A stretch of DNA of 63,898 nucleotides, filler included, from Collodictyon triciliatum (lineage: Eukaryota), in assembly GCA_043381765.1 (NCBI GenBank). It is 4 parts of 4 records of this genome, joined end to end, with 100 filler letters (N's around TTAATTAATTAA, not from the genome) between each part and the next. Parts side by side here need not be neighbours in the genome. Positions count along the whole stretch, not along the records: positions 40,720 to 61,409 come from JBHJMP010000872.1; 3 more parts are not named here. One strand, 5' to 3'. The position numbers and the translations under genes were made by a program. Below, one piece after another: positions 1 through 63,898 of the stretch (positions within the stretch are counted from its first letter, which is position 1; each line of letters opens with the position of its first letter). The notes below the pieces were generated by a model that was not told the DNA's origin, did not search any database, and saw only the letters and a list, made by a program, of their open reading frames with translations.

Positions 1-57
<57 letters not shown>

Positions 58-90
58 AAAAAAACAAAAAAAAAAAAACAAAAAAAGCAA
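1..90. repeat. Poly(A)/A-rich tract at window start
   Basis: Almost uninterrupted A run with a few C. Confidence 0.95.
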
Positions 91-1196
91 ATATTATTTA
101 GTTTTGCTGAAGTTTGAACAAAGCTAATATTTTAAGGTAGCGGAATGACTTTTTAGGTGAATTCTTATGGGCATCTAATTGGTACCATTCCCGTAAAAAA
201 TTTAAACTTTCTCATTTTTCATTTCTTAAGATTTTATCATTCCATCTGGTCTTTTTGGTATTGTGAGGATTATATGCACGTAAACATTAGCTTTTTCCCC
301 ATGATCTAAATCGAATGAAGTCTCTAGGGTTTACGCAACTATCGCCTTCTATCTTATTTTTATTATTATGTGAAATATCATAGACTATTTGGAAAGCTAT
401 CGTCTAACAAAATATTTCAGATAATTGGAGATTGGATACATTTTATATTTATTAAAAGTTACTCATCTAAAAAGCAATATAATAATGACTCATGCTAACT
501 TAGTTCAAATCGCATACATATGTATGTAAGTTCTACTTCAATTTTCCGTTCATGACTTTCTTGACAGTTTTGTTACTAGTTTTGGTTGTAAATTTTAGAT
601 AAACTGAAACGTCACAACATTCCCTCCTGTCATTTAAGTCTTTTTATTATATTAACTGACTACCACTTCCTTAAGTTCACTCCTGTGTGAGAGAGGAATG
701 TGAGAGAAAATTAAGATGGTCGTCCATATATTAAATATTGATGAGGATAATTCAAACATTGAATATACTGATTAGAATTCTTATAAAATTCAAAGTACGG
801 TTGTTGACGTCAAGATTAGATATTTTATTGGATTTTTTTTGATGTTTTAATTTTTGAGAATCAGCTGCGAATTGTTTTATGACCGCATATCAGCACGTTT
901 CCTTTAATAAAATTGCTTAAAGATATTTTTTTTAAATTTTCTGTTCTCTTTTGATAAGGTTTCTTCCTCCTTTATTCTTTTCACTTTGATTGGCTAAAAG
1001 CATGTTACAATCAAAATATAAATACCGCATTATTTAACATACATCGCTTTAAAAAGCTGGATGAGTTTAAAATTTTACAGCGAGCCCAAAAACTTGGATG
1101 AACCACATATTAAACAAATTACATATGACTCTTTGTCTGAAGTTAAGATGTAATTTGATTATCATTAGGATACTAATCTTTTGTAGAAATAGATAA

Positions 1197-4100
1197 ATGT
1201 CGGAATGTCCGACGAAGGAAGAGCAAGGTGATTGTAGTAAGGATGAAGCGGCAAAGAACTCGGCGGGGTCAGCTGAAGAAGCATGTTTTAATCTGAAACC
1301 ACATGGCTACATGATTAGAGGCTCCCTTTATTCCGACGGGGAGAGCAGATGGACAATCGTACAGAATGAGAGAGTTTTAAGAATTTTCATGTCGTCTACT
1401 TTCAAAGATATGCAAAAAGAAAGGGATGAGTTCTTTGCAAATGCTGAAAAAAAGTAAGTTTGTATACCCGTTTGTGAATTTTAGGCTGTAATATACTTTT
1501 TTTTTTTATTACCAAATGTATAATCAATGAACCAAGGATTCTATTTGATACTGAATATGAGTATAAAGATAAATATTCAAACAGATTAAAGGATTTTGCA
1601 AAGAAGAAAGGCCTCATCCTTGTTTTCATCGACTTGCGGTGGGGACTGACTAGCGATATATCTGTAAACGGACTGGTAAGAAAACTTAACGACTTATAAG
1701 TCGACTTAAATTTCTCTCCTTATTGATAAAAAAAATTTTTTTTTTCGGTAAGGTTGTCATCAGCTGCCTTGAATCCATCGAAGAATGCCCTTACTTTTTA
1801 TGCATGCTTGGCTCACGCTATGGCTGGTCACCAAACCATGAAAATCCTTCCGAATGGCACCCAGATACTGACTTAAAATTTCCATATCTTAAAGAAATAA
1901 GAGGACTCAGTGTTACTGATTACGAGGTTCATCCGCTCATTCAATCATTTTAACTTATATGGGAATACTCATATCTGATTCAATGGATTAATTTAGATTG
2001 TTCATGGAACTTTAAAAGAAAAAGCCGTCGCCCGTCGTGCATTTTTTTACTCTCGTGATGAAGAATATGCTGTAAATTACATAGCTGAAACGGATACCGA
2101 GCAAGCTTTGTATCGCCCAATCAGTGAAAAAGATGTAAGGAAAATAATCAGCCGATAATCTGAAACCAAAAAGCTCGCAAATTTTTTCTTAATTCGATGT
2201 AATATAAACCCGAGCACAGAAAGAAAGCCAGGATGGATTAAAACAAAAAATCGGAAATGCTTTCTGTATAAAATCGTATCGCAGCCCAAAGGAACTAATA
2301 AGAACGATGGTTGATGATTTAATTGGAGCGATTGACAAAGATTTTCCCGATGAAGTGGTTTGTATTATTTTTTTTGACCACATGAAGCATTTTTTATTAA
2401 TATTTTTTTCTGAAAGAAACAATTATGAATTGAAATTTTGGTATTAAATGCCTCATAGAAAAAAAATACAGAAGACGTTTCACACGAGCAGTTCATGCGA
2501 CATCGTCTTATTGGATTGGAAGGAAGAGATGAAATCCTTGCACTTTTGAGGGAAAAAGCTTTACTGCAACTGAGCGGAGATCCTTCGGACATTATTGTTC
2601 TTGGGGCTGAGTCTGGAATAGGAAAATCGACTATTATGAGTGGGCTTGTTCGTGACCTGAATGCGGATAAAGAGTCAAAAATACTGGTCATGTATCACTT
2701 TGTCGGTTGTTCGAACTTGAGCAATTATGTGGAAAAGTAAGCCATATGATAAGATGTAACATGAATTTTTTTTTATTTTAAAAAAAACCATATTTTATAC
2801 AACCGTAAAATTTAAATGACATTAAAGTTTAGTGGAACGTGTGGGTCGGATTCTTGTTGAAAATGAAATTGTTAGCTTGAAGCTTGATTCAGAAGAGGGT
2901 AGTATCATCGAATAATACGTTTTTTATAATAGTTTTTCAGTTTGACTTTAAGTTGACAATAATTGAATTTGATATCTTATTTTTACTCTCGAAATACGTA
3001 GGAAAAGAGGTTTTAAAGAAAGGACTCGATTACATATTGCGGCTTGCATCTGCAAATGAGTAATACAAGCATCTTTGTTCCTAACGGATTCCAACTTCTA
3101 AATCTAGCAACAACAATAATAATAACAATAATAACAATAATAACAATAATAACAATAATAACAATAATAACAATAATAACAATAATAACAATAATAACAA
3201 TAATAACAATAATAATAATAGTTATAATAATAGTTATAATAATAGTAATAATAATAGTAATAATAATAGTAATAATAATAGTTATAATAATAATAATAAT
3301 GATAATTTGTGGTAGGGAAAAGAAAGCTATTTTAGTCATCGATGCAATAAACCAATTGGTCGATTCTCAAGAATATAAAAATGTCCACCGGCTTGAATGG
3401 CTTCCCAGAAAAACACCAAAGAACATATCTGTCATCGTTTCAACCATTGACACCCACGAATCATGCAAAGTTTACATTTTTTTTTTGCCTCAACAAAATA
3501 TACATTACTTACAATCTGTTTGATAGGTTGCTAAGTCGTCAGGAACCGATGTTATTTCTCTCTCTAAGCTCAATGAAGTCGGAATTAGACAAGCTACAAC
3601 ATCTTTTTTTCGGCGTTTCAAAAAAGCCTTGGACGAAAAGCAGATGAAAATGATTTTGAGTTGTCATGAAGACACAGGTGACAAAATATACCATTTTAGA
3701 CAAATATATTCTACCGCATATTTTTAACCTATGACTACTTATCTTGTGTAAGGCCATCCACTATACTTGCGTATCGTATTGGATGAACTGCGAGTTTTTG
3801 GGATTTATGAAAGAGTAGACATCGAACTCGATGAAGTATTGAAAACAAAGGGAGTCGTGAATTTGTTTAATCTCGTCATGGGTCGCTGGGAAAATAAACA
3901 TGGTTTCTTTGATTTTATTTAGATTATAAATCACAACACCTTATTTTTTTTATTCAATTAACTTATGAAATTAAACACAGGAAAGGACATCGTCCGTTTT
4001 TCTATCAGTGTTCTTTACCTGTCTCGTATCGGTCTTGATGAAAACGAATTGGATAAATATATGGAGTACCGACTGCACAAAATCGGTGTTAAAATGAATA

Positions 4101-6262
4101 TCCAAGCATGGTAATTCAATTTTAAATGAAGAAGCTAGCAGCACCTATTCATAATGGATAATATTTTCTTTATCCCATTAGGAAATCCTTCTTTTTTGTT
4201 CTGATGGATTCACTATTTGTGAGAAATGGAAGGTTTATTGAACTGCGTAAATCACATTTTGTTCTATTTTGTATTTCGAAATCTAATAATCGTCTCTATA
4301 GGTACGCTTTCTTCCATCAACTTCTCGAATATTCCGTCAAAGAGAGATACTTTAACGAAGAGGCGTATACGTCGAGTGAAGCACTCGAATATGGAGTCTG
4401 GTTGTTGAATGAATATGGCCCGAATGAGGAAGATGGCGGCATAATCGCCGAAATATGTCATAATCTAAGAATTGCAGGAGACTATGAGAAATTAATGGAC
4501 TTTTTAAAAAAAGAAAAGGTTGGTTACCCCTTTTTTTCTTAGGCTAACAATTAAGCGTGGTCATATAATTGCCATAGGTTGTTGAAAATATGCTACTTAA
4601 GAATCATCGCTTCGAATTCTTTGAGTGCTGGAGAGACCTTAATAAGAATGGATACGACCACAAGGCTACCTATGAAGAAATGACGAAGGTCATAAATTTA
4701 ACCAATATCAGAAGCTGAATAGGTTTCTAAATTTCCAATTAAACCAGAGAACAAATCGAATCGGTGATGCGCTTGTGAGCTACTTTCGAGATATACAGGA
4801 AATCAAATTTTTGATACCGATTCTCGAACATCGAATCTCTATAGAGACCAACGAAGGTTCTTTTTCTCATACTTTATGAACTGTTTTCCAAAATTAACAC
4901 AAATTTTTCATAGCTTCAAATAGCAATAATTTGCATTCCCTCGGGGCTGTTTATGAAAATCTCGGAAAGTGAGCTATTTTTCCTCATTTTTTTGCAAAAT
5001 TAATTACGCCACAATTTAGTAACAAAATAATAGGTATGAGAAGGCCTTGGAATACTTTCATAAATCGCTTCAGATTCGCCTGAAAGTATTGGAAGAAAAA
5101 CACCCTGATATTGCATCTTCATATAATAGCATCGGGAATGTTTCTGGATATCTTGGAGAGTATGACCCATAAATCAAGTGGTTTTTTAAATTAGCGATTT
5201 AATATTAGTCAATTGCATAAAAGTCACGAGAAAGCTCTAGAATACTATCATAAATCCCTCGAAATCCGATTGGGAGCTCTGGGGGAAATGCATTGTGATG
5301 TCGCTTCATCATACAACAACATCGGAGTTGTCTTTGGAGAACTCGGAAAGTATGTGAATAATACGATTTTTCCTTTATAATCGACGACTAACCAACCAAA
5401 CCAACAGACATGACAAGGCCCTAGAATATTACCGAAAGTCTCTTGAAATATCTCTCAAAATTTTTGGAGAAATGCATATCACCGTTTCATTTCCATACAT
5501 CAACATGGGAGAAGCTTATAGTAACCTAAAAATGTACGCAAACTAAGAAATGATTAGTTTTGGTATTTAATATATTCGAAAAATGTAGGTACCAAGAGGC
5601 GCTAATATACTACGGTAAATCATATGAAATTCAACTAAAAATATATGGAGAAGTACATCCTGACGTTGCTGAGTCTTATTATTGTATCGGAATCGTCTAT
5701 TTTGACCTCGGGAAGTAAGTATATTGTTTAACAAATTATTATTGGGATTTTCTTTTCTTAAATTATTCATTACATATTTTGTATTCTTATCATCTGTTCA
5801 ATAACAAATGAAGATATGAAAACGCACTCGAGTTTTTTCACAAATCTCTTGAGATCCTCTTTTATGTGTTTGAAGAGTTTCACCCCGATGTTGCAAAGTC
5901 ATACACAGGGATCGGGCGTATCTATGATAAACTGGGAGAGTATGTTTTTAATTGCAACACAACCATACGATGCGCAATCTCTAACATTATTTCCAACAGG
6001 TACGAGAAAGCTCTTGTTTATTTCTACAAATCTCACGACATTATGCTTCGAGTATTTGGGGAAGTACACCTAAAAGTCGTAGCTTCATATTATGATATTG
6101 GCAGCGTTTACGAGACACAGAAGAAATACAAAGATGCTATAAATGTTTTTCAAAAAGTTAGGGACATATACGCACAGAATCATGGTTCAAATCACTCTGA
6201 GACCGAGAGTACTGAAATGAGAATCACTGAATTAAAAGAAAAGCTACACAAATCCTTAACTA
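1197..6262 (+). CDS. Multi-exon DUF4062 (TIR-like) + P-loop STAND NTPase + TPR-repeat protein (NPHP3/TTC41/TEP1-like architecture); 3' end runs into N gap
   Basis: Spliced reading gives LRIFMSSTFKDMQKERD, FIDLRWG, CPYFLCMLGSRYGW, SVTDYEI (DUF4062 motifs); Walker A GAESGIGKST; YHFVG; Walker B-like ILVIDAINQL; LEWLP; HPLYLRIVLDELRVFG; then 42-aa TPRs (YEKALEYFHKSLQIRLKVLEEKHPDIASSYNSIGNV). GT-AG introns keep the frame in every junction traced. Confidence 0.9.
3109..3305. repeat. Intronic (AATAATAAC)n/(AATAATAGT)n microsatellite
   Basis: Tandem 9-mers inside the intron that ends at tag near 3315; explains the spurious Ile/Thr-rich ORFs. Confidence 0.95.
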
Positions 6263-6525
6263 NNNNNNNNNNNNNNNNNNNNNNNNNNNNNNNNNNNNNN
6301 NNNNNNNNNNNNNNNNNNNNNNNNNNNNNNNNNNNNNNNNNNNNNNNNNNNNNNNNNNNNNNNNNNNNNNNNNNNNNNNNNNNNNNNNNNNNNNNNNNNN
6401 NNNNNNNNNNNNNNNNNNNNNNNNNNNNNNNNNNNNNNNNNNNNNNNNNNNNNNNNNNNNNNNNNNNNNNNNNNNNNNNNNNNNNNNNNNNNNNNNNNNN
6501 NNNNNNNNNNNNNNNNNNNNNNNNN
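6263..6525. other. Assembly gap
   Basis: N run. Confidence 1.
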
Positions 6526-6578
6526 ATGAAATAAAAAAAACCATATCATATAGAGTCTGTGTTACTTATCCGAAAGGA

Positions 6579-7070
6579 TTTTTTTTTCCTTTATTCGATT
6601 CAAAGTGCAGCGAGGTTATGCCATACAAAGGGGCGGGATAGGTGCGCATGGTAGAGAGCAAACGCGAGTAAGAGAAGACACTACTGTGGAGAGGCCAGCA
6701 CTGGAAATAAATCAGTGATAGCGAGTTGGTCAGGTGGGCGTCCCAACTGATTGATTGGTTGCGTGTGTAGCAGTAGCTGGACATGCTGTGGGAGATATCG
6801 CACGACATATTCCCATAGCTCTCTTCGCTTGCGATCAGATATTCTCATTACTATTCCTTTTAGTTTTATCATTCAAAATATATATTTATTGAGCACTGGC
6901 ATAACCTCGCTACACTTTGAATCGAATAAAGGGGAAAAAAAATATTTATTGAGCACTGGTCCATCTTCCAAATTCTAGCCAGAGCACCATGTAATATATC
7001 CATTCATTTATCGCTAATGTAAGTATTCAGAGCTATATTTAAAAACTATACATGCCGATCTAAAAACCCT
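6579..7070 (-). mobile_element. Decayed 3' fragment of a non-LTR retroelement (ORF end, short 3' UTR, AATAAA, poly(A))
   Basis: Minus strand: ...RKRRELWEYVVRYLPQHVQLL...LASPQ* then about 90 nt ending TGGCATAACCTCGCTGCACTTTGAATCGAATAAAGG-A9; the same terminus recurs as TSD-flanked insertions elsewhere in the window. 5' boundary uncertain. Confidence 0.6.
6882..6959 (+). mobile_element. Ultra-short 5'-truncated retro-insertion with 18-bp target-site duplication
   Basis: ATATTTATTGAGCACTGG at 6882-6899 and 6942-6959 flanks CATAACCTCGCTACACTTTGAATCGAATAAAGGGG plus an A tail. Confidence 0.85.
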
Positions 7071-7077
7071 TCCTTCC

Positions 7078-7141
7078 CTTGAATCGAATAAAGGGAAAAA
7101 AAAAGCATATATGTCCATTGATTCGAATAAAGAGGGGAAAA
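7078..7141 (+). mobile_element. Two further tail-only copies of the same retro-terminus
   Basis: CTTGAATCGAATAAAGGG-A9 (7078-7104) and diverged TTGATTCGAATAAAGAGGGGAAAA (7118-7141); no clear TSD. Confidence 0.6.
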
Positions 7142-7253
7142 GTATGCTTGTGATAGATGTTTATCTCTTACTTTGTTTAGAGTTATTATTTGATATGAAA
7201 TTTCCGAGTGATAAACTTATATGTATTTTTTATTTATTTATTCAGACTATTAT

Positions 7254-9316
7254 TCAGTCATGCTTTGTATTTTCACTTTGTTCAAAGTATACAGAATCAT
7301 CTTGTTCGAATGAAAGGTAAGCATCTTCCAAAGCTGATTTCGTCACAGATGCATCTGGTTTTGAGTACATAAAAGAAATGATTAAAACCACCCGCCTTGG
7401 TATAAGTGCCGCAAAGTAAGCGAATATCACACGTAGTATCACGGCCTACACATGGCATATATTTTGCTGGTGCGCATATATCCATGTATTCCTCTCTTTT
7501 TTACTTTACTTCATGTGTTGAGTTGCAAAAGCCAAACAACCTGATGTAGTGCTAAAATCTGATCCAGACATATCTGCATCCATTATTTGCCCTATTCAGA
7601 GAAGAGAAAAAAGAACGGAATAACGTATTGAATTATGTGGTAGGCAAGTCAAATAGGAATAGTTCAGTATATCCATAGATACTTCTTAAATGCCATTCTC
7701 GTAATTCGGTCAAACTTCAATATATCATAATTATTTTATCGTCATTTATTCACATATGTATTTAGTACCAAATATAATCCTTTCAAAGAACACATTCTTG
7801 TATTCAAATTGTGAATTGTAAGGCTGTTTTTCAAGGACGAGATAGGAATATAGTATTGTTCCATTACTTATTTGAGAGAAAGTAAATAAAAGTATACGGG
7901 AACTTCTCATAGTCCCTGAGTTTCTATCAAATATTGTGGATGAAAGAATGTCCGAAAGCCCTCTAATAATCTATTCAGGTATAAATCCCAAAAGATTAAG
8001 TTTTCCAGACATTCGTAATTTCATAGATATTTTCACAGAAAAAAATATCAATCCAGAATAATACAAAATGACAGGGTTTGTAATAATTGAGTTCGTGAGT
8101 ATTGGATGAATATAAATAAAGCGATTGCAGATTGTTTTTAAAATAAATTGCAACCAAAAGATATAAATAAAACAATATACCCCAGGAGATGATTGTCTTT
8201 CAGTAATTTGGCGAGAGCCTAAATACTCGAGATGGTTAGAAGATGAAGAAAAAAATGTCTTTGAGATGTGGAAGATTGGTTTTGTAAAGAAACAGATTGT
8301 TAGACTCATAAAGGAGTCATGAAAGAGCTAACACAGAGGGGATGAATATGAAACAATTGATACCATTGATGCCCTTAATACCTGTGGGATGTTGAAGCAC
8401 CTCCTATGTGAAGATAATCAGTTAAAAAATGCACATGTCATTTCAGCATCTTGTGTCTATTATCCTATATATTCCTGTTTTGTTTTTTCGGATACTATGT
8501 TCGTTTCTCTTTAAGAGAGTACGTCTACCCACCCACCCACCCACCACCACCACCCTTTATTGTTCGATTTGAATTTTAAACAAAGGAATATACTATAACA
8601 AAGCATCATTCAAAAATCACTACTCAATTAGGTATTGGAGTCAATTGATTCAACTATCACAAGAAAAGATACTTTTTCGTTATCAGTTTTCGCTTGTCGA
8701 GCAACCTCCTTCCCGGTATCTGTTGTTTCTGTCTCTATGGCATCTAATTGCTTTTTGAAAAGAACCGCTAACGTCGCGTGTGGGAATGTGTAAGAGTGAG
8801 TTATAAGGTATGAATAAAATGGAATAAAGGAGAAACCTTCTCACAAAACATGGGAAAGAACAAGACAAAAGAGGAGAATGAATACGTCTGGGCGGTAGGG
8901 TCCTTTTTAAACCATGCTTAAAAAGAGGGTTGCTCCTTGGTTGGTTGGTTGGTTGGTTGGTTGGTTGGTTGGTTGGTTGGTTGGTTGGTTGGTTGGTTGG
9001 TTGGTTGGTTGGTTTCACAAGTCAAAAACTTTGCAAAAAAAAAAAAAAAAAACCTGCACGAGAGCGGCACTCTGTAGCTGTTTTCTGGAACTCCTGAGCC
9101 AGAACATTCCCTGTTTACCATAATCAACTTCAGAAAGGGGTTTGTTTTTTCTTTTCCTGCACCAGCCGAGACTGATGTGGAGAAGTGTTTAGGGGCGCGT
9201 ACACTGGATGGGTTGTGAGCCAAAAGCCGCCAACTTCTGCAAAAGCTGTCGATCAGCCTCTGCGGTCCAGTCTGCCTCTGTCTTGCGATCCTTCCTCTGA
9301 ATGCGGACGATGACAT
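7254..9316 (-). CDS. Possible multi-exon hypothetical protein with mitochondrial-presequence-like N-terminus
   Basis: Arg/Ser-rich start [15 protein letters not shown]...[10 protein letters not shown] followed by several GT/AG-bounded open segments; a consistent full model could not be traced. Confidence 0.3.
8937..9013. repeat. (TTGG)n microsatellite
   Basis: Perfect tetranucleotide run. Confidence 0.95.
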
Positions 9317-9972
9317 GCATCCCTTGTCAAGCTTTTGAGAATGATTTGCAGGTTCTTGTTGCTTTTCTGCCCTACCTCAGGGGCAGATCCTCTATCACTT
9401 TCATGTTGCATGGGAGACCATCGTACTGGTTAGATTTGTATGTGCATGGCCTTGTGTGTACGCGTTCGTTCACGCCTCTTTTTTTTTTCTTTTTTTTTCC
9501 TGGGGGCTTGTTTATTTATGCAATCCTATTTTTGTGGACTAGAAACTTGAAGTGTTGTTCAATACAGCAGAAGCATGAGCAAAAGGAAGAATAGGGATAG
9601 AGGAGTAGAGGAGTGGAGGAGCGAGAGAGCCGGACATTGATCAGTGTAGATCACAATCTCTTCTTTCTTTTTTTTTAACTTTCCTTTTGTTCCTTGCTTG
9701 ATAATTATTGTTTTGTTTCGATTTCAGCAAATGAAAAAAGAGGTAGATGAAAATAGGTAAAAGGTGGGGATAGGCTAAGATAAACGGCAATATGAAAATC
9801 AACGTTTAGAGGAAGCGAGGAAAGTGGCGTCTGGTTAGTGAGTTATTGCTGTGTTTTGTTTTGTTTTGTTTTTTTTTTCCTTCTTTTGGTATTTTGTAAA
9901 AAGCCCTTTCATTCTGAATGGGGTGGCGATGAGGATGGTTTAGATGCTCGCCAAGCGGTTCGTTTTTGTTTC

Positions 9973-10042
<70 letters not shown>

Positions 10043-10664
10043 TTGTTTTGGCCGAATTTGTTATTCTTTAATCATTCGCTGTATACACCTGCGTGGCAAA
10101 GTTTACAACAGCGTAAATATAAAGTGAAAAAAATAAATAATCTAAAACATCTAATACTAGTGATAAGTGTATCTTAGAAAGTACGGTCATTAGAATATGA
10201 GGGGATTAATAAGAATAAGAATACAAGAAGCCATTTGAGGAGTCGATTATTAAAACAGTACCTGACTTCTATGGAAGTGAGACCATGGAATAATATTATT
10301 GGAAGAATAGGAGGAAGAAGAAAAGCAACACCGGGGATTCACTACATTTAAAATAAGTGATTATGGCACCAGAGAACATAGGTAGCGTAGGTAAACTCAT
10401 CTATGTATTTGCAATCACTTTCTGTAAACAAGATGGTTGGAGTTAGACGATGAAATAGAGTTCAATTTGCTGCATCACAATTAACCCATCGCCCTCAATG
10501 GGATTGAATACAGACATCAATATTGCCAACGAGGTAAAATAACAATAAGAATAATTGGAAGGATTTAACAAAGGGACCATGCAAAGAAACATGCCTGCCA
10601 ACGTACCATTTCGATTGATCCAAAACAACGGGGCAACAAGAGACGATCAACTAATGGATGCAAG

Positions 10665-10782
10665 AAAGAAGGAAGAAGGAAGAAGGAAGAAGGAAGAAGG
10701 AAGAAGGAAGAAGGAAGAAGGAAGAAGGAAGAAGGAAGAAGGAAGGAAGAAAGGAAGAAAGGAAGAAAGAGAAAGGAAGGAA
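10665..10782. repeat. (GAAGAAG)n purine microsatellite
   Basis: Heptamer tandem run downstream of the cyclin. Confidence 0.9.
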
Positions 10783-10888
10783 TAGAATGGAATAGAACGC
10801 AGAGCATGGCTGCCGGCTCAATAGATAGAAAAGAGCCCGAGGCCCTGCAAGGAGACAGAGTGGCCAACAACCCCTGCACCCGACGGGC

Positions 10889-11093
10889 TCACTTTCGGCT
10901 GCGCTGCGTCGATCTGGGTCTGGGCCGCGCCTGGTCGGTCTGGAAAGCGCTCGCCGGGGTGGCGATGTTGCCGCGCGAAGGCGGAGGAGGAGGAGGAGCG
11001 GCGGCGGCGGCGGAGGAGGAGGAGGAGGAGGAGGAGGAGGACTGGTAGAGGGACTGCGGCCGGGCGTATGGGGCAGCGGCAGGAGGGACAGCA

Positions 11094-11124
<31 letters not shown>

Positions 11125-11764
11125 CGCGGTGGGCAGAGGCGGCGCGGACGGCGGGGCTGAGCTGGATGCCGGCGGGGTTCTCTGCGGCCTGGGCGAGGAG
11201 GCGCTGGGCCTCGGCGACAAAGGCGGAGTAGATGTGCGCGAGGCGGGCGGGGTCGATGGTCAGGTGGAAGCGCAGGCCCTGCAGGAAGTCCATCTCGAGG
11301 GCGTTGAAGAGCTCCACGGGCAGCTCGCCGAGCTGGGCAAAGGTCAGGTTGTTGTAGGTGACGTCGTCCATGAACTTGGTGCCCAGGCACACGGCCACCA
11401 GGAAGAGCGGCCGCAGGTTGTCGTGCGTCAGCGCCAGCTCGCGCGTGCGCAGGAAGCGCTGCATGTACAGGATCGCCGTGCAGATCGCCTCGTCCGTCAC
11501 CAGATCGAAGCGCCGCACAAGCTGCAGCATCTCCTCCACAGACCGCTGCAGGCTCACCTGCTCGAACAGGCTGCGCAGCCCAGAACCCACGCCCGGCCCG
11601 GCTCCAACCATGCCCGCCCCCACGCCGGCCTCCCCGCACGAGCTCTCCAGGTAGTGCACGATCTGCTCGTGGATGTCCTTGCGCGTCACCCCGTGGTCTT
11701 CCGCTCGCGCGGGTGCCACGTACGCCACGATCGCCGCCTCGCGCACGCTGCTTGCCTGCGCCAT
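10889..11764 (-). CDS. PHO80/PCL (cyclin P/U-type) cyclin, intronless, 291 aa
   Basis: Cyclin-box motif AILYMQRF...NLRPLFLVAVCLGTKFMDDVTYNNLTFAQLGELPVELFNALEMDFLQGLRFHLTI. Confidence 0.9.
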
Positions 11765-13012
11765 CCCGTCTTCTTCTCTCTCCCGTGGCGTGCTTTCTCC
11801 CTCTGCCTTGCTTCCTTGCTTCCTTGCTTCTTTGCTTCTTTGCTTCTTTGCTTCTTTGCTTCCTTGCTTCGCCCACTACGTGCGCCAAATGTGAGGCCCG
11901 ACTTCACGGGAGGGCGTGAAAGGAAAAGAGAAAATGAGGCGGGTGACTTGGATGTATACTCTCGGCTCGAGGCGTGAGGCGCGAGGCATGAGGCGGACTC
12001 GTTGTGACTGGGGCTTCTCTTCCCATCCAAAACACCCCTCCCTCTCCTGCGGCCAGAGGCCCCGGCTCCGTGCGGATTCTTTGTGATGATCAGCGTTGCG
12101 TGCAGCTTGGCTTGTGATTGGATGTTTGGAGCGATGCGCAAAAAGCTATTCGCAGAAAGTCGACAAAATTAGGCACCTCTTTGTCAGTAATATTCGGTGA
12201 ATGAGGATTAATCTGGATTATATCTTGTGCCTGTCTAGGGAAAATTTCGGTTGATCTTTTTCTGGAATTTGTACAATTTTGGTGACTGTGTCAAAAAGCG
12301 GTCGAACTACCAATGCGTTCATGCCATAAAAATTCTTTTCGTTCTTTATGGACGCATAGATTCTAAGGATGACGTGGAGACACGAATTGTTTCTCCTGAT
12401 TAGGATGAATATTTCACCCATTTTGGAAGGAAAGTACAACTAGCTTGTTACCAGATATATGTAAATCGGACAAAAATAGAACTGAAGCACCGGTTGTTGC
12501 ATGCCACATAATTTATTTATATTTTATATATATTTAAAGTATAAATTTATTTATATATTGGATAAAAGTGAATTACATGTAAATTATTTATTAGATATAT
12601 TATAGAATCCACATATATATATTACGCTTTCTTTATGAAAACATCGACCAACCGCGGTTCGTTACAAAAAACCATCTAAAAAAAATCAAAGCCTGTCTTG
12701 TGGAGAAAAAAAATAAATCAGTACACATCATCATATTTGCAAGGGCGTTTCTCATCTGTGAAGTTTGAGCTTCCTATCATCTTCATTACTGCTTCTATTG
12801 GTTTCGGGCCTTGCAGTCTGGAAGAGACATTACCGTCGAAAGGCCCAGGAACCTGTGTCCTCGCGGCGTCTGGTGATGCACAGGAACCATCCATCCCGCC
12901 TTACCGACCACACCAGCTTCGAGAAAAATTCACCTCACACACATATGAGGGAGAATTCACTGAATATTCTACCTCAGAAAGACAAGAATGATCGCTAGTG
13001 ATCAATCAGAAA

Positions 13013-13100
13013 AAAACAAAAAACAAAAAACAAAAAACAAAAAACAAAAAACAAAAAACAAAAAACAAAAAACAAAAAACAAAAAACAAAAAACAACAAA
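13013..13100. repeat. (CAAAAAA)n microsatellite
   Basis: Heptamer tandem run. Confidence 0.9.
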
Positions 13101-13346
13101 GAAAATGAAGAAAAAATGGACAGAAAAAAAGCTACAGAGCACCCAGGCACGAACTTTCTTTTCTTTGTGGCATTATGGCGCATGGCAAATGATGTTTTAA
13201 ACCCCCAAAGAGAAGGAAGAAAAGAAGGGTAAATGATAAGATAAAAAACCATGGCAAAGGTTGTGGTGAAGCCGAGCCGAAAGAGTGGCGACAAGCGGCA
13301 TAACCCCATTATTACACACAAAGCAAGACAGCATACGCAAGACAAG

Positions 13347-13667
13347 ATGCAGCCGTGGAGACAAGCTGGAATGACCTACCTCAAATACGGAGAGTTCTGT
13401 TCTCAACTCCTGCGCCGCGTGCTGAAGGAGCCGTTCAAGAGCAATGCGCTGGCCAAGGAGTCTGCCTCGATCAACGTCACCAAGTGGGTGGACGGCAAGG
13501 TGGTCAAAGCAGGTGCACATATAGACATATACACATACTCCCCCCCCCTCCCCCCCCAAAAAAAAAACCGCGCTCATCACGCGGACTCAACCAAGGCACC
13601 TAATTCCCTGCCTCTCCTTCCCTTGCGCGCAAACATTACAGGTGAAGCCGCCGCCAAGTCAGCCTAA
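13347..13667 (+). CDS. ATP5F1E: Mitochondrial F1-ATP synthase subunit epsilon (2 exons: 13347-13512, 13642-13667; 63 aa)
   Basis: MQPWRQAGMTYLKYGEFCSQLLRRVLKEPFK...KWVDGK matches the WRxAGxxYxxY...LKE...KWxxGK signature; GT-AG intron 13513-13641. Confidence 0.9.
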   Translation: MQPWRQAGMTYLKYGEFCSQLLRRVLKEPFKSNALAKESASINVTKWVDGKVVKAGAHIDIYTYSPPLPPQKKNRAHHADSTKAPNSLPLLPLRANITGEAAAKSA

Positions 13668-13881
13668 GGACACTCGCATGTGCAGCGACCACGGCCACCG
13701 AAACATAAACCAGAATGAAAAGAAAGCCAGCTGCACAGAGCGAGCCCCAAATGACAAGTAGAGCAGAGGAGAGAATGTGGTCCTGATGAATGTAGTAGGA
13801 TGAGCGGAGCGGACCGGGGAGACAACGGAAGAAGAGCAAAATAGCCAGAGGCAGGAGGCAGGAAAGAGACTGAGAGGGAAG

Positions 13882-14934
13882 CTAGAGGCTCGGGTAGCCG
13901 CCGTGGACAACCATGACCTCGTCGTTCTCAAGCATGAGGGTTGTGCGGGAGTACTCTGTGTGCCAGAGGTTCTGGACGACGTCTGTGAACTGGAACTTGT
14001 GGTAGACGGTGCGGGCAAGGCCCCAGTAGGCCTTCTCGGCCAGGACGCGGAAGACCTCGATGTCGAAGGGGTTCTCTGCGTGGGAGTCCTCGACAAAGGG
14101 CATGACGACGTCGAAGTAGAACTGGCGGAACTTCCAGTCGCGCATGTTGTAGAGGGCGTTGCCGTTGACGTGGTAGAAGAAGGACTTTGTCTGGGGCACG
14201 TACTTGAAGGAGCCGCGGTAGAGGCTGCCCTTTGCCCAGAAGTGGGGGTTGGGCCAGCGCGTCATGGAGTCCAGGACCATGAGCCAGCCGGGGCGGATGG
14301 GGCGGCAGTCGGGCTCCATGAAGTAGAGGTAGAAGGGGTCCTTGAGGGCCAGGCCGCCGTTCATCATGTGCTCAAACATCAGGCGGCAGCCGCGCGGGTA
14401 GTCGTCGTCCTTGCCGACGAGGTGGATGTAGTGGAACTCGATCCCGCCGAAGCACTGCTGGATCTCTGGCGGCAGCGCGTGGAACGCGTCGGACAGGTTC
14501 TTGTTGACGTTGTTGTGCACCGGGTCTGCCGCAATAAAGAACGACAGCGTCGCGTGCCCGTACAGCTGCATGCCGTAGCGCTTGGCCATCCGCACCGTCT
14601 CGCGCAGCCGGCCGCTGCTCTGCACCAGCGGGTGGTCCTCCGACGTCAGGCACGGCGGGTAGTCGATCCACATCTGCATGTTCTCGATCGCCCGCCCCGT
14701 CTGCTTCACGTGGAACGGCATCAGCACGTGCGTGAGGCGCTGGTGCTCAAAGTCGATGCTGAACCACACCTGGCTCTCCTCCCCGCTCGCCCACCCCGCG
14801 CCCCCGAGCGCAACAGCCACAACCGCCGCCGCAACCACCGCCCCCTGCACCGCCCACCCCCGTCTGCTGCTGTGGCTGTGGCTGTGGCTGTGGTTGTGGC
14901 TGTGGCTGTGGCTCTTGCTTTTGCTTTCCTCCAT
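13882..14934 (-). CDS. Type II membrane protein, putative glycosyltransferase-like, intronless, 350 aa
   Basis: Short (HS)n N-tail, one hydrophobic anchor (AVVAAAVVAVALGGAG), globular domain with YFMEPDCRPIRPGWL, FWAKGSLYRG, HVNGNALYN, VVHGG; strong GC3 codon bias. ORF is solid; the function is inference from topology and the acidic EPD motif. Confidence 0.6.
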   Translation of the reverse strand: MEESKSKSHSHSHNHSHSHSHSSRRGWAVQGAVVAAAVVAVALGGAGWASGEESQVWFSIDFEHQRLTHVLMPFHVKQTGRAIENMQMWIDYPPCLTSEDHPLVQSSGRLRETVRMAKRYGMQLYGHATLSFFIAADPVHNNVNKNLSDAFHALPPEIQQCFGGIEFHYIHLVGKDDDYPRGCRLMFEHMMNGGLALKDPFYLYFMEPDCRPIRPGWLMVLDSMTRWPNPHFWAKGSLYRGSFKYVPQTKSFFYHVNGNALYNMRDWKFRQFYFDVVMPFVEDSHAENPFDIEVFRVLAEKAYWGLARTVYHKFQFTDVVQNLWHTEYSRTTLMLENDEVMVVHGGYPSL

Positions 14935-15605
14935 CGGCTCCTTGGCGATCTGTTTCTCTCTCTAGTGTTTGTTTGCGTTAGTCAGCCTTCCTTCCTTCCT
15001 TCCTTCTTTTTTTCTTTCGTTTTGCTTTCTGCTTAATCGTGCATTTCCCTTCTTTCCTTCTCTCTCGCTCTCTCCTTTCTAACCACTAATCCTTTGTTCT
15101 TCTCTCTTTATATGTATTCATTCATTTTGTACTTTCTTTACTTGCTTTTTTTTTTTTTGTTTTCACACCCCTATTCTCTTCTCTGCTGCCGGGCTGTTTG
15201 CTGTTCACTCTGTTGGTTTCTCGCTTCGCAATCGTTTTCGTTCATGGGCTTCTTTTTTTTTCTCCTTGGCACTGAGCAACAAGCAACAGAAGGGTTCAGC
15301 GCCCAGTCATTACCAATTAATGCTGAGTTGTGTGCGAGGGCTCCGTTATTTTTTCCGCTTTTTTGTTTTTTGGCAAAGGTTGTGCGTGAGTACGGTAATG
15401 TGGTTGATCAATAGGACTATCATGGCTGTGTTTGAAATCGCTGGAGTATGATTGTTCCCCTCAAATTTTGAAATACATATCTGGATTTTATTTTTTTAAA
15501 AAAATACTGACACTGCACATTGGTGAAAGAAGGGAGGAATTGCGCTGTGGTCTGTGCCGCTGGTTTAGCTAGTCGTGTATGCATCATGACATATCTTCCT
15601 CTGTT

Positions 15606-15630
15606 ACTTGAATCGAATGAAGGAAAAAAA
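15606..15630 (+). mobile_element. Diverged tail-only copy of the retro-terminus
   Basis: ACTTGAATCGAATGAAGG-A7. Confidence 0.5.
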
Positions 15631-16431
15631 GATTGTTCCATCGGTTACATAAGCCAACTGTGCAAGACGAAACGAAACGAAACGAAACGAAAACTCAACA
15701 AAGACGATATACCATCACCACCACTATCGCAACCACAATCGTTGCGCTATCGCTCCTCTACCGCCCTTATAGCAACCCATATCTAAAACCAATATATTCT
15801 TTTTAATTGCTACTTTTATAAATACATTTTTCTTCACTTTCTTTGTTGGTCAATCATTTATTTCATCGCGTACATCCTTTATTCTTTTTTTTTGTTTTAC
15901 CGCATCAGAATAGATATAAAAATAATTTAATTCGAAAAAAAAGCCACTGAATCACATTGCTACTAATAGATTTATATAGTCATCGGCAATCACTCTTTCT
16001 TTTTTTGTACAGTTATCATTGGCCAAGGAGACAATCAAGTGCTCAATCGTTTTGCATTTAATCAATCCCTCACACCGTACACTCTACAGGTATGCAATAA
16101 TGTCTGCACATCACCATAAAGCTTCACCCTTTGATGCAGCTGCCTTCCCGAAGACCCTCATTAGCATATGTGAACCACCCGTGTGCCATCAGCAACCTCA
16201 TGCAACCGCAAACATTTCTCACATCCAGCATATACTATTTCACAAGCCACCAAAAAAAAAAAAAAACTCTACCTTTGCTTGCCTCCTGTCAGCCATAGGA
16301 CAAAACTACCAAAATAACAATAAAAAAGACTCGCAAATTATGTCAAATTCATTCATCGTCTCCCTCAGAACGCATCTCAACGCAATTCAATTCGACACAA
16401 AACAATAAAATACGGAAATACAGAAAGAAAA

Positions 16432-23017
<6,586 letters not shown>

Positions 23018-23488
23018 TACACTTCATCTCTGCACCGCTTGCAAGATGCATTCGCCTAGATAGTCTCTGTGGTTGATAACTATCTACCATTTAAGTGATT
23101 CCCGATTTTCGTACAATTTACTAATTTGATGAATGTTCAACTGACTCGAATAAAATATGATAAACAACAGAACCCAATGTCAGTAAGTAGCCATCGAGTT
23201 TAATGCGTGATTGTTATTTATTTGTGTTTATTAGGTTGTAGGGCTAAATCACATTTATATTGAAAGAAAAGAAAGCGGGGAAGTAATAAACGCTCAATGA
23301 GCAATTAGAGAATATGACGTAAAAGACTGGCCTGTTTGAATACAATTGAGAAATCTCAGAAACATGATGATTTGATTTTTGTGTGTCGATGGCAATCGTT
23401 ATACACAGGTTTCTAGATTAAAAGTAACAAGATACGCTTATAATAGTTTTTTTTTTTTTGCACACAAACTACAGAAATCTTTCTCTTC

Positions 23489-26178
23489 TTATATAGGGGA
23501 AGCGGGAAACTCTCGTTCTTTCAGTTCAGAGAAGCTACGTGAACGCTTCTCATTTGTTGTTCTCCTTTTGGCAGTATATTTTTTTAATTCGTTATGGTAA
23601 CGAGGGTCGCTCATTTCAACATAATCCATGGGTTCACAGCAATCCTGTCGTCTCATAATTAATACAGGACTGGTAGTGTTGTAAAATCATTTGATACGAA
23701 AATGTGACTCCTTTTTCATTTGAGGTATTGGTTAGAGTAAGGTATTAGATAATGAAGATACTGAAGAAAAAGAAGAAAAAGAAGACCTTGAAAGATAGAT
23801 AAAATTTGCTGTAGCCTCCTGTCATAAGAAAAACGCTTGGATACGAGAGTGATGGGTAACGTGACTCGTTGAATTTTCTATCGAGTGACCTTAATTGCCG
23901 AAATCTTCACGAATCAAAATGTGTCAACATCAAGAGAAAATTGTTTTACTACTTTGGCTCTGATATACATAAAGTGAAGATAAAACTTGAAACATAAACG
24001 TATCGTTCCATTGCTTACAAGACACAGAAGAATGCACTTTGAATCGTGAGTGAAAAATTGAGTTATGATAATAATATTATTATGGAGTTAGGAAAGACTA
24101 AAAATTTTGAGGATACGACTTTGGTCCTCTGTGTGATGAAAATTCACAGTAGAAAATGATGCATGTCTCCGGGGGGAATGATGCTGCTGATGGAAAAAAA
24201 ATCTTCTGAATCATATCCATGTGTGGTATATTGATTGCCCCTTTGACATGTCCTCCCTCATATTCATAAGGGTATCGACAGTCGACAAATACAAAATCGG
24301 TACATCTGGATGTATGACATCCTCTCACGATACTTGCTACCTGTACGTTTATGCACGCCCTCATTATTTTTATGAATGATTCGTTTGGTTTTCTTAAGAA
24401 AAAAAAGCCTTCTACACGACAAATGTATTATATAGCAAAATATTGACTCAGTCCCACCGTTTCTGAAGATAAACATGTCAAATCAGTACAGGATGGATCG
24501 AAGATGGTTGGCAACCCGTTTCCAGAACCATCAACTTTAGTAACGGGTGTTGACATGTTCTTTTCTTCTTTGTGGAGCAAAGTTTTCTGTGTCCTCGCAC
24601 CTGTTATTATCCCAGCGAAGTATGAATTTTTCTTCTGCTCATATATCAAACTTAAATTATTGCATTCGTTATTATTCAATGTAATCATGCAACCTATTCT
24701 GCCTATTTATACTATATTGATAAATTAGAGCTACCTTGCGCAGATTTTGACAGATGAAACCCGGTGTCCTCGCCACTTGCCGTTTTCTCCTGAAATTCAT
24801 CGCCTTTTAGGCCTAGTGTACTAAGCGAGGCTGACTCATCGATGAGAGATACTCTAGTGCTATCCCCATCAGGAGCATATGGTCCAGATTCAGGGCTGCT
24901 GTCTGATTTTACACAAACCTTGGACGTTGTACACTCACTCTTCGTCACCAGTTTTTTTCTGGTGATACCTTTTTGCTCAATTACAGGCTTATGGGATGGG
25001 GATGAGACAAGAACATCGTGTTTTGGTGTTTTAACTGTTTGACAGTGTTTTTTTGGGATTGTTAAAGCTGATGGGGAATGTATTTTGGGCTCATATTTTA
25101 AATATGGATTGTATTCAAGAGTTGATGCTCTGGAACCAATGCTGGAGTATATTTTTGGTGTGGATGCCCTTGGTACATTTTCACTAGCCTTTCCGTTTGT
25201 ATTTTGATTATTTGATGATTCATTATAAGCAGTTTGTCCTTCGCTCCCAATTACGATATGATGCGTCCATTTTGAGTTTCCTTGGGTACGTTTCGACTTG
25301 AAGGAAAGAGTAGATTCGTCTGATTTGTTGAGTGACACTACAGATTCATTATTCTGAGACGCAGCCGATTCTATGCTTTCGCCCAGTATATGACGGGATG
25401 TTTGGGGATAATTCTGCTCTCGGTCCATAGGATGAGTCTCTTGTATATCATTTGGAGGAGGAACCAGGCAGCCAGCCGTGTCAGACAAAGCACTTGTGTT
25501 GGCCGCCGTCGTTGCATGATGAGGTGAGGCATCTGATGGAAGCGACGCCGATCTGGGCAACCTACGAACCTGTGCTACACGCGTTTCCGGGCGAAGATTC
25601 ACATCAATCCTCAAATAGGGCCTCGCCGTCTCCTTGTCTCTTTTTGGGGGACTCTCAAAGTCTACACTGGACGCATCATTCAGCTGTGTGAGTGAGCGAG
25701 ACTTGGACGAGTGCTGTTTGGACTCTGCAAAGGAATTCCGTGAAACAAAGTCTCGCTGTTTCTCTGTTGCCGCATCCGGCCTTTCTTGCTGTGTCCGTGA
25801 AGCATCAGACGATGCCCGGGATTCCTTTCTTGCGGACGAGGTTTCCTTTGCGCCTGTCAGTATGGATCGCAGGGGGCGGCCGGCTTTGGCTGAAGAGGAC
25901 CGTTGTGGAGGAATAAAAGGATCGTTGCTCAATGTGTCTTTGCGCGCTGCATTGGATAAAGTGGTTGGGAGTGGCAAGACAGAGCCTCGAGCGCTTGGCT
26001 TTTGGTTTGGCGGAATCGCAGCCGTTTTCTGCGCAGGACTTTCGGTCGCAACAGTAGCAGAGGCCACCTTTTCCGCTGCAGAGTCTGGCGGAATGGGAGA
26101 GTGGCTTTCTTCCTTGCGCTGGATCGGCAGCAGAGGCGCGCTTGTCGGCTTCCTGTTGGAATCGGCTGCGGGTTTCAT
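23489..26178 (-). CDS. CDC25: Cdc25/M-phase inducer phosphatase with long disordered N-terminus
   Basis: FVDCRYPYEYEGGHVKGAINIP, active-site loop IIFYCEFSSHRGP, RSLDR...YPSLSYPSVFLMTGGYSKFY, CEPMDYVEMSD; stop TAA at 23489-23491. Start codon choice (26178) uncertain. Confidence 0.92.
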
Positions 26179-26689
26179 CTTTGCGCGTGAGTTTATTCTG
26201 TGAGGTGGCTTGCGAGCGTTTTTGTGCGAAAAATATTCAAATAGTGTATGTTCCACACATGGGCAGCACCATTACATAATGCATTGTATATAATACATAT
26301 ATTAGTAGCAAATATATAACTATTAGGTCTATTGGTTTCAAAAAAATGAAAATTAAGATCATATGCAATAAATTCCACAAAAGAAATTTAACACAATGCT
26401 GGGAGTAAAACCTCTCATAGGATGTCATGATACGCTATGATGGGGTTCATCCAGTATAATAAACACTAACAAAGCATGTGCAACTGCTGTCATCGACGCG
26501 ATGAAAGAGAAGGCGCCCTTCTGTTTTATTTACTGGCGAAAGTTGAGGGGATTCTCTCACTTTTTCTGTTCGTAAATGTCACCAATTTCCAGATGTATGA
26601 GCCTATAATTAAATATTTATAATTATTTTTCAAAAAAGTGGGCGTGTGTCGGGAAAGTTTCTCAAGAGAGAGGAGAGAGAGAGAAAAAA

Positions 26690-27900
26690 AAGGGTACGGT
26701 TTCTGTGATTCTTTAGTGGGCTCTGTTGCATCTTCCATGCGCTACGAATTATTATTTTTTTATTTTAATAATTTCATTCTCATAATTTTACGATGATATA
26801 CTCTTACTTTTATTATATGTATAGAATACATGAAGTAATCTACAAGCAAGAGACAACGCCTGGCCGATAAATTAGAATTACCATAGTTGTAAGTCGAACT
26901 CCGATGTAAACAGAATCTACTTTAGTTCCGTTCAATCTTAGTGCCGAAGTTGTAAATGCCGGGTCGTAAAAGCTGAATGCGATGATAAAGATGTGCATGT
27001 CAATACTTCTCTTTTTTTCAGACAGATACCAGTAGAAAATCAGTATCCCATGAGAAAACATCGATAGGATCATATTGCCAACTTTCGAAAACCCTTAGAA
27101 CATACGTTGAAGAGATTTAAAGAATGATTACAGATACCTTATCAAACACCAGTTGTAATTAGGAACATAAGGGGAATTTTTAAGAGCTCCGATGTTTTGG
27201 AATTTTTTCAAAACCAAGGGAAAAGATGCCTCATCAAAACCAAAAACAATGAGAGTGGAGCCGACGCTTTCTCGAATGGCTCGGTCATATTTCAGTTGTT
27301 CCTGTCGCTGTTAGTAATTAAATATTATGAAGAGTGAGTTTTATCACATTACCAAAAGATTTAAAAAAGAACTTTGAATCAAATAAAGGAAAAAGAAAAA
27401 GAAAGACCGCTGTTATCTTCTGTTGATATGCTAAAGGGAAAAAAAATCATCCGTTGAGATGCAAATGACTCGACTTTCTCAAACTGAATACAATACTAAT
27501 CATAAAAAACTAACAACTTAATCACTCGCGGAATACCTCCTTAAAATGCAAAAGTCGTGATGAGCCCCGCGCAGAGGGATCGGCCTCCAGAATAGAGCGT
27601 GACGGGATTGTCTGGGACTTTGGGACTTTGGCCACCACCGGGGTCGGATTCAGCCTCTACAAAGTGTGTGGATGTGCTGTTTGATAGCTTATCATCTAAC
27701 TTGCTGGATACCCTTTCTGAAGGAAGGGACTGAAAAAGCTACATCCGGTTTGTCATGACCGAGGCGTTGCATGTGACGTAGAAGCAAACCTTGTCTCGAA
27801 ACGCGGAGGGCACCTGCTCTGGCTTTTGGACCGGGTTCTGATGCTTTGGCGTTGCGAGTCCTGATCGATCCATGTGCTACTCTTTGCGATGCTTGCCTAC
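26690..27900 (-). CDS. NUP35: Nup35/Nup53-like nucleoporin (MPPN-type RRM); termini uncertain
   Basis: Exons 27301-27138 and 26972-26882 splice in frame to TLIVFGFDEASFPLVLKKFQNIG...YNWCLISFYDPAFTTSALRLNGTKVDSVYIGV, matching the VFGF...NW.....AL..NG....IGV pattern. Confidence 0.65.
27371..27394 (+). mobile_element. Intronic tail-only copy of the retro-terminus
   Basis: ACTTTGAATCAAATAAAGG-A5, one mismatch to the consensus. Confidence 0.55.
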
Positions 27901-28028
27901 GCGAATCTTTGGCCGAGTGGCAGTTAGTTACTCAGGTTGGCACTCAGCCTCAAGTTCTTCCAATGTTTTTTTTCTATCTTTCATTTATTAACTTTATCTT
28001 TATGTTTTCTGTTAAGGGCAGTGGCGGA

Positions 28029-28128
28029 TGTTTGTTTGTTTGTTTGTTTGTTTGTTTGTTTGTTTGTTTGTTTGTTTGTTTGTTTGTTTGTTTGTTTGTT
28101 TGTTTGTTTGTTTGTTTGTTTGTTTGTG
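28029..28128. repeat. (TGTT)n microsatellite at contig end
   Basis: Perfect run abutting the gap. Confidence 0.95.
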
Positions 28129-28228
28129 NNNNNNNNNNNNNNNNNNNNNNNNNNNNNNNNNNNNNNNNNNNNTTAATTAATTAANNNNNNNNNNNNNNNN
28201 NNNNNNNNNNNNNNNNNNNNNNNNNNNN
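28129..28228. other. Artificial contig linker N44-TTAATTAATTAA-N44
   Basis: Identical 100-bp six-frame-stop spacer occurs three times. Confidence 0.97.
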
Positions 28229-29287
28229 GAAAAGAAAAAGAAAAAGAAAAAGAAAAAGAAAAAGAAAAAGAAAAAGAAAAAGAAAAAGAAAAAGAAAAAG
28301 AAAAAGAAAAAGAAAAAGAAAAAGAAAAAGGAAATGAAAAAAGAGACAAGGAGGAAAAAAGTAATCAATCATATTTTTCTTTGCACATTTCCTTTCGATA
28401 TTTTTTCATATATCATATCAGTACTTTTTTTTTGTGCGAATAAGAAATGATTGGGCAAAAACAAAACAAAACACAAGGTTCATTCTAGCATGATATTCAA
28501 TGCTTACTATTACTATTACTATTATTATTACCCGTCCTACAGAAAATGGCCAAAATCGGTGGATTCCCCACCTTTGATGTTGATTACACACACAAGATTG
28601 CCTTCTCGAATCCGAAGGCCAGTTGATTCAACAAAGAAACAATGAAAGAAAACAATTTCTTTTTAAAATAAATGAAACAAGAAAGCTGTAATTTCGCTCA
28701 TAAAATTGAGTGAATTTTTTTTCACTCTTTTCTTTTTCTTATATTACCATATAATTTTTTTTTTTAAAAAATAAAATATTGCCAAAATGTCCTGAAAAGA
28801 TTTGCATAAAGCGAATCATTAAATTATTTTCAATGCTATCAAATTCAGTGGGAAAAGTTTAGTGTATGCAATCATGATTTAAATTGCAGAGAACCGAATG
28901 AATAACCAATTAACCACGCGGCACTTTATCACCCAATTTTCTCGAAGAGTTTTTTTTGTTTTGTTTTATTTATTAGCCAACAAACAAAATCGTAGTTTAT
29001 GCTTTAATAGCATACTATACAGACAAAAACATACAAAAAAAAAGAAACACCCCTTCACACACAAAAAGACAAAAATGGGTTTAATGCAAAAATAATGGAA
29101 AAATATCTAACACCACAGAAGATAAATTAAATTGTGTTTTTTTTCAAAACGAACTGATATAATGAACCGTGTCACCTTGAATTTTTTTTCCCATAATCAG
29201 AGTAAATATTAAATAGAAAAATAAGAAAAGAAAAGAAAAGGGAATATGCCAGATAGCCATGTAAGAATGAATAGATATTGCAGAACA

Positions 29288-30634
29288 CTACGGAAGTGGA
29301 TATTTTGTCAACGTGGACAGCAGATGAACAGAGTCTTGAGGAAGTATTTGATTAGGTTGAGATTGCATTGCAAGCAAAAGCGAATGGGACAGAGAGACCG
29401 GATTTTGGAACATGTTCGGCAGGTGAGTCGTTTGCAAGGAACCATTGTGCATCATTGAGGGTGTCCCCAGATTCTGCGGAGAAGACGCGAACGCATGAGA
29501 AAGGAGTGGATAATTATGTGGGGTTTGCGAGCGAAGAAGCTGCTGGCACTGCTGTATTTGCTGGATATTTCCAATCAGAGACATCGAAGTCTGGTTTGGC
29601 ATCATTGCTGGTAGATTAGGCTGTTTCGGGTCCAAGAAAGGTACATTGTTTTGTGCGATTTTGGGTGGTATTTGCGATGCAGACAAGAAAGGAGGATGAA
29701 GTAGGCGATTCACTGGCGATGGCTCTGATGATGATATATAGTCTTGTGGATGCATCAACTCGGCAACTGATTTGAACGGATGAACATGTGGGCTCGTTGT
29801 TGACGTAGATGCGATTCCGATGGGTTCACGATAGAGCGTTTTCGCCTGAGCCACGAATGAGTCTAAAACATATTCTCCCACAGGTGTGCTGACCAAAGAG
29901 CCTTTTGTATCTGTTGGAGCCTGGGTCTCGACAGAGTCACACATGGAGGGTTCTGCTTGGGATGCAGACTCAAACAAGCGAATCTTTCTCACAATGGCGC
30001 GCAGATCCTTATTGATGGAGTTGATGAGAAAAGAGCGCAAGACAAAGGGCTTTTGAATGTACTCTGAAACTGTGTGAAGCAACTCTTGCGAGTCTGCCAA
30101 TTGCTGGCGTCGCTTCTTTGAGATATAGCAGCTGAGATGTTGGTTGAGACCAGTTGTAAAACTTGGTTCTGCGGCAGCATTTGTGGTTTCTTTGGTGTCT
30201 TCGTCGAGATTTCTCTTTGGTGCGACAAAAAGCTGTTGTGGACTGGCTTGTGTGGAGAGCGGATGCGCATTCGTGGAATGCAAGCGAACATCGTCCGAGG
30301 CAAATGTCTTTGCAGCATCGGCCGCATCGGCATCGAGAATTCCTTGAATCATCCCAACAATGGCCGGATGTGTCTTGGAAGGGTCTTGTGTTGTTTGGAC
30401 TGGCGGTCGGAGAATGGCAGAGGAAGAGTGCAGGGTGGTCGGAGAGAGTGCGGGGGTGTAGGTCATGGGGACAAGGTCGGGTTCTGCAGAGTGCTTTGGG
30501 GAATGATCGACGAGATGAAAAGCCGACTTTGATCTGAGTGGACAGGCGAATTGGTTGGTTCGATGGCCCGTTCGCCCGCAGGTGGAGCAGACTGTGCGGG
30601 ATGACTTGTCTTTGGCTGTGGTGGAGTCTTGCAT
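29288..30634 (-). CDS. Intronless zinc-knuckle protein with low-complexity P/S/Q-rich body
   Basis: Long ORF; CSTCGRTGHRTNQFACP (CX2CX4HX6C, TAF1-type knuckle) near the first ATG at 30634. Confidence 0.7.
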   Translation of the reverse strand: MQDSTTAKDKSSRTVCSTCGRTGHRTNQFACPLRSKSAFHLVDHSPKHSAEPDLVPMTYTPALSPTTLHSSSAILRPPVQTTQDPSKTHPAIVGMIQGILDADAADAAKTFASDDVRLHSTNAHPLSTQASPQQLFVAPKRNLDEDTKETTNAAAEPSFTTGLNQHLSCYISKKRRQQLADSQELLHTVSEYIQKPFVLRSFLINSINKDLRAIVRKIRLFESASQAEPSMCDSVETQAPTDTKGSLVSTPVGEYVLDSFVAQAKTLYREPIGIASTSTTSPHVHPFKSVAELMHPQDYISSSEPSPVNRLLHPPFLSASQIPPKIAQNNVPFLDPKQPNLPAMMPNQTSMSLIGNIQQIQQCQQLLRSQTPHNYPLLSHAFASSPQNLGTPSMMHNGSLQTTHLPNMFQNPVSLSHSLLLAMQSQPNQILPQDSVHLLSTLTKYPLP

Positions 30635-30636
30635 TC

Positions 30637-30774
30637 TGTGATGATAGTTTTGTGATGACGGTTTTGTGATGATAGTTTTGTGATGATGGTTTTGTGATGA
30701 TGGTTTTGTGATGATGGTTTTGTGATGACGGTTTTGTGATGCTGGTTTTGTGATGACGGTTTTGTGATGATGGT
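30637..30774. repeat. 14-bp minisatellite (TGTGATGATGGTTT) about 10 copies
   Basis: Ten near-identical units abutting the ATG of the zinc-knuckle gene. Confidence 0.95.
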
Positions 30775-32470
30775 AAAATAAGTCAAGCAATTAGCAATTT
30801 TGCCGAAGCTCTCTTCTCCGCTTCTGCTTCAATATGCTTCAGAGAAAAGAAGAAAACAAAAGGAGGGATTCGAGTAGCAGTCTGCGAGAGGAGCTGCTTT
30901 GGTTGTGAGATTCTTGTCTGATTCTGCGGCAAAATAGAGGGAAAATGGCTCTTGGTTTTGTGTGCCATGGTGCGATTCATGAGCAGATATTTGGATGGCG
31001 TCAAGAAAATTAAATAAAACAATAACAGTATTTGCAGTGTTCAAATTGGTGTTTCCTCAATCATTTATTTTTTTCTTGCAGTTATCATCGTTGTTTAAAG
31101 TGGTTGGGTTTATCTGTTTGAAGAGTGGAAAAGTGAATCGGATGCACAAACCATCCCAGTGCGCAAGAAACGAAAAGAAACGATTTCCCCCCCATCCCCC
31201 CCTTCTGCCTGTTGGGGCTAACGATTGTCGAGGAAGCATATTCTGTGCGCGGAATGTCGTAAAATGACGTGGATTGCGTGTCTGGTGACGACCATTCTTC
31301 CTGCCTAGCAAGGTCATGGCGATGGCTGCATTTGACAAATATTCCTCTTAGTTTTGTTTTTGTTTCTTTTACTTTTCTGTTTTTTTTTTGTTTTTTTTGT
31401 TTTTTTTTGTTTTTGTTTTTGTTTTGTTTTTTTTGTTTTTTTTTTTGTTTTTTGTTTTTGTTTTTGTTTTTGTTTTGCTTTGTTTTTTTGTTTTGTTTTG
31501 CTTCGGTAATGTCGAGCGGAGTGAGTCAGTGGCGGGTGATACTTTGTGAAAAAAAGGCAAATAGCTCAATAAAAAATGATGCAATGAAGATGATTAGCTG
31601 CTCCTTTGCTAAGGGCGGTTTCTATTGTGATTCATCAACATAATCACCAAGTTGCCCATATTTGTGATAGCGACTGTTTATCCTTATTTAGAAAAGAGTG
31701 ACAAATCCATATAAGGCGTGGTCTTTTTTAAATTGAATAAAGCAACAAAAGCGGAAACATGTCAGTGACATATGAAAACTCTATTTGGTATATGTCATAT
31801 TCCATAGTCGGAAAACGTCGTAATGATGTCGAAATGTGTCGTCATGAATCGTCATCGTGACGACCGATAGTTTTCCAAAACAGGATATGATGTTATTTGT
31901 CTGCATATGGCGAGAAGTCAATAAATCCGGATTGAATTGTACCAGAATGCGAGGTGAGGGAATCGGAATTTCTGAACCCCACATTCGAGGTTTCTGTGAC
32001 GCTCTTCTTCAAACCAAAGGGTGTTGCGCATTTGCTAGTTTTTTTGTGATTCGTCGGTGGTGGCATATGGGTTATGGTTTTATGAGCGAAGAAAGTTGTA
32101 AGATTAAAAAAAAAAAACCAAATAAAAGAAAAACGCGAGATGCCAAACAGCGAGGACACTTTATTTTAGGCCGTTTTATATTGTTGCTTTATTTCATTTT
32201 CTTTGTAAATCTCATAGCTTTCCAACTTTAGATCACCACCAGAGATACAATCAAACAGCGTCCGAGCGAAGCGTTAAATCTCTTTCATAGGTCCCGTATT
32301 CTTGTCTGATTTCAATCAGTGATGCATTCCCAATAAAGGTTGACAAATGGTAAGATAAAGTGGTATTCAAATTGTAAAAGGAAAAGGAAAAGGAAAAGGA
32401 AAAGGAAGACGAAGAGAGAGAGAAACGAGTGAAACAACGAGAAGGATAAATCAAAGTTCAAAGTTTATCA

Positions 32471-35400
32471 TCAGCGGTGAGCAAACTGAGAAGGAAAATT
32501 CCAGTCATAATCGGCATACTTGATGCGTATACTTTCACCTGCGGCAGCTGCAATCATACCATTCAGAATCTTTTGCATCTCGAGCGGTAGATACGGACAC
32601 AACCTTATCAGCAACTTATTGGCACTTGTTGAAATCACCGCCTTATCTCGTTCGGATTCTGCCGCATCTACGTCTAATAGGAAATCCTGCTCATACCATT
32701 CCATGACCTTCGGTAGCAGCACAGATCGGCGGTCGGGCGAGAGAACAACATGCTCCTGTAGATAAAGCGCAGCAGACTCCCTGATTTGAGCCACGCAATC
32801 GGCTTTGGTTAAAACCGGAATGACTCGGCTTGAGGGAGAGGAATTAGCTCCGCAGTGAAGGATAAAGCTGATTCCGGGCTCGGCTGGCACGAACGGAAGG
32901 GCAGACAAAACTGCGTTGGTTCGGGGGCGTATCAAATAGGAGGCGATCTTGCGTCCAAAGAAACTGGAATTCAACTGTGGGGGTGCCAGCTTGCGACGCA
33001 GAATCTGATGCTCAATCTCCAGGGGTGAAAGCACAAGCCCATCCACTTCGTACGAGAATCGCTGCATGTGTGTCTTTACGTTGTATCCGCCACCTGTGAT
33101 TCCAGTAGGTGCTCCGCATTCCAAGATGATGTGAATCACCAACACGTGATAGAGATTTGTATAGAATGCAAGCGCTGAGGTTCCAGACGGAATCGATTCT
33201 GCTGCATTGGCGCCGTCTGTAGTCTTTTCTTCAGACTCTGAAGTGTTTTGCTCTTTGTTGCGGTCGCGGATTCGAACAATCTGCAACTCGCTAGCTGCTT
33301 TGACAAACGACACGAATCTAGTTCCAAATGTTTCATCATGCCAAAAGTCGTATCCGGGCGCACTGGCGTCTTGGTAGAGAGAAAGGGCCTTCTCCAGCAA
33401 ATCTTCGATTACTTCGTTTGCGTCTCGAGATTCACTGTGGTCCCACAACAGTTTGCGTCGATTCAAAACCACGCGCTCTTTTTTGCCTATCCTTTCGGCA
33501 AAGGACTCACTGAGTGTTGGAATACCACTTCCTGCAGGCAATGAACTTGCTATCATGCTTGATAACAACGACGATGATGTGGTGGGTGGGTTGGGAAGAG
33601 AGCTTTGTGTTGGCACGATGGGACCTGATGCTGCGTTGGGTGTTCCTTGAGACGACGAAGCTGTTCGTGGGGTCGATGGTGTCGATGGTGTCGATGGGCC
33701 AGACGTTGAAGTGGATAACAAAGAAGACGGTCCAATTCCTGCGCTTCCTGGTAAAGAACCAGATGAGACAGAGTTTCCGGTAGGTCGAAGCTTCTTCAAC
33801 TTTGAGACTTCAGTGGTGATTGTGAGAATCCACTCGATAATCCACGACTGGTTTTCGTTGCAAAAATAGAAGGATTCCACCAAGGTCTTGATTTCGATAA
33901 AATGCCACCCAGGGAAAGGGAGTTCTCCTGTGACCCGACTAACTGACGTGATACTGTGTAGCGGAATCATGTACTCGGGTGTCTTTTGACGGTATTGGAA
34001 AATTCGTAAATAATCGCGCGTTAGTATCACCCAAACATCCTTCCACGCAGTTTTCCATTGCGCCAAGATGAGCTGGCCTTTCTTCACAATAATGTCAACA
34101 AGATTGCTTGGCATATTAGAATTGGGCATGTAAGGGAATCCTTCCTGGCCAAAGCTCTCCGCAATTGGAGCTTCGGCGTCAGAGCTAAGGAATGCATCCA
34201 GAAAGCGGCTGTTTGCGATGACCTCGTCAGAAAGTATGGATGAGAAAAAGCCGTTCAGCAAGTCCGGCACAGCATCCGTAGATGAAAGCTCTTCCTGAAT
34301 TCCTTCGACATCAGCACTATTCAAGGAGGCACGCTTCAAAAGATTCACCATATCGGGGGTTATTCCCGATTCTCCACTGCTAGATTCCAAAGCCTTCTTT
34401 GACGAGGATAAGGAATTCACATTTGAAATGGACTGTCGGATGGAAAGGCTCCTTTTGTTGAGCTTCCAGGCCTCTTTACATAGGTCATGGAGTCCTCCAA
34501 GGTCTTTAATTGTTCTCAACAGTGTGTGTTCATTTGCATTTGATTTTGAAGCATCAGTTCCATTCCCGTCAGCTCTTACTACAATCAAAAACATCACTTG
34601 CATTTTCCCGGCGCAAAGGCGTTCAATCCACCCAGCTACTCGGACGTTGTTGAATGAGGTGGCCATAGTTCTTGATTTGGGCCCTACAGCTCCTGGCATG
34701 ACTGATTTTAATGTATTGTCAGCCTCAGATGAGGACGCAGATACTCCATCAGATGAGCCTCGGACCAGCCCAGATGTTTGTGGGGTTGTTGTTTGGGACT
34801 GCATATTGCCGCTTGGTGATGAAGTGACAGGATTTGGCGAATTGGTGATATTTTGGACCACAGCCAAGGATGGATTAGGTCGCACGCGAAACTTCAAGCC
34901 CAGTAAGGAGACAGTCTGCATAGCCGCCGATGTGAATAAGGACGTTGTAAAATCGATTCCTGTAATTATCATAACGAAAAAGGAAACAACTCCAAAGATT
35001 AATACCACAAGGATTCCTGCAGGTTCAATGCCGATTTTGGCTGATGTGCTTTGTAAAACTTTGCCAATCTGGTCAGCAACTTGTGCCCACTTGGAGTTTG
35101 TATCCGGAGTTCGGCCAAATACATAAGCGGGTGCTGCTCCTGATGTGGTGGTTGTGATAGGGTTTGTCACGGTTTGATTTGAAGTGGGCTGACCGGAACC
35201 TCCGGCTTGGCTGGATGCTTCGAGATTGGTCGTCGTCTTTTGAGTCGCTGGTTTTGGGACAAAAGGGGTTGGTTTGAATCCTTCGTCAATCACCTCTTGG
35301 ATGAATTCCATGTCCAGTAAGCGACCCTAGAAAAGAGGTGTATCATACACATTAAGCCTGTGCTTTGCGTGAAATACTAAGGGTTTCATGAGAAAAAAAT

Positions 35401-36451
35401 AAATTGTAATAACGAAAAGTGTGCTTGGAATGTGATACAGTTCATCGATTTTATTCAAAGAAGGGAGAGAAAATAAAAAGAGGATATGGTAATATGAAAG
35501 TATGAATGAGACTCAAGATTACAGCTTTAGTATTTCTGTCGTAGCTGGCAATCATATACTGCTCACAAACTGAACTCAACGGAAAGTTTGGGAGTTTCAA
35601 CAGCGCAGTTTGTTCGAAATGTGTCCAGTTTTCGTTTTCAGGATGTACCTACGAAAAAGATGAATAAATAAAAATTGTCATTGGATGTAACCCGTTGACA
35701 AACCAAACCAAACCAAACCAAACCAAACCAAACCAAACCAAACCGAACCGAACCGAACCAAACCAAACCAACCAATAAACGACGATTTAATAACATACTG
35801 TTTATTTTGAATCATAGGATTTCAACATGCTTCGTGGCATTTCTTATTTTATAAAATTATGTTATGCATTCACTCACCGTGTAGGCGCAATCCTCGACTA
35901 AAGTAACCTTGTCTTGGTATGAAATATTTGTTACTCGAATGGACAGTTTCTTTTCAAGGTGGTTAATCGTCACTCTATGGTTGAACTTAAAATCGTACTG
36001 GTTCAGCATTTTTTTAACCCAGCTACACTCATGACGAGAAGACAAAAAGAAGAGATGAATAAACAGTTGTAACTGTGTGTTTTATCGAGGGTGAATGAAT
36101 TGTTTCATAGGATACATATACCTCGCTACATAAATAAATAAATAAATAAATAATAAATAAATGGTTATGCATTAATTGATATTACTAAGGTGCCTCAATA
36201 TCGACCGTGACTACACGAGTAATGTGCTGAATAGCCCCATCTTGCTCTTCGTTTTGTTCGACGATTTCTGAGCCAAGTAGAACTGGGATCCTTTTGTTCT
36301 TCGGGTAGCGCTTGTTGTACGCACGGGCCACGATTTCCCACGGATTCTTGTAGCGAAAGACTTGACGACAACTTTTGCCTTCCGGTCGATCAGGAAGGAT
36401 TTCCGAGCGAAACTCTGCCAAGTCCGCTTCCGTAAACTTTCGGCCGCCCAT
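32471..36451 (-). CDS. PRELI/MSF1 + transmembrane + PH + DUF547 multidomain protein (4 exons, roughly 1130 aa)
   Basis: PRELI: YKNPWEIVARAYNKRYP...VHPENENWTHFEQTALL; hydrophobic segment GILVVLIFGVVSFFVMII; PH: IVKKGQL...WKDVWVILTRDYLRIFQ...EWILTI; DUF547: LAFYTNLYHVLVIH, LEIEHQILR, FILHCGANSSP, LPKVMEWYEQDF, YADYDW. Three GT-AG introns join in frame. Confidence 0.85.
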
Positions 36452-37263
36452 GTAGAGTTAAAAGCTGGATCCTTTTTCTGTTTTACAACTATGAGATTAT
36501 GATGAATGGAAAAGAAAAGAGAGAGAGGAAATGAGAGGAAAAGAGAGGAAAAGAGAGGAAAAGAGAGGAAAAGAGAGAAAAAAGAGAGAAAAAAGAGAGA
36601 AAAAAGAGAGAAAAAAGAGAGAAAAAAGAGAGAAAAAAGAAAAAAATGAGAAAAAAAAGGACAAAAAAAAGAAAAGAAAAAGAGAAAAGGACGATGTTAG
36701 TGAAACAGACGGAATATGATTGAACTGAAGGTAGCAAAGCAGCAGACAAGGAGGCGATCAAATAGGCACTTCCCTTCGTTCCGATCGAACAGATCCCTGG
36801 GTTTTCTTATGAAAGAGACACCCTTTGAAGAAATAATAGTAGGAATGCGTTGTGAGATGTTTGAACGACAGCACGAAGAGCCCAACATCTAATCTGGAAT
36901 ATATGATTAATTGCAACATGCATATCATGATATGAGCAAACTATCAGTGTGCAATATTATTTTCCGTTTTATTGATGTTTATATAAGAACCGCACATTAT
37001 GTATCGTGATAGTAGTACGATAAAAAAATAACTATAACTGCAACGGCCATCGCCCAAACCGCAACACAAACCCAAAAGTTTGGACGTGTTTCTGGAGTTG
37101 CGGCGACCGTAAAGCCAGCAAGCAAAGCAGTTCATTAGATATCTCTGATGCAGTCACAACAGTTCTTCTGATAAGTAAGCGTCGCACTAACTTGTCCCGC
37201 GCACTCACGTCCGAATCACACGGCAGGCGGATACATTTCAGTCCGGTTGTGAGTCCCGCGCAT

Positions 37264-40200
37264 ATGTCCCAGCAAAAAGAGTCGGCCGCTACAAAGCCGT
37301 GTTGGGCTTATCACGATGCTGATCAGACTTCCGCTCCTGTAACACTTTCTTTTCTTCTTTTCTTATTCTTTTTTTTTCTGCTATGGAGCTCATGTTACCT
37401 TTATCAAATGTCTCTCAGATGTTCACTTATATGTATCATTTTTGTATTTATGCAATTATCTTTCTATTTTTCAATCATATTCTATTCTACTTATATGTTT
37501 ATTATTTCTAATATTTCACAATGATGTGTCTCTGAAAAAATAAATAAATCAAAAGACCAGATAAACTCGTCGAGCTTACCTCTACCCAACTCACTAAATG
37601 CGTCTCTTGTCACATAACTATTTTCTTTCTCGACTATTGTTTCGAATACTGAAACGTGGTTTTATATTGTGTTTTCATGAATGCATTTGAAAATGTTTCT
37701 TGGATACGATTATTGTCGGCGGTGTTTCTTTCAGGCACCATCCCTGAGGAAAAACTCGAGACAACAGGATCAGTACAGGGACTGGGATTTTCTCAAGTCG
37801 CATGATAGTCAGAGGAACGATGACACATCGACACATCAAGGAAGAAGACAAGTTACAAAAAGTCAACTTAGACAAAGCTACAACATCATCGCACCACCGG
37901 TATTACCAACACTCGAATAGCATGCATTACATCGCACTAATATCGTATTTTCTCCTATTGTATAGCTGAAGTATCTGCTTGTCTTCGGGTTAATGAAACC
38001 ATTAAATCAATTGAATTTTTATATTTATGAAAGGTCATCGATACTACTTTGGATGTGAATTCATACAAAGTCCTTTCTGTGGATGAGATATCAAGGCAAG
38101 CAAACACGCGAGCCGTTGTTCGGATGGGCAAACCAGATCATATAAAAAGTGTCCGCGAAATGGCATATGGTGGTTGGTGTAATGTGCGACTCTTTTTTTT
38201 TTTTTTTAAAAAAAAATAAATAAATAAAACACTTGCATTATTTTTTGAGTCATCAAAACTCTTACCATATCACTCTTCTCTTGAATTTCAAGTTTTTATT
38301 TCTGATACTTTGAAGCAAAATGATAATATTTTCAAACTCCTGTAATGTGTTCTCCCTCCCTTATGCGAAGCGGCTCAATGAATTAAAAGGCATGCGAGAT
38401 CTAATAGCATTATTCTAATCTTGATTTTTACCGCTGAAAAGGATAATAAAGGTCCATCTCCAACGGATGAATATGCTGCACGAACAACACTATCAGGAGA
38501 AAACATGACAAAGCGAGCAGGTCTTGGATTGCCTTCGAGACAGGAGGCTTTACAAGTTGGTTCATCTTTCTATAAACTTAACCACAATATAATTTGTTTA
38601 TATGCTTTTTATCAGATGCGTTTGCCAACTTTGTTATCACCGCGCATTAAAAATAAAGAGAGTCATATAAATTAATGAATTATTGATGATATATGAAATG
38701 CGCCAGGAAAAACTGAAGGAGGAAAGAGGAAAGGATTACTATCAAGTTATTTCCATATCTGAGATAGCACCAGAACCTAGAAGCACAGGGTCAAAAAGGG
38801 TACATATGATTGAATTAATATAAATATCGCATGACATTTTATTTTTTCAAAAAAAAAAAAAAACGGTCAACATATGTTGTTACCGAGAATAAGATTCTGT
38901 GTTTGAATTAGCGCGTTTAATTAATAGCTGGACCCTAAAATGCGGGAGGCAACAACATCCACCATATTACAAGGAACTGTTATACACAAACCAGATGATG
39001 GATTTGCGCAAGAGAAGCACGACGAATCTGACCAATTCCCCGCAGAAATGAGACCGAACTTTGAAGGCAGATTCAAAGGTGGGAGACGAAGGAGAGAAGA
39101 GGCGATGGTATTTGCACGAGATAAAGATACCCTAGAAAAGAAAAAAGAAGAAATCAAAGAATATAGGTTGCTTTCCTTTATTTATCAAGCATCGATGTTT
39201 TACAGTTATTATTATTACTGGTTCTCATGCAACATAGAATGGTTCAATTTTATTATATTGATTCAATATGTGTACCTAAGAAAGATGATCAGCTCTAAGT
39301 ATGTCGATTCAATAAAATACCATCAACAAACAGGATTCGTCTAGCGCAGGAGCAGGCACTCAAAAACCTGGAGAAAGATAGCGATATAATTAGATATGGA
39401 TTACAAGCAAATCCTGAACTTTACAGAGCAGGCAAGAAGATGTATGACGTTAACTGCAGCACAGAGTCATTTCAGGTTACTGCTTAACTATCATGATGGG
39501 TTTCAATACTAAAAGAAAAAAATAAAGGCCGTATTGAAATACATAAATCTTTGATGAGGAGATGATATAATAACCAATCGGAGAATTCGTTTGTCTTTGG
39601 GTTTTGTTTTAGTTTAAAATTTGAAAAAAAAATAATTATACCTACCGAAACATCACATACAGCGTCATTCAATTTCTTCTTACAAAAGGATGATTCAAAG
39701 ATATTCGGGCCACACATGCGCAGGGTAACTCCAACCCAGCACGAACAGATCGAAGATGACCCCGTATCAAAGGGGAGACGCGTATTGAGGTTTGCGATGA
39801 AATACTCTCACAGCTTTCATCGACACAATTGAAGAATTTATTTATTTTTCGGGTTAAAAAATACATTTTCGCAACATCAACTCAGTCCCTCTTCATCAGC
39901 TTTATCTTATTGATGTCAACATCTTTGCGCTTTGATTTCGATTTTGAAGCATAGCATTAACCACAACATTATCAATCACCATCATCAATCACTAATCATC
40001 AATCACTAATCATTAATCACTAATCACAATAATCAATCACATTCACAATCACCAATCACCACCATCAACTACTATCGTAGCCCACGATTCGAAGCAAAAC
40101 CGTCGAGGCAGCATCACAAGAGCGAAAACCGACCGCCGACTGCACTTGGACGGAGTCAAAGTGGGTGCCGCCTCCACACACAAACCTCCTTACTCACCCA

Positions 40201-40343
40201 ACTCACCGATTGCCACACTCACAGACTTGGCTGGAAAGACGGTGGAGCAGGGCATTCAGAAGTGGACGACCGGCTCCATCTTTGCCGCGTCAGGGCAGGT
40301 CGGGCCTTCGAGACAGCCCCGGCCCAACAGCGTGATGCCGTAG
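37264..40343 (+). CDS. Multi-exon hypothetical hydrophilic protein
   Basis: Series of GT-AG-bounded open exons, several phase-compatible (e.g. 38928-39167 with the exon from 39334); no family recognised; frame of the last exon is ambiguous. Confidence 0.55.
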
Positions 40344-40619
40344 TTTGGATGGTCTCTCTGGCATACTTGAGCGGCTCGCAAAGCCTCATTTCTTTCTAAT
40401 GTGCAATAAATGAAAATGAAAATGAAAATGAAAATATATCAAAAGGAAAAGAAAGAAAAGAGGAAACCAGGAAGATATATACGGAAGGACTATGACAGAA
40501 AAACACCTTCTGAAAATATAATGACAAGGGGAAAAAAAAAAAGAGTAAAAGCCACACGACTGTCATTGTCTGTTTCTTCGTGGTCTCTCTCTTTTCCTGC
40601 GCCTGGCAAGTGATGAAAA

Positions 40620-40719
40620 NNNNNNNNNNNNNNNNNNNNNNNNNNNNNNNNNNNNNNNNNNNNTTAATTAATTAANNNNNNNNNNNNNNNNNNNNNNNNN
40701 NNNNNNNNNNNNNNNNNNN
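40620..40719. other. Artificial contig linker N44-TTAATTAATTAA-N44
   Basis: Same spacer as at 28129. Confidence 0.97.
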
Positions 40720-40773
40720 AAAACAATATTATTAAATAGAATGACAGACTTATCTGGCAGGTAATTTTTTACG

Positions 40774-43700
40774 TTGAGAAAAGAAATCGACAGTCAGCAT
40801 ACCCAAGGGTTGATGGGTTCGTCTCCCACATACTCCTTTCTCAGTTCTGGCGATGAACTGGGAGCCGAAACAGGAGACTTTTACTTGAAGCCGCAAACTC
40901 ACGCACCGACAAATGCGCCCAACCGACGAGCATCTTACCAATCAACAGCGTCTACGGTGTTTTCAATGGGGTCTTCGACCGATTCGCATAACCCAGAGGC
41001 GGACAACGCCGGGAACGATCAGGTAGATTCAAACAACCTGGACGAGTATCCAATCAGTGCCTTAATGACCCCTCAGCCGGAGCACATTTCCATCCCACAA
41101 GAAGTCGCTTACGAAGCAAATTCACTTACTCATCCTCGAACGCTTCCTTCAGAGTCTCTACCGATCGATCCTCTCCTGCTTTCATCCACAACAGCAGATG
41201 CAACAAAAGCTCACAAAAACTGGTTCTCTAATGAAAGCTCGTTGCTGCAAAGGTCTTCTCCTTCACAACGACGGACATCACTTCCAGTGCCATCCACAGC
41301 CATAGATTCACCCATGGGTCAGTTTGATACGGTCTCCAGTTATCAGAGGATATATCCAATACGCTCAGAGAGAACACTGGCACAACTGTCACGCTACCCA
41401 AACGATTCCATATCCACACACACGGCATCTACTTTTCATGCATTTTCACCGAGCGCACAGTCAAAGAGAGGCGGGCGTGACGAAAGCCAAGGACAGGGGA
41501 AAATGACAGATTTCAATCCTGCAAAGAGCAATTCAGATGAAAAATCATCATCATCATCGTCAATGGAGCGCAATGGGAATAGACAAAAACAAGAGACGAG
41601 CTCACATGCTGATGGCGTGCATCGTATACCTGCAACAGATGCTCAATATCAAGTAGCACAATTTAAAAGTATTGATATCCGCACACATAGCGAACTATCA
41701 GATGATAATGTACAAAGTTATAAAAAACTTGAAACCCGAGCAAGACAAGGTTCTGGACATACGACGAACGGAAAGAATAATCCACTTCACCAGACTCTTT
41801 ATCAGATACCTGGTGCACCCAGGGTAAACCTATATTTCACCATTTTATCTGAAAAGTAAAAATGCACGAAAATAAAAAAATAATATGAAACAATGATATA
41901 CCTTTTCGACGCAGTTTTTGTTTTGTTTAACCTTTTCCTCTTATAGAACACACCAACCAGAATCACATCAAATTATGCCTCATCAAACCAACCAAGATCT
42001 GATTTCATCGTTGAAAATCCACAGGAATGTACTCAAAGGCCTTGCCAAAGCATTGACATACAATTTTCATCAAATAAAAGTGCCGTGATTGCTGAGGACA
42101 AAACAGCCGGACTATTAATATCACAGCGAATGGATTCACGAGGGAGTCCAGCCTTGCCTGAGTCTGAGAAATGGACCCGTTTACAGCAAAAGCAATCACT
42201 CTACTTGCAAATGCTGAACCAGCAGCTGGAGAGAGAAAGTCCGATATTATCCAGGAATGACGTCTCCAGCGTTAGCAGCCCAGATACACCTCATAAAATA
42301 CACCGGGAAGTTCCTGTGTGCACAGATACTGAAACCGATTTACCACAGTCAAGTCATGTGAATGAGGATGCAACCTCTATTGGTGATGCGTCCATTCGTA
42401 CAGACCCTTTATCCGAAGAGGTGTATCCGCATTCACAGAAACCTGGAAGGGCTCATGTTGCCGACACAAGATATATATTGCCCGCTAAACCAAAACAGGT
42501 GTCGACTCAAAAGTCTGTACATGAGCCCAATAAAATTGAAGACGCACGAATGACACTGGCCACAAAAGAAGTAGAGAAACAAAAGCATATCTCGACGACA
42601 CAATCCAAAGTCCAGGCACTCATATCTCTTTTTCAAGAGGGCAAGTCAGAGGCAAACACTGTTTCAAAAAATGAAAGTGCCTCTGAAGTGAAAGTTTCCA
42701 TCGAAGAACCAAACACCAAAGGCACTAGTAGAGCGAGATACCTCAATGTACAGCACAATTCCATGCCAAACTTGATGGCTCTAGACACCCCAACGACTCG
42801 AGTGGAGGCGATGAGATCCACTCTTGAGAAAGCAGCTACACAATCACCATCAATAGCTCGCCAGAGCTTTCAAAATTCAGGAGATAGTGAGAGAGAGGAT
42901 GTTCCTGTGCGCTTGAGTTCTCCCATCCACGAAACCGAAGCAAGCGAGCACAGTACAATCACAGAACACAACACTCTACCACCAACCACGCCAAAGTCCC
43001 TCTTTGAAAGAGCAGCAGAGTCACGCTCACAAAGTTTCCAACCCAATCCACAAAACCACAGTTCTAATTCTTCACAAAACTCTAAGCATTCCGTTGCAAT
43101 TGAAGCGAACGTAGGAATCAGCTGCGCGGCAACCCCAGAACTCAAACGACGTACAGAGACGGTCTCGACAGCAACCTCGCCTATCCGCGTGTTGGAAACA
43201 AAGTCTATTCAAAGCACCAGCGAATCTGGACGGGACTCGTTCAAAAACCTTGAAAGCGAATGTTTTGCAGAGAAATCACAGACTTATTCACGCACATCAG
43301 ACAAAAGCGCGCCACAAACACACAGATACAAGCAAACGGCAATACCCTTAGCATTGCCAATAACATCAACGCCACCCACAGCGGTCCACTCCATCACGAT
43401 TCAATCACATAGTTCATCACACTCCCTTCCAAACCCATTTGACGAGCAAAGCAGCATCCATCCACCAGACTTGTTTGGTCACAGGGCCGCTCCAAGACCA
43501 AGCATCTCCCTCACCAGGCTATATGACTCGCACAGTAGCATCTCGACCCAACACTTGGAAAAGACAACCACCTCGCCACAAACAAGGATTCCACAACGAA
43601 AGAGCGAGCTTGTCAGCTTTGCCCCGGATGCACCAGACTCTATGGCCCATCAAAATCATCACCACTATCTGCACAGCCACGACCACCACAATCAGCATGC

Positions 43701-45024
43701 TTATTACAACCATCACAATCATCAAATCCATGAAGACTCTCATTACCGGCAAACTCATTCCAACCTATCAAACTATCACAATCATCGAAATCAGCAAACC
43801 CATCTCAACCCATCAATCTATCACAATCATCACAGCTATCACACGCATCAAAGTCAAGACCCATTTACACACGTCACCACCTATGGCGTCCCAATCATCA
43901 GCCGAGTCGGGCGAGGATTGTCGCACCCGGCCGGCCCTTCTGCGTCCTCCCACGAGAGCTTCTCCACAGGGACGGGATTCTCGTCCAGACAGAGCACAGA
44001 ACCGACACACTCACCGGCCCGCACGCACTCGTACGAGTCTCACGCACCTTTCAGCCCCGAATCCGACTGCAGCCTGGATTCGCACCAGTGCGTGGACGAA
44101 AGCCTTACTTGGATGTTTCATAACACGCGGGCGGCTGAGCGACCAGCGGGACTCAAGGTCCAGGCAAAGGCTGTCTCTCTGCGTCCTGGGTCGCCGCAGT
44201 TGGTTCGCTCGCGACCTCATCAGCAAGGAAAGAATGCAGAAGAGCGGTGTGTGGTTTTTCCTTCCTTCCTTCCTTCTCTATCTCCCCTCTGACAAAGTAA
44301 CTCCCTTTTTTTCCCTTTTCCTCCTCTATATTTTTTCTTCTAGATTCGATTTGATTTGATTTGATTTGATTTGATTTGATTTGATTTGATTTGATTTGAT
44401 TTGATTTGATTTGATTTGATTTGATTTGATTTGATTTGATTTGATTTGATTTGATTTGATTTGATTTGATTTGATTTGATTTGATTTGATTTGGGTTCAT
44501 CTGTGTTGATTACTATAATCCCATTTATATTATCGATATACATGCGACGCGATTTTGATATGTGTGGGTTTGGTGTTTACGGTTTCCTTTTCCGTGCGTT
44601 TGTGTTGGTGCGTTAATATTCCATATTTGGAAACTACGACAATATATTTGAAAGCGGAGGTCAACTTTTGGGCGGTCGTGATGCCTCCTTTCCCCTTCCA
44701 TTTCCCCTTTCTTTTTTTAGATATATAATTTATTCATCGCCCCGAGAACGAACGATGGGCAACTCTATTCACAATGCCTTTCATCTCCCCATCTGCACAA
44801 GGAGTCACGCACGGCCTGTTGTGTCTGCAAAGCCGCGAAGCAGCTCCGCGTCAAAGTCGCAGACGAGTGGCAGCAGAAGTGAGTTTGGCTCGGCTGTTTT
44901 GTCTGCGCGTTCATCCGGCTCGGCTGCAAAGAAGAAGCAGCAGACGCCGTGTTACCACGAACACGCCACACACGAAGGCTCTGCACCAGCCACGCTCAAC
45001 TGGATGAAGTCGCTCCGCTCTTGA
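40774..45024 (+). CDS. Large low-complexity S/T/Q/H-rich hypothetical protein (5' partial; at least 3 exons)
   Basis: 361-aa and 735-aa ORFs join in frame across intron 41824-41946; a further phase-2 intron containing (GATTT)n joins the last exon ending TGA at 45024. Confidence 0.7.
44348..44492. repeat. (GATTT)n intronic microsatellite
   Basis: Perfect pentamer run. Confidence 0.95.
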
Positions 45025-45630
45025 CGGCATCGCTTCGGAGTCAAGCTCTCTTGCTCATCTTCAACCGCAGCAGCCTTTACGTCTTGTGAATCTGCCTCCT
45101 TTCAATCTCCATGTGTACAAAGAAAGAAACAACCATCATCACCATCAGTTATAAATATTGAATCGGACATTCGCATTACCCTATGGCCAAGAGTGGGATG
45201 ATTTTACGGGCCGGTCATTGTCTCAGGGATTCGTCGCAAGAGAAAGGAAAGGCAAAAAGGAAGCGAGGCTCAGATCCAAGATTTAAAAAAACAACGGCTG
45301 GTGGCGACATTGTGTGCATCAACCTATAATACCGAATTCTTTCCTTAAAATATGTAATGCGTTGTCGCCACGCTTTAATGCGTTGTTGGCGAGGCCTTTT
45401 CCTGTTCTGGACAAAAGTGCGATTGAACCCTGCTTATAAAACTTGCTTTCTGTTTCGCACTATTCTCTCTCCTTATTGACGCGCCATTTCATCGCAGGGC
45501 GCGGCTCAAAGTCTGTCTCTGAATCTGATGTGAATCATTCGGTCCGATCGAAAAACGCGAACACAAACATAAACGCAAACACAAACACTAAACATAAAAA
45601 CAAGAAGGGAGAACCCACCGTCTGAAGAGA

Positions 45631-47773
45631 ATGAGCCGCGGCGATATTTTGGTCTTGTTTGATGTTGATGGTACTTTGACCGAGGCACGCAAAGTAAGTA
45701 TTTCATATGAGCGAAAGCTCATTCGCTTCCTTTCGTTCCTTTGTTTTCTTTATTTGTTTTTGTTTCCTTTGTTTCCTTGTTTCCTTTTTTCCCCTTTTTT
45801 CCCCTTTTTTCCCCTTTTTTCCTCTTTCCCCCCTTTTTTCCCTTGTTTCTTTGTCTCTTTGTCTCTTTGTCTCTTTGTCTCTTTGTCTCTTTGTCTCTTT
45901 GTCTCTTTGTCTCTTTGTCTCTTTGTCTCTTTCTTTTTCGTCTAAAGTGTGAAAGAGAGAAGTGAACTATTGGTTAAGTAAAAAATCCCTACGCTTTCTT
46001 TCTGTCGGAAAAGGTGATCACACCGGCCATGAAAGACTTCCTCAAGGAGCTGCGAAAGAAGGTGACGATCGGTGTTGTTGGCGGATCTGACCTTGCCAAA
46101 CAGAAGGAGCAACTCGGAGAAGATGGTTCCTTATTTATTACCTCTTTTCACCATTCGTCTCCTCCTTCTCTTACTTTTCTTAGCATGGTCACGCACAGAC
46201 GTTTCACTATTTTTCTTTTCAATTAAATATATATTTTCTCTGTCAATATACGAATATAAATCATCACGTCAATTATCACATGATTTAATTCACGAACAGC
46301 CCTGGAGTACTTTGACTTCAACTTCCCCGAGAACGGTGTTGTTGCATTCAAAGCAGGCGTTGCCCAGCCTTCCCAGGTGAATGCTCACTTGCCCAAAATA
46401 TCAAAATAACTAACCGACAAATATAAAAACTATTTTTAATTGTAACATGAACCATATCTAAGGCTATGTCTTACTATAAAGTATGAAGAACGATAAGATT
46501 TTATCACAAAGGACTATTTACCACATTCATGCAATAATTAGAGTATTACCGATTTTTCTTTTCCATAGTCCATTGGTGAGTTCCTTGGAGAAGAGAGACT
46601 CAAAGAGTTTCTCAATTTCACTCTCCACGCCGTGGCTGATTTGGACATCCCGAAGAAACGGTAAGTAACTTGAGAGAATGATAGTCTTATTGCTATGTAT
46701 AAATGCTCAGTACCCGTGTATAACTCTTCTAACTCATTCAACAAAGAAAAAGATGATACATTCTCTAATTAAAAGGCAATTCATTCGTGTCTGTTTTTTT
46801 TTTTTTTAAAAAAAAATAATCATGAATTATATTTTCACTCCTGGCCTAAATCTTGGTGGTGGTAAACACGATGCTAAAATATCATAATTATTTAGCGGAA
46901 CCTTCATCGAGTACCGTACCGGAATGATTAACCTTTCTCCCATCGGTCGCAACTGCACTTATGATGAGCGTCTGGAGTTCTACGCTTACGATAATGTGAC
47001 TTTGATAAGAATATCATACGACAAGATACATCACTATTTATATACTCAAATAACCCTTTGACGTAAATCAAAATTTCTATCAACTCACTTAACATCCTTA
47101 TCAAAGGCCCATGGAATCCGCAAGAAACTGATTGCTCAACTGGAGCAGCGATTCCCCGACTACGGACTCAAGTACTCCATTGGTGGACAGATTAGCGTCG
47201 ACATCTTCCCTATCGGTTTGTACTTTTGAATTAATACGAAAACCTTAAATGCTTCTCCAGAAGAATATAAAAGATATCGAAAACTTCAATCCAAAAAACA
47301 AAGACAATTACAATTTTTTTTGGGCCAATAAGGTACATGTCAATATCTTTTTTTTTAAAAAAATTATTGTATTAACAGTCTGTTCTCTTCTCTCTTCGTT
47401 CTCTTTATTTTTTTTTCTGGGCGCACTACACAATTTAATTAAGGATGGGACAAGACTTATTGCCTTCGCCATGTGAAGGAACTGGGATTCAAGGAAATCC
47501 ATTTCTTTGGGGACAAGACTGAAGAGGTTTGGTTTTCCATGCAGCGAATCCAACAATCGAACAATCCAGCATATCGACGCATCAATCCATGTGAATGATA
47601 GAGCTCGTTAAAGCTTATTCTTTTATATATGCTGATGATTCTGAACGACAACCCTGTCACGATAGGGAGGAAACGACTATGAAATCTACAACCACGAGCT
47701 GACCACTGGCCACGCCATCAAGAGTCCCGAAGACACCCGACGCATCTGCGAAGAGCTTTTCATGAAGCAATAA
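45631..47773 (+). CDS. PMM: Phosphomannomutase (eukaryotic HAD-IIB, PMM/SEC53), 8 exons
   Basis: [79 protein letters not shown]; all seven introns GT-AG and in frame. Confidence 0.97.
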
Positions 47774-48464
47774 CGAGTTGATAAGAGTCTGCTGACTCTG
47801 CCATGATTGTCCTTTTGGACTACATCGACGTGTGCTTTCGCTTCGTTTTGAATTAAACGCACCGACAACGCACAAGTCGCGGATAAGACATGCAGATATG
47901 TGGAAAAAGGCCACACCAAGCAGAGTGAGACAGAGAGAGGGAGTATGAAGTTGAGGTAACGGTGGTGTCTGGACGGGTCGACTTTATGAATTAGGAGTGC
48001 TTTTGCACCTTGAGAGCCGATTCTTCGTCCAACGCAGACTTTCTTTTCTTTTCGGAATCCGTGCCAAGTTCTGTGTTTTGATTGGATGCACATCCCAGTT
48101 AATTGAATCCCTCGATGGACAATCATTTATTTCTTTTCTTTCATCCAATCTTTTTCAAATATAGCGCTAGTGTGTTAATCCAAGGCCATCCAAGAATATA
48201 CATTATTTTCCTTAAATATCTCAAAGTAATATATTTTTTCCCCCATTTAAGTGTATTTAATCATACAGTGGATTTCTTTCATCGCCTTTTTCAAAAAGAC
48301 CCACCTCCTTTTTCAGCAAGTTTTCTTTCCACTGCAACCATGCTGATTGGCTCATGAATCTAATGATACACACACATGTCAGCTGCTTCTTTCGTTCTTC
48401 ATTTTTTTTCCTTACTAAGAATTAATTAATTGATTGTGTAAAGTCAGGGCCAAAGCCGCCCATC

Positions 48465-49333
48465 ATGACGAAAAAGTGGCCAAAACCTTGTGAGCCAAAG
48501 GCAGATACGAAACTGCGAGGGGAGCTGCGTCTTCGTCCAGTGGTTCGTCATCATGTGCCCAAATCTTTATATGGTCGAACCTGCTTGAAACTATGCACTC
48601 GGCGTCTCGCTTTTTGGGCTCTGCGTTGCGCACCAGAGATGAATCGCGCGTTATTATGATTGCTCTGGTGTGTGGTTGAATTCACCATTGATGATAGTAT
48701 CATTATTCTGAATAGGAGAGAAGTATGTATTGCAGGATGGGCTGTGCTGTGATGGGAATGTCAAGTATTTATACTGGCTGGGCGTTTTGTTTTTGTTGTG
48801 TTTTGTTTTTGTTGCGGTTTGTTTTTGTTGTGTTTTTGTTTCGTATTGTTTTGTTCGCTGATATTGCAGATTGTTCTTACCTTCACTCAAGCCGCTGCTT
48901 TCGCCGTCAAGTGTTTTGTAATCAGGAATATGGACAACACATCCTATGCACGGCAGGCGATGAAAAGAATGTTTTTATTACATTTTTTTTTAATGGAATC
49001 AATTGCAGTGTTTATGTGTCGGTATTACGTAAAATGTTTGTAAATCATGTACCATTCGTAATAACTTGGATCTACATTATGTTTGGGTATGATGTAAAAC
49101 AAAGCACTGATGAGGATAAAGTGACATCATTGGGAATGGCAAACCTTTGTAGCCTTCGGGGATTGCATAGGTTTTCCCTTTCAAAAGCCTTCCTCGAAAA
49201 AAAGATTCTGCCAACAGATTTACTCAATTATTATTATTATTATTATTTAAAAAACATAGATACGACTGGGCAAAAGCTCTTCTGATGGTTAAGCAGGACG
49301 TAGTACTAATGGCAGAGTATTTGCTGAAGGAAG
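48465..49333 (+). CDS. Hypothetical multi-exon protein, 3' part lost in gap
   Basis: Phase-compatible exons splice to ...DGNVKYLYWLGIVLTFTQAAAFAVKC...SLRGLHRYDWAKALLMVKQDVVLMAEYLLKE; no family recognised. Confidence 0.45.
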
Positions 49334-49389
49334 TTTATTCTTTTTTTTTTTTTTTAAAAAAAAAAAACCGTGGTATTGGCCTCTGCTCG

Positions 49390-50110
49390 NNNNNNNNNNN
49401 NNNNNNNNNNNNNNNNNNNNNNNNNNNNNNNNNNNNNNNNNNNNNNNNNNNNNNNNNNNNNNNNNNNNNNNNNNNNNNNNNNNNNNNNNNNNNNNNNNNN
49501 NNNNNNNNNNNNNNNNNNNNNNNNNNNNNNNNNNNNNNNNNNNNNNNNNNNNNNNNNNNNNNNNNNNNNNNNNNNNNNNNNNNNNNNNNNNNNNNNNNNN
49601 NNNNNNNNNNNNNNNNNNNNNNNNNNNNNNNNNNNNNNNNNNNNNNNNNNNNNNNNNNNNNNNNNNNNNNNNNNNNNNNNNNNNNNNNNNNNNNNNNNNN
49701 NNNNNNNNNNNNNNNNNNNNNNNNNNNNNNNNNNNNNNNNNNNNNNNNNNNNNNNNNNNNNNNNNNNNNNNNNNNNNNNNNNNNNNNNNNNNNNNNNNNN
49801 NNNNNNNNNNNNNNNNNNNNNNNNNNNNNNNNNNNNNNNNNNNNNNNNNNNNNNNNNNNNNNNNNNNNNNNNNNNNNNNNNNNNNNNNNNNNNNNNNNNN
49901 NNNNNNNNNNNNNNNNNNNNNNNNNNNNNNNNNNNNNNNNNNNNNNNNNNNNNNNNNNNNNNNNNNNNNNNNNNNNNNNNNNNNNNNNNNNNNNNNNNNN
50001 NNNNNNNNNNNNNNNNNNNNNNNNNNNNNNNNNNNNNNNNNNNNNNNNNNNNNNNNNNNNNNNNNNNNNNNNNNNNNNNNNNNNNNNNNNNNNNNNNNNN
50101 NNNNNNNNNN
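49390..50110. other. Assembly gap
   Basis: N run. Confidence 1.
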
Positions 50111-50322
50111 AAAAACAATAAAAAACAATAAAAAACAATAAAAAACAATAAAAAACAATAAAAAACAATAAAAAACAATAAAAAACAATAAAAAAACAAT
50201 AAAAAACAACAAAAAAAAAAACCCCCTCTCTTCTCTTCTCTTTTCTCTAACCTCTCCGCAGCAGAACAACCACCACCTGCAAAGCACACAACACCCGCGA
50301 TCCTCCCAACAAACGCCTGCGA

Positions 50323-52997
50323 ATGTATCCATTCACATACAAAGCAGAGTCCACCGCAGCCTACGGAGTTCCGCCGTCCACGCCCCACAAAGGCAAAAAC
50401 AGCACAGCGTCCACAACACTCGGCGCAGCCGCTCCAAACGCAGCTGCATTTCCAACTGTGTCTTCAACCACAACGAATCAGCCTTTCACTTTAAAGATGC
50501 CTCCAATAACAACAGGAACAACAGCAACAACAGCAACAACAGGAACAACAGCGACAACAGGAACAACAGGAACAACAGGAACAACAGGAACAACAGGAAC
50601 AACAGGAACAACAGGAACAACGGCAACAACAGCATCAACAACTTCAGCTTTGCCGACTTTGACGCCGTCTACATTTCCGACAATGTCCTTCCCAACGATA
50701 GGCAATAATTCCTCTCTGAGCACAGCCTCTGCTTCTCAGTCGCATTGGAAGTCCGGCCCTTTGACGTCCGAGTCCATTAATCCCCAGAGCGCGAAAAATA
50801 TCGAAAACATTCTGTAAGTGTGGCTTGTCCTTAATGTATTTTGGAAATTATCCTTTCTTGCATGCAGTTTATGATTTTACATGTATCTAGATTGTTTTTA
50901 ATCCCTTTCATATCATACATAATTTTCTAATTCCTAATAGCTTATATATATCTTTGCGTATGTATTCTTCCTTTATTCATATTCTATTTACTTATTTGCC
51001 GTGAGATGTGCTGTAATGCAAAAATATGAAATTCACTTCTATAACTTTCGCTCAACCTGTGCCGATTTCTACAATTATCTTCCACATACACTTCAATTGA
51101 TCACAACAGAGAGATATATTGCCTTATAATCACGTAGATGTAGACAAAATCGGTCTTTTTGTTTTTGTTCATGAAGGTACATGTATCTGCGATGCTAATT
51201 TGTTTTATTCACTATTAATAAGGAAATCTCACACAGCTGCCTCAGATAACATGAAGAAAATAAGCGATGAACTACGAATGATAGAAAAATCTATCACCGA
51301 TACAAACAATCTCGTTAAAAAAGAGGACATTGTACTTGCTTTTCTTTAATCATACTTATGCGGATGAAAATGTATAGGCTTTTTTGTTCATATTATATGT
51401 GGCCGTATTTAGATATTCTACGTGTTTGTAAGAAACTGAGAAGTGTGTACTCTTGAATAATTGGTTATGATATACAATTTATTTCATTTCCAGTTTCAAG
51501 GACACTATATCCGGCACTTTGATAACTTGTTGGAGGAAAACCTCGGCAATATGGAAAAAGTTCACCAACTTACACTAGACGTGAGCAATATACGATTGTA
51601 TAACGCATCCCAGCCTGTAGCGATTCCATCCAAGTTAGTTTTTTAATCAATCTTCTAAAGACAGTTTTATTAGTGAAATTCACCGTTTATACCGCCTGTC
51701 GTACTTAGGTTCTTTGGAACATATCTCCGGCTATGTGAAGACAGAATCCAAAACAGCATAAGTAATCTGTCTGAAATATCTGATGTTGTCTTTAAGGAAA
51801 ATACAGAGATGTCAAAGGAAGGTGAAATTTATTCATGTTGCTTTTTAGTGTCTTTCTATAGTGTTTAGCCTATTTCATGGTGATTTTTTTTAAAAAAAAA
51901 CTTTTTTAGCTTGTTTATTTCCATATCTTGTTAAATAGTTTTCGATTGGCCCATATAACACAATCAACTAACTATATCACCTATCACCTATCATTATTCT
52001 TATTCTTATAATAATTATATTTTTAGTACTCTCCGAGACACTGAATAGCATTGATGTCACACTTGATCGTTTCCAAGTGAAAGCAGAGCAGTATCACAAT
52101 CAACTTTACACTTTGGCTGGGACACCAACGACTCCTGCTTCAGGGTTTTTTTCCCCCACATTCTTTTCCTACTTCACTTTTTATCCCAAGCATGCTGTAG
52201 AAAATTATTTTCGTTAGATTCGCATCTTAGTCATTTGTAATTCAACACCACAGAACGCAAAAGAGCGAATTCAGAAAGAAATGTGCAGGTATTTAGTGCT
52301 GACATATCTCCTTGTGTTAAAAGAAAAACAACATATATATACTTTCAACCTAAAGAAAATTACTTTGAATATTTATGATACCATTAACCAAAAAATAAAT
52401 CAATGAATGATGATATTAAGTTTTTTTATCCTAAAAACTCGTTCTTTCTTTCCATTTGCCCTTTTTTTTCTCCTCTTCCTTCTGGCCGAATTTTAATTAG
52501 CTAAAGTTCCGCCACCTCCGCCCACTATTCAACCAGCGCAGGCACAAAACCCCACAGGAATAGGATTTCCTACAGCCAATAATACATTTGGAGGTGGATT
52601 TGGTTTTAACGCTCCAGCAGGAGGCTTCGGCTCAAACACATTTGGAGGTGGCTTCGGTTCCAATTCCTTTGGGGGTGGATTCGGTCTGAAAGCAGCAGCC
52701 CAAACACCTGCTCTTGGGACAAATCCAACAGCAGGATTTGGAGGGACTGGAGGCTTTGGAGGGACTGGAGGTTTTGGGGGGACTGCAGGGTTTGGAGGGA
52801 CTGCAGGGTTTGGAGGGACTACAGGCTTTGGCATGGGTGGCAAAGCTCCTTCAACTACAACAGGAGGCGGCGGCTTCGGATTCAATCTGAATACTGGCAT
52901 GCCCACTTCAACAGCTTTTGGAAATGGATATGGAACGACAGGGACTACAAACCAAGGAAGTAGCTCGAGCTCTAAGAAAAAGAACACCCACAAATAA
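50323..52997 (+). CDS. FG-repeat nucleoporin, Nup58/Nup49-like
   Basis: Thr-rich N-terminus, central helical exons with IPSKFF...EDRIQ...LSEI (Nup58/49-like), last exon with many GFG/FGG repeats ending KKKNTHK*. Confidence 0.7.
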
Positions 52998-53424
52998 ACC
53001 CTACCTGATTAATTGGGTTCCTTTCTAAATAGGATTGTGGCGCAACGACTTGTGTTTTAAAAAGTGTTTAGACTCTTTGCGACTCGCCCGCTGGCGCAGA
53101 TTTGAAATCACCTGTGTCACCTCAAAGATGCTCAAAAGAGTTTTACATGCATATGAAGGTAATGAACAAATGTCGGTAATATATAGATAAGGGTTTGAGA
53201 ATATTACAGATGAAAACGAAGACGAAAATATAGTACATATGACTTGATAAATATGTGTGTCACTGCTCGGTAGGGTGTTTTTTTATTTTTATTTTATTTT
53301 TATTGATTATCTGGGTGGTGGATGCATCTTTTTTGTGTGAATTTAAGTGGCGATTGAGTCCATCAAAAAAATTTAATTCCATTTTGTTTTTTTCTGAAGA
53401 CAAGGAGAAAGTTTCTTGGGGGAA

Positions 53425-54278
53425 TTAAGAGTCTGAGTGTCCATGTCCATAAGAGTGGTCGGTATGGGTAGTGTGATGAGCATGATGAGCATCATGGCCT
53501 GTATGCATTGCGTGATGGGCATTATGGATGGCCATGTGAACACCATGCATATCATGTCCCATATGCATTGCGTGATGGAAATTGTGCATGGCTACATGAG
53601 CATCATGTGCACCGTGTCCCGTGTGATGAGCCGTCTCGTTGTAATAATGCCCATAAGGAGAAGTTTGGAAGTGGGAGGGTGTGGATTTAGTATCTTTGAA
53701 TGGTTGGTATGAATAAGAAGCTTCGGTGTTCTGGGCTCCGTGTGCACCAAAAGGAAAATGAGCCAGCATGTTTCTTGTACTTAAATAGTGCTGGATACGT
53801 TGAGCCGCTGCCATCATCATAAAGATGGAGAATACAAGCGTAGCCAAAGTTCCGAATTTACACACAACTCCGTCAGCATCACTCTCACACGTGTTTTCTG
53901 TGACGAACCAGCCCACGATGGAGACGATACTCAATATTATTGATGCATACGCGGTATATATTGCCCTCGCAGCATCCTTGTCTAGTTTGGTGCGACCTAC
54001 GTACAAAGCTAGGATAACAAATGCACCTTTACAAAGAATGGTGATAATAAAGACAAAGACGACAATCTGTCCTTTATCAAAGACATGGCCCAGAAATAGA
54101 GCCACGATGTTTAGAATGATTGAAACTATGCCGAGCCCCGTTACAGTCCTATCCGGGTATGCCTATCAAGTTTCGTTAACTCAATGGTGTTGAAGTATAT
54201 AGTATAAACCGCTTGATTTATATATTATGTGAAGCAGGGGTGCGATTACAGCGAAGGCATGAATGACCACACCACCAT
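53425..54278 (-). CDS. 4-TM membrane protein with His/Met-rich C-terminal tail
   Basis: Four hydrophobic segments, Cys pair between TM3 and TM4, tail HHTGHGAHDAHVAMHNFHHAMHMGHDMH...; main exon starts after an AG acceptor near 54162; start codon inferred. Confidence 0.75.
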
Positions 54279-55271
54279 TGCATCGGACAAGAATGCGTGC
54301 ATCTTCCGTGAATGGCCTGATGTCTGCCTTTGCAGCCTATGACGAAAACAAGAAGATAAGAACTTCAAGTTACCTGCGACATGTTGGGGGATAGGAATCA
54401 TTGCAAGATTATTATTATCATTATTTTTGACAAAGGAGTTGCCCCACAAAACGAAAGATGATAGACCGCAGCAAAAAAAAAACTGTGTCGCACTGTAATT
54501 GGTAGATGCAGGGGTTTGTTTGTGGTTCTTCGATGAGCTGGTTGGATTCAAGTTAACCTCTCTTTTTTTTTTTTGAGAAAGTTGATCTATCAAAATGTCG
54601 TTCATAGACAAGGTCGCAGACACTCGCTTTATATACTACGGTTTTTTTTGTTTTTTTTTTGTTCGTTTGGCAGAACCGTTCGACGAGAAAGGTACGATAC
54701 TTTTCAAGAATTTCCTTGTGCCCAATGTTTTTCTTGGTATGTTTTGGCCACGAATGAAAATACTCCAGAGTCATTTGTGGAATTGGTAGCGAGTCATTCA
54801 CTAGTAGCGCAAAAGGGTGTTATGGCGGTGATTTAGTCGCAAATGCTGATAAGATATCACCATCACAGCCGCTCGTTTTAAAGGAAAAGGTTATGTTTTT
54901 AATTCGCCTGTATTTTATATTATTTTTTTTGGATGTCTTTGTTATCCAGCATGCCTAAGTAGTTTACATTTATGAGCGATGCATGGATTGGTCACGATTA
55001 TTGCGCCAAGTTGATGCCTACTTAGATGCAGGATGACTCATGTTTTATCTTTTTTTTTAAAAAAAAAGGGAAAGAAAGACACACCACATAAAGCAATTAA
55101 TAAGAAGCTGTCTTTGACATCGTGATGACGAAGGAAAAATTAGTGCCAAGGCATCTCATTTTCGACGAAAATATAATTAACTAGTGAGGTTTGTACACGT
55201 CATATTCAGTAATTATTATAATTATTTTATTAATTGGATAATCCGTCTGCATGTCGTCTGTTGTTTCGTGC

Positions 55272-55865
55272 TCAATCATGAGGACCATAAAGGCTACCCG
55301 AAAACTGAATATCTTTGCTCGACATATTGCCTTGGTTTTCAGATAAAGTCGCAGCTATGTATGGTGTATTTTGGTAGGTTTGGTTCGGATAACCATATAT
55401 CAGATTATCTCCATGGTGGATAAGAGGCTGGTGGTTTTCTCTGTTTGTGGTGTCCGCGGTATTTTGTTGTATAATCGCACAAACAATTGATAATACCAGC
55501 GAGAGGATTATGGTGATCGACCCAAGGACAGAGCAAAGCTCATCTTCTTCTCTGGAACTCCCATAGTAACTGTAGTAATAGTTACTTGTTTCGCAATTAT
55601 CTATCCCATAAATGAACCAAATAACCACAAGTATCAAGTTGCAGAGGAACGAGGCGTAAGCCAATGATGTTGATGAGCTTTGCTGCGGGTTTATAGGTTC
55701 ATTTTTTTGTTTAAAACAAACAACCAGGTGAGTTAGCTGAACCAAGAGGCAAAAAACAAACATTACTAAAAGTATTGCCTCACTTTCGAAAATATTCCCT
55801 ATAATACTCGTGATTATCAACAGGATAACACTGGCCGCCGCGCAGTAAATCGGACCATTGCCCAT
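55272..55865 (-). CDS. 4-TM membrane protein (tandem paralog)
   Basis: Four hydrophobic segments, DNCET...ELC loop, C-end FSGSLYGPHD. Confidence 0.8.
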   Translation of the reverse strand: MGNGPIYCAAASVILLIITSIIGNIFESEAILLVMFVFCLLVQLTHLVVCFKQKNEPINPQQSSSTSLAYASFLCNLILVVIWFIYGIDNCETSNYYYSYYGSSREEDELCSVLGSITIILSLVLSIVCAIIQQNTADTTNRENHQPLIHHGDNLIYGYPNQTYQNTPYIAATLSENQGNMSSKDIQFSGSLYGPHD

Positions 55866-57130
55866 CCCGCCGTTCTAGAATATCGAGGAACAAGATGACC
55901 GTATGAATACCTCCTCTGTTCATATAACACCTTTTGATTAAAATAATCGACTTATGTCAGAAGGCTAACGTTGATTTGTAGTGTCTCATCCATCTGGCCT
56001 CAACGAGCTTAACAAATGTATGCGTCCAGTCGTGGTGGTCTCTCTTAGTTCGTGAGATAGTCAACCGGGCCTCCTTTTGCTCTTTTTTTCTGACCCAGGT
56101 TCTATCAAACACAAGGCAGTTGTCATTGAATAAATTATTTTCTGCTAATTAATTTTTTTTTGTTCAGCTCATCCGTTGGCAGAACCGTTCTGCGAGAGGA
56201 ATGTAATGCCATCGAATTCATTTTTCTTGATATTTCCAAGATTAGTTTCTTTCTCAAACACTCAGAAAATGAACATGGCGTATGTCTTTTGTCGAGTTAC
56301 CACTTCAAAAAATAGTTACTCGAGGGTTCATCGTGATTCATCTACTATCTGCGCGGTTGTTTGCTGAAATATTTGACGATGCCATTAGTCGGGGCACCAA
56401 GATAAGTATATTAGCTCATATTTGATTTTATTATAATTTTTCTTCGCGCTTTATTGAAGAGATTTACATAAAAAAAACGAGACACGAAAAATGAACAGTG
56501 TAAGTTACCTCAACAAAGGATACGCCCAAGGTTGCAAGGTTCCTATATTTGCCTAGCTTGTTCGCTCATTCACATCGCTTTATGAAAAAAGAAGTTCAGA
56601 TGTAACCATAGATGTTCTCCTGGAAGCTATTGCAAACGATTTTATTATTCCCAATCGCTTTATTTCGTTCCAAAAACTCATTCGTGTAACAATGCTAAAT
56701 ATTAGGATATCAAATTTTGATTAGAATCTCTTTAAAATATAGAAAAATAGAAAATGATTTGTGGTATATTTACCTTTATATTATAGAGTTAATGATACAA
56801 CAAATAATTAAAATAAGATACTAATCTCGTTTATTTACCAAAATTGGTTTACATATAATTTTAACCATTTTCCATAAATCATAAATTATTTTACTCCGGT
56901 TCGTTTCAGTTTTTAATATTTTCATATTTTGAGAGTGCAATTTAGTCGTGTGCAAAAAAAATTAAAATACCACACCATGTAATCATAGCAATATATATTT
57001 GAAATTATGATATAAATTCAGAAATATTGTATTCTGCTGACTTTATTATTTCCATCTCGATTTCTAACATCTTTCAATCAGAAAATCTACTCGCATGTTC
57101 CAGCCCAGTGGTGAGATAAAAGGTAGGGGC

Positions 57131-57979
<849 letters not shown>

Positions 57980-58579
57980 TCTCCGCAAGCTGCTGGATAC
58001 TTGGAGTCCTAGTTAGTTTTTGTGCGTTGATCAGGTCCTAGCGGAAGGAACAGGCCTCTCATATTACTACCCCTTTGAGATTGTCAAAAGTTGTCCGCCA
58101 TCCATTTGTGATAAAAACATCGATTCAACAGAAAAAGCTCACTCAGTGATTCTTACACGGGTATCAGCTATGTCTGTCATTAAACAAATAAATGAATATA
58201 GCCAGAAAAAATAAATACAAAAATACGAAGTAAACACCTTCAACAATCCCATTTGTTTTTATGCTTTTTTTCAAGTTACAGATACCGCAATATTCTGATT
58301 GATTGGGAATTCCCAACCTGTGTGCACTCAAGGGCGAGGAAGAGGCCACCAAGGCAACGCAGCAGATACGAAGGAAATCGCAGCACCCGCCTCGCAGATA
58401 CATGATGATGCCCTATTTTCTAAGAAAGATACTATCACATTCGACCACCTGGATGTTTAATGGCCTGTTATGTTCATGGGAAAATTATGGTCGCAGGTTT
58501 GTTTCCCTAATCCTTCATTCACACTTCTCATGTGCTCCCAATTATCCCATACTGCCTTCTGATTCGAAAATTTTGCTTA

Positions 58580-58699
58580 CTTGAAGGGATATACCATCTT
58601 TCGATTGGTTAACCTGGTTCGCCAGTATCCAAGGTCTCATCACTTCTTTCACAAAGATTATGTAGTGGCGAAGGCTGCCAGGAAAGACTCAACAGCCTT
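58580..58699 (-). ncRNA. Candidate Fanzor omegaRNA scaffold
   Basis: Overlaps and follows the Fanzor stop; visible stems AAGGCTG/CAGCCTT, TCTTT/AAAGA, and GGATA[CTGG-CGAA-CCAG][ACC-A-ATC-GAAA-GAT-GGT]TATCC, then CTTCAAG. Confidence 0.55.
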
Positions 58700-60590
58700 T
58701 TTTTTAGAGGAAGGTGTATGTTGCATATTTTGTAAAATGGAAAGAACTTTCTTGAGTATACTATTAGCGCTGTTAAAGTTCCTTGTCAAGAATACAGTTT
58801 GTTTGCTTTCTGAGCGATTGCATCCTTTACATATGAGACATATAAACACCTTTTTTTGAATTCCCGTTCAGTTTCATATATTCTAGTTCTTTTTCGCAGT
58901 TGCAGCACATCTTTGAGGTTCTAAATTCATCTACACGGACTGTTTCAAAACGTTTGGATGGTATTTTTCGTAATCCTCTTCCGTTTGTTGGCATAAAATG
59001 GTTCATCTGAGATTTTCTGCTCCAGTCCCCATACGCCAGTACAACATCTTTGCCAAATGTCTTTTCGATTCGGTCCATAAACAATTGTTCACTTCTTTTT
59101 GTATTAACATACTGTCTCCATCTCATCTTTCGAAAAGTTACTTGTTCATAAAATCTGGATAGTTCTATCTGGTATTTTGATTCCATAGATACATATTTCG
59201 AAATTTATCATAATCGACCGTGCATGAATTATGTTTACTCAGTTCTGCCTCCAAATCGATCAAAGATACTCTTAATGTCTTAAACTGCTGATTCTCTTCA
59301 AAAGTCATGAGACCAAAAAAAATAACACTTTGAAAATCTGTTTTCATGCATACCCCTGAAGCATTGTACTTTTTTTTTCTCTTTTTTTTCTGGCGCAAGA
59401 GTATTTTGTGATTTTTAAGAGATTTGGTATCATGTTTTCTTTGATGTGCCGTGTAACATAATTTCTTACCTGTCTCATCCACCATCTAAACCAAATTAAA
59501 CTTGCCTGCGTCCACTCCAGCTATATTTTTTCCCTAATAAAGATAACTGCTCTTCGTAAGTTTATCTATATAAACATATTCTTGGGGGTTTTGATTAAAT
59601 TGGAATTTTGAATTTGAAATAGCTTTCTTTTCAAACAATAATGACACCGATAAGCTGTCTGTTTCTATCATGTATGTAAAATTGTAGTCTGTTTGATGAA
59701 AGAGTCTCTTCATTTCAAAGAAGTCATCGCATAGGGTCTCTTTGTATTCTGATATATTCTTCAGTAATAATCTTTTTCCATATAATACTAACAGACCTAT
59801 CGAACATGCAGTATCTAGAGTAATATGACATGGTATATTGTTAGTTCTTATAGAGATTGGTTGAAGCAGCTTGGTTCCAATGTCCTCGAAAATGTGATTC
59901 ATGTAAATTAGACATGGAATGTACTTATTTGGATTGACTTTGGCGTCATATTCGATACCATTTACAATATCGCTGGTTATGATATGGTGCAAATGCGTTA
60001 TAATCCATCTTTTATATTGTTCAGGTATTTCGAGTTTCTTGAATATGGCTTTTTTTAGCTTTCATAACTATGCCTTTTAATAGCATCCGTAATATTCTCA
60101 TCTTTAGGAACTGTTTGATTTATAAAGCGCAGTAACCTCTTTAAAAAATGCTCCTTCATGTTATTATGATAAGCTGCTAGCATTTGCTTCGCCAAGTACG
60201 GCAATACATGAAACAGTCCAACCAACGGAAAGCGCTATTCTCGGGACAAAAGTAATCGAAAATCATTGAAATAAAAAGTCATCATGTCTTTACTCATATC
60301 TGGTTGTTTTTTTAATCTTGTGGGTCTATCTTGTGAAACTACTCCGACTGTCTTTAAAGCGTACAAAAAAATATTTCATCGATTGTTGGGGGTTGTTGTG
60401 ATTTCAATATGTAACATCTTGCAAACAGATAAGTATCGGTAACCAAATTACGACACAATAAAACCGTATCGTTGATTTTGTCATGGTCATCCGCATTCTT
60501 CACAATCGACTTTAAGAGATATTTTCACATTCGGTACTCTGGTTTTACTGACTTCAGATTCTCAGACTCAAGACGTTTTCTTTTCTTCAT
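58658..60590 (-). pseudogene. Fanzor1: Fanzor1 (eukaryotic TnpB-family RNA-guided nuclease), full length but with multiple stops and frameshifts
   Basis: MKKRKR start; LKSIVK...INDTVLLCRNLVTDTYLF; LPYLAKQM...NNMKEHFLKRLLRFIN; QPISIRTNNIPCHITLDT; IETDSLSVSLLF; RuvC-I IAGVDAGK; FRKMRWRQY; VVLAYGDWS; VDEFRTSKMCCNC; CKGC; RuvC-III TRNFNSANSI. Confidence 0.92.
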
Positions 60591-60635
60591 TTTAAAGTCT
60601 TCGTTCTACTTTTTCCTTTGGAAAACTACCAATTT

Positions 60636-60643
60636 TCAATTTT
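60636..60643 (-). promoter_or_regulatory. AAAATTGA octamer 45 nt upstream of the Fanzor ATG (Mimiviridae early-promoter motif)
   Basis: Exact match in the sense orientation; the octamer also occurs by chance elsewhere in this AT-rich window. Confidence 0.3.
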
Positions 60644-61314
60644 AATAAAACTTTAGTCTATTAGTCAATCTAATAAATAAATAAAAAGGCACAAAATCAA
60701 TTCAGGCAAAACTAAGCATCTACCGAGACTTTCAAAGTGTTCGCATTGTGGCAATCAAGCACTCAGTTTATTTATAAGTGATTTGAGATAAAACGCTGAA
60801 AGCTGAGTCGGTGAGTTCGAAAGGACAGCCGTATAGCCATTGCGATTGAAAGTCAACATATCGGCCCCAAACAACATGATTACTGCCGCAAGTGTGGACA
60901 GTATTCTTTTTTGAAATGCATGTTTGGTGGCAGGTTTATAAGGTGGGTTCTGTCTGGCCAAGACAACAGCTTGTTCGTCATTTTTGAATTTTTAATGCGA
61001 AACAGGATATACATAAATGAGAAATGTGAATTAATTACAGGAATAGAGTGAGATTATGTTTTTTTTAACCTTATTATATATACTAATCATACTATTATAT
61101 TATTCAGGTTGTTTCTTGGATTCGTCAAAGCTCTTGCTTTCGTCAGTCCAGATTTAATTCAGTGGTTGTCTGCGCAATAAACTGCTATATGTGGGTACAC
61201 TTTCGTTGTATAAAAATTATTGTGCTTAAATGGGATAAAACCAAGTTCGTCACAGCCTTTGTAATGAAGTTTATCCATTTACATGCTGAATGAGACCTAA
61301 GAAAAAAGGTAATA

Positions 61315-61409
61315 AGAAAAAGAAAAAGAAAAAGAAAAAGAAAAAGAAAAAGAAAAAGAAAAAGAAAAAGAAAAAGAAAAAGAAAAAGAAAAAGAAAAAG
61401 AAAAAGAAA
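61315..61409. repeat. (GAAAAA)n microsatellite at contig end
   Basis: Perfect hexamer run; the same unit occurs at 28229-28330. Confidence 0.95.
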
Positions 61410-61509
61410 NNNNNNNNNNNNNNNNNNNNNNNNNNNNNNNNNNNNNNNNNNNNTTAATTAATTAANNNNNNNNNNNNNNNNNNNNNNNNNNNNNNNNNNN
61501 NNNNNNNNN
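61410..61509. other. Artificial contig linker N44-TTAATTAATTAA-N44
   Basis: Same spacer as at 28129. Confidence 0.97.
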
Positions 61510-61884
61510 ATCCAATCGTCTTCGCGGTCATTGGCAGGGGGATTGCGCGGCTGAATAGACGTGCAGGGAGCGGCGGGCTTGGGGGTGCAGACCGTGTCAT
61601 TTTTTTTTTCCTCTTTCTCTTTCTCTTTCTCGTTATCATGCCTCGCTGTATATTTTCTTTGTTTTCTTCCTTTGTCTGCTTTGTGTAATACAGCTTTCAT
61701 CTTATCTTTTGATTGAATCGTTTGCCCATCTATATCGTGTGGTGGAGAGGATTTGTGATGTGTGGCCTTGTTTAGTTTGTCTTTCTATCCGGGGTGGGCG
61801 CCACCAGCGCAAAGATGCTCTCCAAGCAGGTTACGGTTGTTGCGCTGATGGCGAGGGTGCTGGTGTCGCTCTTGTGCGGAGGCT

Positions 61885-63898
61885 TTATTGGAGCATGTTC
61901 TGGATGAGTTGGGACTGAATCAATTTCAACGCAGCTTGCTGGTCCGGCTCCGGTTCGGTCCTGAGGCCTGCTTGAGCCAGACCCGCGGCCGAGGGCGCAA
62001 CGAGCATGCGCTGGATGCGGGTGGAGAGGGTCTCGTACTCAGAGGGCTTCAGGCGGTAGCCTTTCGCAAGGATGCCCATGGCCTCAGCCTGCACGATGGC
62101 CTTCAGTTGCGTCAGACAGATCTACAGGGAGGACTATGTTAGTGCTTTGGTCACGTGGGCATCGCTTGGGTGGGGTGAAGGCGAGTTGTTACTTGGTATT
62201 TCTCCACATATTCTTCTAGGGATTCCATTCGAACCTAATAAAGAGAGTTTGGCTGTGAACACGCCTAGAGGGTTGACTAAGTAATACTTGTATCGTGGAT
62301 TTAAGAAGGCTACATGCACAAGAGAACGCCACGAACAAACAACAATCATATGCGTGATTTCTTTTGTCTTTTTTTTTTTTTGTAATCATAACATGCATAT
62401 GATTCATAATCTTGAAAATACTGTGGTTTCCAGCATTCGGCGGGATGATGTTTGAGATGTGATGGCTCTGATCAATTGTTGCTACGGATTTATTTGCCAT
62501 ATTTGTTTATTTATTTGTTTTTTTTTATTAAAAAAAAAAAAAAAAAGAAGCATCAGCATTAAATTTGCACAGGTATCTTGGATAAAAATTAGGTTATATT
62601 TCGTATGCATTTTATTGCGATGAGTTGGTGGCAAATGAGTAAATTATCAATCCTTTCTAGCGATAATCCGACAGATCGAGTGAGATTTTCATCTGAAAAG
62701 TACCTCGTCGCGCTTTGCGATTGTGTAGCATAAACCCTCTCTCCCTGCTCTTGCTGTTCGTCCTGCGCGATGAACATAAAGACGTGCAGTGACAGGGACA
62801 TCATAGTTTATTACAATATCTGTCCCTTCAAAGTCCATTCCTCTAGCCATCAAATCAGACGAGACAATACTAATTTTTTTATACATATAAAATATACATT
62901 TTTATTTATTTACAGCTGACATTGCTCGAAAAGTTCTTCATTGATAAGCAAATCAAGGCAAAAGGTATACCCGATAACTTACATTTTTAATTCTGCACCG
63001 CGGAAGGATGCAATTACTCTATTTCGTATTTCTTGAGACATGCTTGCGGAAAACTCAGCTATGCTAAACCCTCCAAATGATTCCAATAATCGATACAGTC
63101 TATTCCATATTATATATAAACACAAAAGAATATGCCGATATTATTTCGCACATTTCCTTGTTTGGACTTCATTTCGTCAAATATAAAAGGAAATATTAAT
63201 CGGACTGTAAAGATATAAACTAAATTGCATATCTTGATTTTATACTACTGAAGCACATGTGATTTATTAATATTTGATGAACAATTAAAAAAAATCACCG
63301 GTGAGTCGATTCAACTGAAGACGTGAAACAAAGTATCTTAGAGTTTGGATGTTTGTTCAACAATTGGATTAAAACAAGAGGCTTTTCACCAGAGTCGCAC
63401 CACAGTACTTCTTGCTATTATTCGCAAAGTAATTAGCTTCAAATTTCATAGTGCGCTTGGCGTTCACTCAACTATATTATTGAATCGATGCTTGATGTAA
63501 AAGCCTTTGCCCACCTGAAGCTTATCTGGTAAGGCGAATTGTCTTGAAGCTTTCTGTGCTTGGTTCCCGAAATCAAGAATTAATGGTGATCGCAAATCCA
63601 AAACGGAGTCACGCTGCACATTCTTTAAGAGTGTTGCAGAAAAGAGCAGCTTCTGGAACTATGGTATAAATCTCATGAAATGTACTAAAACACAGTATTT
63701 CGTCGAATGAGCGCCTTACACGAAATTATTTTACATGACTCGAATCTTTCATTCTTATTTTTTTTTTTTTTTTTTTTCCAATTTTCTTTTTTTTTTTTTT
63801 TTCTCTTTAAAAAAAAAAAAAAAAAGAAAGAAGTTGTATGAAAACTAATGGTAAACGATTCTCTTGGTTCGGTTTCCTTGAAATGAACGAAACATATT
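61885..63898 (-). CDS. DDX51: DEAD-box RNA helicase DDX51/Dbp6-like, 5' part outside window
   Basis: QKLLFSATL (motif III), [30 protein letters not shown] (motif V), [15 protein letters not shown] (motif VI), [12 protein letters not shown]. Confidence 0.85.

Follow-up and report, generated by a model that had tools for sequence, protein, structure and literature searches.

One gene of Collodictyon triciliatum contains five consecutive exons of identical length, each of which encodes a single TPR unit and is cut at the same codon position. A preliminary description of the locus saw in these exons a modular system of receptor diversification. The question is whether the layout points to such a process or is the trace of how the gene was once assembled. 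The gene lies in a window of 63,898 nucleotides (the whole stretch of DNA analyzed, joined from parts of four records of the assembly GCA_043381765.1), and all features discussed here are on the plus strand. The reading that we favor, and hold to be fairly probable with its two parts taken together, is that the 126-nt exons form the central part of the TPR sensor arm encoded by an expressed NLR-like STAND gene, and that their layout results from an old tandem duplication of an exon plus its intron in a known kind of NLR-like gene.

The readable gene occupies positions 1197–6262 and comprises 23 exons with an open frame of 1075 codons, separated by 22 introns, all of which (22/22) are GT-AG in the gene model. 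The last exon is cut by an N gap (6263–6525); since the predicted protein aligns end to end with a relative from Diphylleia rotans, P0051, only a few codons should be missing. When the spliced protein was compared with the window by tblastn, 28 of 28 segments fell within 1197–6261, leaving no second locus, and an Rfam scan of the window gave no match. Splicing is documented by contigs from a small run (X1) that we take to be RNA, although no run is recorded as such, because its contigs have the introns of the gene removed; the RNA label is thus a guess. Among the 15 joints listed, out of 24, 12 are GT..AG joints of X1 contigs exactly at predicted introns, none of these being introns 17–19. Three of the X1 joints listed adjoin 126-nt exons (5533>5589, 5714>5814 and 5939>6000, corresponding to introns 20–22), that is, the 3' joint of exon 20 and both joints of exons 21 and 22. 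The joint between exons 16 and 17 (4854>4912) is also present in X1 contigs. The 5939>6000 joint is found as well in a further run, X4, which comes from a second, about 90% identical organism and has a contig that spans 6000–6228 of the last exon. Two metagenomes, one from freshwater (X2) and one from lake water (X3), contain contigs that are ~99% identical to parts of the gene; the parts left uncovered in X2, X3 and X4 carry no information. Joints 1453>1595 (X4), 3961>5759 (X2) and 5256>5638 (X4), which fit no splice sites and have short sides of 21–26 nt, were set aside as paralog or foreign matches.

The five exons at issue are exon 18 (5034–5159), exon 19 (5224–5349), exon 20 (5408–5533), exon 21 (5589–5714) and exon 22 (5814–5939). 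Each is exactly 126 nt long and lies between an AG and a GT, and at both of its ends the reading frame is cut behind the second codon base (phase 2-2). Translation confirms one 42-aa unit in each, which opens with Y/H-E-K-A-L and closes with L-G and the split codon. The array extends beyond the five exons at both ends. Upstream, the first, divergent TPR unit is spread over exons 16 and 17 (4748–4968, with a partial unit match at 4941–4968) and is interrupted by an intron in phase 1, whose position in the unit is not that of the other introns; exon 17 terminates on the first of the L-G-K phase-2 boundaries. Downstream, a canonical 42-aa unit (6000–6125) and a degenerate capping unit follow each other without an intervening intron in the last exon (exon 23, 6000–6262). 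The six boundaries between exons 17 and 23 are all in phase 2 and cut the repeat at one and the same point. The equality of the 126-nt exons is not a matter of chance: among the other 17 complete exons, whose lengths lie between 51 and 278 nt, a single length (138 nt) is shared by two exons. The 126-nt exons end in AA, GA or AT and begin with G, T or A, and therefore every combination of exons yields a sense codon at the junction. Skipping, duplication or swapping of an exon would keep the frame, and no stop codon can arise at a junction. In all these respects (exact length, common cut point, one unit per symmetric exon and frame neutrality) the preliminary description is borne out.

Ahead of the repeats the gene encodes two other domains. 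Exons 1–5 (1197–2357) correspond to the DUF4062 or NIR domain, which has a TIR-like NADase effector fold. Against a cut-off of 24.7 bits, the Pfam DUF4062 model reaches 29.3 bits on exon 3 and 20.3 on exon 1. Exon 3 matches the TEP1 chain 11gz_A weakly (E 0.07), and D. rotans P0052 matches this human TEP1 NIR chain with an E of 2.5e-19 and the TPR chains of KLC1/2 with E values of 1e-11 to 1e-9. Exon 3 terminates on T-D-Y-E, the counterpart of T-E-M-E in TEP1, with Asp in place of Glu at the first acidic position. The final codon encodes an invariant Glu of the family: the second Glu of the T-E-x-E motif is kept in 6/6 aligned members, with D, H or E at the first position. The catalytic Glu of TEP1, E1008, is either of the two in T-E-M-E, as far as the available part of the preprint tells (bioRxiv 10.64898/2026.09.04.749371). 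Exons 6–15 (2459–4688) correspond to a STAND P-loop NTPase followed by a helical region, with Walker A in exon 6 and a Walker B-like stretch in exon 9. Exon 6 alone scores 21.4 bits for NPHP3_N and 19.4 bits for AAA_16, both under the Pfam cut-offs, and matches Avs2 of PADLOC weakly (E 0.0086), the only other PADLOC match being to a generic TPR. The full-length colinear relatives do pass NACHT, nSTAND1 or NPHP3_N. NB-ARC has no match on the exons of the window, and the relatives match NACHT, nSTAND1, NPHP3_N and AAA_16. The repeat arm is recognized by TPR_12 at 72.2 bits (cut-off 30.1). The protein would thus consist of a DUF4062/NIR effector, a P-loop STAND NTPase and about eight 42-aa TPR units of the kinesin light chain type. 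The N-terminal part does differ from that of the brown-algal genes with which the locus had been compared, as had been proposed, in having DUF4062/NIR ahead of an NTPase of the NACHT/NPHP3_N type. Given this order of domains and the matches shared with NIR-STAND-TPR proteins, the gene is, judged from its sequence, a member of that already known kind of NLR-like protein.

The relatives of the gene are found chiefly in D. rotans, a collodictyonid flagellate (CRuMs). A full HMMER search with exon 6 returned 16 matches: 11 are D. rotans transcripts, and the others are three exon-sized unnamed ORFs on short contigs, one ENA protein and one diatom sequence. Recovery of 11 Trinity genes by a single-exon query shows that the family is expanded in D. 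rotans. These relatives carry DUF4062, NACHT/nSTAND1/NPHP3_N and TPR_12; P0028 adds WD40 repeats, P0052 has a different C-terminus, and variants in the family include WD40, RRM or COR domains. The closest relatives found are P0051, in which residues 12–1054 match residues 41–1073 of the window protein at 44% identity over 1045 aa, and P0049 and P0047, each 39% identical to it from end to end. All three have the same number of TPR units as the window protein. They belong, however, to a different species and are transcripts only, from which exon lengths are not directly readable. More remotely, the bacterial DUF4062-TPR proteins P0060, P0061 and P0063 span 96–97% of P0051 at only 25–28% identity; the window gene differs from them also in its 23 exons. 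Kinesin light chain (PDB 3nf1, 3edt and others) has the same 42-aa TPR_12/TPR_10 repeats, but the likeness is in the repeat arm alone, as it has neither an NTPase nor a NIR domain. No protein nearly identical to that of the window was found in a collection of 5.8 billion clusters, and exon 6 gave no match in a word-indexed search. The last 150 aa, used in the word-indexed protein search, retrieved generic TPR proteins at 24–38% identity only, and a metagenome scan with the last exon gave 291 pattern matches, none of them a relative.

What such a protein would do can be argued from homology. The preprint that renames DUF4062 as NIR, in the part available, describes NAD+ hydrolysis for bacterial Avs2 (DUF4062-STAND-TPR) and human TEP1, and NIR-bearing NLR-like proteins across eukaryotes (bioRxiv 10.64898/2026.09.04.749371). 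The domain order of the window gene is that of bacterial Avs2 and of eukaryotic TTC41, NPHP3, NWD1/2 and TEP1, as far as these are described there. By analogy, ligand binding would fall to the TPR arm, oligomerization to the STAND module and hydrolysis of NAD+ to the NIR domain, as reported for Avs2 and the human TEP1 NIR domain. The same homologies could be read otherwise, namely, as pointing to a scaffold of the NPHP3/TTC41 type that serves a housekeeping function, for instance in the flagellum, and whose exon layout would have nothing to do with recognition. The Pfam models NPHP3_N and TPR_NPHP3 do match weakly, the nearest relative is a flagellate, array length is kept among the closest paralogs, and the functions of mammalian NIR proteins are, according to the available part of the preprint, largely unknown (10.64898/2026.09.04.749371). 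However, housekeeping genes are usually single-copy, whereas the family here is large and deeply diverged within one species, with its WD40, RRM or COR variants, and the three-part layout is that of a bacterial defense protein, Avs2. A housekeeping role is on these grounds unlikely, and an NLR-like gene is the reading that we retain.

The origin of the one-unit-per-exon layout is best considered from the introns. Introns 17–22 (4969–5033, 5160–5223, 5350–5407, 5534–5588, 5715–5813 and 5940–5999, together spanning 4969–5999) are 55–99 nt long: those between the 126-nt exons measure 64, 58, 55 and 99 nt, and those flanking them 65 and 60 nt. They had been called dissimilar, which holds also quantitatively, as their mean local alignment score is 8.73 against 8.67 +/- 0.48 for shuffled sequences, 88 of 200 shuffles reaching the observed value. 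The exception is the donor site. GTAYG is the donor motif in 4/5 inter-unit introns and in 0/17 others (Fisher p = 6.8e-4), and this common motif fits a single ancestral intron as their source. The favored scenario is that a 126-nt exon together with its intron was probably duplicated in tandem long ago, in the ancestor of this family and within a lineage close to Diphylleia. From that point on the array would have been an ordinary, constitutively spliced coding region, in which the units diverged to synonymous saturation, the introns were randomized except for the donor motif, and units were only rarely gained or lost.

The alternative is that an uninterrupted, bacterial-like array later gained an intron at the same site in each unit, for instance by sequence-targeted insertion that left GTAYG as a copy of the first bases of the following exon. 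The intron starts (GTATGA, GTATGT, GTACGC, GTATGT) do resemble the exon starts (GTATGA, GTACGA, GTACCA), which could reflect a duplicated target site. Full-length bacterial relatives exist, and the last unit boundary, inside exon 23, is without an intron. Moreover, a scan with the unit alignment found uninterrupted TPR arrays with 126-nt spacing at 80/80 related metagenome loci, a sample skewed toward contiguous arrays, since the query used for confirmation ran across an intron. The period of 126 nt as such is, going by these arrays, a property of this type of TPR. On the other hand, intron gain requires that an insertion struck one and the same base six times independently. The exon ends (GGARA, AAAAT) are unlike the classical proto-splice site MAG|R, and the intron bodies have nothing in common that would betray a single inserting element. 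In addition, three D. rotans paralogs already have introns at these positions, so that any such gains would be as old as the duplication model needs. Parallel intron gain is therefore the weaker alternative to tandem duplication, and a distinctly unlikely one.

An old tandem duplication is also what the divergence of the units suggests. In the 15 pairwise comparisons, all within this gene, nucleotide identity is 51–66%. In 13 of the 15 pairs pS has reached or passed saturation, the other two have dS values of 1.62 and 2.02, and third-position identity between units is 0.24–0.46 versus 0.27 expected from composition. Protein and DNA profile scans of the 63.9 kb, in six frames and on both strands, found the six units and the partial one of exon 17, and no further, relic or antisense TPR units. 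The array appears equally settled when paralogs are compared. The window protein, P0051, P0049 and P0047 are colinear, with no unit-sized gap in the TPR region at 39–44% identity. Introns 16, 17, 19 and 20 are common to the window gene and the D. rotans family, as inferred from intron-retaining isoforms: of seven truncated D. rotans isoforms, five stop or change sequence precisely where the alignment places window introns 16, 17, 19, 20 and 20, with tails that fit GT donors in the same phase, and the other two break elsewhere.

These observations bear directly on the proposal that the array is an active, modular diversification system. Several features would suit such a system. The exons are symmetric and give a sense codon in all junction combinations, the family has expanded to 11 Trinity genes in D. 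rotans, and distant paralogs vary in array length, the unit HMM finding nine units in P0055 and four to six in others. The units of the window gene are also more alike mutually (mean 48.3%, maximum 66.7%) than to the same-position units of any homolog, which would also fit an array rebuilt or homogenized after the split. Finally, one of the X4 contigs set aside above is mosaic-like for exons 19 and 21 (joint 5256>5638, with 16 unlike letters between the two sides and a shorter side of 26 nt).

Other evidence speaks against it. The saturation of synonymous sites in 13/15 unit pairs argues against any recent rebuilding or homogenization. Comparison of same-position units, for its part, gives no sign of orthology position by position, a point against the duplication reading; all units lie near one consensus, which makes the orthology matrix uninformative. 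Identity to P0051 is 41.8% at the same position and 39.9% at other positions, and the diagonal is best in two of six rows. No relic or antisense exons are present in the window, and the introns, at 55–99 nt, are too short to conceal a 126-nt exon. Exon-skipping isoforms, which the proposal predicted, are seen neither among the X1 joints listed nor in D. rotans, where an internal unit-sized deletion occurs in 0 of 13 isoform pairs, the differences being 5' truncations, intron-retention-like ends or point changes. (Contigs lose rare isoforms, so that skipping at a low level could escape this comparison.) Nor does the number of units vary between close paralogs: the three closest D. rotans paralogs keep the unit count, and intron positions are common across 39–44% identity, even though distant paralogs differ. 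From these differing counts, units would seem to have been gained, lost or homogenized over long times, like those of any repeat family; nothing indicates a current process. Of the proposed modular receptor-diversification system there thus remains a receptor-like gene with cassette-shaped exons. Active diversification, given saturated synonymous sites and the lack of relic exons and skipped forms in the material covered, appears highly improbable.

The proposal drew on the NB-ARC-TPR genes of Ectocarpus, and this precedent was correctly cited. In the available portion of the report on these genes, 126-nt exons encoding 42-aa TPRs are described in 13 of 24 NB-ARC genes (Zambounis et al., 2012; PMC3341825). 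The same portion reports that inactivated TPR exons lie in introns, that mean dS between TPR exons is well below 2, and that the TPR domains of paralogs are not alignable (PMC3341825). Both systems, then, have frame-neutral 126-nt exons, each with a TPR and its linker, behind a STAND NTPase. In other respects, as far as the Ectocarpus genes are described there, the two differ. The NTPase of Ectocarpus is of the NB-ARC type, whereas that of the window gene is of the NACHT/NPHP3_N/nSTAND1 type and is preceded by DUF4062/NIR. Inactivated intronic exons are present in Ectocarpus but not in the window gene, and the low mean dS of the former contrasts with the saturated divergence of the units (13/15 pairs) in the latter. 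The TPR subtype is also different: the Ectocarpus search signature starts with G-K-Y-x-E-A-E/D-P-L, while the units here start with Y-E-K-A-L-E-Y. The likeness to the Ectocarpus exons is one of layout only. A bolder reading would be that brown algae and a CRuMs-type freshwater flagellate, two eukaryotic lineages very far apart, each built STAND/NLR-like receptors with frame-neutral 126-nt TPR cassettes, and that here the cassettes, coupled to a NIR NADase effector, still serve to diversify the receptors, whether exons are gained, lost, exchanged between paralogs or skipped in a regulated way; we consider this very unlikely.

An old tandem duplication in an NLR-like gene, as favored here, would still give the locus some general interest. 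Within the limited collection of literature searched, this exon layout is not described outside brown algae, and nothing links DUF4062 proteins to it. The gene would be a second, independent case of one 42-aa TPR per 126-nt exon in a STAND receptor-like gene, in this instance from a lineage that has been little studied and with NIR, a recently described NADase domain, as the presumed effector. The case suggests that a one-unit-per-exon layout can be an old and stable inheritance, and symmetric repeat exons alone are therefore no evidence for a diversification mechanism.

One contig assembled from sequencing run X4, which derives from a related organism with about 90% identity, reads like a mosaic of two of the TPR exons. 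Its sequence resembles the start of exon 19 (5231-5256), followed by 16 unlike letters and by exon 21, which is picked up at the corresponding offset (5638 onward); the shorter side of the 5256>5638 joint is just 26 nt. The contig could represent an ortholog of exon 21 that has diverged, a paralogous copy, or the outcome of exon-to-exon conversion. Among the Diphylleia rotans transcripts of the TPR-gene family, many Trinity isoforms (P0033, P0036, P0041, P0045, P0046 and P0048) end at intron positions, which suggests either frequent intron retention or carry-over of pre-mRNA or DNA into the transcriptome.

The sole long intron of the TPR gene is intron 8 (256 nt; site 3103-3313), which consists almost entirely of hexanucleotide and trinucleotide microsatellites of the AATAAC and AATAGT types and was left out of the sequencing-run comparison as a repeat. 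Directly downstream of the gene lies a MITE-like element (6579-6941, also 7079-7143), whose 45-nt terminal inverted repeats are 93% complementary and spaced 273 nt apart; additional copies of its terminal motif are found close by.

Two bigger N gaps are present in the window, at 6263-6525 and 49390-50110. Paired 44-nt N runs with 12-nt spacing occur three times (28129-28228, 40620-40719 and 61410-61509), at the positions of the filler, not from the genome, that joins the records. The regular form of these pairs suggests a masking or scaffolding convention rather than ordinary gaps.

Base composition changes sharply between 8000-16000 and the rest of the window, the G+C fraction being about 0.30-0.35 near the TPR gene as opposed to 0.44-0.54 at 10-16 kb. 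Beyond the TPR gene region, low-complexity runs are abundant in long, intron-poor ORFs, among them those for a PHO80-like cyclin (10889-11875, minus strand) and a protein with PH and DUF547 domains (32471-35326, minus strand).

Three tandem ORFs on the minus strand (53425-54162, 55272-55874 and 57131-57769) are alike in length and hydrophobic pattern, and may constitute a small membrane-protein family; the two of the three that were scanned had no matches in Pfam. Two further minus-strand ORFs, at 58827-59204 and 59534-60061, look like pieces of a transposon nuclease of the TnpB/Fanzor type. The first of these has a Cys-x-x-Cys zinc-ribbon-like stretch at its end and a weak, below-cut-off match to the Pfam family Cas12f1-like_TNB (E 0.0099).

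Follow-up and report, generated by a model that had tools for sequence, protein, structure and literature searches.

A decaying Fanzor1 copy in Collodictyon triciliatum and the candidate guide-RNA scaffold region at its right end

Results

The stretch under study (positions 58560-58699, minus strand) lies in a 63,898-nt window, by which we mean the whole stretch of Collodictyon triciliatum DNA that was analyzed, and adjoins the remains of a Fanzor1-type nuclease gene. A profile built from 127 Fanzor ORFs was compared with the six frames of the window and matched 60593-58706 (minus) in four frame segments, the best at 1.7e-74. The gene and its segments are as follows:

58658-60593, minus: Fanzor1-type pseudogene, profile positions 2-602
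60593-60363, minus: Fanzor profile segment
60393-60097, minus: Fanzor profile segment
60076-58706, minus: Fanzor profile segment
59201-58854, minus: Fanzor profile segment in another frame, within 60076-58706

The first-pass annotation of this DNA had described the nuclease ORF as ruined, and the damage bears this out. The frame changes at four places (near 60380, 60090, 59200 and 58850), and the longest frame contains two in-frame TAG codons (59536-59534 and 59488-59486). In addition, the RuvC-III codon at 58780-58778 is AAC (Asn) where Asp is expected, such that a catalytic residue is lost and the motif reads TRNFNSANSI, as opposed to TRDFNSANNI in P0002, the nearest intact relative that we found (648 aa). 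The pseudogene ends in a TAA stop at 58660-58658. P0002 is 52% identical to the window's 298-aa read-through and 67% and 60% identical to two C-terminal pieces. With respect to solved Fanzor1 proteins, P0002 matches GtFz1 of Guillardia theta (9CER) at 2.1e-28, PpFz1 of Parasitella parasitica (9CF0) at 2.7e-24 and SpuFz1 of Spizellomyces punctatus (8GKH) at 3.7e-23, and the window read-through piece P0001 matches 9CER at 4.6e-4. Pfam returned just sub-threshold OrfB_IS605 and Cas12f1-like_TNB matches for the Fanzor protein, and no transposase gene was found in the element, where the profile search gives Fanzor alone. The adjoining gene is homologous in sequence to Fanzor1 across the WED, REC, RuvC and zinc-finger regions, the window copy has no ORF with intact RuvC catalytic residues, and, judged from its sequence, the gene is a dead Fanzor1.

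Several other features were seen around the element. Three minus-strand ORFs adjoining it (53425-54105, 55272-55865 and 57131-57754) encode small, apparently membrane-spanning proteins, and the latter two are alike, both ending in LYGPH(D/N), and look like tandem paralogues. Perfect microsatellites flank the element, with (TTA)x33.7 at 57844-57944 and (AAGAAA)x16 at 61314-61409, the second of which runs into an N gap at 61410; long microsatellites and N gaps of this kind mark the window as eukaryotic DNA. A 24-nt blastn match just past the element (58498-58521, minus) shows 83-90% identity to the MNKGLRKQ codons of about 100 related Fanzor ORFs; it was considered as a second Fanzor fragment, but the protein profile finds nothing there and the match is probably due to chance.

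Related copies of the element were sought as contigs of public runs. Thirteen runs share 5-11% of the words of the stretch, and none has the whole of it. Contigs of four runs were placed on 58200-60800 at a likeness of at least 80%, and 457 were found to fit (3, 64, 18 and 372 per run); no second copy of the element was found elsewhere in the 63,898-nt window. One of these runs, X8, was taken to be RNA by guess alone, and a high-copy repeat sequenced as DNA at low coverage would give the same picture. At 58780, every covering contig that differs from the window carries Asp (GAC; one contig in run X1, 4 in X2 and 15 in X8), so this loss of a catalytic residue is a private change of the window copy. 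Five X8 contigs, amounting to 87.3 of 150 depth, carry an extra base at 59195, a site of frame change in the window.

These contigs also locate the right end of the repeat. Depth is zero in the bins of 58200-58547 in all four runs, and extends without a break from 58548 up to 60800 in three of them. The contigs that reach farthest at 58623 extend 32 or 33 letters more (X2 and X8), ending at 58591 and 58590, and one X8 contig (record 20) runs on past this boundary for a further 41 letters that do not resemble the window. This puts the end of the repeat at about 58590, a position known to about +/-10 nt. It had been proposed that the scaffold ends at 58580 and that copy similarity should drop there. 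A drop does exist, and to this precision the prediction is right, but in two runs it sits at 58590/58591, about 10 nt earlier, and a scaffold end at 58580 is not supported. It follows that a guide would begin about 10 nt earlier than the 58579 previously proposed. At the other end, related contigs still cover 60594-60800, the 200 nt that precede the start codon of the Fanzor gene, so the left end of the element lies beyond 60800. No convincing terminal inverted repeats were found in 58300-61100. The features at the right end are therefore these:

58580-58591, minus: interval holding the right end of the repeated element (contig alignments end at 58590/58591; previously placed at 58580)
58561-58590, minus: unique flank and putative guide source, whose start falls at about 58590 if the copy boundary is used and at 58579 in the first-pass annotation; placed from the boundary and the 14-15-nt extension of SpuFz1

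The structure originally drawn for the flagged stretch consisted of two hairpins followed by a three-way junction. All 29 of its pairs are standard pairs on the minus strand of the window, so that its hairpins and junction are indeed present as letters, and its overlap with the end of the ORF and of the element also holds, as it includes ~13 codons at the end of the Fanzor1 pseudogene together with its stop and reaches up to the copy boundary. Its stability was less remarkable. The hairpin at 58699-58671 folds at -11.3 kcal/mol (z -2.15; equalled by 4 of 200 shuffles), that at 58667-58641 at -1.4 kcal/mol (z +0.39; 119 of 200), and the 48-nt junction at 58632-58585 at -11.5 kcal/mol (z -1.41; 25 of 200). 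For the whole 140 nt, the minus strand gives -29.1 kcal/mol with a z of 0.09, equalled by 102 of 200 shuffles, and the plus strand a z of 0.45. Moreover, the full structure as drawn comes to -17.5 kcal/mol, and the best fold of 58578-58699 to -28.3. Given this z and the distance from the optimum, the stretch cannot be called well paired above chance in the window copy.

The junction stood in part. When 58632-58585 is folded alone, its minimum-energy structure contains the GGAUA/UAUCC closing helix, the CUGG-CGAA-CCAG hairpin and the GAAA-loop stem exactly as drawn. In the context of 58578-58699, however, the closing helix is formed with a probability of 0.07-0.09, and its UAUCC strand (58591-58587) lies at or beyond the copy boundary, which means that it would be flank. 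The CTTCAAG motif at which the scaffold was thought to stop ends at 58580.

The related copies permit a comparison of the window with its family. Leaving aside contigs identical to the window, those that cover 58591-58699 have a different letter, in all or most cases, at six sites, and the family-majority sequence accordingly differs from the window at six well-supported sites (58623, 58640, 58646, 58659, 58669 and 58689). The majority letters were taken from the best 40 of 631 differences between contigs and window, that is, from the differences alone and not from the copies' sequences; among these best 40, none of the six is compensatory. At 58659 the other letter is found in all three X2 contigs but in 10.4 of 29.6 depth in X8, and the change preserves the stop codon (TAA/TGA). 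On comparison with the other contigs, we take these six differences in ~110 nt to be private changes of the window copy.

Introducing the six majority letters lowers the folding energy of 58578-58699 from -28.3 to -38.2 kcal/mol. The majority fold is better than that of shuffled sequences (z -2.93, with none of 200 as good; on repetition z -3.01, with 1 of 300), and among random sets of six transitions made on the window copy, 13 of 2000 reach -38.2 kcal/mol, in a test that comprises six sites from one output and a single folding program. For the majority sequence on the plus strand, the value is -31.2 kcal/mol (z -1.04). These predictions support a family-majority version that is significantly structured on the minus strand, as a guide-RNA scaffold should look. 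Its minimum-energy fold is a series of four tandem hairpins spanning 58698-58593 (~106 nt):

58672-58698, minus: hairpin H1, within the last 13 codons; 11 bp in the majority sequence, three of them G-U
58637-58671, minus: hairpin H2, spanning the stop codon; in the majority sequence an 8-bp stem (58671-58664/58644-58637) and three inner pairs
58611-58636, minus: hairpin H3 of the majority minimum-energy fold, 58636-58632/58611-58615 and 58630-58629/58616-58617
58593-58609, minus: hairpin H4, the GAAA-tetraloop stem, common to the earlier model and the majority fold

Together H1-H4 cover ~38 nt at the end of the ORF, then the stop and a further ~65 nt, and H4, the last structured element before the copy boundary, brings them to within ~2 nt of it. 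They occupy the position of a guide RNA, from the 3' end of the nuclease ORF to the right end of the element. The second hairpin of the earlier model, 58667-58641, corresponds to the inner part of H2. Elsewhere the majority letters disagree with that model, as they break one pair of its second hairpin (C58656-G58646) and one of CUGG/CCAG (G58623-C58616). At 58623 the majority letter is A and the G of the window is private; the pair 58623-58616 is consequently A-C in the majority, and the CUGG-CGAA-CCAG hairpin requires the private G. H3, with which this hairpin competes, is compatible with both alleles.

With respect to the window copy, 33 of the 35 majority pairs remain standard, the exceptions being 58689-58681 and 58668-58640. 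The private A at 58689 leaves an A-C mismatch in H1 with loss of the inner pairs, and the private A at 58640 leaves a C-A mismatch in the middle of the H2 stem, whose pair probabilities fall from 0.8-1.0 in the majority to 0-0.16. Each of these two changes costs ~6 kcal/mol, and the family structure as a whole is weakened by 11.3 kcal/mol on the window copy. The proposal that the stretch is well paired despite its ruined ORF is thus contradicted both by the z of 0.09 and by these breaks in the family stems.

We also examined the wider family. Searches of public contigs with P0002 and P0003 yielded at least 80 metagenome loci and 80 viral loci (L001-L160), which define a giant-virus and freshwater-metagenome clade of Fanzor1; many of the viral loci are giant-virus bins. 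The ORFs of the clade are intact, about 615-635 aa long and, among the matches listed, 36-47% identical to P0002. Their DNA is conserved from the end of the ORF to ~85 nt past the stop and then drops. The conserved part holds a scaffold of ~145 nt that starts in the last ~20 codons (for example, L079:2235-2369 and L027:4828-4951), with one 7-bp hairpin in the last codons, one hairpin across the stop and a long-range helix that ends at a nearly invariant GGTGTA (122 of 129 sequences). The stop-spanning hairpin is absent from part of the clade, and other members have an enlarged form of it that encloses a further, inner hairpin. In an alignment of 129 distinct tails (A3), the four-helix structure comprises 27 pairs with 94.2% of cells paired, as compared with 83.0% in shuffles, none of 500 being as well paired, and 46.6-51.5% when slid, and 17 of the 27 pairs change on both sides. 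This structure was set by hand from the alignment; RNAalifold on the gappy A3 recovered one helix only. A covariance model made from A3 (R1) recovers 98 sites in the 100 loci searched. By their covariation, the clade data show that a structured RNA occupies this position at the ORF end in the wider family.

R1 also gave a second, weaker match at L050:1532-1628 (35.7 bits, E 4.5e-5), on a giant-virus contig ~1.3 kb upstream of that locus's own Fanzor ORF and on the same strand, which may represent a solo or 'ghost' scaffold.

The clade scaffold itself is not recognizable in the window. A search of the window with R1 at default filters gave nothing significant (the top score being 3.5 bits, E 1.4, on the wrong strand), and with filters off the same held for 58300-58900, where 58569-58618 (minus) scores 0 bits (E 9.7). 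Subgroups of the clade keep the scaffold at 48-50% protein identity, and P0002 is 46.5% identical to the L025 subgroup; the scaffold of the window lineage has therefore much diverged or been replaced. Such divergence agrees with passages of PMC11423790 in which Fanzor1 RNAs are said to differ widely past the first stem-loop. A long-range helix like the outer helix of the viral clade, GUCUU(58688-58684)/GAGAC(58638-58634), was tried and rejected, as its pair probability is 0.0 in both versions of the window sequence. The clade motif GTCTTTC...AGACC has one match against 0.25 expected, which was chosen after seeing the window and falls in the loop of H1.

Rfam gave no match at gathering score in the window, chance-level rows alone at E up to 10 in 58450-58850, and nothing but a tRNA on three clade loci. 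Neither Rfam to E 10 nor R1 thus relates the window stretch to a described scaffold family. Nor did viral and genome contigs yield closer relatives with DNA: viral contigs gave two 29% matches to the window's 119-aa piece and one 41% fragment for the window and P0002 alignment, and genome contigs gave one 49% match cut by a contig end. Among metagenome sequences, where at least 80 loci match, closer relatives may exist.

TCAA is the right-end site of IS608 and ISDra2, and the first-pass annotation had carried this analogy over to the window. It is not supported, as copy similarity ends ~10 nt before TTCAAG, and GGTGTA is what terminates the clade scaffolds, of which just 25 of 129 contain TCAA within the terminal 30 nt. 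By these results the element does not look like a TnpA-type element cut after TCAA at its right end.

Discussion

Our preferred reading, to which we assign a probability of roughly 0.7, is that a Fanzor1 element has its right-end guide-RNA scaffold region in the flagged stretch and that this copy of the element is decaying as a whole. The data show the position of the stretch, the copy boundary, a strand-specific excess of structure in the majority sequence and the damage in the window copy. They further suggest that, at the place expected of a Fanzor guide scaffold, the family encodes a structured RNA on the minus strand, which makes H1-H4 a candidate scaffold.

In terms of mechanism, the end of the family ORF, its stop and ~65 nt beyond would fold on the minus strand into the tandem hairpins H1-H4, ending at the copy boundary. 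By analogy with the characterized Fanzor1 systems, as described in portions of PMC10432273 and PMC10530073, the RNA would come from the 3' end of the element. Its hairpins would bind the Fanzor nuclease, as in the accounts of SpuFz1, GtFz1 and others, and, on the same analogy, it would run ~15-20 nt into the flank, with the flank acting as a guide that would direct cleavage of matching DNA next to a TAM. In the window copy, this guide would start at ~58590 and not at 58579.

Alternatively, the family hairpins may be real and serve another purpose, as mRNA 3'-end or stability elements or as transposon-end structures for transposition. This is consistent with the statistical nature of the evidence for structure at the element end, with the lack of detectable similarity to the scaffold of the related clade, and with the lack, in 58300-61100, of a terminal inverted repeat that would link the end to a known mode of transposition. 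We nevertheless consider it unlikely. In every characterized Fanzor1 covered by the excerpts of PMC10432273, PMC10530073 and PMC11423790, a guide RNA lies at exactly this position, and the structured RNA of the related clade is likewise placed with respect to the stop codon. In addition, four G-U pairs and the asymmetry between strands (-38.2 versus -31.2 kcal/mol) favor a sense-strand RNA over a DNA structure.

It is also quite improbable that the hairpins are chance pairings in decaying, AT-rich repeat DNA with no RNA element behind them. The window copy taken by itself would fit such a view, given its z of 0.09 and the fact that its isolated hairpins other than H1 are not significant, and the majority test that points the other way is limited to six sites and a single output of one folding program. 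Against this stand the majority z of about -3, a stability matched by so few of the random six-transition sets (13/2000), and the ending of the four hairpins at a copy boundary that was observed independently.

A third possibility was raised at the outset, namely that the window copy's own scaffold is still functional, loaded in trans by a Fanzor from an intact copy and using the local flank as its guide. Other copies do carry the RuvC-III Asp and the base at 59195, so a source of protein may exist; most family pairs survive in the window copy (33/35); and 134 SpuFz1 ghost loci with conserved guide-RNA regions are mentioned in passages of PMC10432273. We regard this as very unlikely for the window copy, however, in view of the mid-stem mismatches in H2 (C-A) and H1 (A-C), the accompanying loss of 11.3 kcal/mol and an H2 pair probability of ~0.15. 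Six private changes in ~110 nt give no sign of selection sparing the RNA, and no intact copy was seen. More speculative still, and in our estimation highly improbable, is the notion that the family remains active and that its decayed copies form a reservoir of guide RNAs loaded in trans by the nuclease of a few intact copies or by the Fanzor1 of an infecting giant virus, in which case dead copies would still direct cuts beside their own insertion sites.

Returning to the reading of a scaffold region in a copy that decays as a whole, six private substitutions, two of which break H1 and H2, together with frameshifts, stops and the lost Asp, make the window copy most likely a non-functional relic. 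By the predicted folds, its RNA module has decayed along with its gene, which is the opposite of what the title of the first-pass annotation stated. As the RNA part decays together with the gene in a dead copy, the one surprising claim made for this locus is removed.

What remains would be one more eukaryotic lineage in which a Fanzor1 has a structured RNA running across the stop codon up to the right end, a result of little significance for biology at large. There are two by-products, namely a family-level model of four hairpins in a protist lineage and, for a large giant-virus clade that has no Rfam family, a scaffold model supported by covariation, and both scaffold models could help the mining of compact RNA-guided nucleases.

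Comparison with known systems

Passages of PMC10432273 describe a TnpB omega RNA that shares sequence with both the nuclease ORF, at its 3' end, and the element's right end, and takes its guide from the flank. The window element resembles the omega RNAs of IS200/IS605 elements (ISDra2 and IS608) in this general logic alone, that is, in the ORF 3' end, the right end and the flank guide, and unlike them it has no TnpA.

A closer parallel is Spu-1 of Spizellomyces punctatus, which likewise has many copies, some full and others partial or degraded. According to the parts of PMC11423790 and PMC10432273 that treat it, the SpuFz1 RNA consists of a 75-nt scaffold and a guide of 14-15 nt from the flank, and the ORF-less ghost loci reported in the latter are a precedent for the in-trans idea. 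Spu-1 differs in having 30-nt inverted repeats, none of which were found in the window over 58300-61100 (the left end lies beyond 60800), and the SpuFz1 scaffold lies wholly after the stop, whereas that of the window family overlaps the ORF.

The giant-virus clade is related through its proteins (36-47% identical to P0002), and its hairpins within the ORF and across the stop, ending where conservation drops, parallel H1-H4. Unlike the clade, the window lacks the signature motifs TTGATTTTAC and the terminal GGTGTA, and R1 is without a significant match there.

The best solved relative of both P0002 and the window read-through piece is GtFz1. In the passages of PMC11423790 that bear on this, Fanzor1 RNAs are very variable beyond the first stem-loop (75, 90 and 150 nt), and this first stem-loop has 7 bp in the solved RNAs as opposed to 11 in H1 of the window family; the window copy, moreover, is dead, and the RNAs are compared here by description. 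The GtFz1 guide RNA, as portrayed in parts of PMC11423790 and PMC10432273, is 150 nt long and forms four stem-loops, its overlap with the ORF amounting to the last 17 codons, and the candidate scaffold of the window family is similarly built of four tandem hairpins in ~106 nt that begin in the last ~13 codons.

What the first reader, a model, noticed from the sequence alone, without database searches (positions are those of the whole stretch)
58580..60680. Fanzor1 element: eukaryotic RNA-guided nuclease locus with NLS, no transposase, now decayed
Seen: a complete ~1.9-kb reading path with N-terminal KKRKR, RuvC-I Asp (GVDAG), YGDWS, the Glu of VDEFRTSK, a zinc finger (CCNC/CKGC) and RuvC-III with Asp replaced by Asn (RNFNSA), broken by several stops and frameshifts; no transposase in the flanks; a small hairpin TATTAG-TCAAT-CTAATA at 60659-60675 may mark the 5' end. 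Established: Fanzors are TnpB-derived omegaRNA-guided DNA nucleases with a repositioned catalytic Glu, carried by eukaryotic transposons and giant viruses. Inference: a non-autonomous element from a probably uncharacterised family; intact siblings or a consensus could yield a new programmable nuclease.
Basis: partly seen in the sequence, partly recalled or inferred. Interest (0 to 1): 0.85.

Follow-up and report, generated by a model that had tools for sequence, protein, structure and literature searches.

The report
Decayed Fanzor1 nuclease gene copy
This is a broken, non-functional copy of a Fanzor1 RNA-guided DNA-cutting gene in a little-sampled eukaryote; it belongs to a large known family, and the closest relatives whose origin is labelled lie in giant-virus genome bins, so it is a new member of a known kind.

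Summary
Window 60590-58658 (minus strand) is collinear with residues 1-642 of an intact 648-aa metagenomic protein, P0002 (tblastn E 2e-146). P0002 and a profile of its relatives match the three solved Fanzor1 proteins over their whole length.

The window copy is dead:
- four in-frame stops;
- four frameshifts, at least three of them in homopolymer runs;
- substitutions at three near-invariant active-site positions: DPG to DAG, RuvC-III Asp to Asn, and N610 to Ser.

The rearranged Glu and both CxxC pairs are kept.

Contigs of two public runs lie on 58.6-61.3 kb at 80-99% likeness (481 and 145 contigs), so this is a multi-copy repeat.

The family is large: 3147 cluster representatives. A scan of IMG/VR found 358 relatives. 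The 80 loci fetched are mostly intact genes in giant-virus bins. They carry a conserved, covarying 145-nt module across the stop codon, and some carry inverted ends.

No such RNA module, inverted ends or transposase was found in the window. The proposed 5' hairpin is unremarkable.

Verdict: new member of a known kind, modest interest.

The parts
58658..60590 (-). Fanzor1 pseudogene, from the ATG at 60588-60590 to the stop at 58658-58660. It is read in five frame segments: 60590-60366, 60369-60073, 60058-59201, 59204-58827 and 58867-58658.
   Evidence: tblastn of P0002 covers residues 1-642, E 2e-146. ORF list. PDB Fanzor1 hits.
60573..60587 (-). Codons for KKRKR directly after the start Met: a basic, NLS-like patch.
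   Evidence: Sequence. P0002 begins with the same MKKRKR. 38 of 125 full-length relatives have 4 or more K/R in some 6-residue window within their first 40 residues. Function not tested.
60525..60527 (-). In-frame TGA stop.
   Evidence: YRM*K against YRNVK in P0002.
60366..60372 (-). Frameshift 1, in a run of seven T on the coding strand.
   Evidence: The frame changes between the tblastn pieces. The run was read. The exact base is inferred.
60235..60237 (-). In-frame TAG stop.
   Evidence: SRE*RF against SRQERL.
60058..60073 (-). Frameshift 2; the exact site cannot be determined.
   Evidence: The frame changes between the tblastn pieces.
59534..59536 (-). In-frame TAG stop.
59504..59518 (-). 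RuvC-I motif GVDAG. The catalytic Asp is kept (codon 59510-59512). The Pro of the DPG signature is replaced by Ala.
   Evidence: Asp is 125 of 125 and Pro 122 of 125 in full-length relatives. The DPG signature is from 10.1101/2023.08.09.552727 (passages).
59486..59488 (-). In-frame TAG stop, where relatives have Tyr.
   Evidence: NLV*MV against NLVYMV.
59196..59198 (-). Frameshift 3, in a short A run.
   Evidence: Sibling contigs carry one more base behind 59195: 5 contigs in X8 and 1 in X5 (table 4).
59019..59033 (-). YGDWS, the G-D/N-W motif upstream of the invariant Glu. No Glu stands here.
   Evidence: Gly 125 of 125; Asp 91 and Asn 32 of 125. It aligns to GDWS/GNWS of the solved Fanzor1 proteins.
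58926..58928 (-). The Glu of VDEFRTSK, the family's invariant (rearranged) RuvC-II Glu. It is kept in the window.
   Evidence: Glu 125 of 125. Rearranged Glu: PMC10530073 (passages).
58896..58907 (-). First CxxC of the zinc ribbon (CCNC), kept.
   Evidence: C562 and C565 are each 87 of 125. Weak Cas12f1-like TNB hit, E 0.0099.
58851..58857 (-). Frameshift 4, in a run of seven A.
   Evidence: Some sibling contigs lack one base at 58851: 4 in X8, 1 in X1, 1 in X5 (table 4).
58820..58831 (-). Second CxxC of the zinc ribbon (CKGC), kept.
   Evidence: C587 and C590 are each 89 of 125.
58760..58783 (-). RuvC-III motif RNFNSANS. The catalytic Asp is replaced by Asn (codon 58778-58780) and the near-invariant Asn by Ser (codon 58760-58762).
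   Evidence: Asp 122 of 125. N610 122 of 125. P0002 and P0001 read RDFNSANN.
60591..61300 (.). Repeated DNA upstream of the start codon, shared with sibling copies. No coding signal was recognised. The stretch 60630-60800 is variable or missing in some copies. The true 5' end is unknown: a (GAAAAA)n run and N runs follow from about 61311.
   Evidence: Depth, bridging contigs (records 25-27) and joints. No Pfam family in six read-through frames. N runs.
60659..60675 (.). It is present but is not a boundary marker.
   Evidence: 169 such hairpins in the window. Contigs bridge it.

Best explanation
The locus is a pseudogenised copy of a Fanzor1 gene. Fanzor1 is a TnpB-derived, omegaRNA-guided RuvC DNA endonuclease.

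The copy belongs to a multi-copy repeat family in the genome of a poorly sampled eukaryote. Identical pieces of the locus and its flank turn up in metagenome runs, most of them labelled freshwater.

In intact members of the family, by inference from characterised Fanzor1, the roughly 640-aa protein enters the nucleus through its basic N-terminus. It binds an RNA transcribed from the 3' end of the element, whose last roughly 20 nt come from the flanking DNA. It then cuts matching DNA with a D-E-D RuvC site in which the Glu has moved next to the zinc ribbon.

This copy cannot do that. It has four stops, four frameshifts, and substitutions at three near-invariant active-site positions. No 3' RNA module or terminal repeats can be recognised.

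Its lineage (window plus P0002) branches beside Fanzor1 genes of giant-virus genome bins. There the gene sits alone in compact elements, some with recognisable inverted ends. The family is therefore probably exchanged between giant viruses and their hosts.
For: **Shown**

- The window is collinear with intact P0002.
- Fanzor1 identity: E 1.4e-12; 2e-28, 2.7e-24, 3.7e-23; 3.8e-96, 2.2e-94, 9.5e-72. The next PDB hits were only TranC at 0.002.
- Catalytic columns in 125 full-length relatives: RuvC-I Asp 125, Glu 125, RuvC-III Asp 122, Pro of DPG 122, N610 122. The window keeps Asp and Glu but reads DAG, RN and S.
- The published Fanzor1 pattern (10.1101/2023.08.09.552727) matches P0002, 9 of 9 viral representatives and 70 of 129 full-length hits. 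It does not match the window.
- The stops stand where P0002 has different residues (Val, Glu, Thr or Lys, Tyr), so a changed genetic code does not explain them.
- Multi-copy: 481 contigs of run X8 and 145 of X1 lie on 58.6-61.3 kb at 80-99% likeness. X8 has no depth on 58000-58554.
- In a 60-row tree, window plus P0002 has support 100. Together with P0015 they are sister to L002/L003/L005 plus P0005 at support 96.
- Of 358 relatives found in IMG/VR, 80 loci were kept. The 79 for which an open frame was measured are almost all intact at about 594-700 aa.

**Inferred**

- The mechanism in intact members, from PMC10530073 and 10.1101/2023.08.09.552727 (passages).
- The eukaryotic host. No prokaryote genome is held for the window. 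The window has cyclin and PH/DUF547 genes. The only relative of the 951-aa ORF is a EukProt transcript at 44% identity.
Against: - At least three of the four frameshifts are one-base length changes in homopolymer runs. They could be assembly errors rather than mutations. The stops and motif substitutions do not depend on them.
- The sibling evidence comes from short contigs of coded runs that each hold only a small share of the sampled words (0.05-0.09). They show presence, not copy number. Whether any sibling in the host is intact is unknown.
- No omegaRNA, inverted ends or target-site duplication were found, so 'element' is not delimited.
- The tree is FastTree only. Its metagenomic rows carry no origin label, and the viral rows were chosen by likeness to the query profile.
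Confidence: 0.9

Rival explanations
1. The copy is a relic of an integrated giant virus (an endogenous viral element) and not a host transposon. On this reading the Fanzor1 gene arrived as a passenger of viral DNA and decayed in place.
For: - The closest relatives of labelled origin are in giant-virus bins of IMG/VR.
- Atlas look-alike clusters are 92-100% viral, commonest Nucleocytoviricota.
- Sharing of Fanzor1 elements between an endogenous giant virus and its algal host is published (10.1101/2024.09.03.611062, passages).
Against: - None of the 8 large ORFs of the window that were scanned hit a viral hallmark family. They hit cyclin, PH/DUF547 and TPR, or nothing.
- The flanks show no similarity to the viral loci by blastn or tblastx.
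- The viral-type terminal motif and 3' module are absent.
- Hundreds of diverged contigs cover only the 2.7-kb unit and not its downstream flank. That pattern fits transposon-like amplification.
Confidence: 0.08
2. The gene is alive. The apparent breaks are introns, a variant genetic code or assembly errors.
For: - Fanzor genes can carry introns (PMC10530073, passages).
- At least three frameshifts lie in homopolymer runs.
- Three of the four stops are TAG.
Against: - The window aligns to the open, uninterrupted P0002 without inserted blocks, so no introns are needed or visible.
- The three TAG codons stand where P0002 has Glu, Thr or Lys, and Tyr. There is also a TGA. No single reassignment fits.
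- Long open frames of other genes (951, 781, 519 aa) read normally under the standard code.
- Three near-invariant catalytic-motif residues are substituted.
- The window's end branch is 0.5, against 0.19 for P0002.
Confidence: 0.02

Closest known systems
Fanzor1 nucleases with solved structures: Spizellomyces punctatus (PDB 8gkh), Parasitella parasitica (9cf0) and Guillardia theta (9cer)
   Same: Whole-length sequence homology of the family profile (E 3.8e-96, 2.2e-94, 9.5e-72). The same order of motifs: DPG, G-D/N-W, DE(F/Y)(R/K)TS-CxxC, CxxC, RDxN.
   Different: The window copy is broken and has lost the Pro of DPG, the RuvC-III Asp and N610. P0002 matches these proteins only at E 2e-28 to 4e-23, so it is a distant branch. 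Assignment to subfamily 1a-1d was not tested.
Compact, Fanzor1-only, non-autonomous TIR elements of large DNA viruses, such as the Spodoptera frugiperda ascovirus element (10.1101/2023.08.09.552727, passages)
   Same: The viral relatives found here have the same layout. There is one roughly 620-660-aa Fanzor1 ORF. A roughly 145-nt conserved structured module straddles the stop codon and ends sharply about 83 nt after it. In 23 of 81 loci, an inverted copy of its last roughly 55 nt lies a few hundred nt upstream.
   Different: The window shows none of these non-coding features. Its repeat extends at least 700 nt upstream of the start codon.
Fanzor1 elements shared between an endogenous giant virus and Chlamydomonas reinhardtii (10.1101/2024.09.03.611062, passages)
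   Same: A Fanzor1 lineage is present both in giant-virus DNA and, as degraded fragments, in a host chromosome.
   Different: There, the full-length elements also carry a Tc1/Mariner-type transposase. None was found here. Here, host and virus are known only from environmental data and the link rests on a tree.
TnpB of IS200/IS605 and IS607 (the prokaryotic ancestor)
   Same: RuvC plus zinc-ribbon core. A guide RNA is encoded at the 3' end of the element.
   Different: The family profile finds no TnpB structure at E 0.001 or better. There were only weak hits to TranC (0.002) and a 'Transposase' entry (0.19) over the zinc-ribbon/RuvC-III part. The family has larger N-terminal REC-type regions and a rearranged Glu.

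Membership tests
Fanzor1 | Whole-length sequence homology to characterised Fanzor1 proteins | tested here: met
   Window piece against 9cf0, E 1.4e-12. P0002 against 9cer, 9cf0 and 8gkh, E 2e-28 to 4e-23. Profile A1, E 4e-96 to 1e-71 over profile positions 4-607.
Fanzor1 | RuvC-I Asp in a DPG motif | tested here: inconclusive
   The Asp is kept (codon 59510-59512). The motif reads DAG, whereas Pro is 122 of 125 in relatives. The lineage meets the feature (P0002: DPG); this copy has lost the Pro.
Fanzor1 | Rearranged RuvC-II Glu next to the zinc ribbon (ExxxxxxCxxC), with no Glu at the G-D/N-W site upstream | tested here: met
   The Glu of VDEFRTSKMCCNC is kept and is 125 of 125 in relatives. 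The upstream site reads GDW. PMC10530073 passages. That GDW is the canonical Glu position was not tested against a TnpB alignment.
Fanzor1 | RuvC-III Asp in RDxxxxxN | tested here: not met
   The window reads RNFNSANS. Asp is 122 of 125 and the final Asn 122 of 125 in relatives. P0002 and P0001 read RDFNSANN. The failure is a decay of this copy, not of the lineage.
Fanzor1 | An open reading frame encoding the full protein | tested here: not met
   Four stops and four frameshifts.
Fanzor1 | An associated omegaRNA at the 3' end of the element, with its guide beyond the right end | tested here: not met
   The covariance model of the viral relatives' 3' module gives no hit at the window's 3' end; the best was E 0.41 elsewhere. 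The fold of 58560-58725 has z 0.22. Rfam gave nothing.
Fanzor1 | Residence in a eukaryotic or large-virus genome, within a transposon | tested here: inconclusive
   The eukaryotic setting is inferred. The repeat nature is shown. No TIR, target-site duplication or transposase was found.
Fanzor1 | A functional nuclear localisation signal | not testable with these tools
   MKKRKR at the N-terminus, as in P0002. It is only a basic patch by sequence.
Fanzor2 / IS607-type | Shorter protein (about 500 aa), closer to TnpB, with an IS607 TnpA neighbour | tested here: not met
   The PDB profile search returns only Fanzor1 entries at significant E. The length is about 640 aa. No serine recombinase lies in the flanks.

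The most novel reading that the evidence does not exclude
The host, a protist lineage so far represented only by environmental reads and one distant transcriptome, carries a recently amplified Fanzor1 family. Many contigs are 90-99% like this copy. The family would have been exchanged with giant viruses, and some copies would still be intact. Its ends and guide RNA differ from those of the viral relatives. If so, the clade of the window and P0002 would be an uncharacterised Fanzor1 branch with its own omegaRNA and TAM, and a traceable case of virus-to-host spread of an RNA-guided nuclease.
Probability: 0.3. Interest if true: 0.45.

Novelty: new member of a known kind. Interest (0 to 1): 0.25.

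Why it matters
Fanzor1 nucleases are compact eukaryotic genome-editing candidates, and their natural role is still open. This copy is dead, so it has no direct use. It does point to three things:

- An intact 648-aa relative (P0002) and a clade of several hundred intact giant-virus genes with a clearly delimited, covarying 3' RNA module. These could be tested as nuclease-guide pairs.
- A host in which the family has multiplied. That would allow ends, target sites and activity to be worked out.
- One more case consistent with giant viruses and their hosts sharing these elements, which is already reported for green algae.

Tried and rejected
- **Whole-genome search of the window's own assembly.** No genome is held.
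- **Pfam on the fragments alone.** Only a sub-threshold Cas12f1-like TNB hit, E 0.0099. Pfam on P0002 found no family at E 0.1 in the local copy. The databases do tag P0002 with PF26935/DUF8286, and no paper mentions that name.
- **The 69-aa C-terminal piece alone against PDB.** Only chance hits.
- **The same 69-aa piece against the protein collection at near lengths.** None. Whether host siblings read Asp or Asn at RuvC-III therefore stays open.
- **Metagenome contig scan with P0002.** One distant locus, L001, at 21% identity.
- **IMG/VR scan with P0002 alone.** None. It succeeded only with the profile A1.
- **Other copies inside the window.** None.
- **Inverted repeats around the locus.** None convincing. 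A local alignment of the 3' zone against the reverse complement of the 5' zone scored 26, and 5 of 200 shuffles scored as high.
- **Viral terminal motif in the window.** 0 matches with up to 3 mismatches. The 10-mer with 1 mismatch occurred at the chance rate, with none near the locus.
- **Rfam on 57800-61400.** 0 matches.
- **Sequencing runs.** No RNA holder is listed. All holders have small shares of 0.05-0.09. X8 is only guessed to be RNA, so nothing is claimed about expression.
- **X8 cover.** X8 contigs have no depth on 58000-58554. This is taken only as a hint of where the repeat ends.
- **Cluster look-up of the nearest relatives.** No informative names or accessions.
- **Directional mutation bias (RIP-like).** The changes, table 1 are symmetric. 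For X8: A>G 66, T>C 73, C>T 66, G>A 62. No bias is claimed.
- **Not attempted.** Structure prediction and complex prediction were not run, because sequence homology was already decisive. The Fanzor catalogues in them may already list this subfamily or host.
Full report
**Observation**

- MKKRKR at the start.
- GVDAG, with the Asp codon at 59510-59512.
- YGDWS at 59019-59033.
- VDEFRTSK, with the Glu codon at 58926-58928.
- CCNC and CKGC.
- RNFNSA.

The path runs through five frame segments. It has four in-frame stops: TGA 60525-60527 and TAG at 60235-60237, 59534-59536 and 59486-59488. It has four frameshifts: near 60366-60372, between 60058 and 60073, at 59196-59198 and at 58851-58857.

This is not chance. 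The 125-aa piece 58827-59204 alone matches Parasitella parasitica Fanzor1 (PDB 9cf0) at E 1.4e-12, Spizellomyces Fanzor1 (8gkh) at 5.6e-07 and Guillardia Fanzor1 (9cer) at 3.3e-05. The piece that carries RuvC-I matches 9cer at 4.7e-04, with the Asp aligned.

**An intact relative**

A search of the large protein collection with the 125-aa piece returned four proteins. One of them, P0002, has 648 aa, is open, comes from a 2.6-kb environmental contig and begins with the same MKKRKR.
- tblastn of P0002 against the window covers residues 1-642 over 60590-58661 without inserted blocks, E 2e-146. A global alignment of the read-through translation, with X at each break, gives 375 of 627 identical, 59.8%.
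- P0002 matches the three solved Fanzor1 proteins at 2.1e-28, 2.7e-24 and 3.7e-23.
- A profile of 30 relatives (A1) matches them at 3.8e-96, 2.2e-94 and 9.5e-72 over nearly its whole length. The next entries, TranC, reach only 0.002.

Membership of the lineage in Fanzor1 is therefore shown by sequence.

**State of the copy**

I aligned 125 full-length (560-800 aa) proteins out of the 154 then held.

| Position | Count in 125 relatives | Window |
|---|---|---|
| RuvC-I Asp | 125 | kept |
| Pro of DPG | 122 | Ala (DAG) |
| Glu next to the zinc ribbon | 125 | kept |
| RuvC-III Asp | 122 (2 Asn, 1 gap) | Asn (RN) |
| Asn six residues after that Asp | 122 | Ser |
| Four zinc-ribbon Cys | 87-89 each | kept |

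The published Fanzor1 search pattern (10.1101/2023.08.09.552727, passages seen) matches P0002, 9 of 9 viral representatives and 70 of 129 full-length hits. It does not match the window.

The stops stand where P0002 has Val, Glu, Thr or Lys, and Tyr, so a reassigned codon does not explain them. Other genes of the window give open frames of 951, 781 and 519 aa under the standard code.

Three of the four frameshifts are one-base length changes in runs of T7, A3 and A7, as read from the sequence. At two of them, some sibling contigs carry the other length (table 4). They could be assembly errors. The stops and the three motif substitutions remain either way. The gene is dead.

**A repeat family**

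The window holds no second copy and no genome is available.

Public runs hold only small shares of the sampled words (0.05-0.09). When laid at 80% likeness, however, 481 contigs of run X8 and 145 of X1 lie on the stretch.
- For X8 the likeness classes are 24 contigs at 99% or more, 126 at 95-99%, 167 at 90-95% and 164 below 90%.
- X8 depth is high from about 58.66 kb to the end of the laid stretch at 61.3 kb. It is nil on 58000-58554.
- Contigs bridge the start codon into the upstream DNA (records 25-27), so the repeat extends at least 700 nt upstream of the ATG.
- 60630-60800 is a variable zone, with joints that skip it and loose ends.

The hairpin at 60659-60675 lies in that zone. It is one of 169 such hairpins in the window and does not end the repeat.

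Two runs hold pieces identical to the window: X2 at 59627-59777 and 59835-59985, and X5 at 58000-58172. The source organism or a very close one is therefore present in those samples. Most of the runs listed are labelled freshwater metagenomes; X5 carries no organism label.

The contigs show presence only. They give no copy number and do not show whether any sibling is intact.

**The wider family**

HMMER of P0002 against 1.84 billion cluster representatives finds 3147 at E 0.001 or better, 1703 at 1e-10 and 537 at 1e-30. Names in the nearest clusters are uninformative.

Atlas look-alikes are clusters tagged PF26935/DUF8286 that are 92-100% viral, commonest Nucleocytoviricota.

An IMG/VR scan with profile A1 found 358 stretches that encode relatives. 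The best 80 were kept. They are 38-47% identical to P0002, and many lie on contigs named as giant-virus bins. An open frame was measured in 79 of the 81 loci held, and nearly all carry frames of about 594-700 aa.

I built a FastTree tree of 60 rows: the window; 9 viral rows left after collapsing 77 at 80% identity; 48 metagenomic rows of 560-800 aa; and 2 distant rows.
- Window plus P0002 are joined with support 100.
- With P0015 they are sister to L002, L003, L005 and P0005 at support 96.
- All nine viral rows fall in the same 22-row clade, support 97.
- The window's end branch is 0.5, against 0.19 for P0002.

The metagenomic rows have no origin label and the method is quick, so a direction of transfer is not claimed.

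Sharing of Fanzor1 elements between an endogenous giant virus and its algal host is already in print (10.1101/2024.09.03.611062, passages).

**Non-coding parts**

In the viral relatives, DNA likeness between different loci runs on past the stop codon, mostly by 60-120 nt, and then stops.

In 40 non-redundant loci, motif positions place the conserved module from about -61 to +83 around the stop. It ends in GGTGTAAA.

RNAalifold on 39 of them gives 23 pairs. Six pairs keep pairing through changes on both sides. The clearest are columns 17/53 (19 sequences), 19/51 (7), 18/52 (4) and 106/163 (12).

A covariance model of this module (R1) hits the plus strand at the ORF's 3' end in 78 of 81 loci at E 0.006 or better. 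Of these, 39 are its own training rows. Two of the three misses have no downstream DNA.

By my own count of the table, the model also hits the minus strand, with its last roughly 55 positions only, a few hundred nt upstream of the open frame in 23 of 81 loci (E 0.003-0.9). That is the signature of terminal inverted repeats around a compact element of roughly 2.3 kb that carries only Fanzor1. This layout is described for an ascovirus Fanzor1, whose roughly 120-nt scaffold plus roughly 20-nt guide RNA was mapped (10.1101/2023.08.09.552727, passages).

The window shows none of this:
- R1 gives no hit at its 3' end; the best was E 0.41, inside the ORF.
- The terminal motif is absent.
- The 166 nt around the stop fold no better than shuffles, z 0.22.
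- No inverted repeats join the two flanks.
- Rfam finds nothing.

Either the host family has different ends, or this copy has lost them. Sibling DNA was not obtainable, so this stays open.

**Flanks and host**

No Pfam family reached E 0.05 in the six read-through frames of 60640-61301 apart from a sub-threshold PHD hit. Small ORFs on either side gave only chance-level hits. The flanks are unlike the viral loci.

Downstream lie three tandem genes for a membrane protein of unknown family.

Elsewhere the window carries a cyclin gene, a PH/DUF547 gene and TPR repeats. The 951-aa ORF has a single relative in the large collection, a EukProt transcript at 44% identity. The host is thus an under-sampled eukaryote. 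I did not try to name it.

**Mechanism**

For intact members I take the published Fanzor model. The protein has an N-terminal NLS and a RuvC site with a Glu moved towards the zinc ribbon. It carries a guide RNA from the element's 3' end and makes a guide-dependent double-strand cut next to a TAM (PMC10530073, passages; the Nature 2023 Fanzor paper is recalled, not seen).

For this lineage, the following are shown here: homology, the conserved triad, and in the viral kin a covarying 3' module with a sharp end. The following are inferred: RNA binding, guide use, cleavage and nuclear import. This copy is an inert relic.

**Verdict**

The finding is a new, dead member of a large known family. The added points of interest are the intact relative, the giant-virus kinship and the amplification in an obscure host.

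Noticed in passing
L010:4760-4904 and the same place in 78 of 81 fetched loci (for example L042:4769-4913, L013:2190-2334): Giant-virus Fanzor1 genes carry a roughly 145-nt conserved module from about 61 nt before to about 83 nt after the stop codon. It has covarying stems and a sharp end at GGTGTAAA, after which the loci are unrelated. It is probably the omegaRNA scaffold and the right end of the element.
   Followed up: yes
L001:1975-2029 (-), L044:2531-2585 (-), L067:2578-2632 (-) and 20 further loci: An inverted copy of the last roughly 55 nt of that module lies a few hundred nt upstream of the ORF. It suggests terminal inverted repeats around a roughly 2.3-kb element that encodes only Fanzor1. 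Each hit is weak on its own (E 0.003-0.9).
   Followed up: partly
L073:7556-7739 (-) and L074:7556-7739 (-): A second, full-length match to the 3' module lies on the opposite strand about 2.7 kb downstream of the first element (E 4e-08). It suggests another element copy nearby in the same viral contig.
   Followed up: no
window 53425-54162, 55272-55874, 57131-57769 (all minus): Three tandem ORFs for multi-pass membrane proteins with no Pfam family. The outer two of the nearer pair share 31% identity (E 1e-32) and a C-terminal LYGPH(D/N) tail. The third is a distant paralogue (E 1e-07). They lie directly downstream of the Fanzor relic.
   Followed up: partly
window about 57840-57950 and 61311-61400; N runs at 61410-61453 and 61466-61509: The Fanzor repeat is bracketed by a long (TAT)n run on one side and a (GAAAAA)n run plus paired 44-N runs on the other. 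The same paired 44-N pattern recurs at 28129-28228 and 40620-40719. The gap hides the 5' limit of the repeat.
   Followed up: no
window 10500-15000: A GC-rich island (0.44-0.54, against about 0.3-0.4 for most of the rest) has long open frames on both strands over the same DNA. It includes a PHO80-type cyclin ORF (10889-11875, minus) and a 359-aa ORF with no family (13882-14961, minus).
   Followed up: no
window 32471-35326 (-): A 951-aa intron-less ORF with PH and DUF547 domains. Its only relative in the 5.8-billion-protein collection is one EukProt transcript at 44% identity, which shows how poorly sampled the host lineage is.
   Followed up: partly
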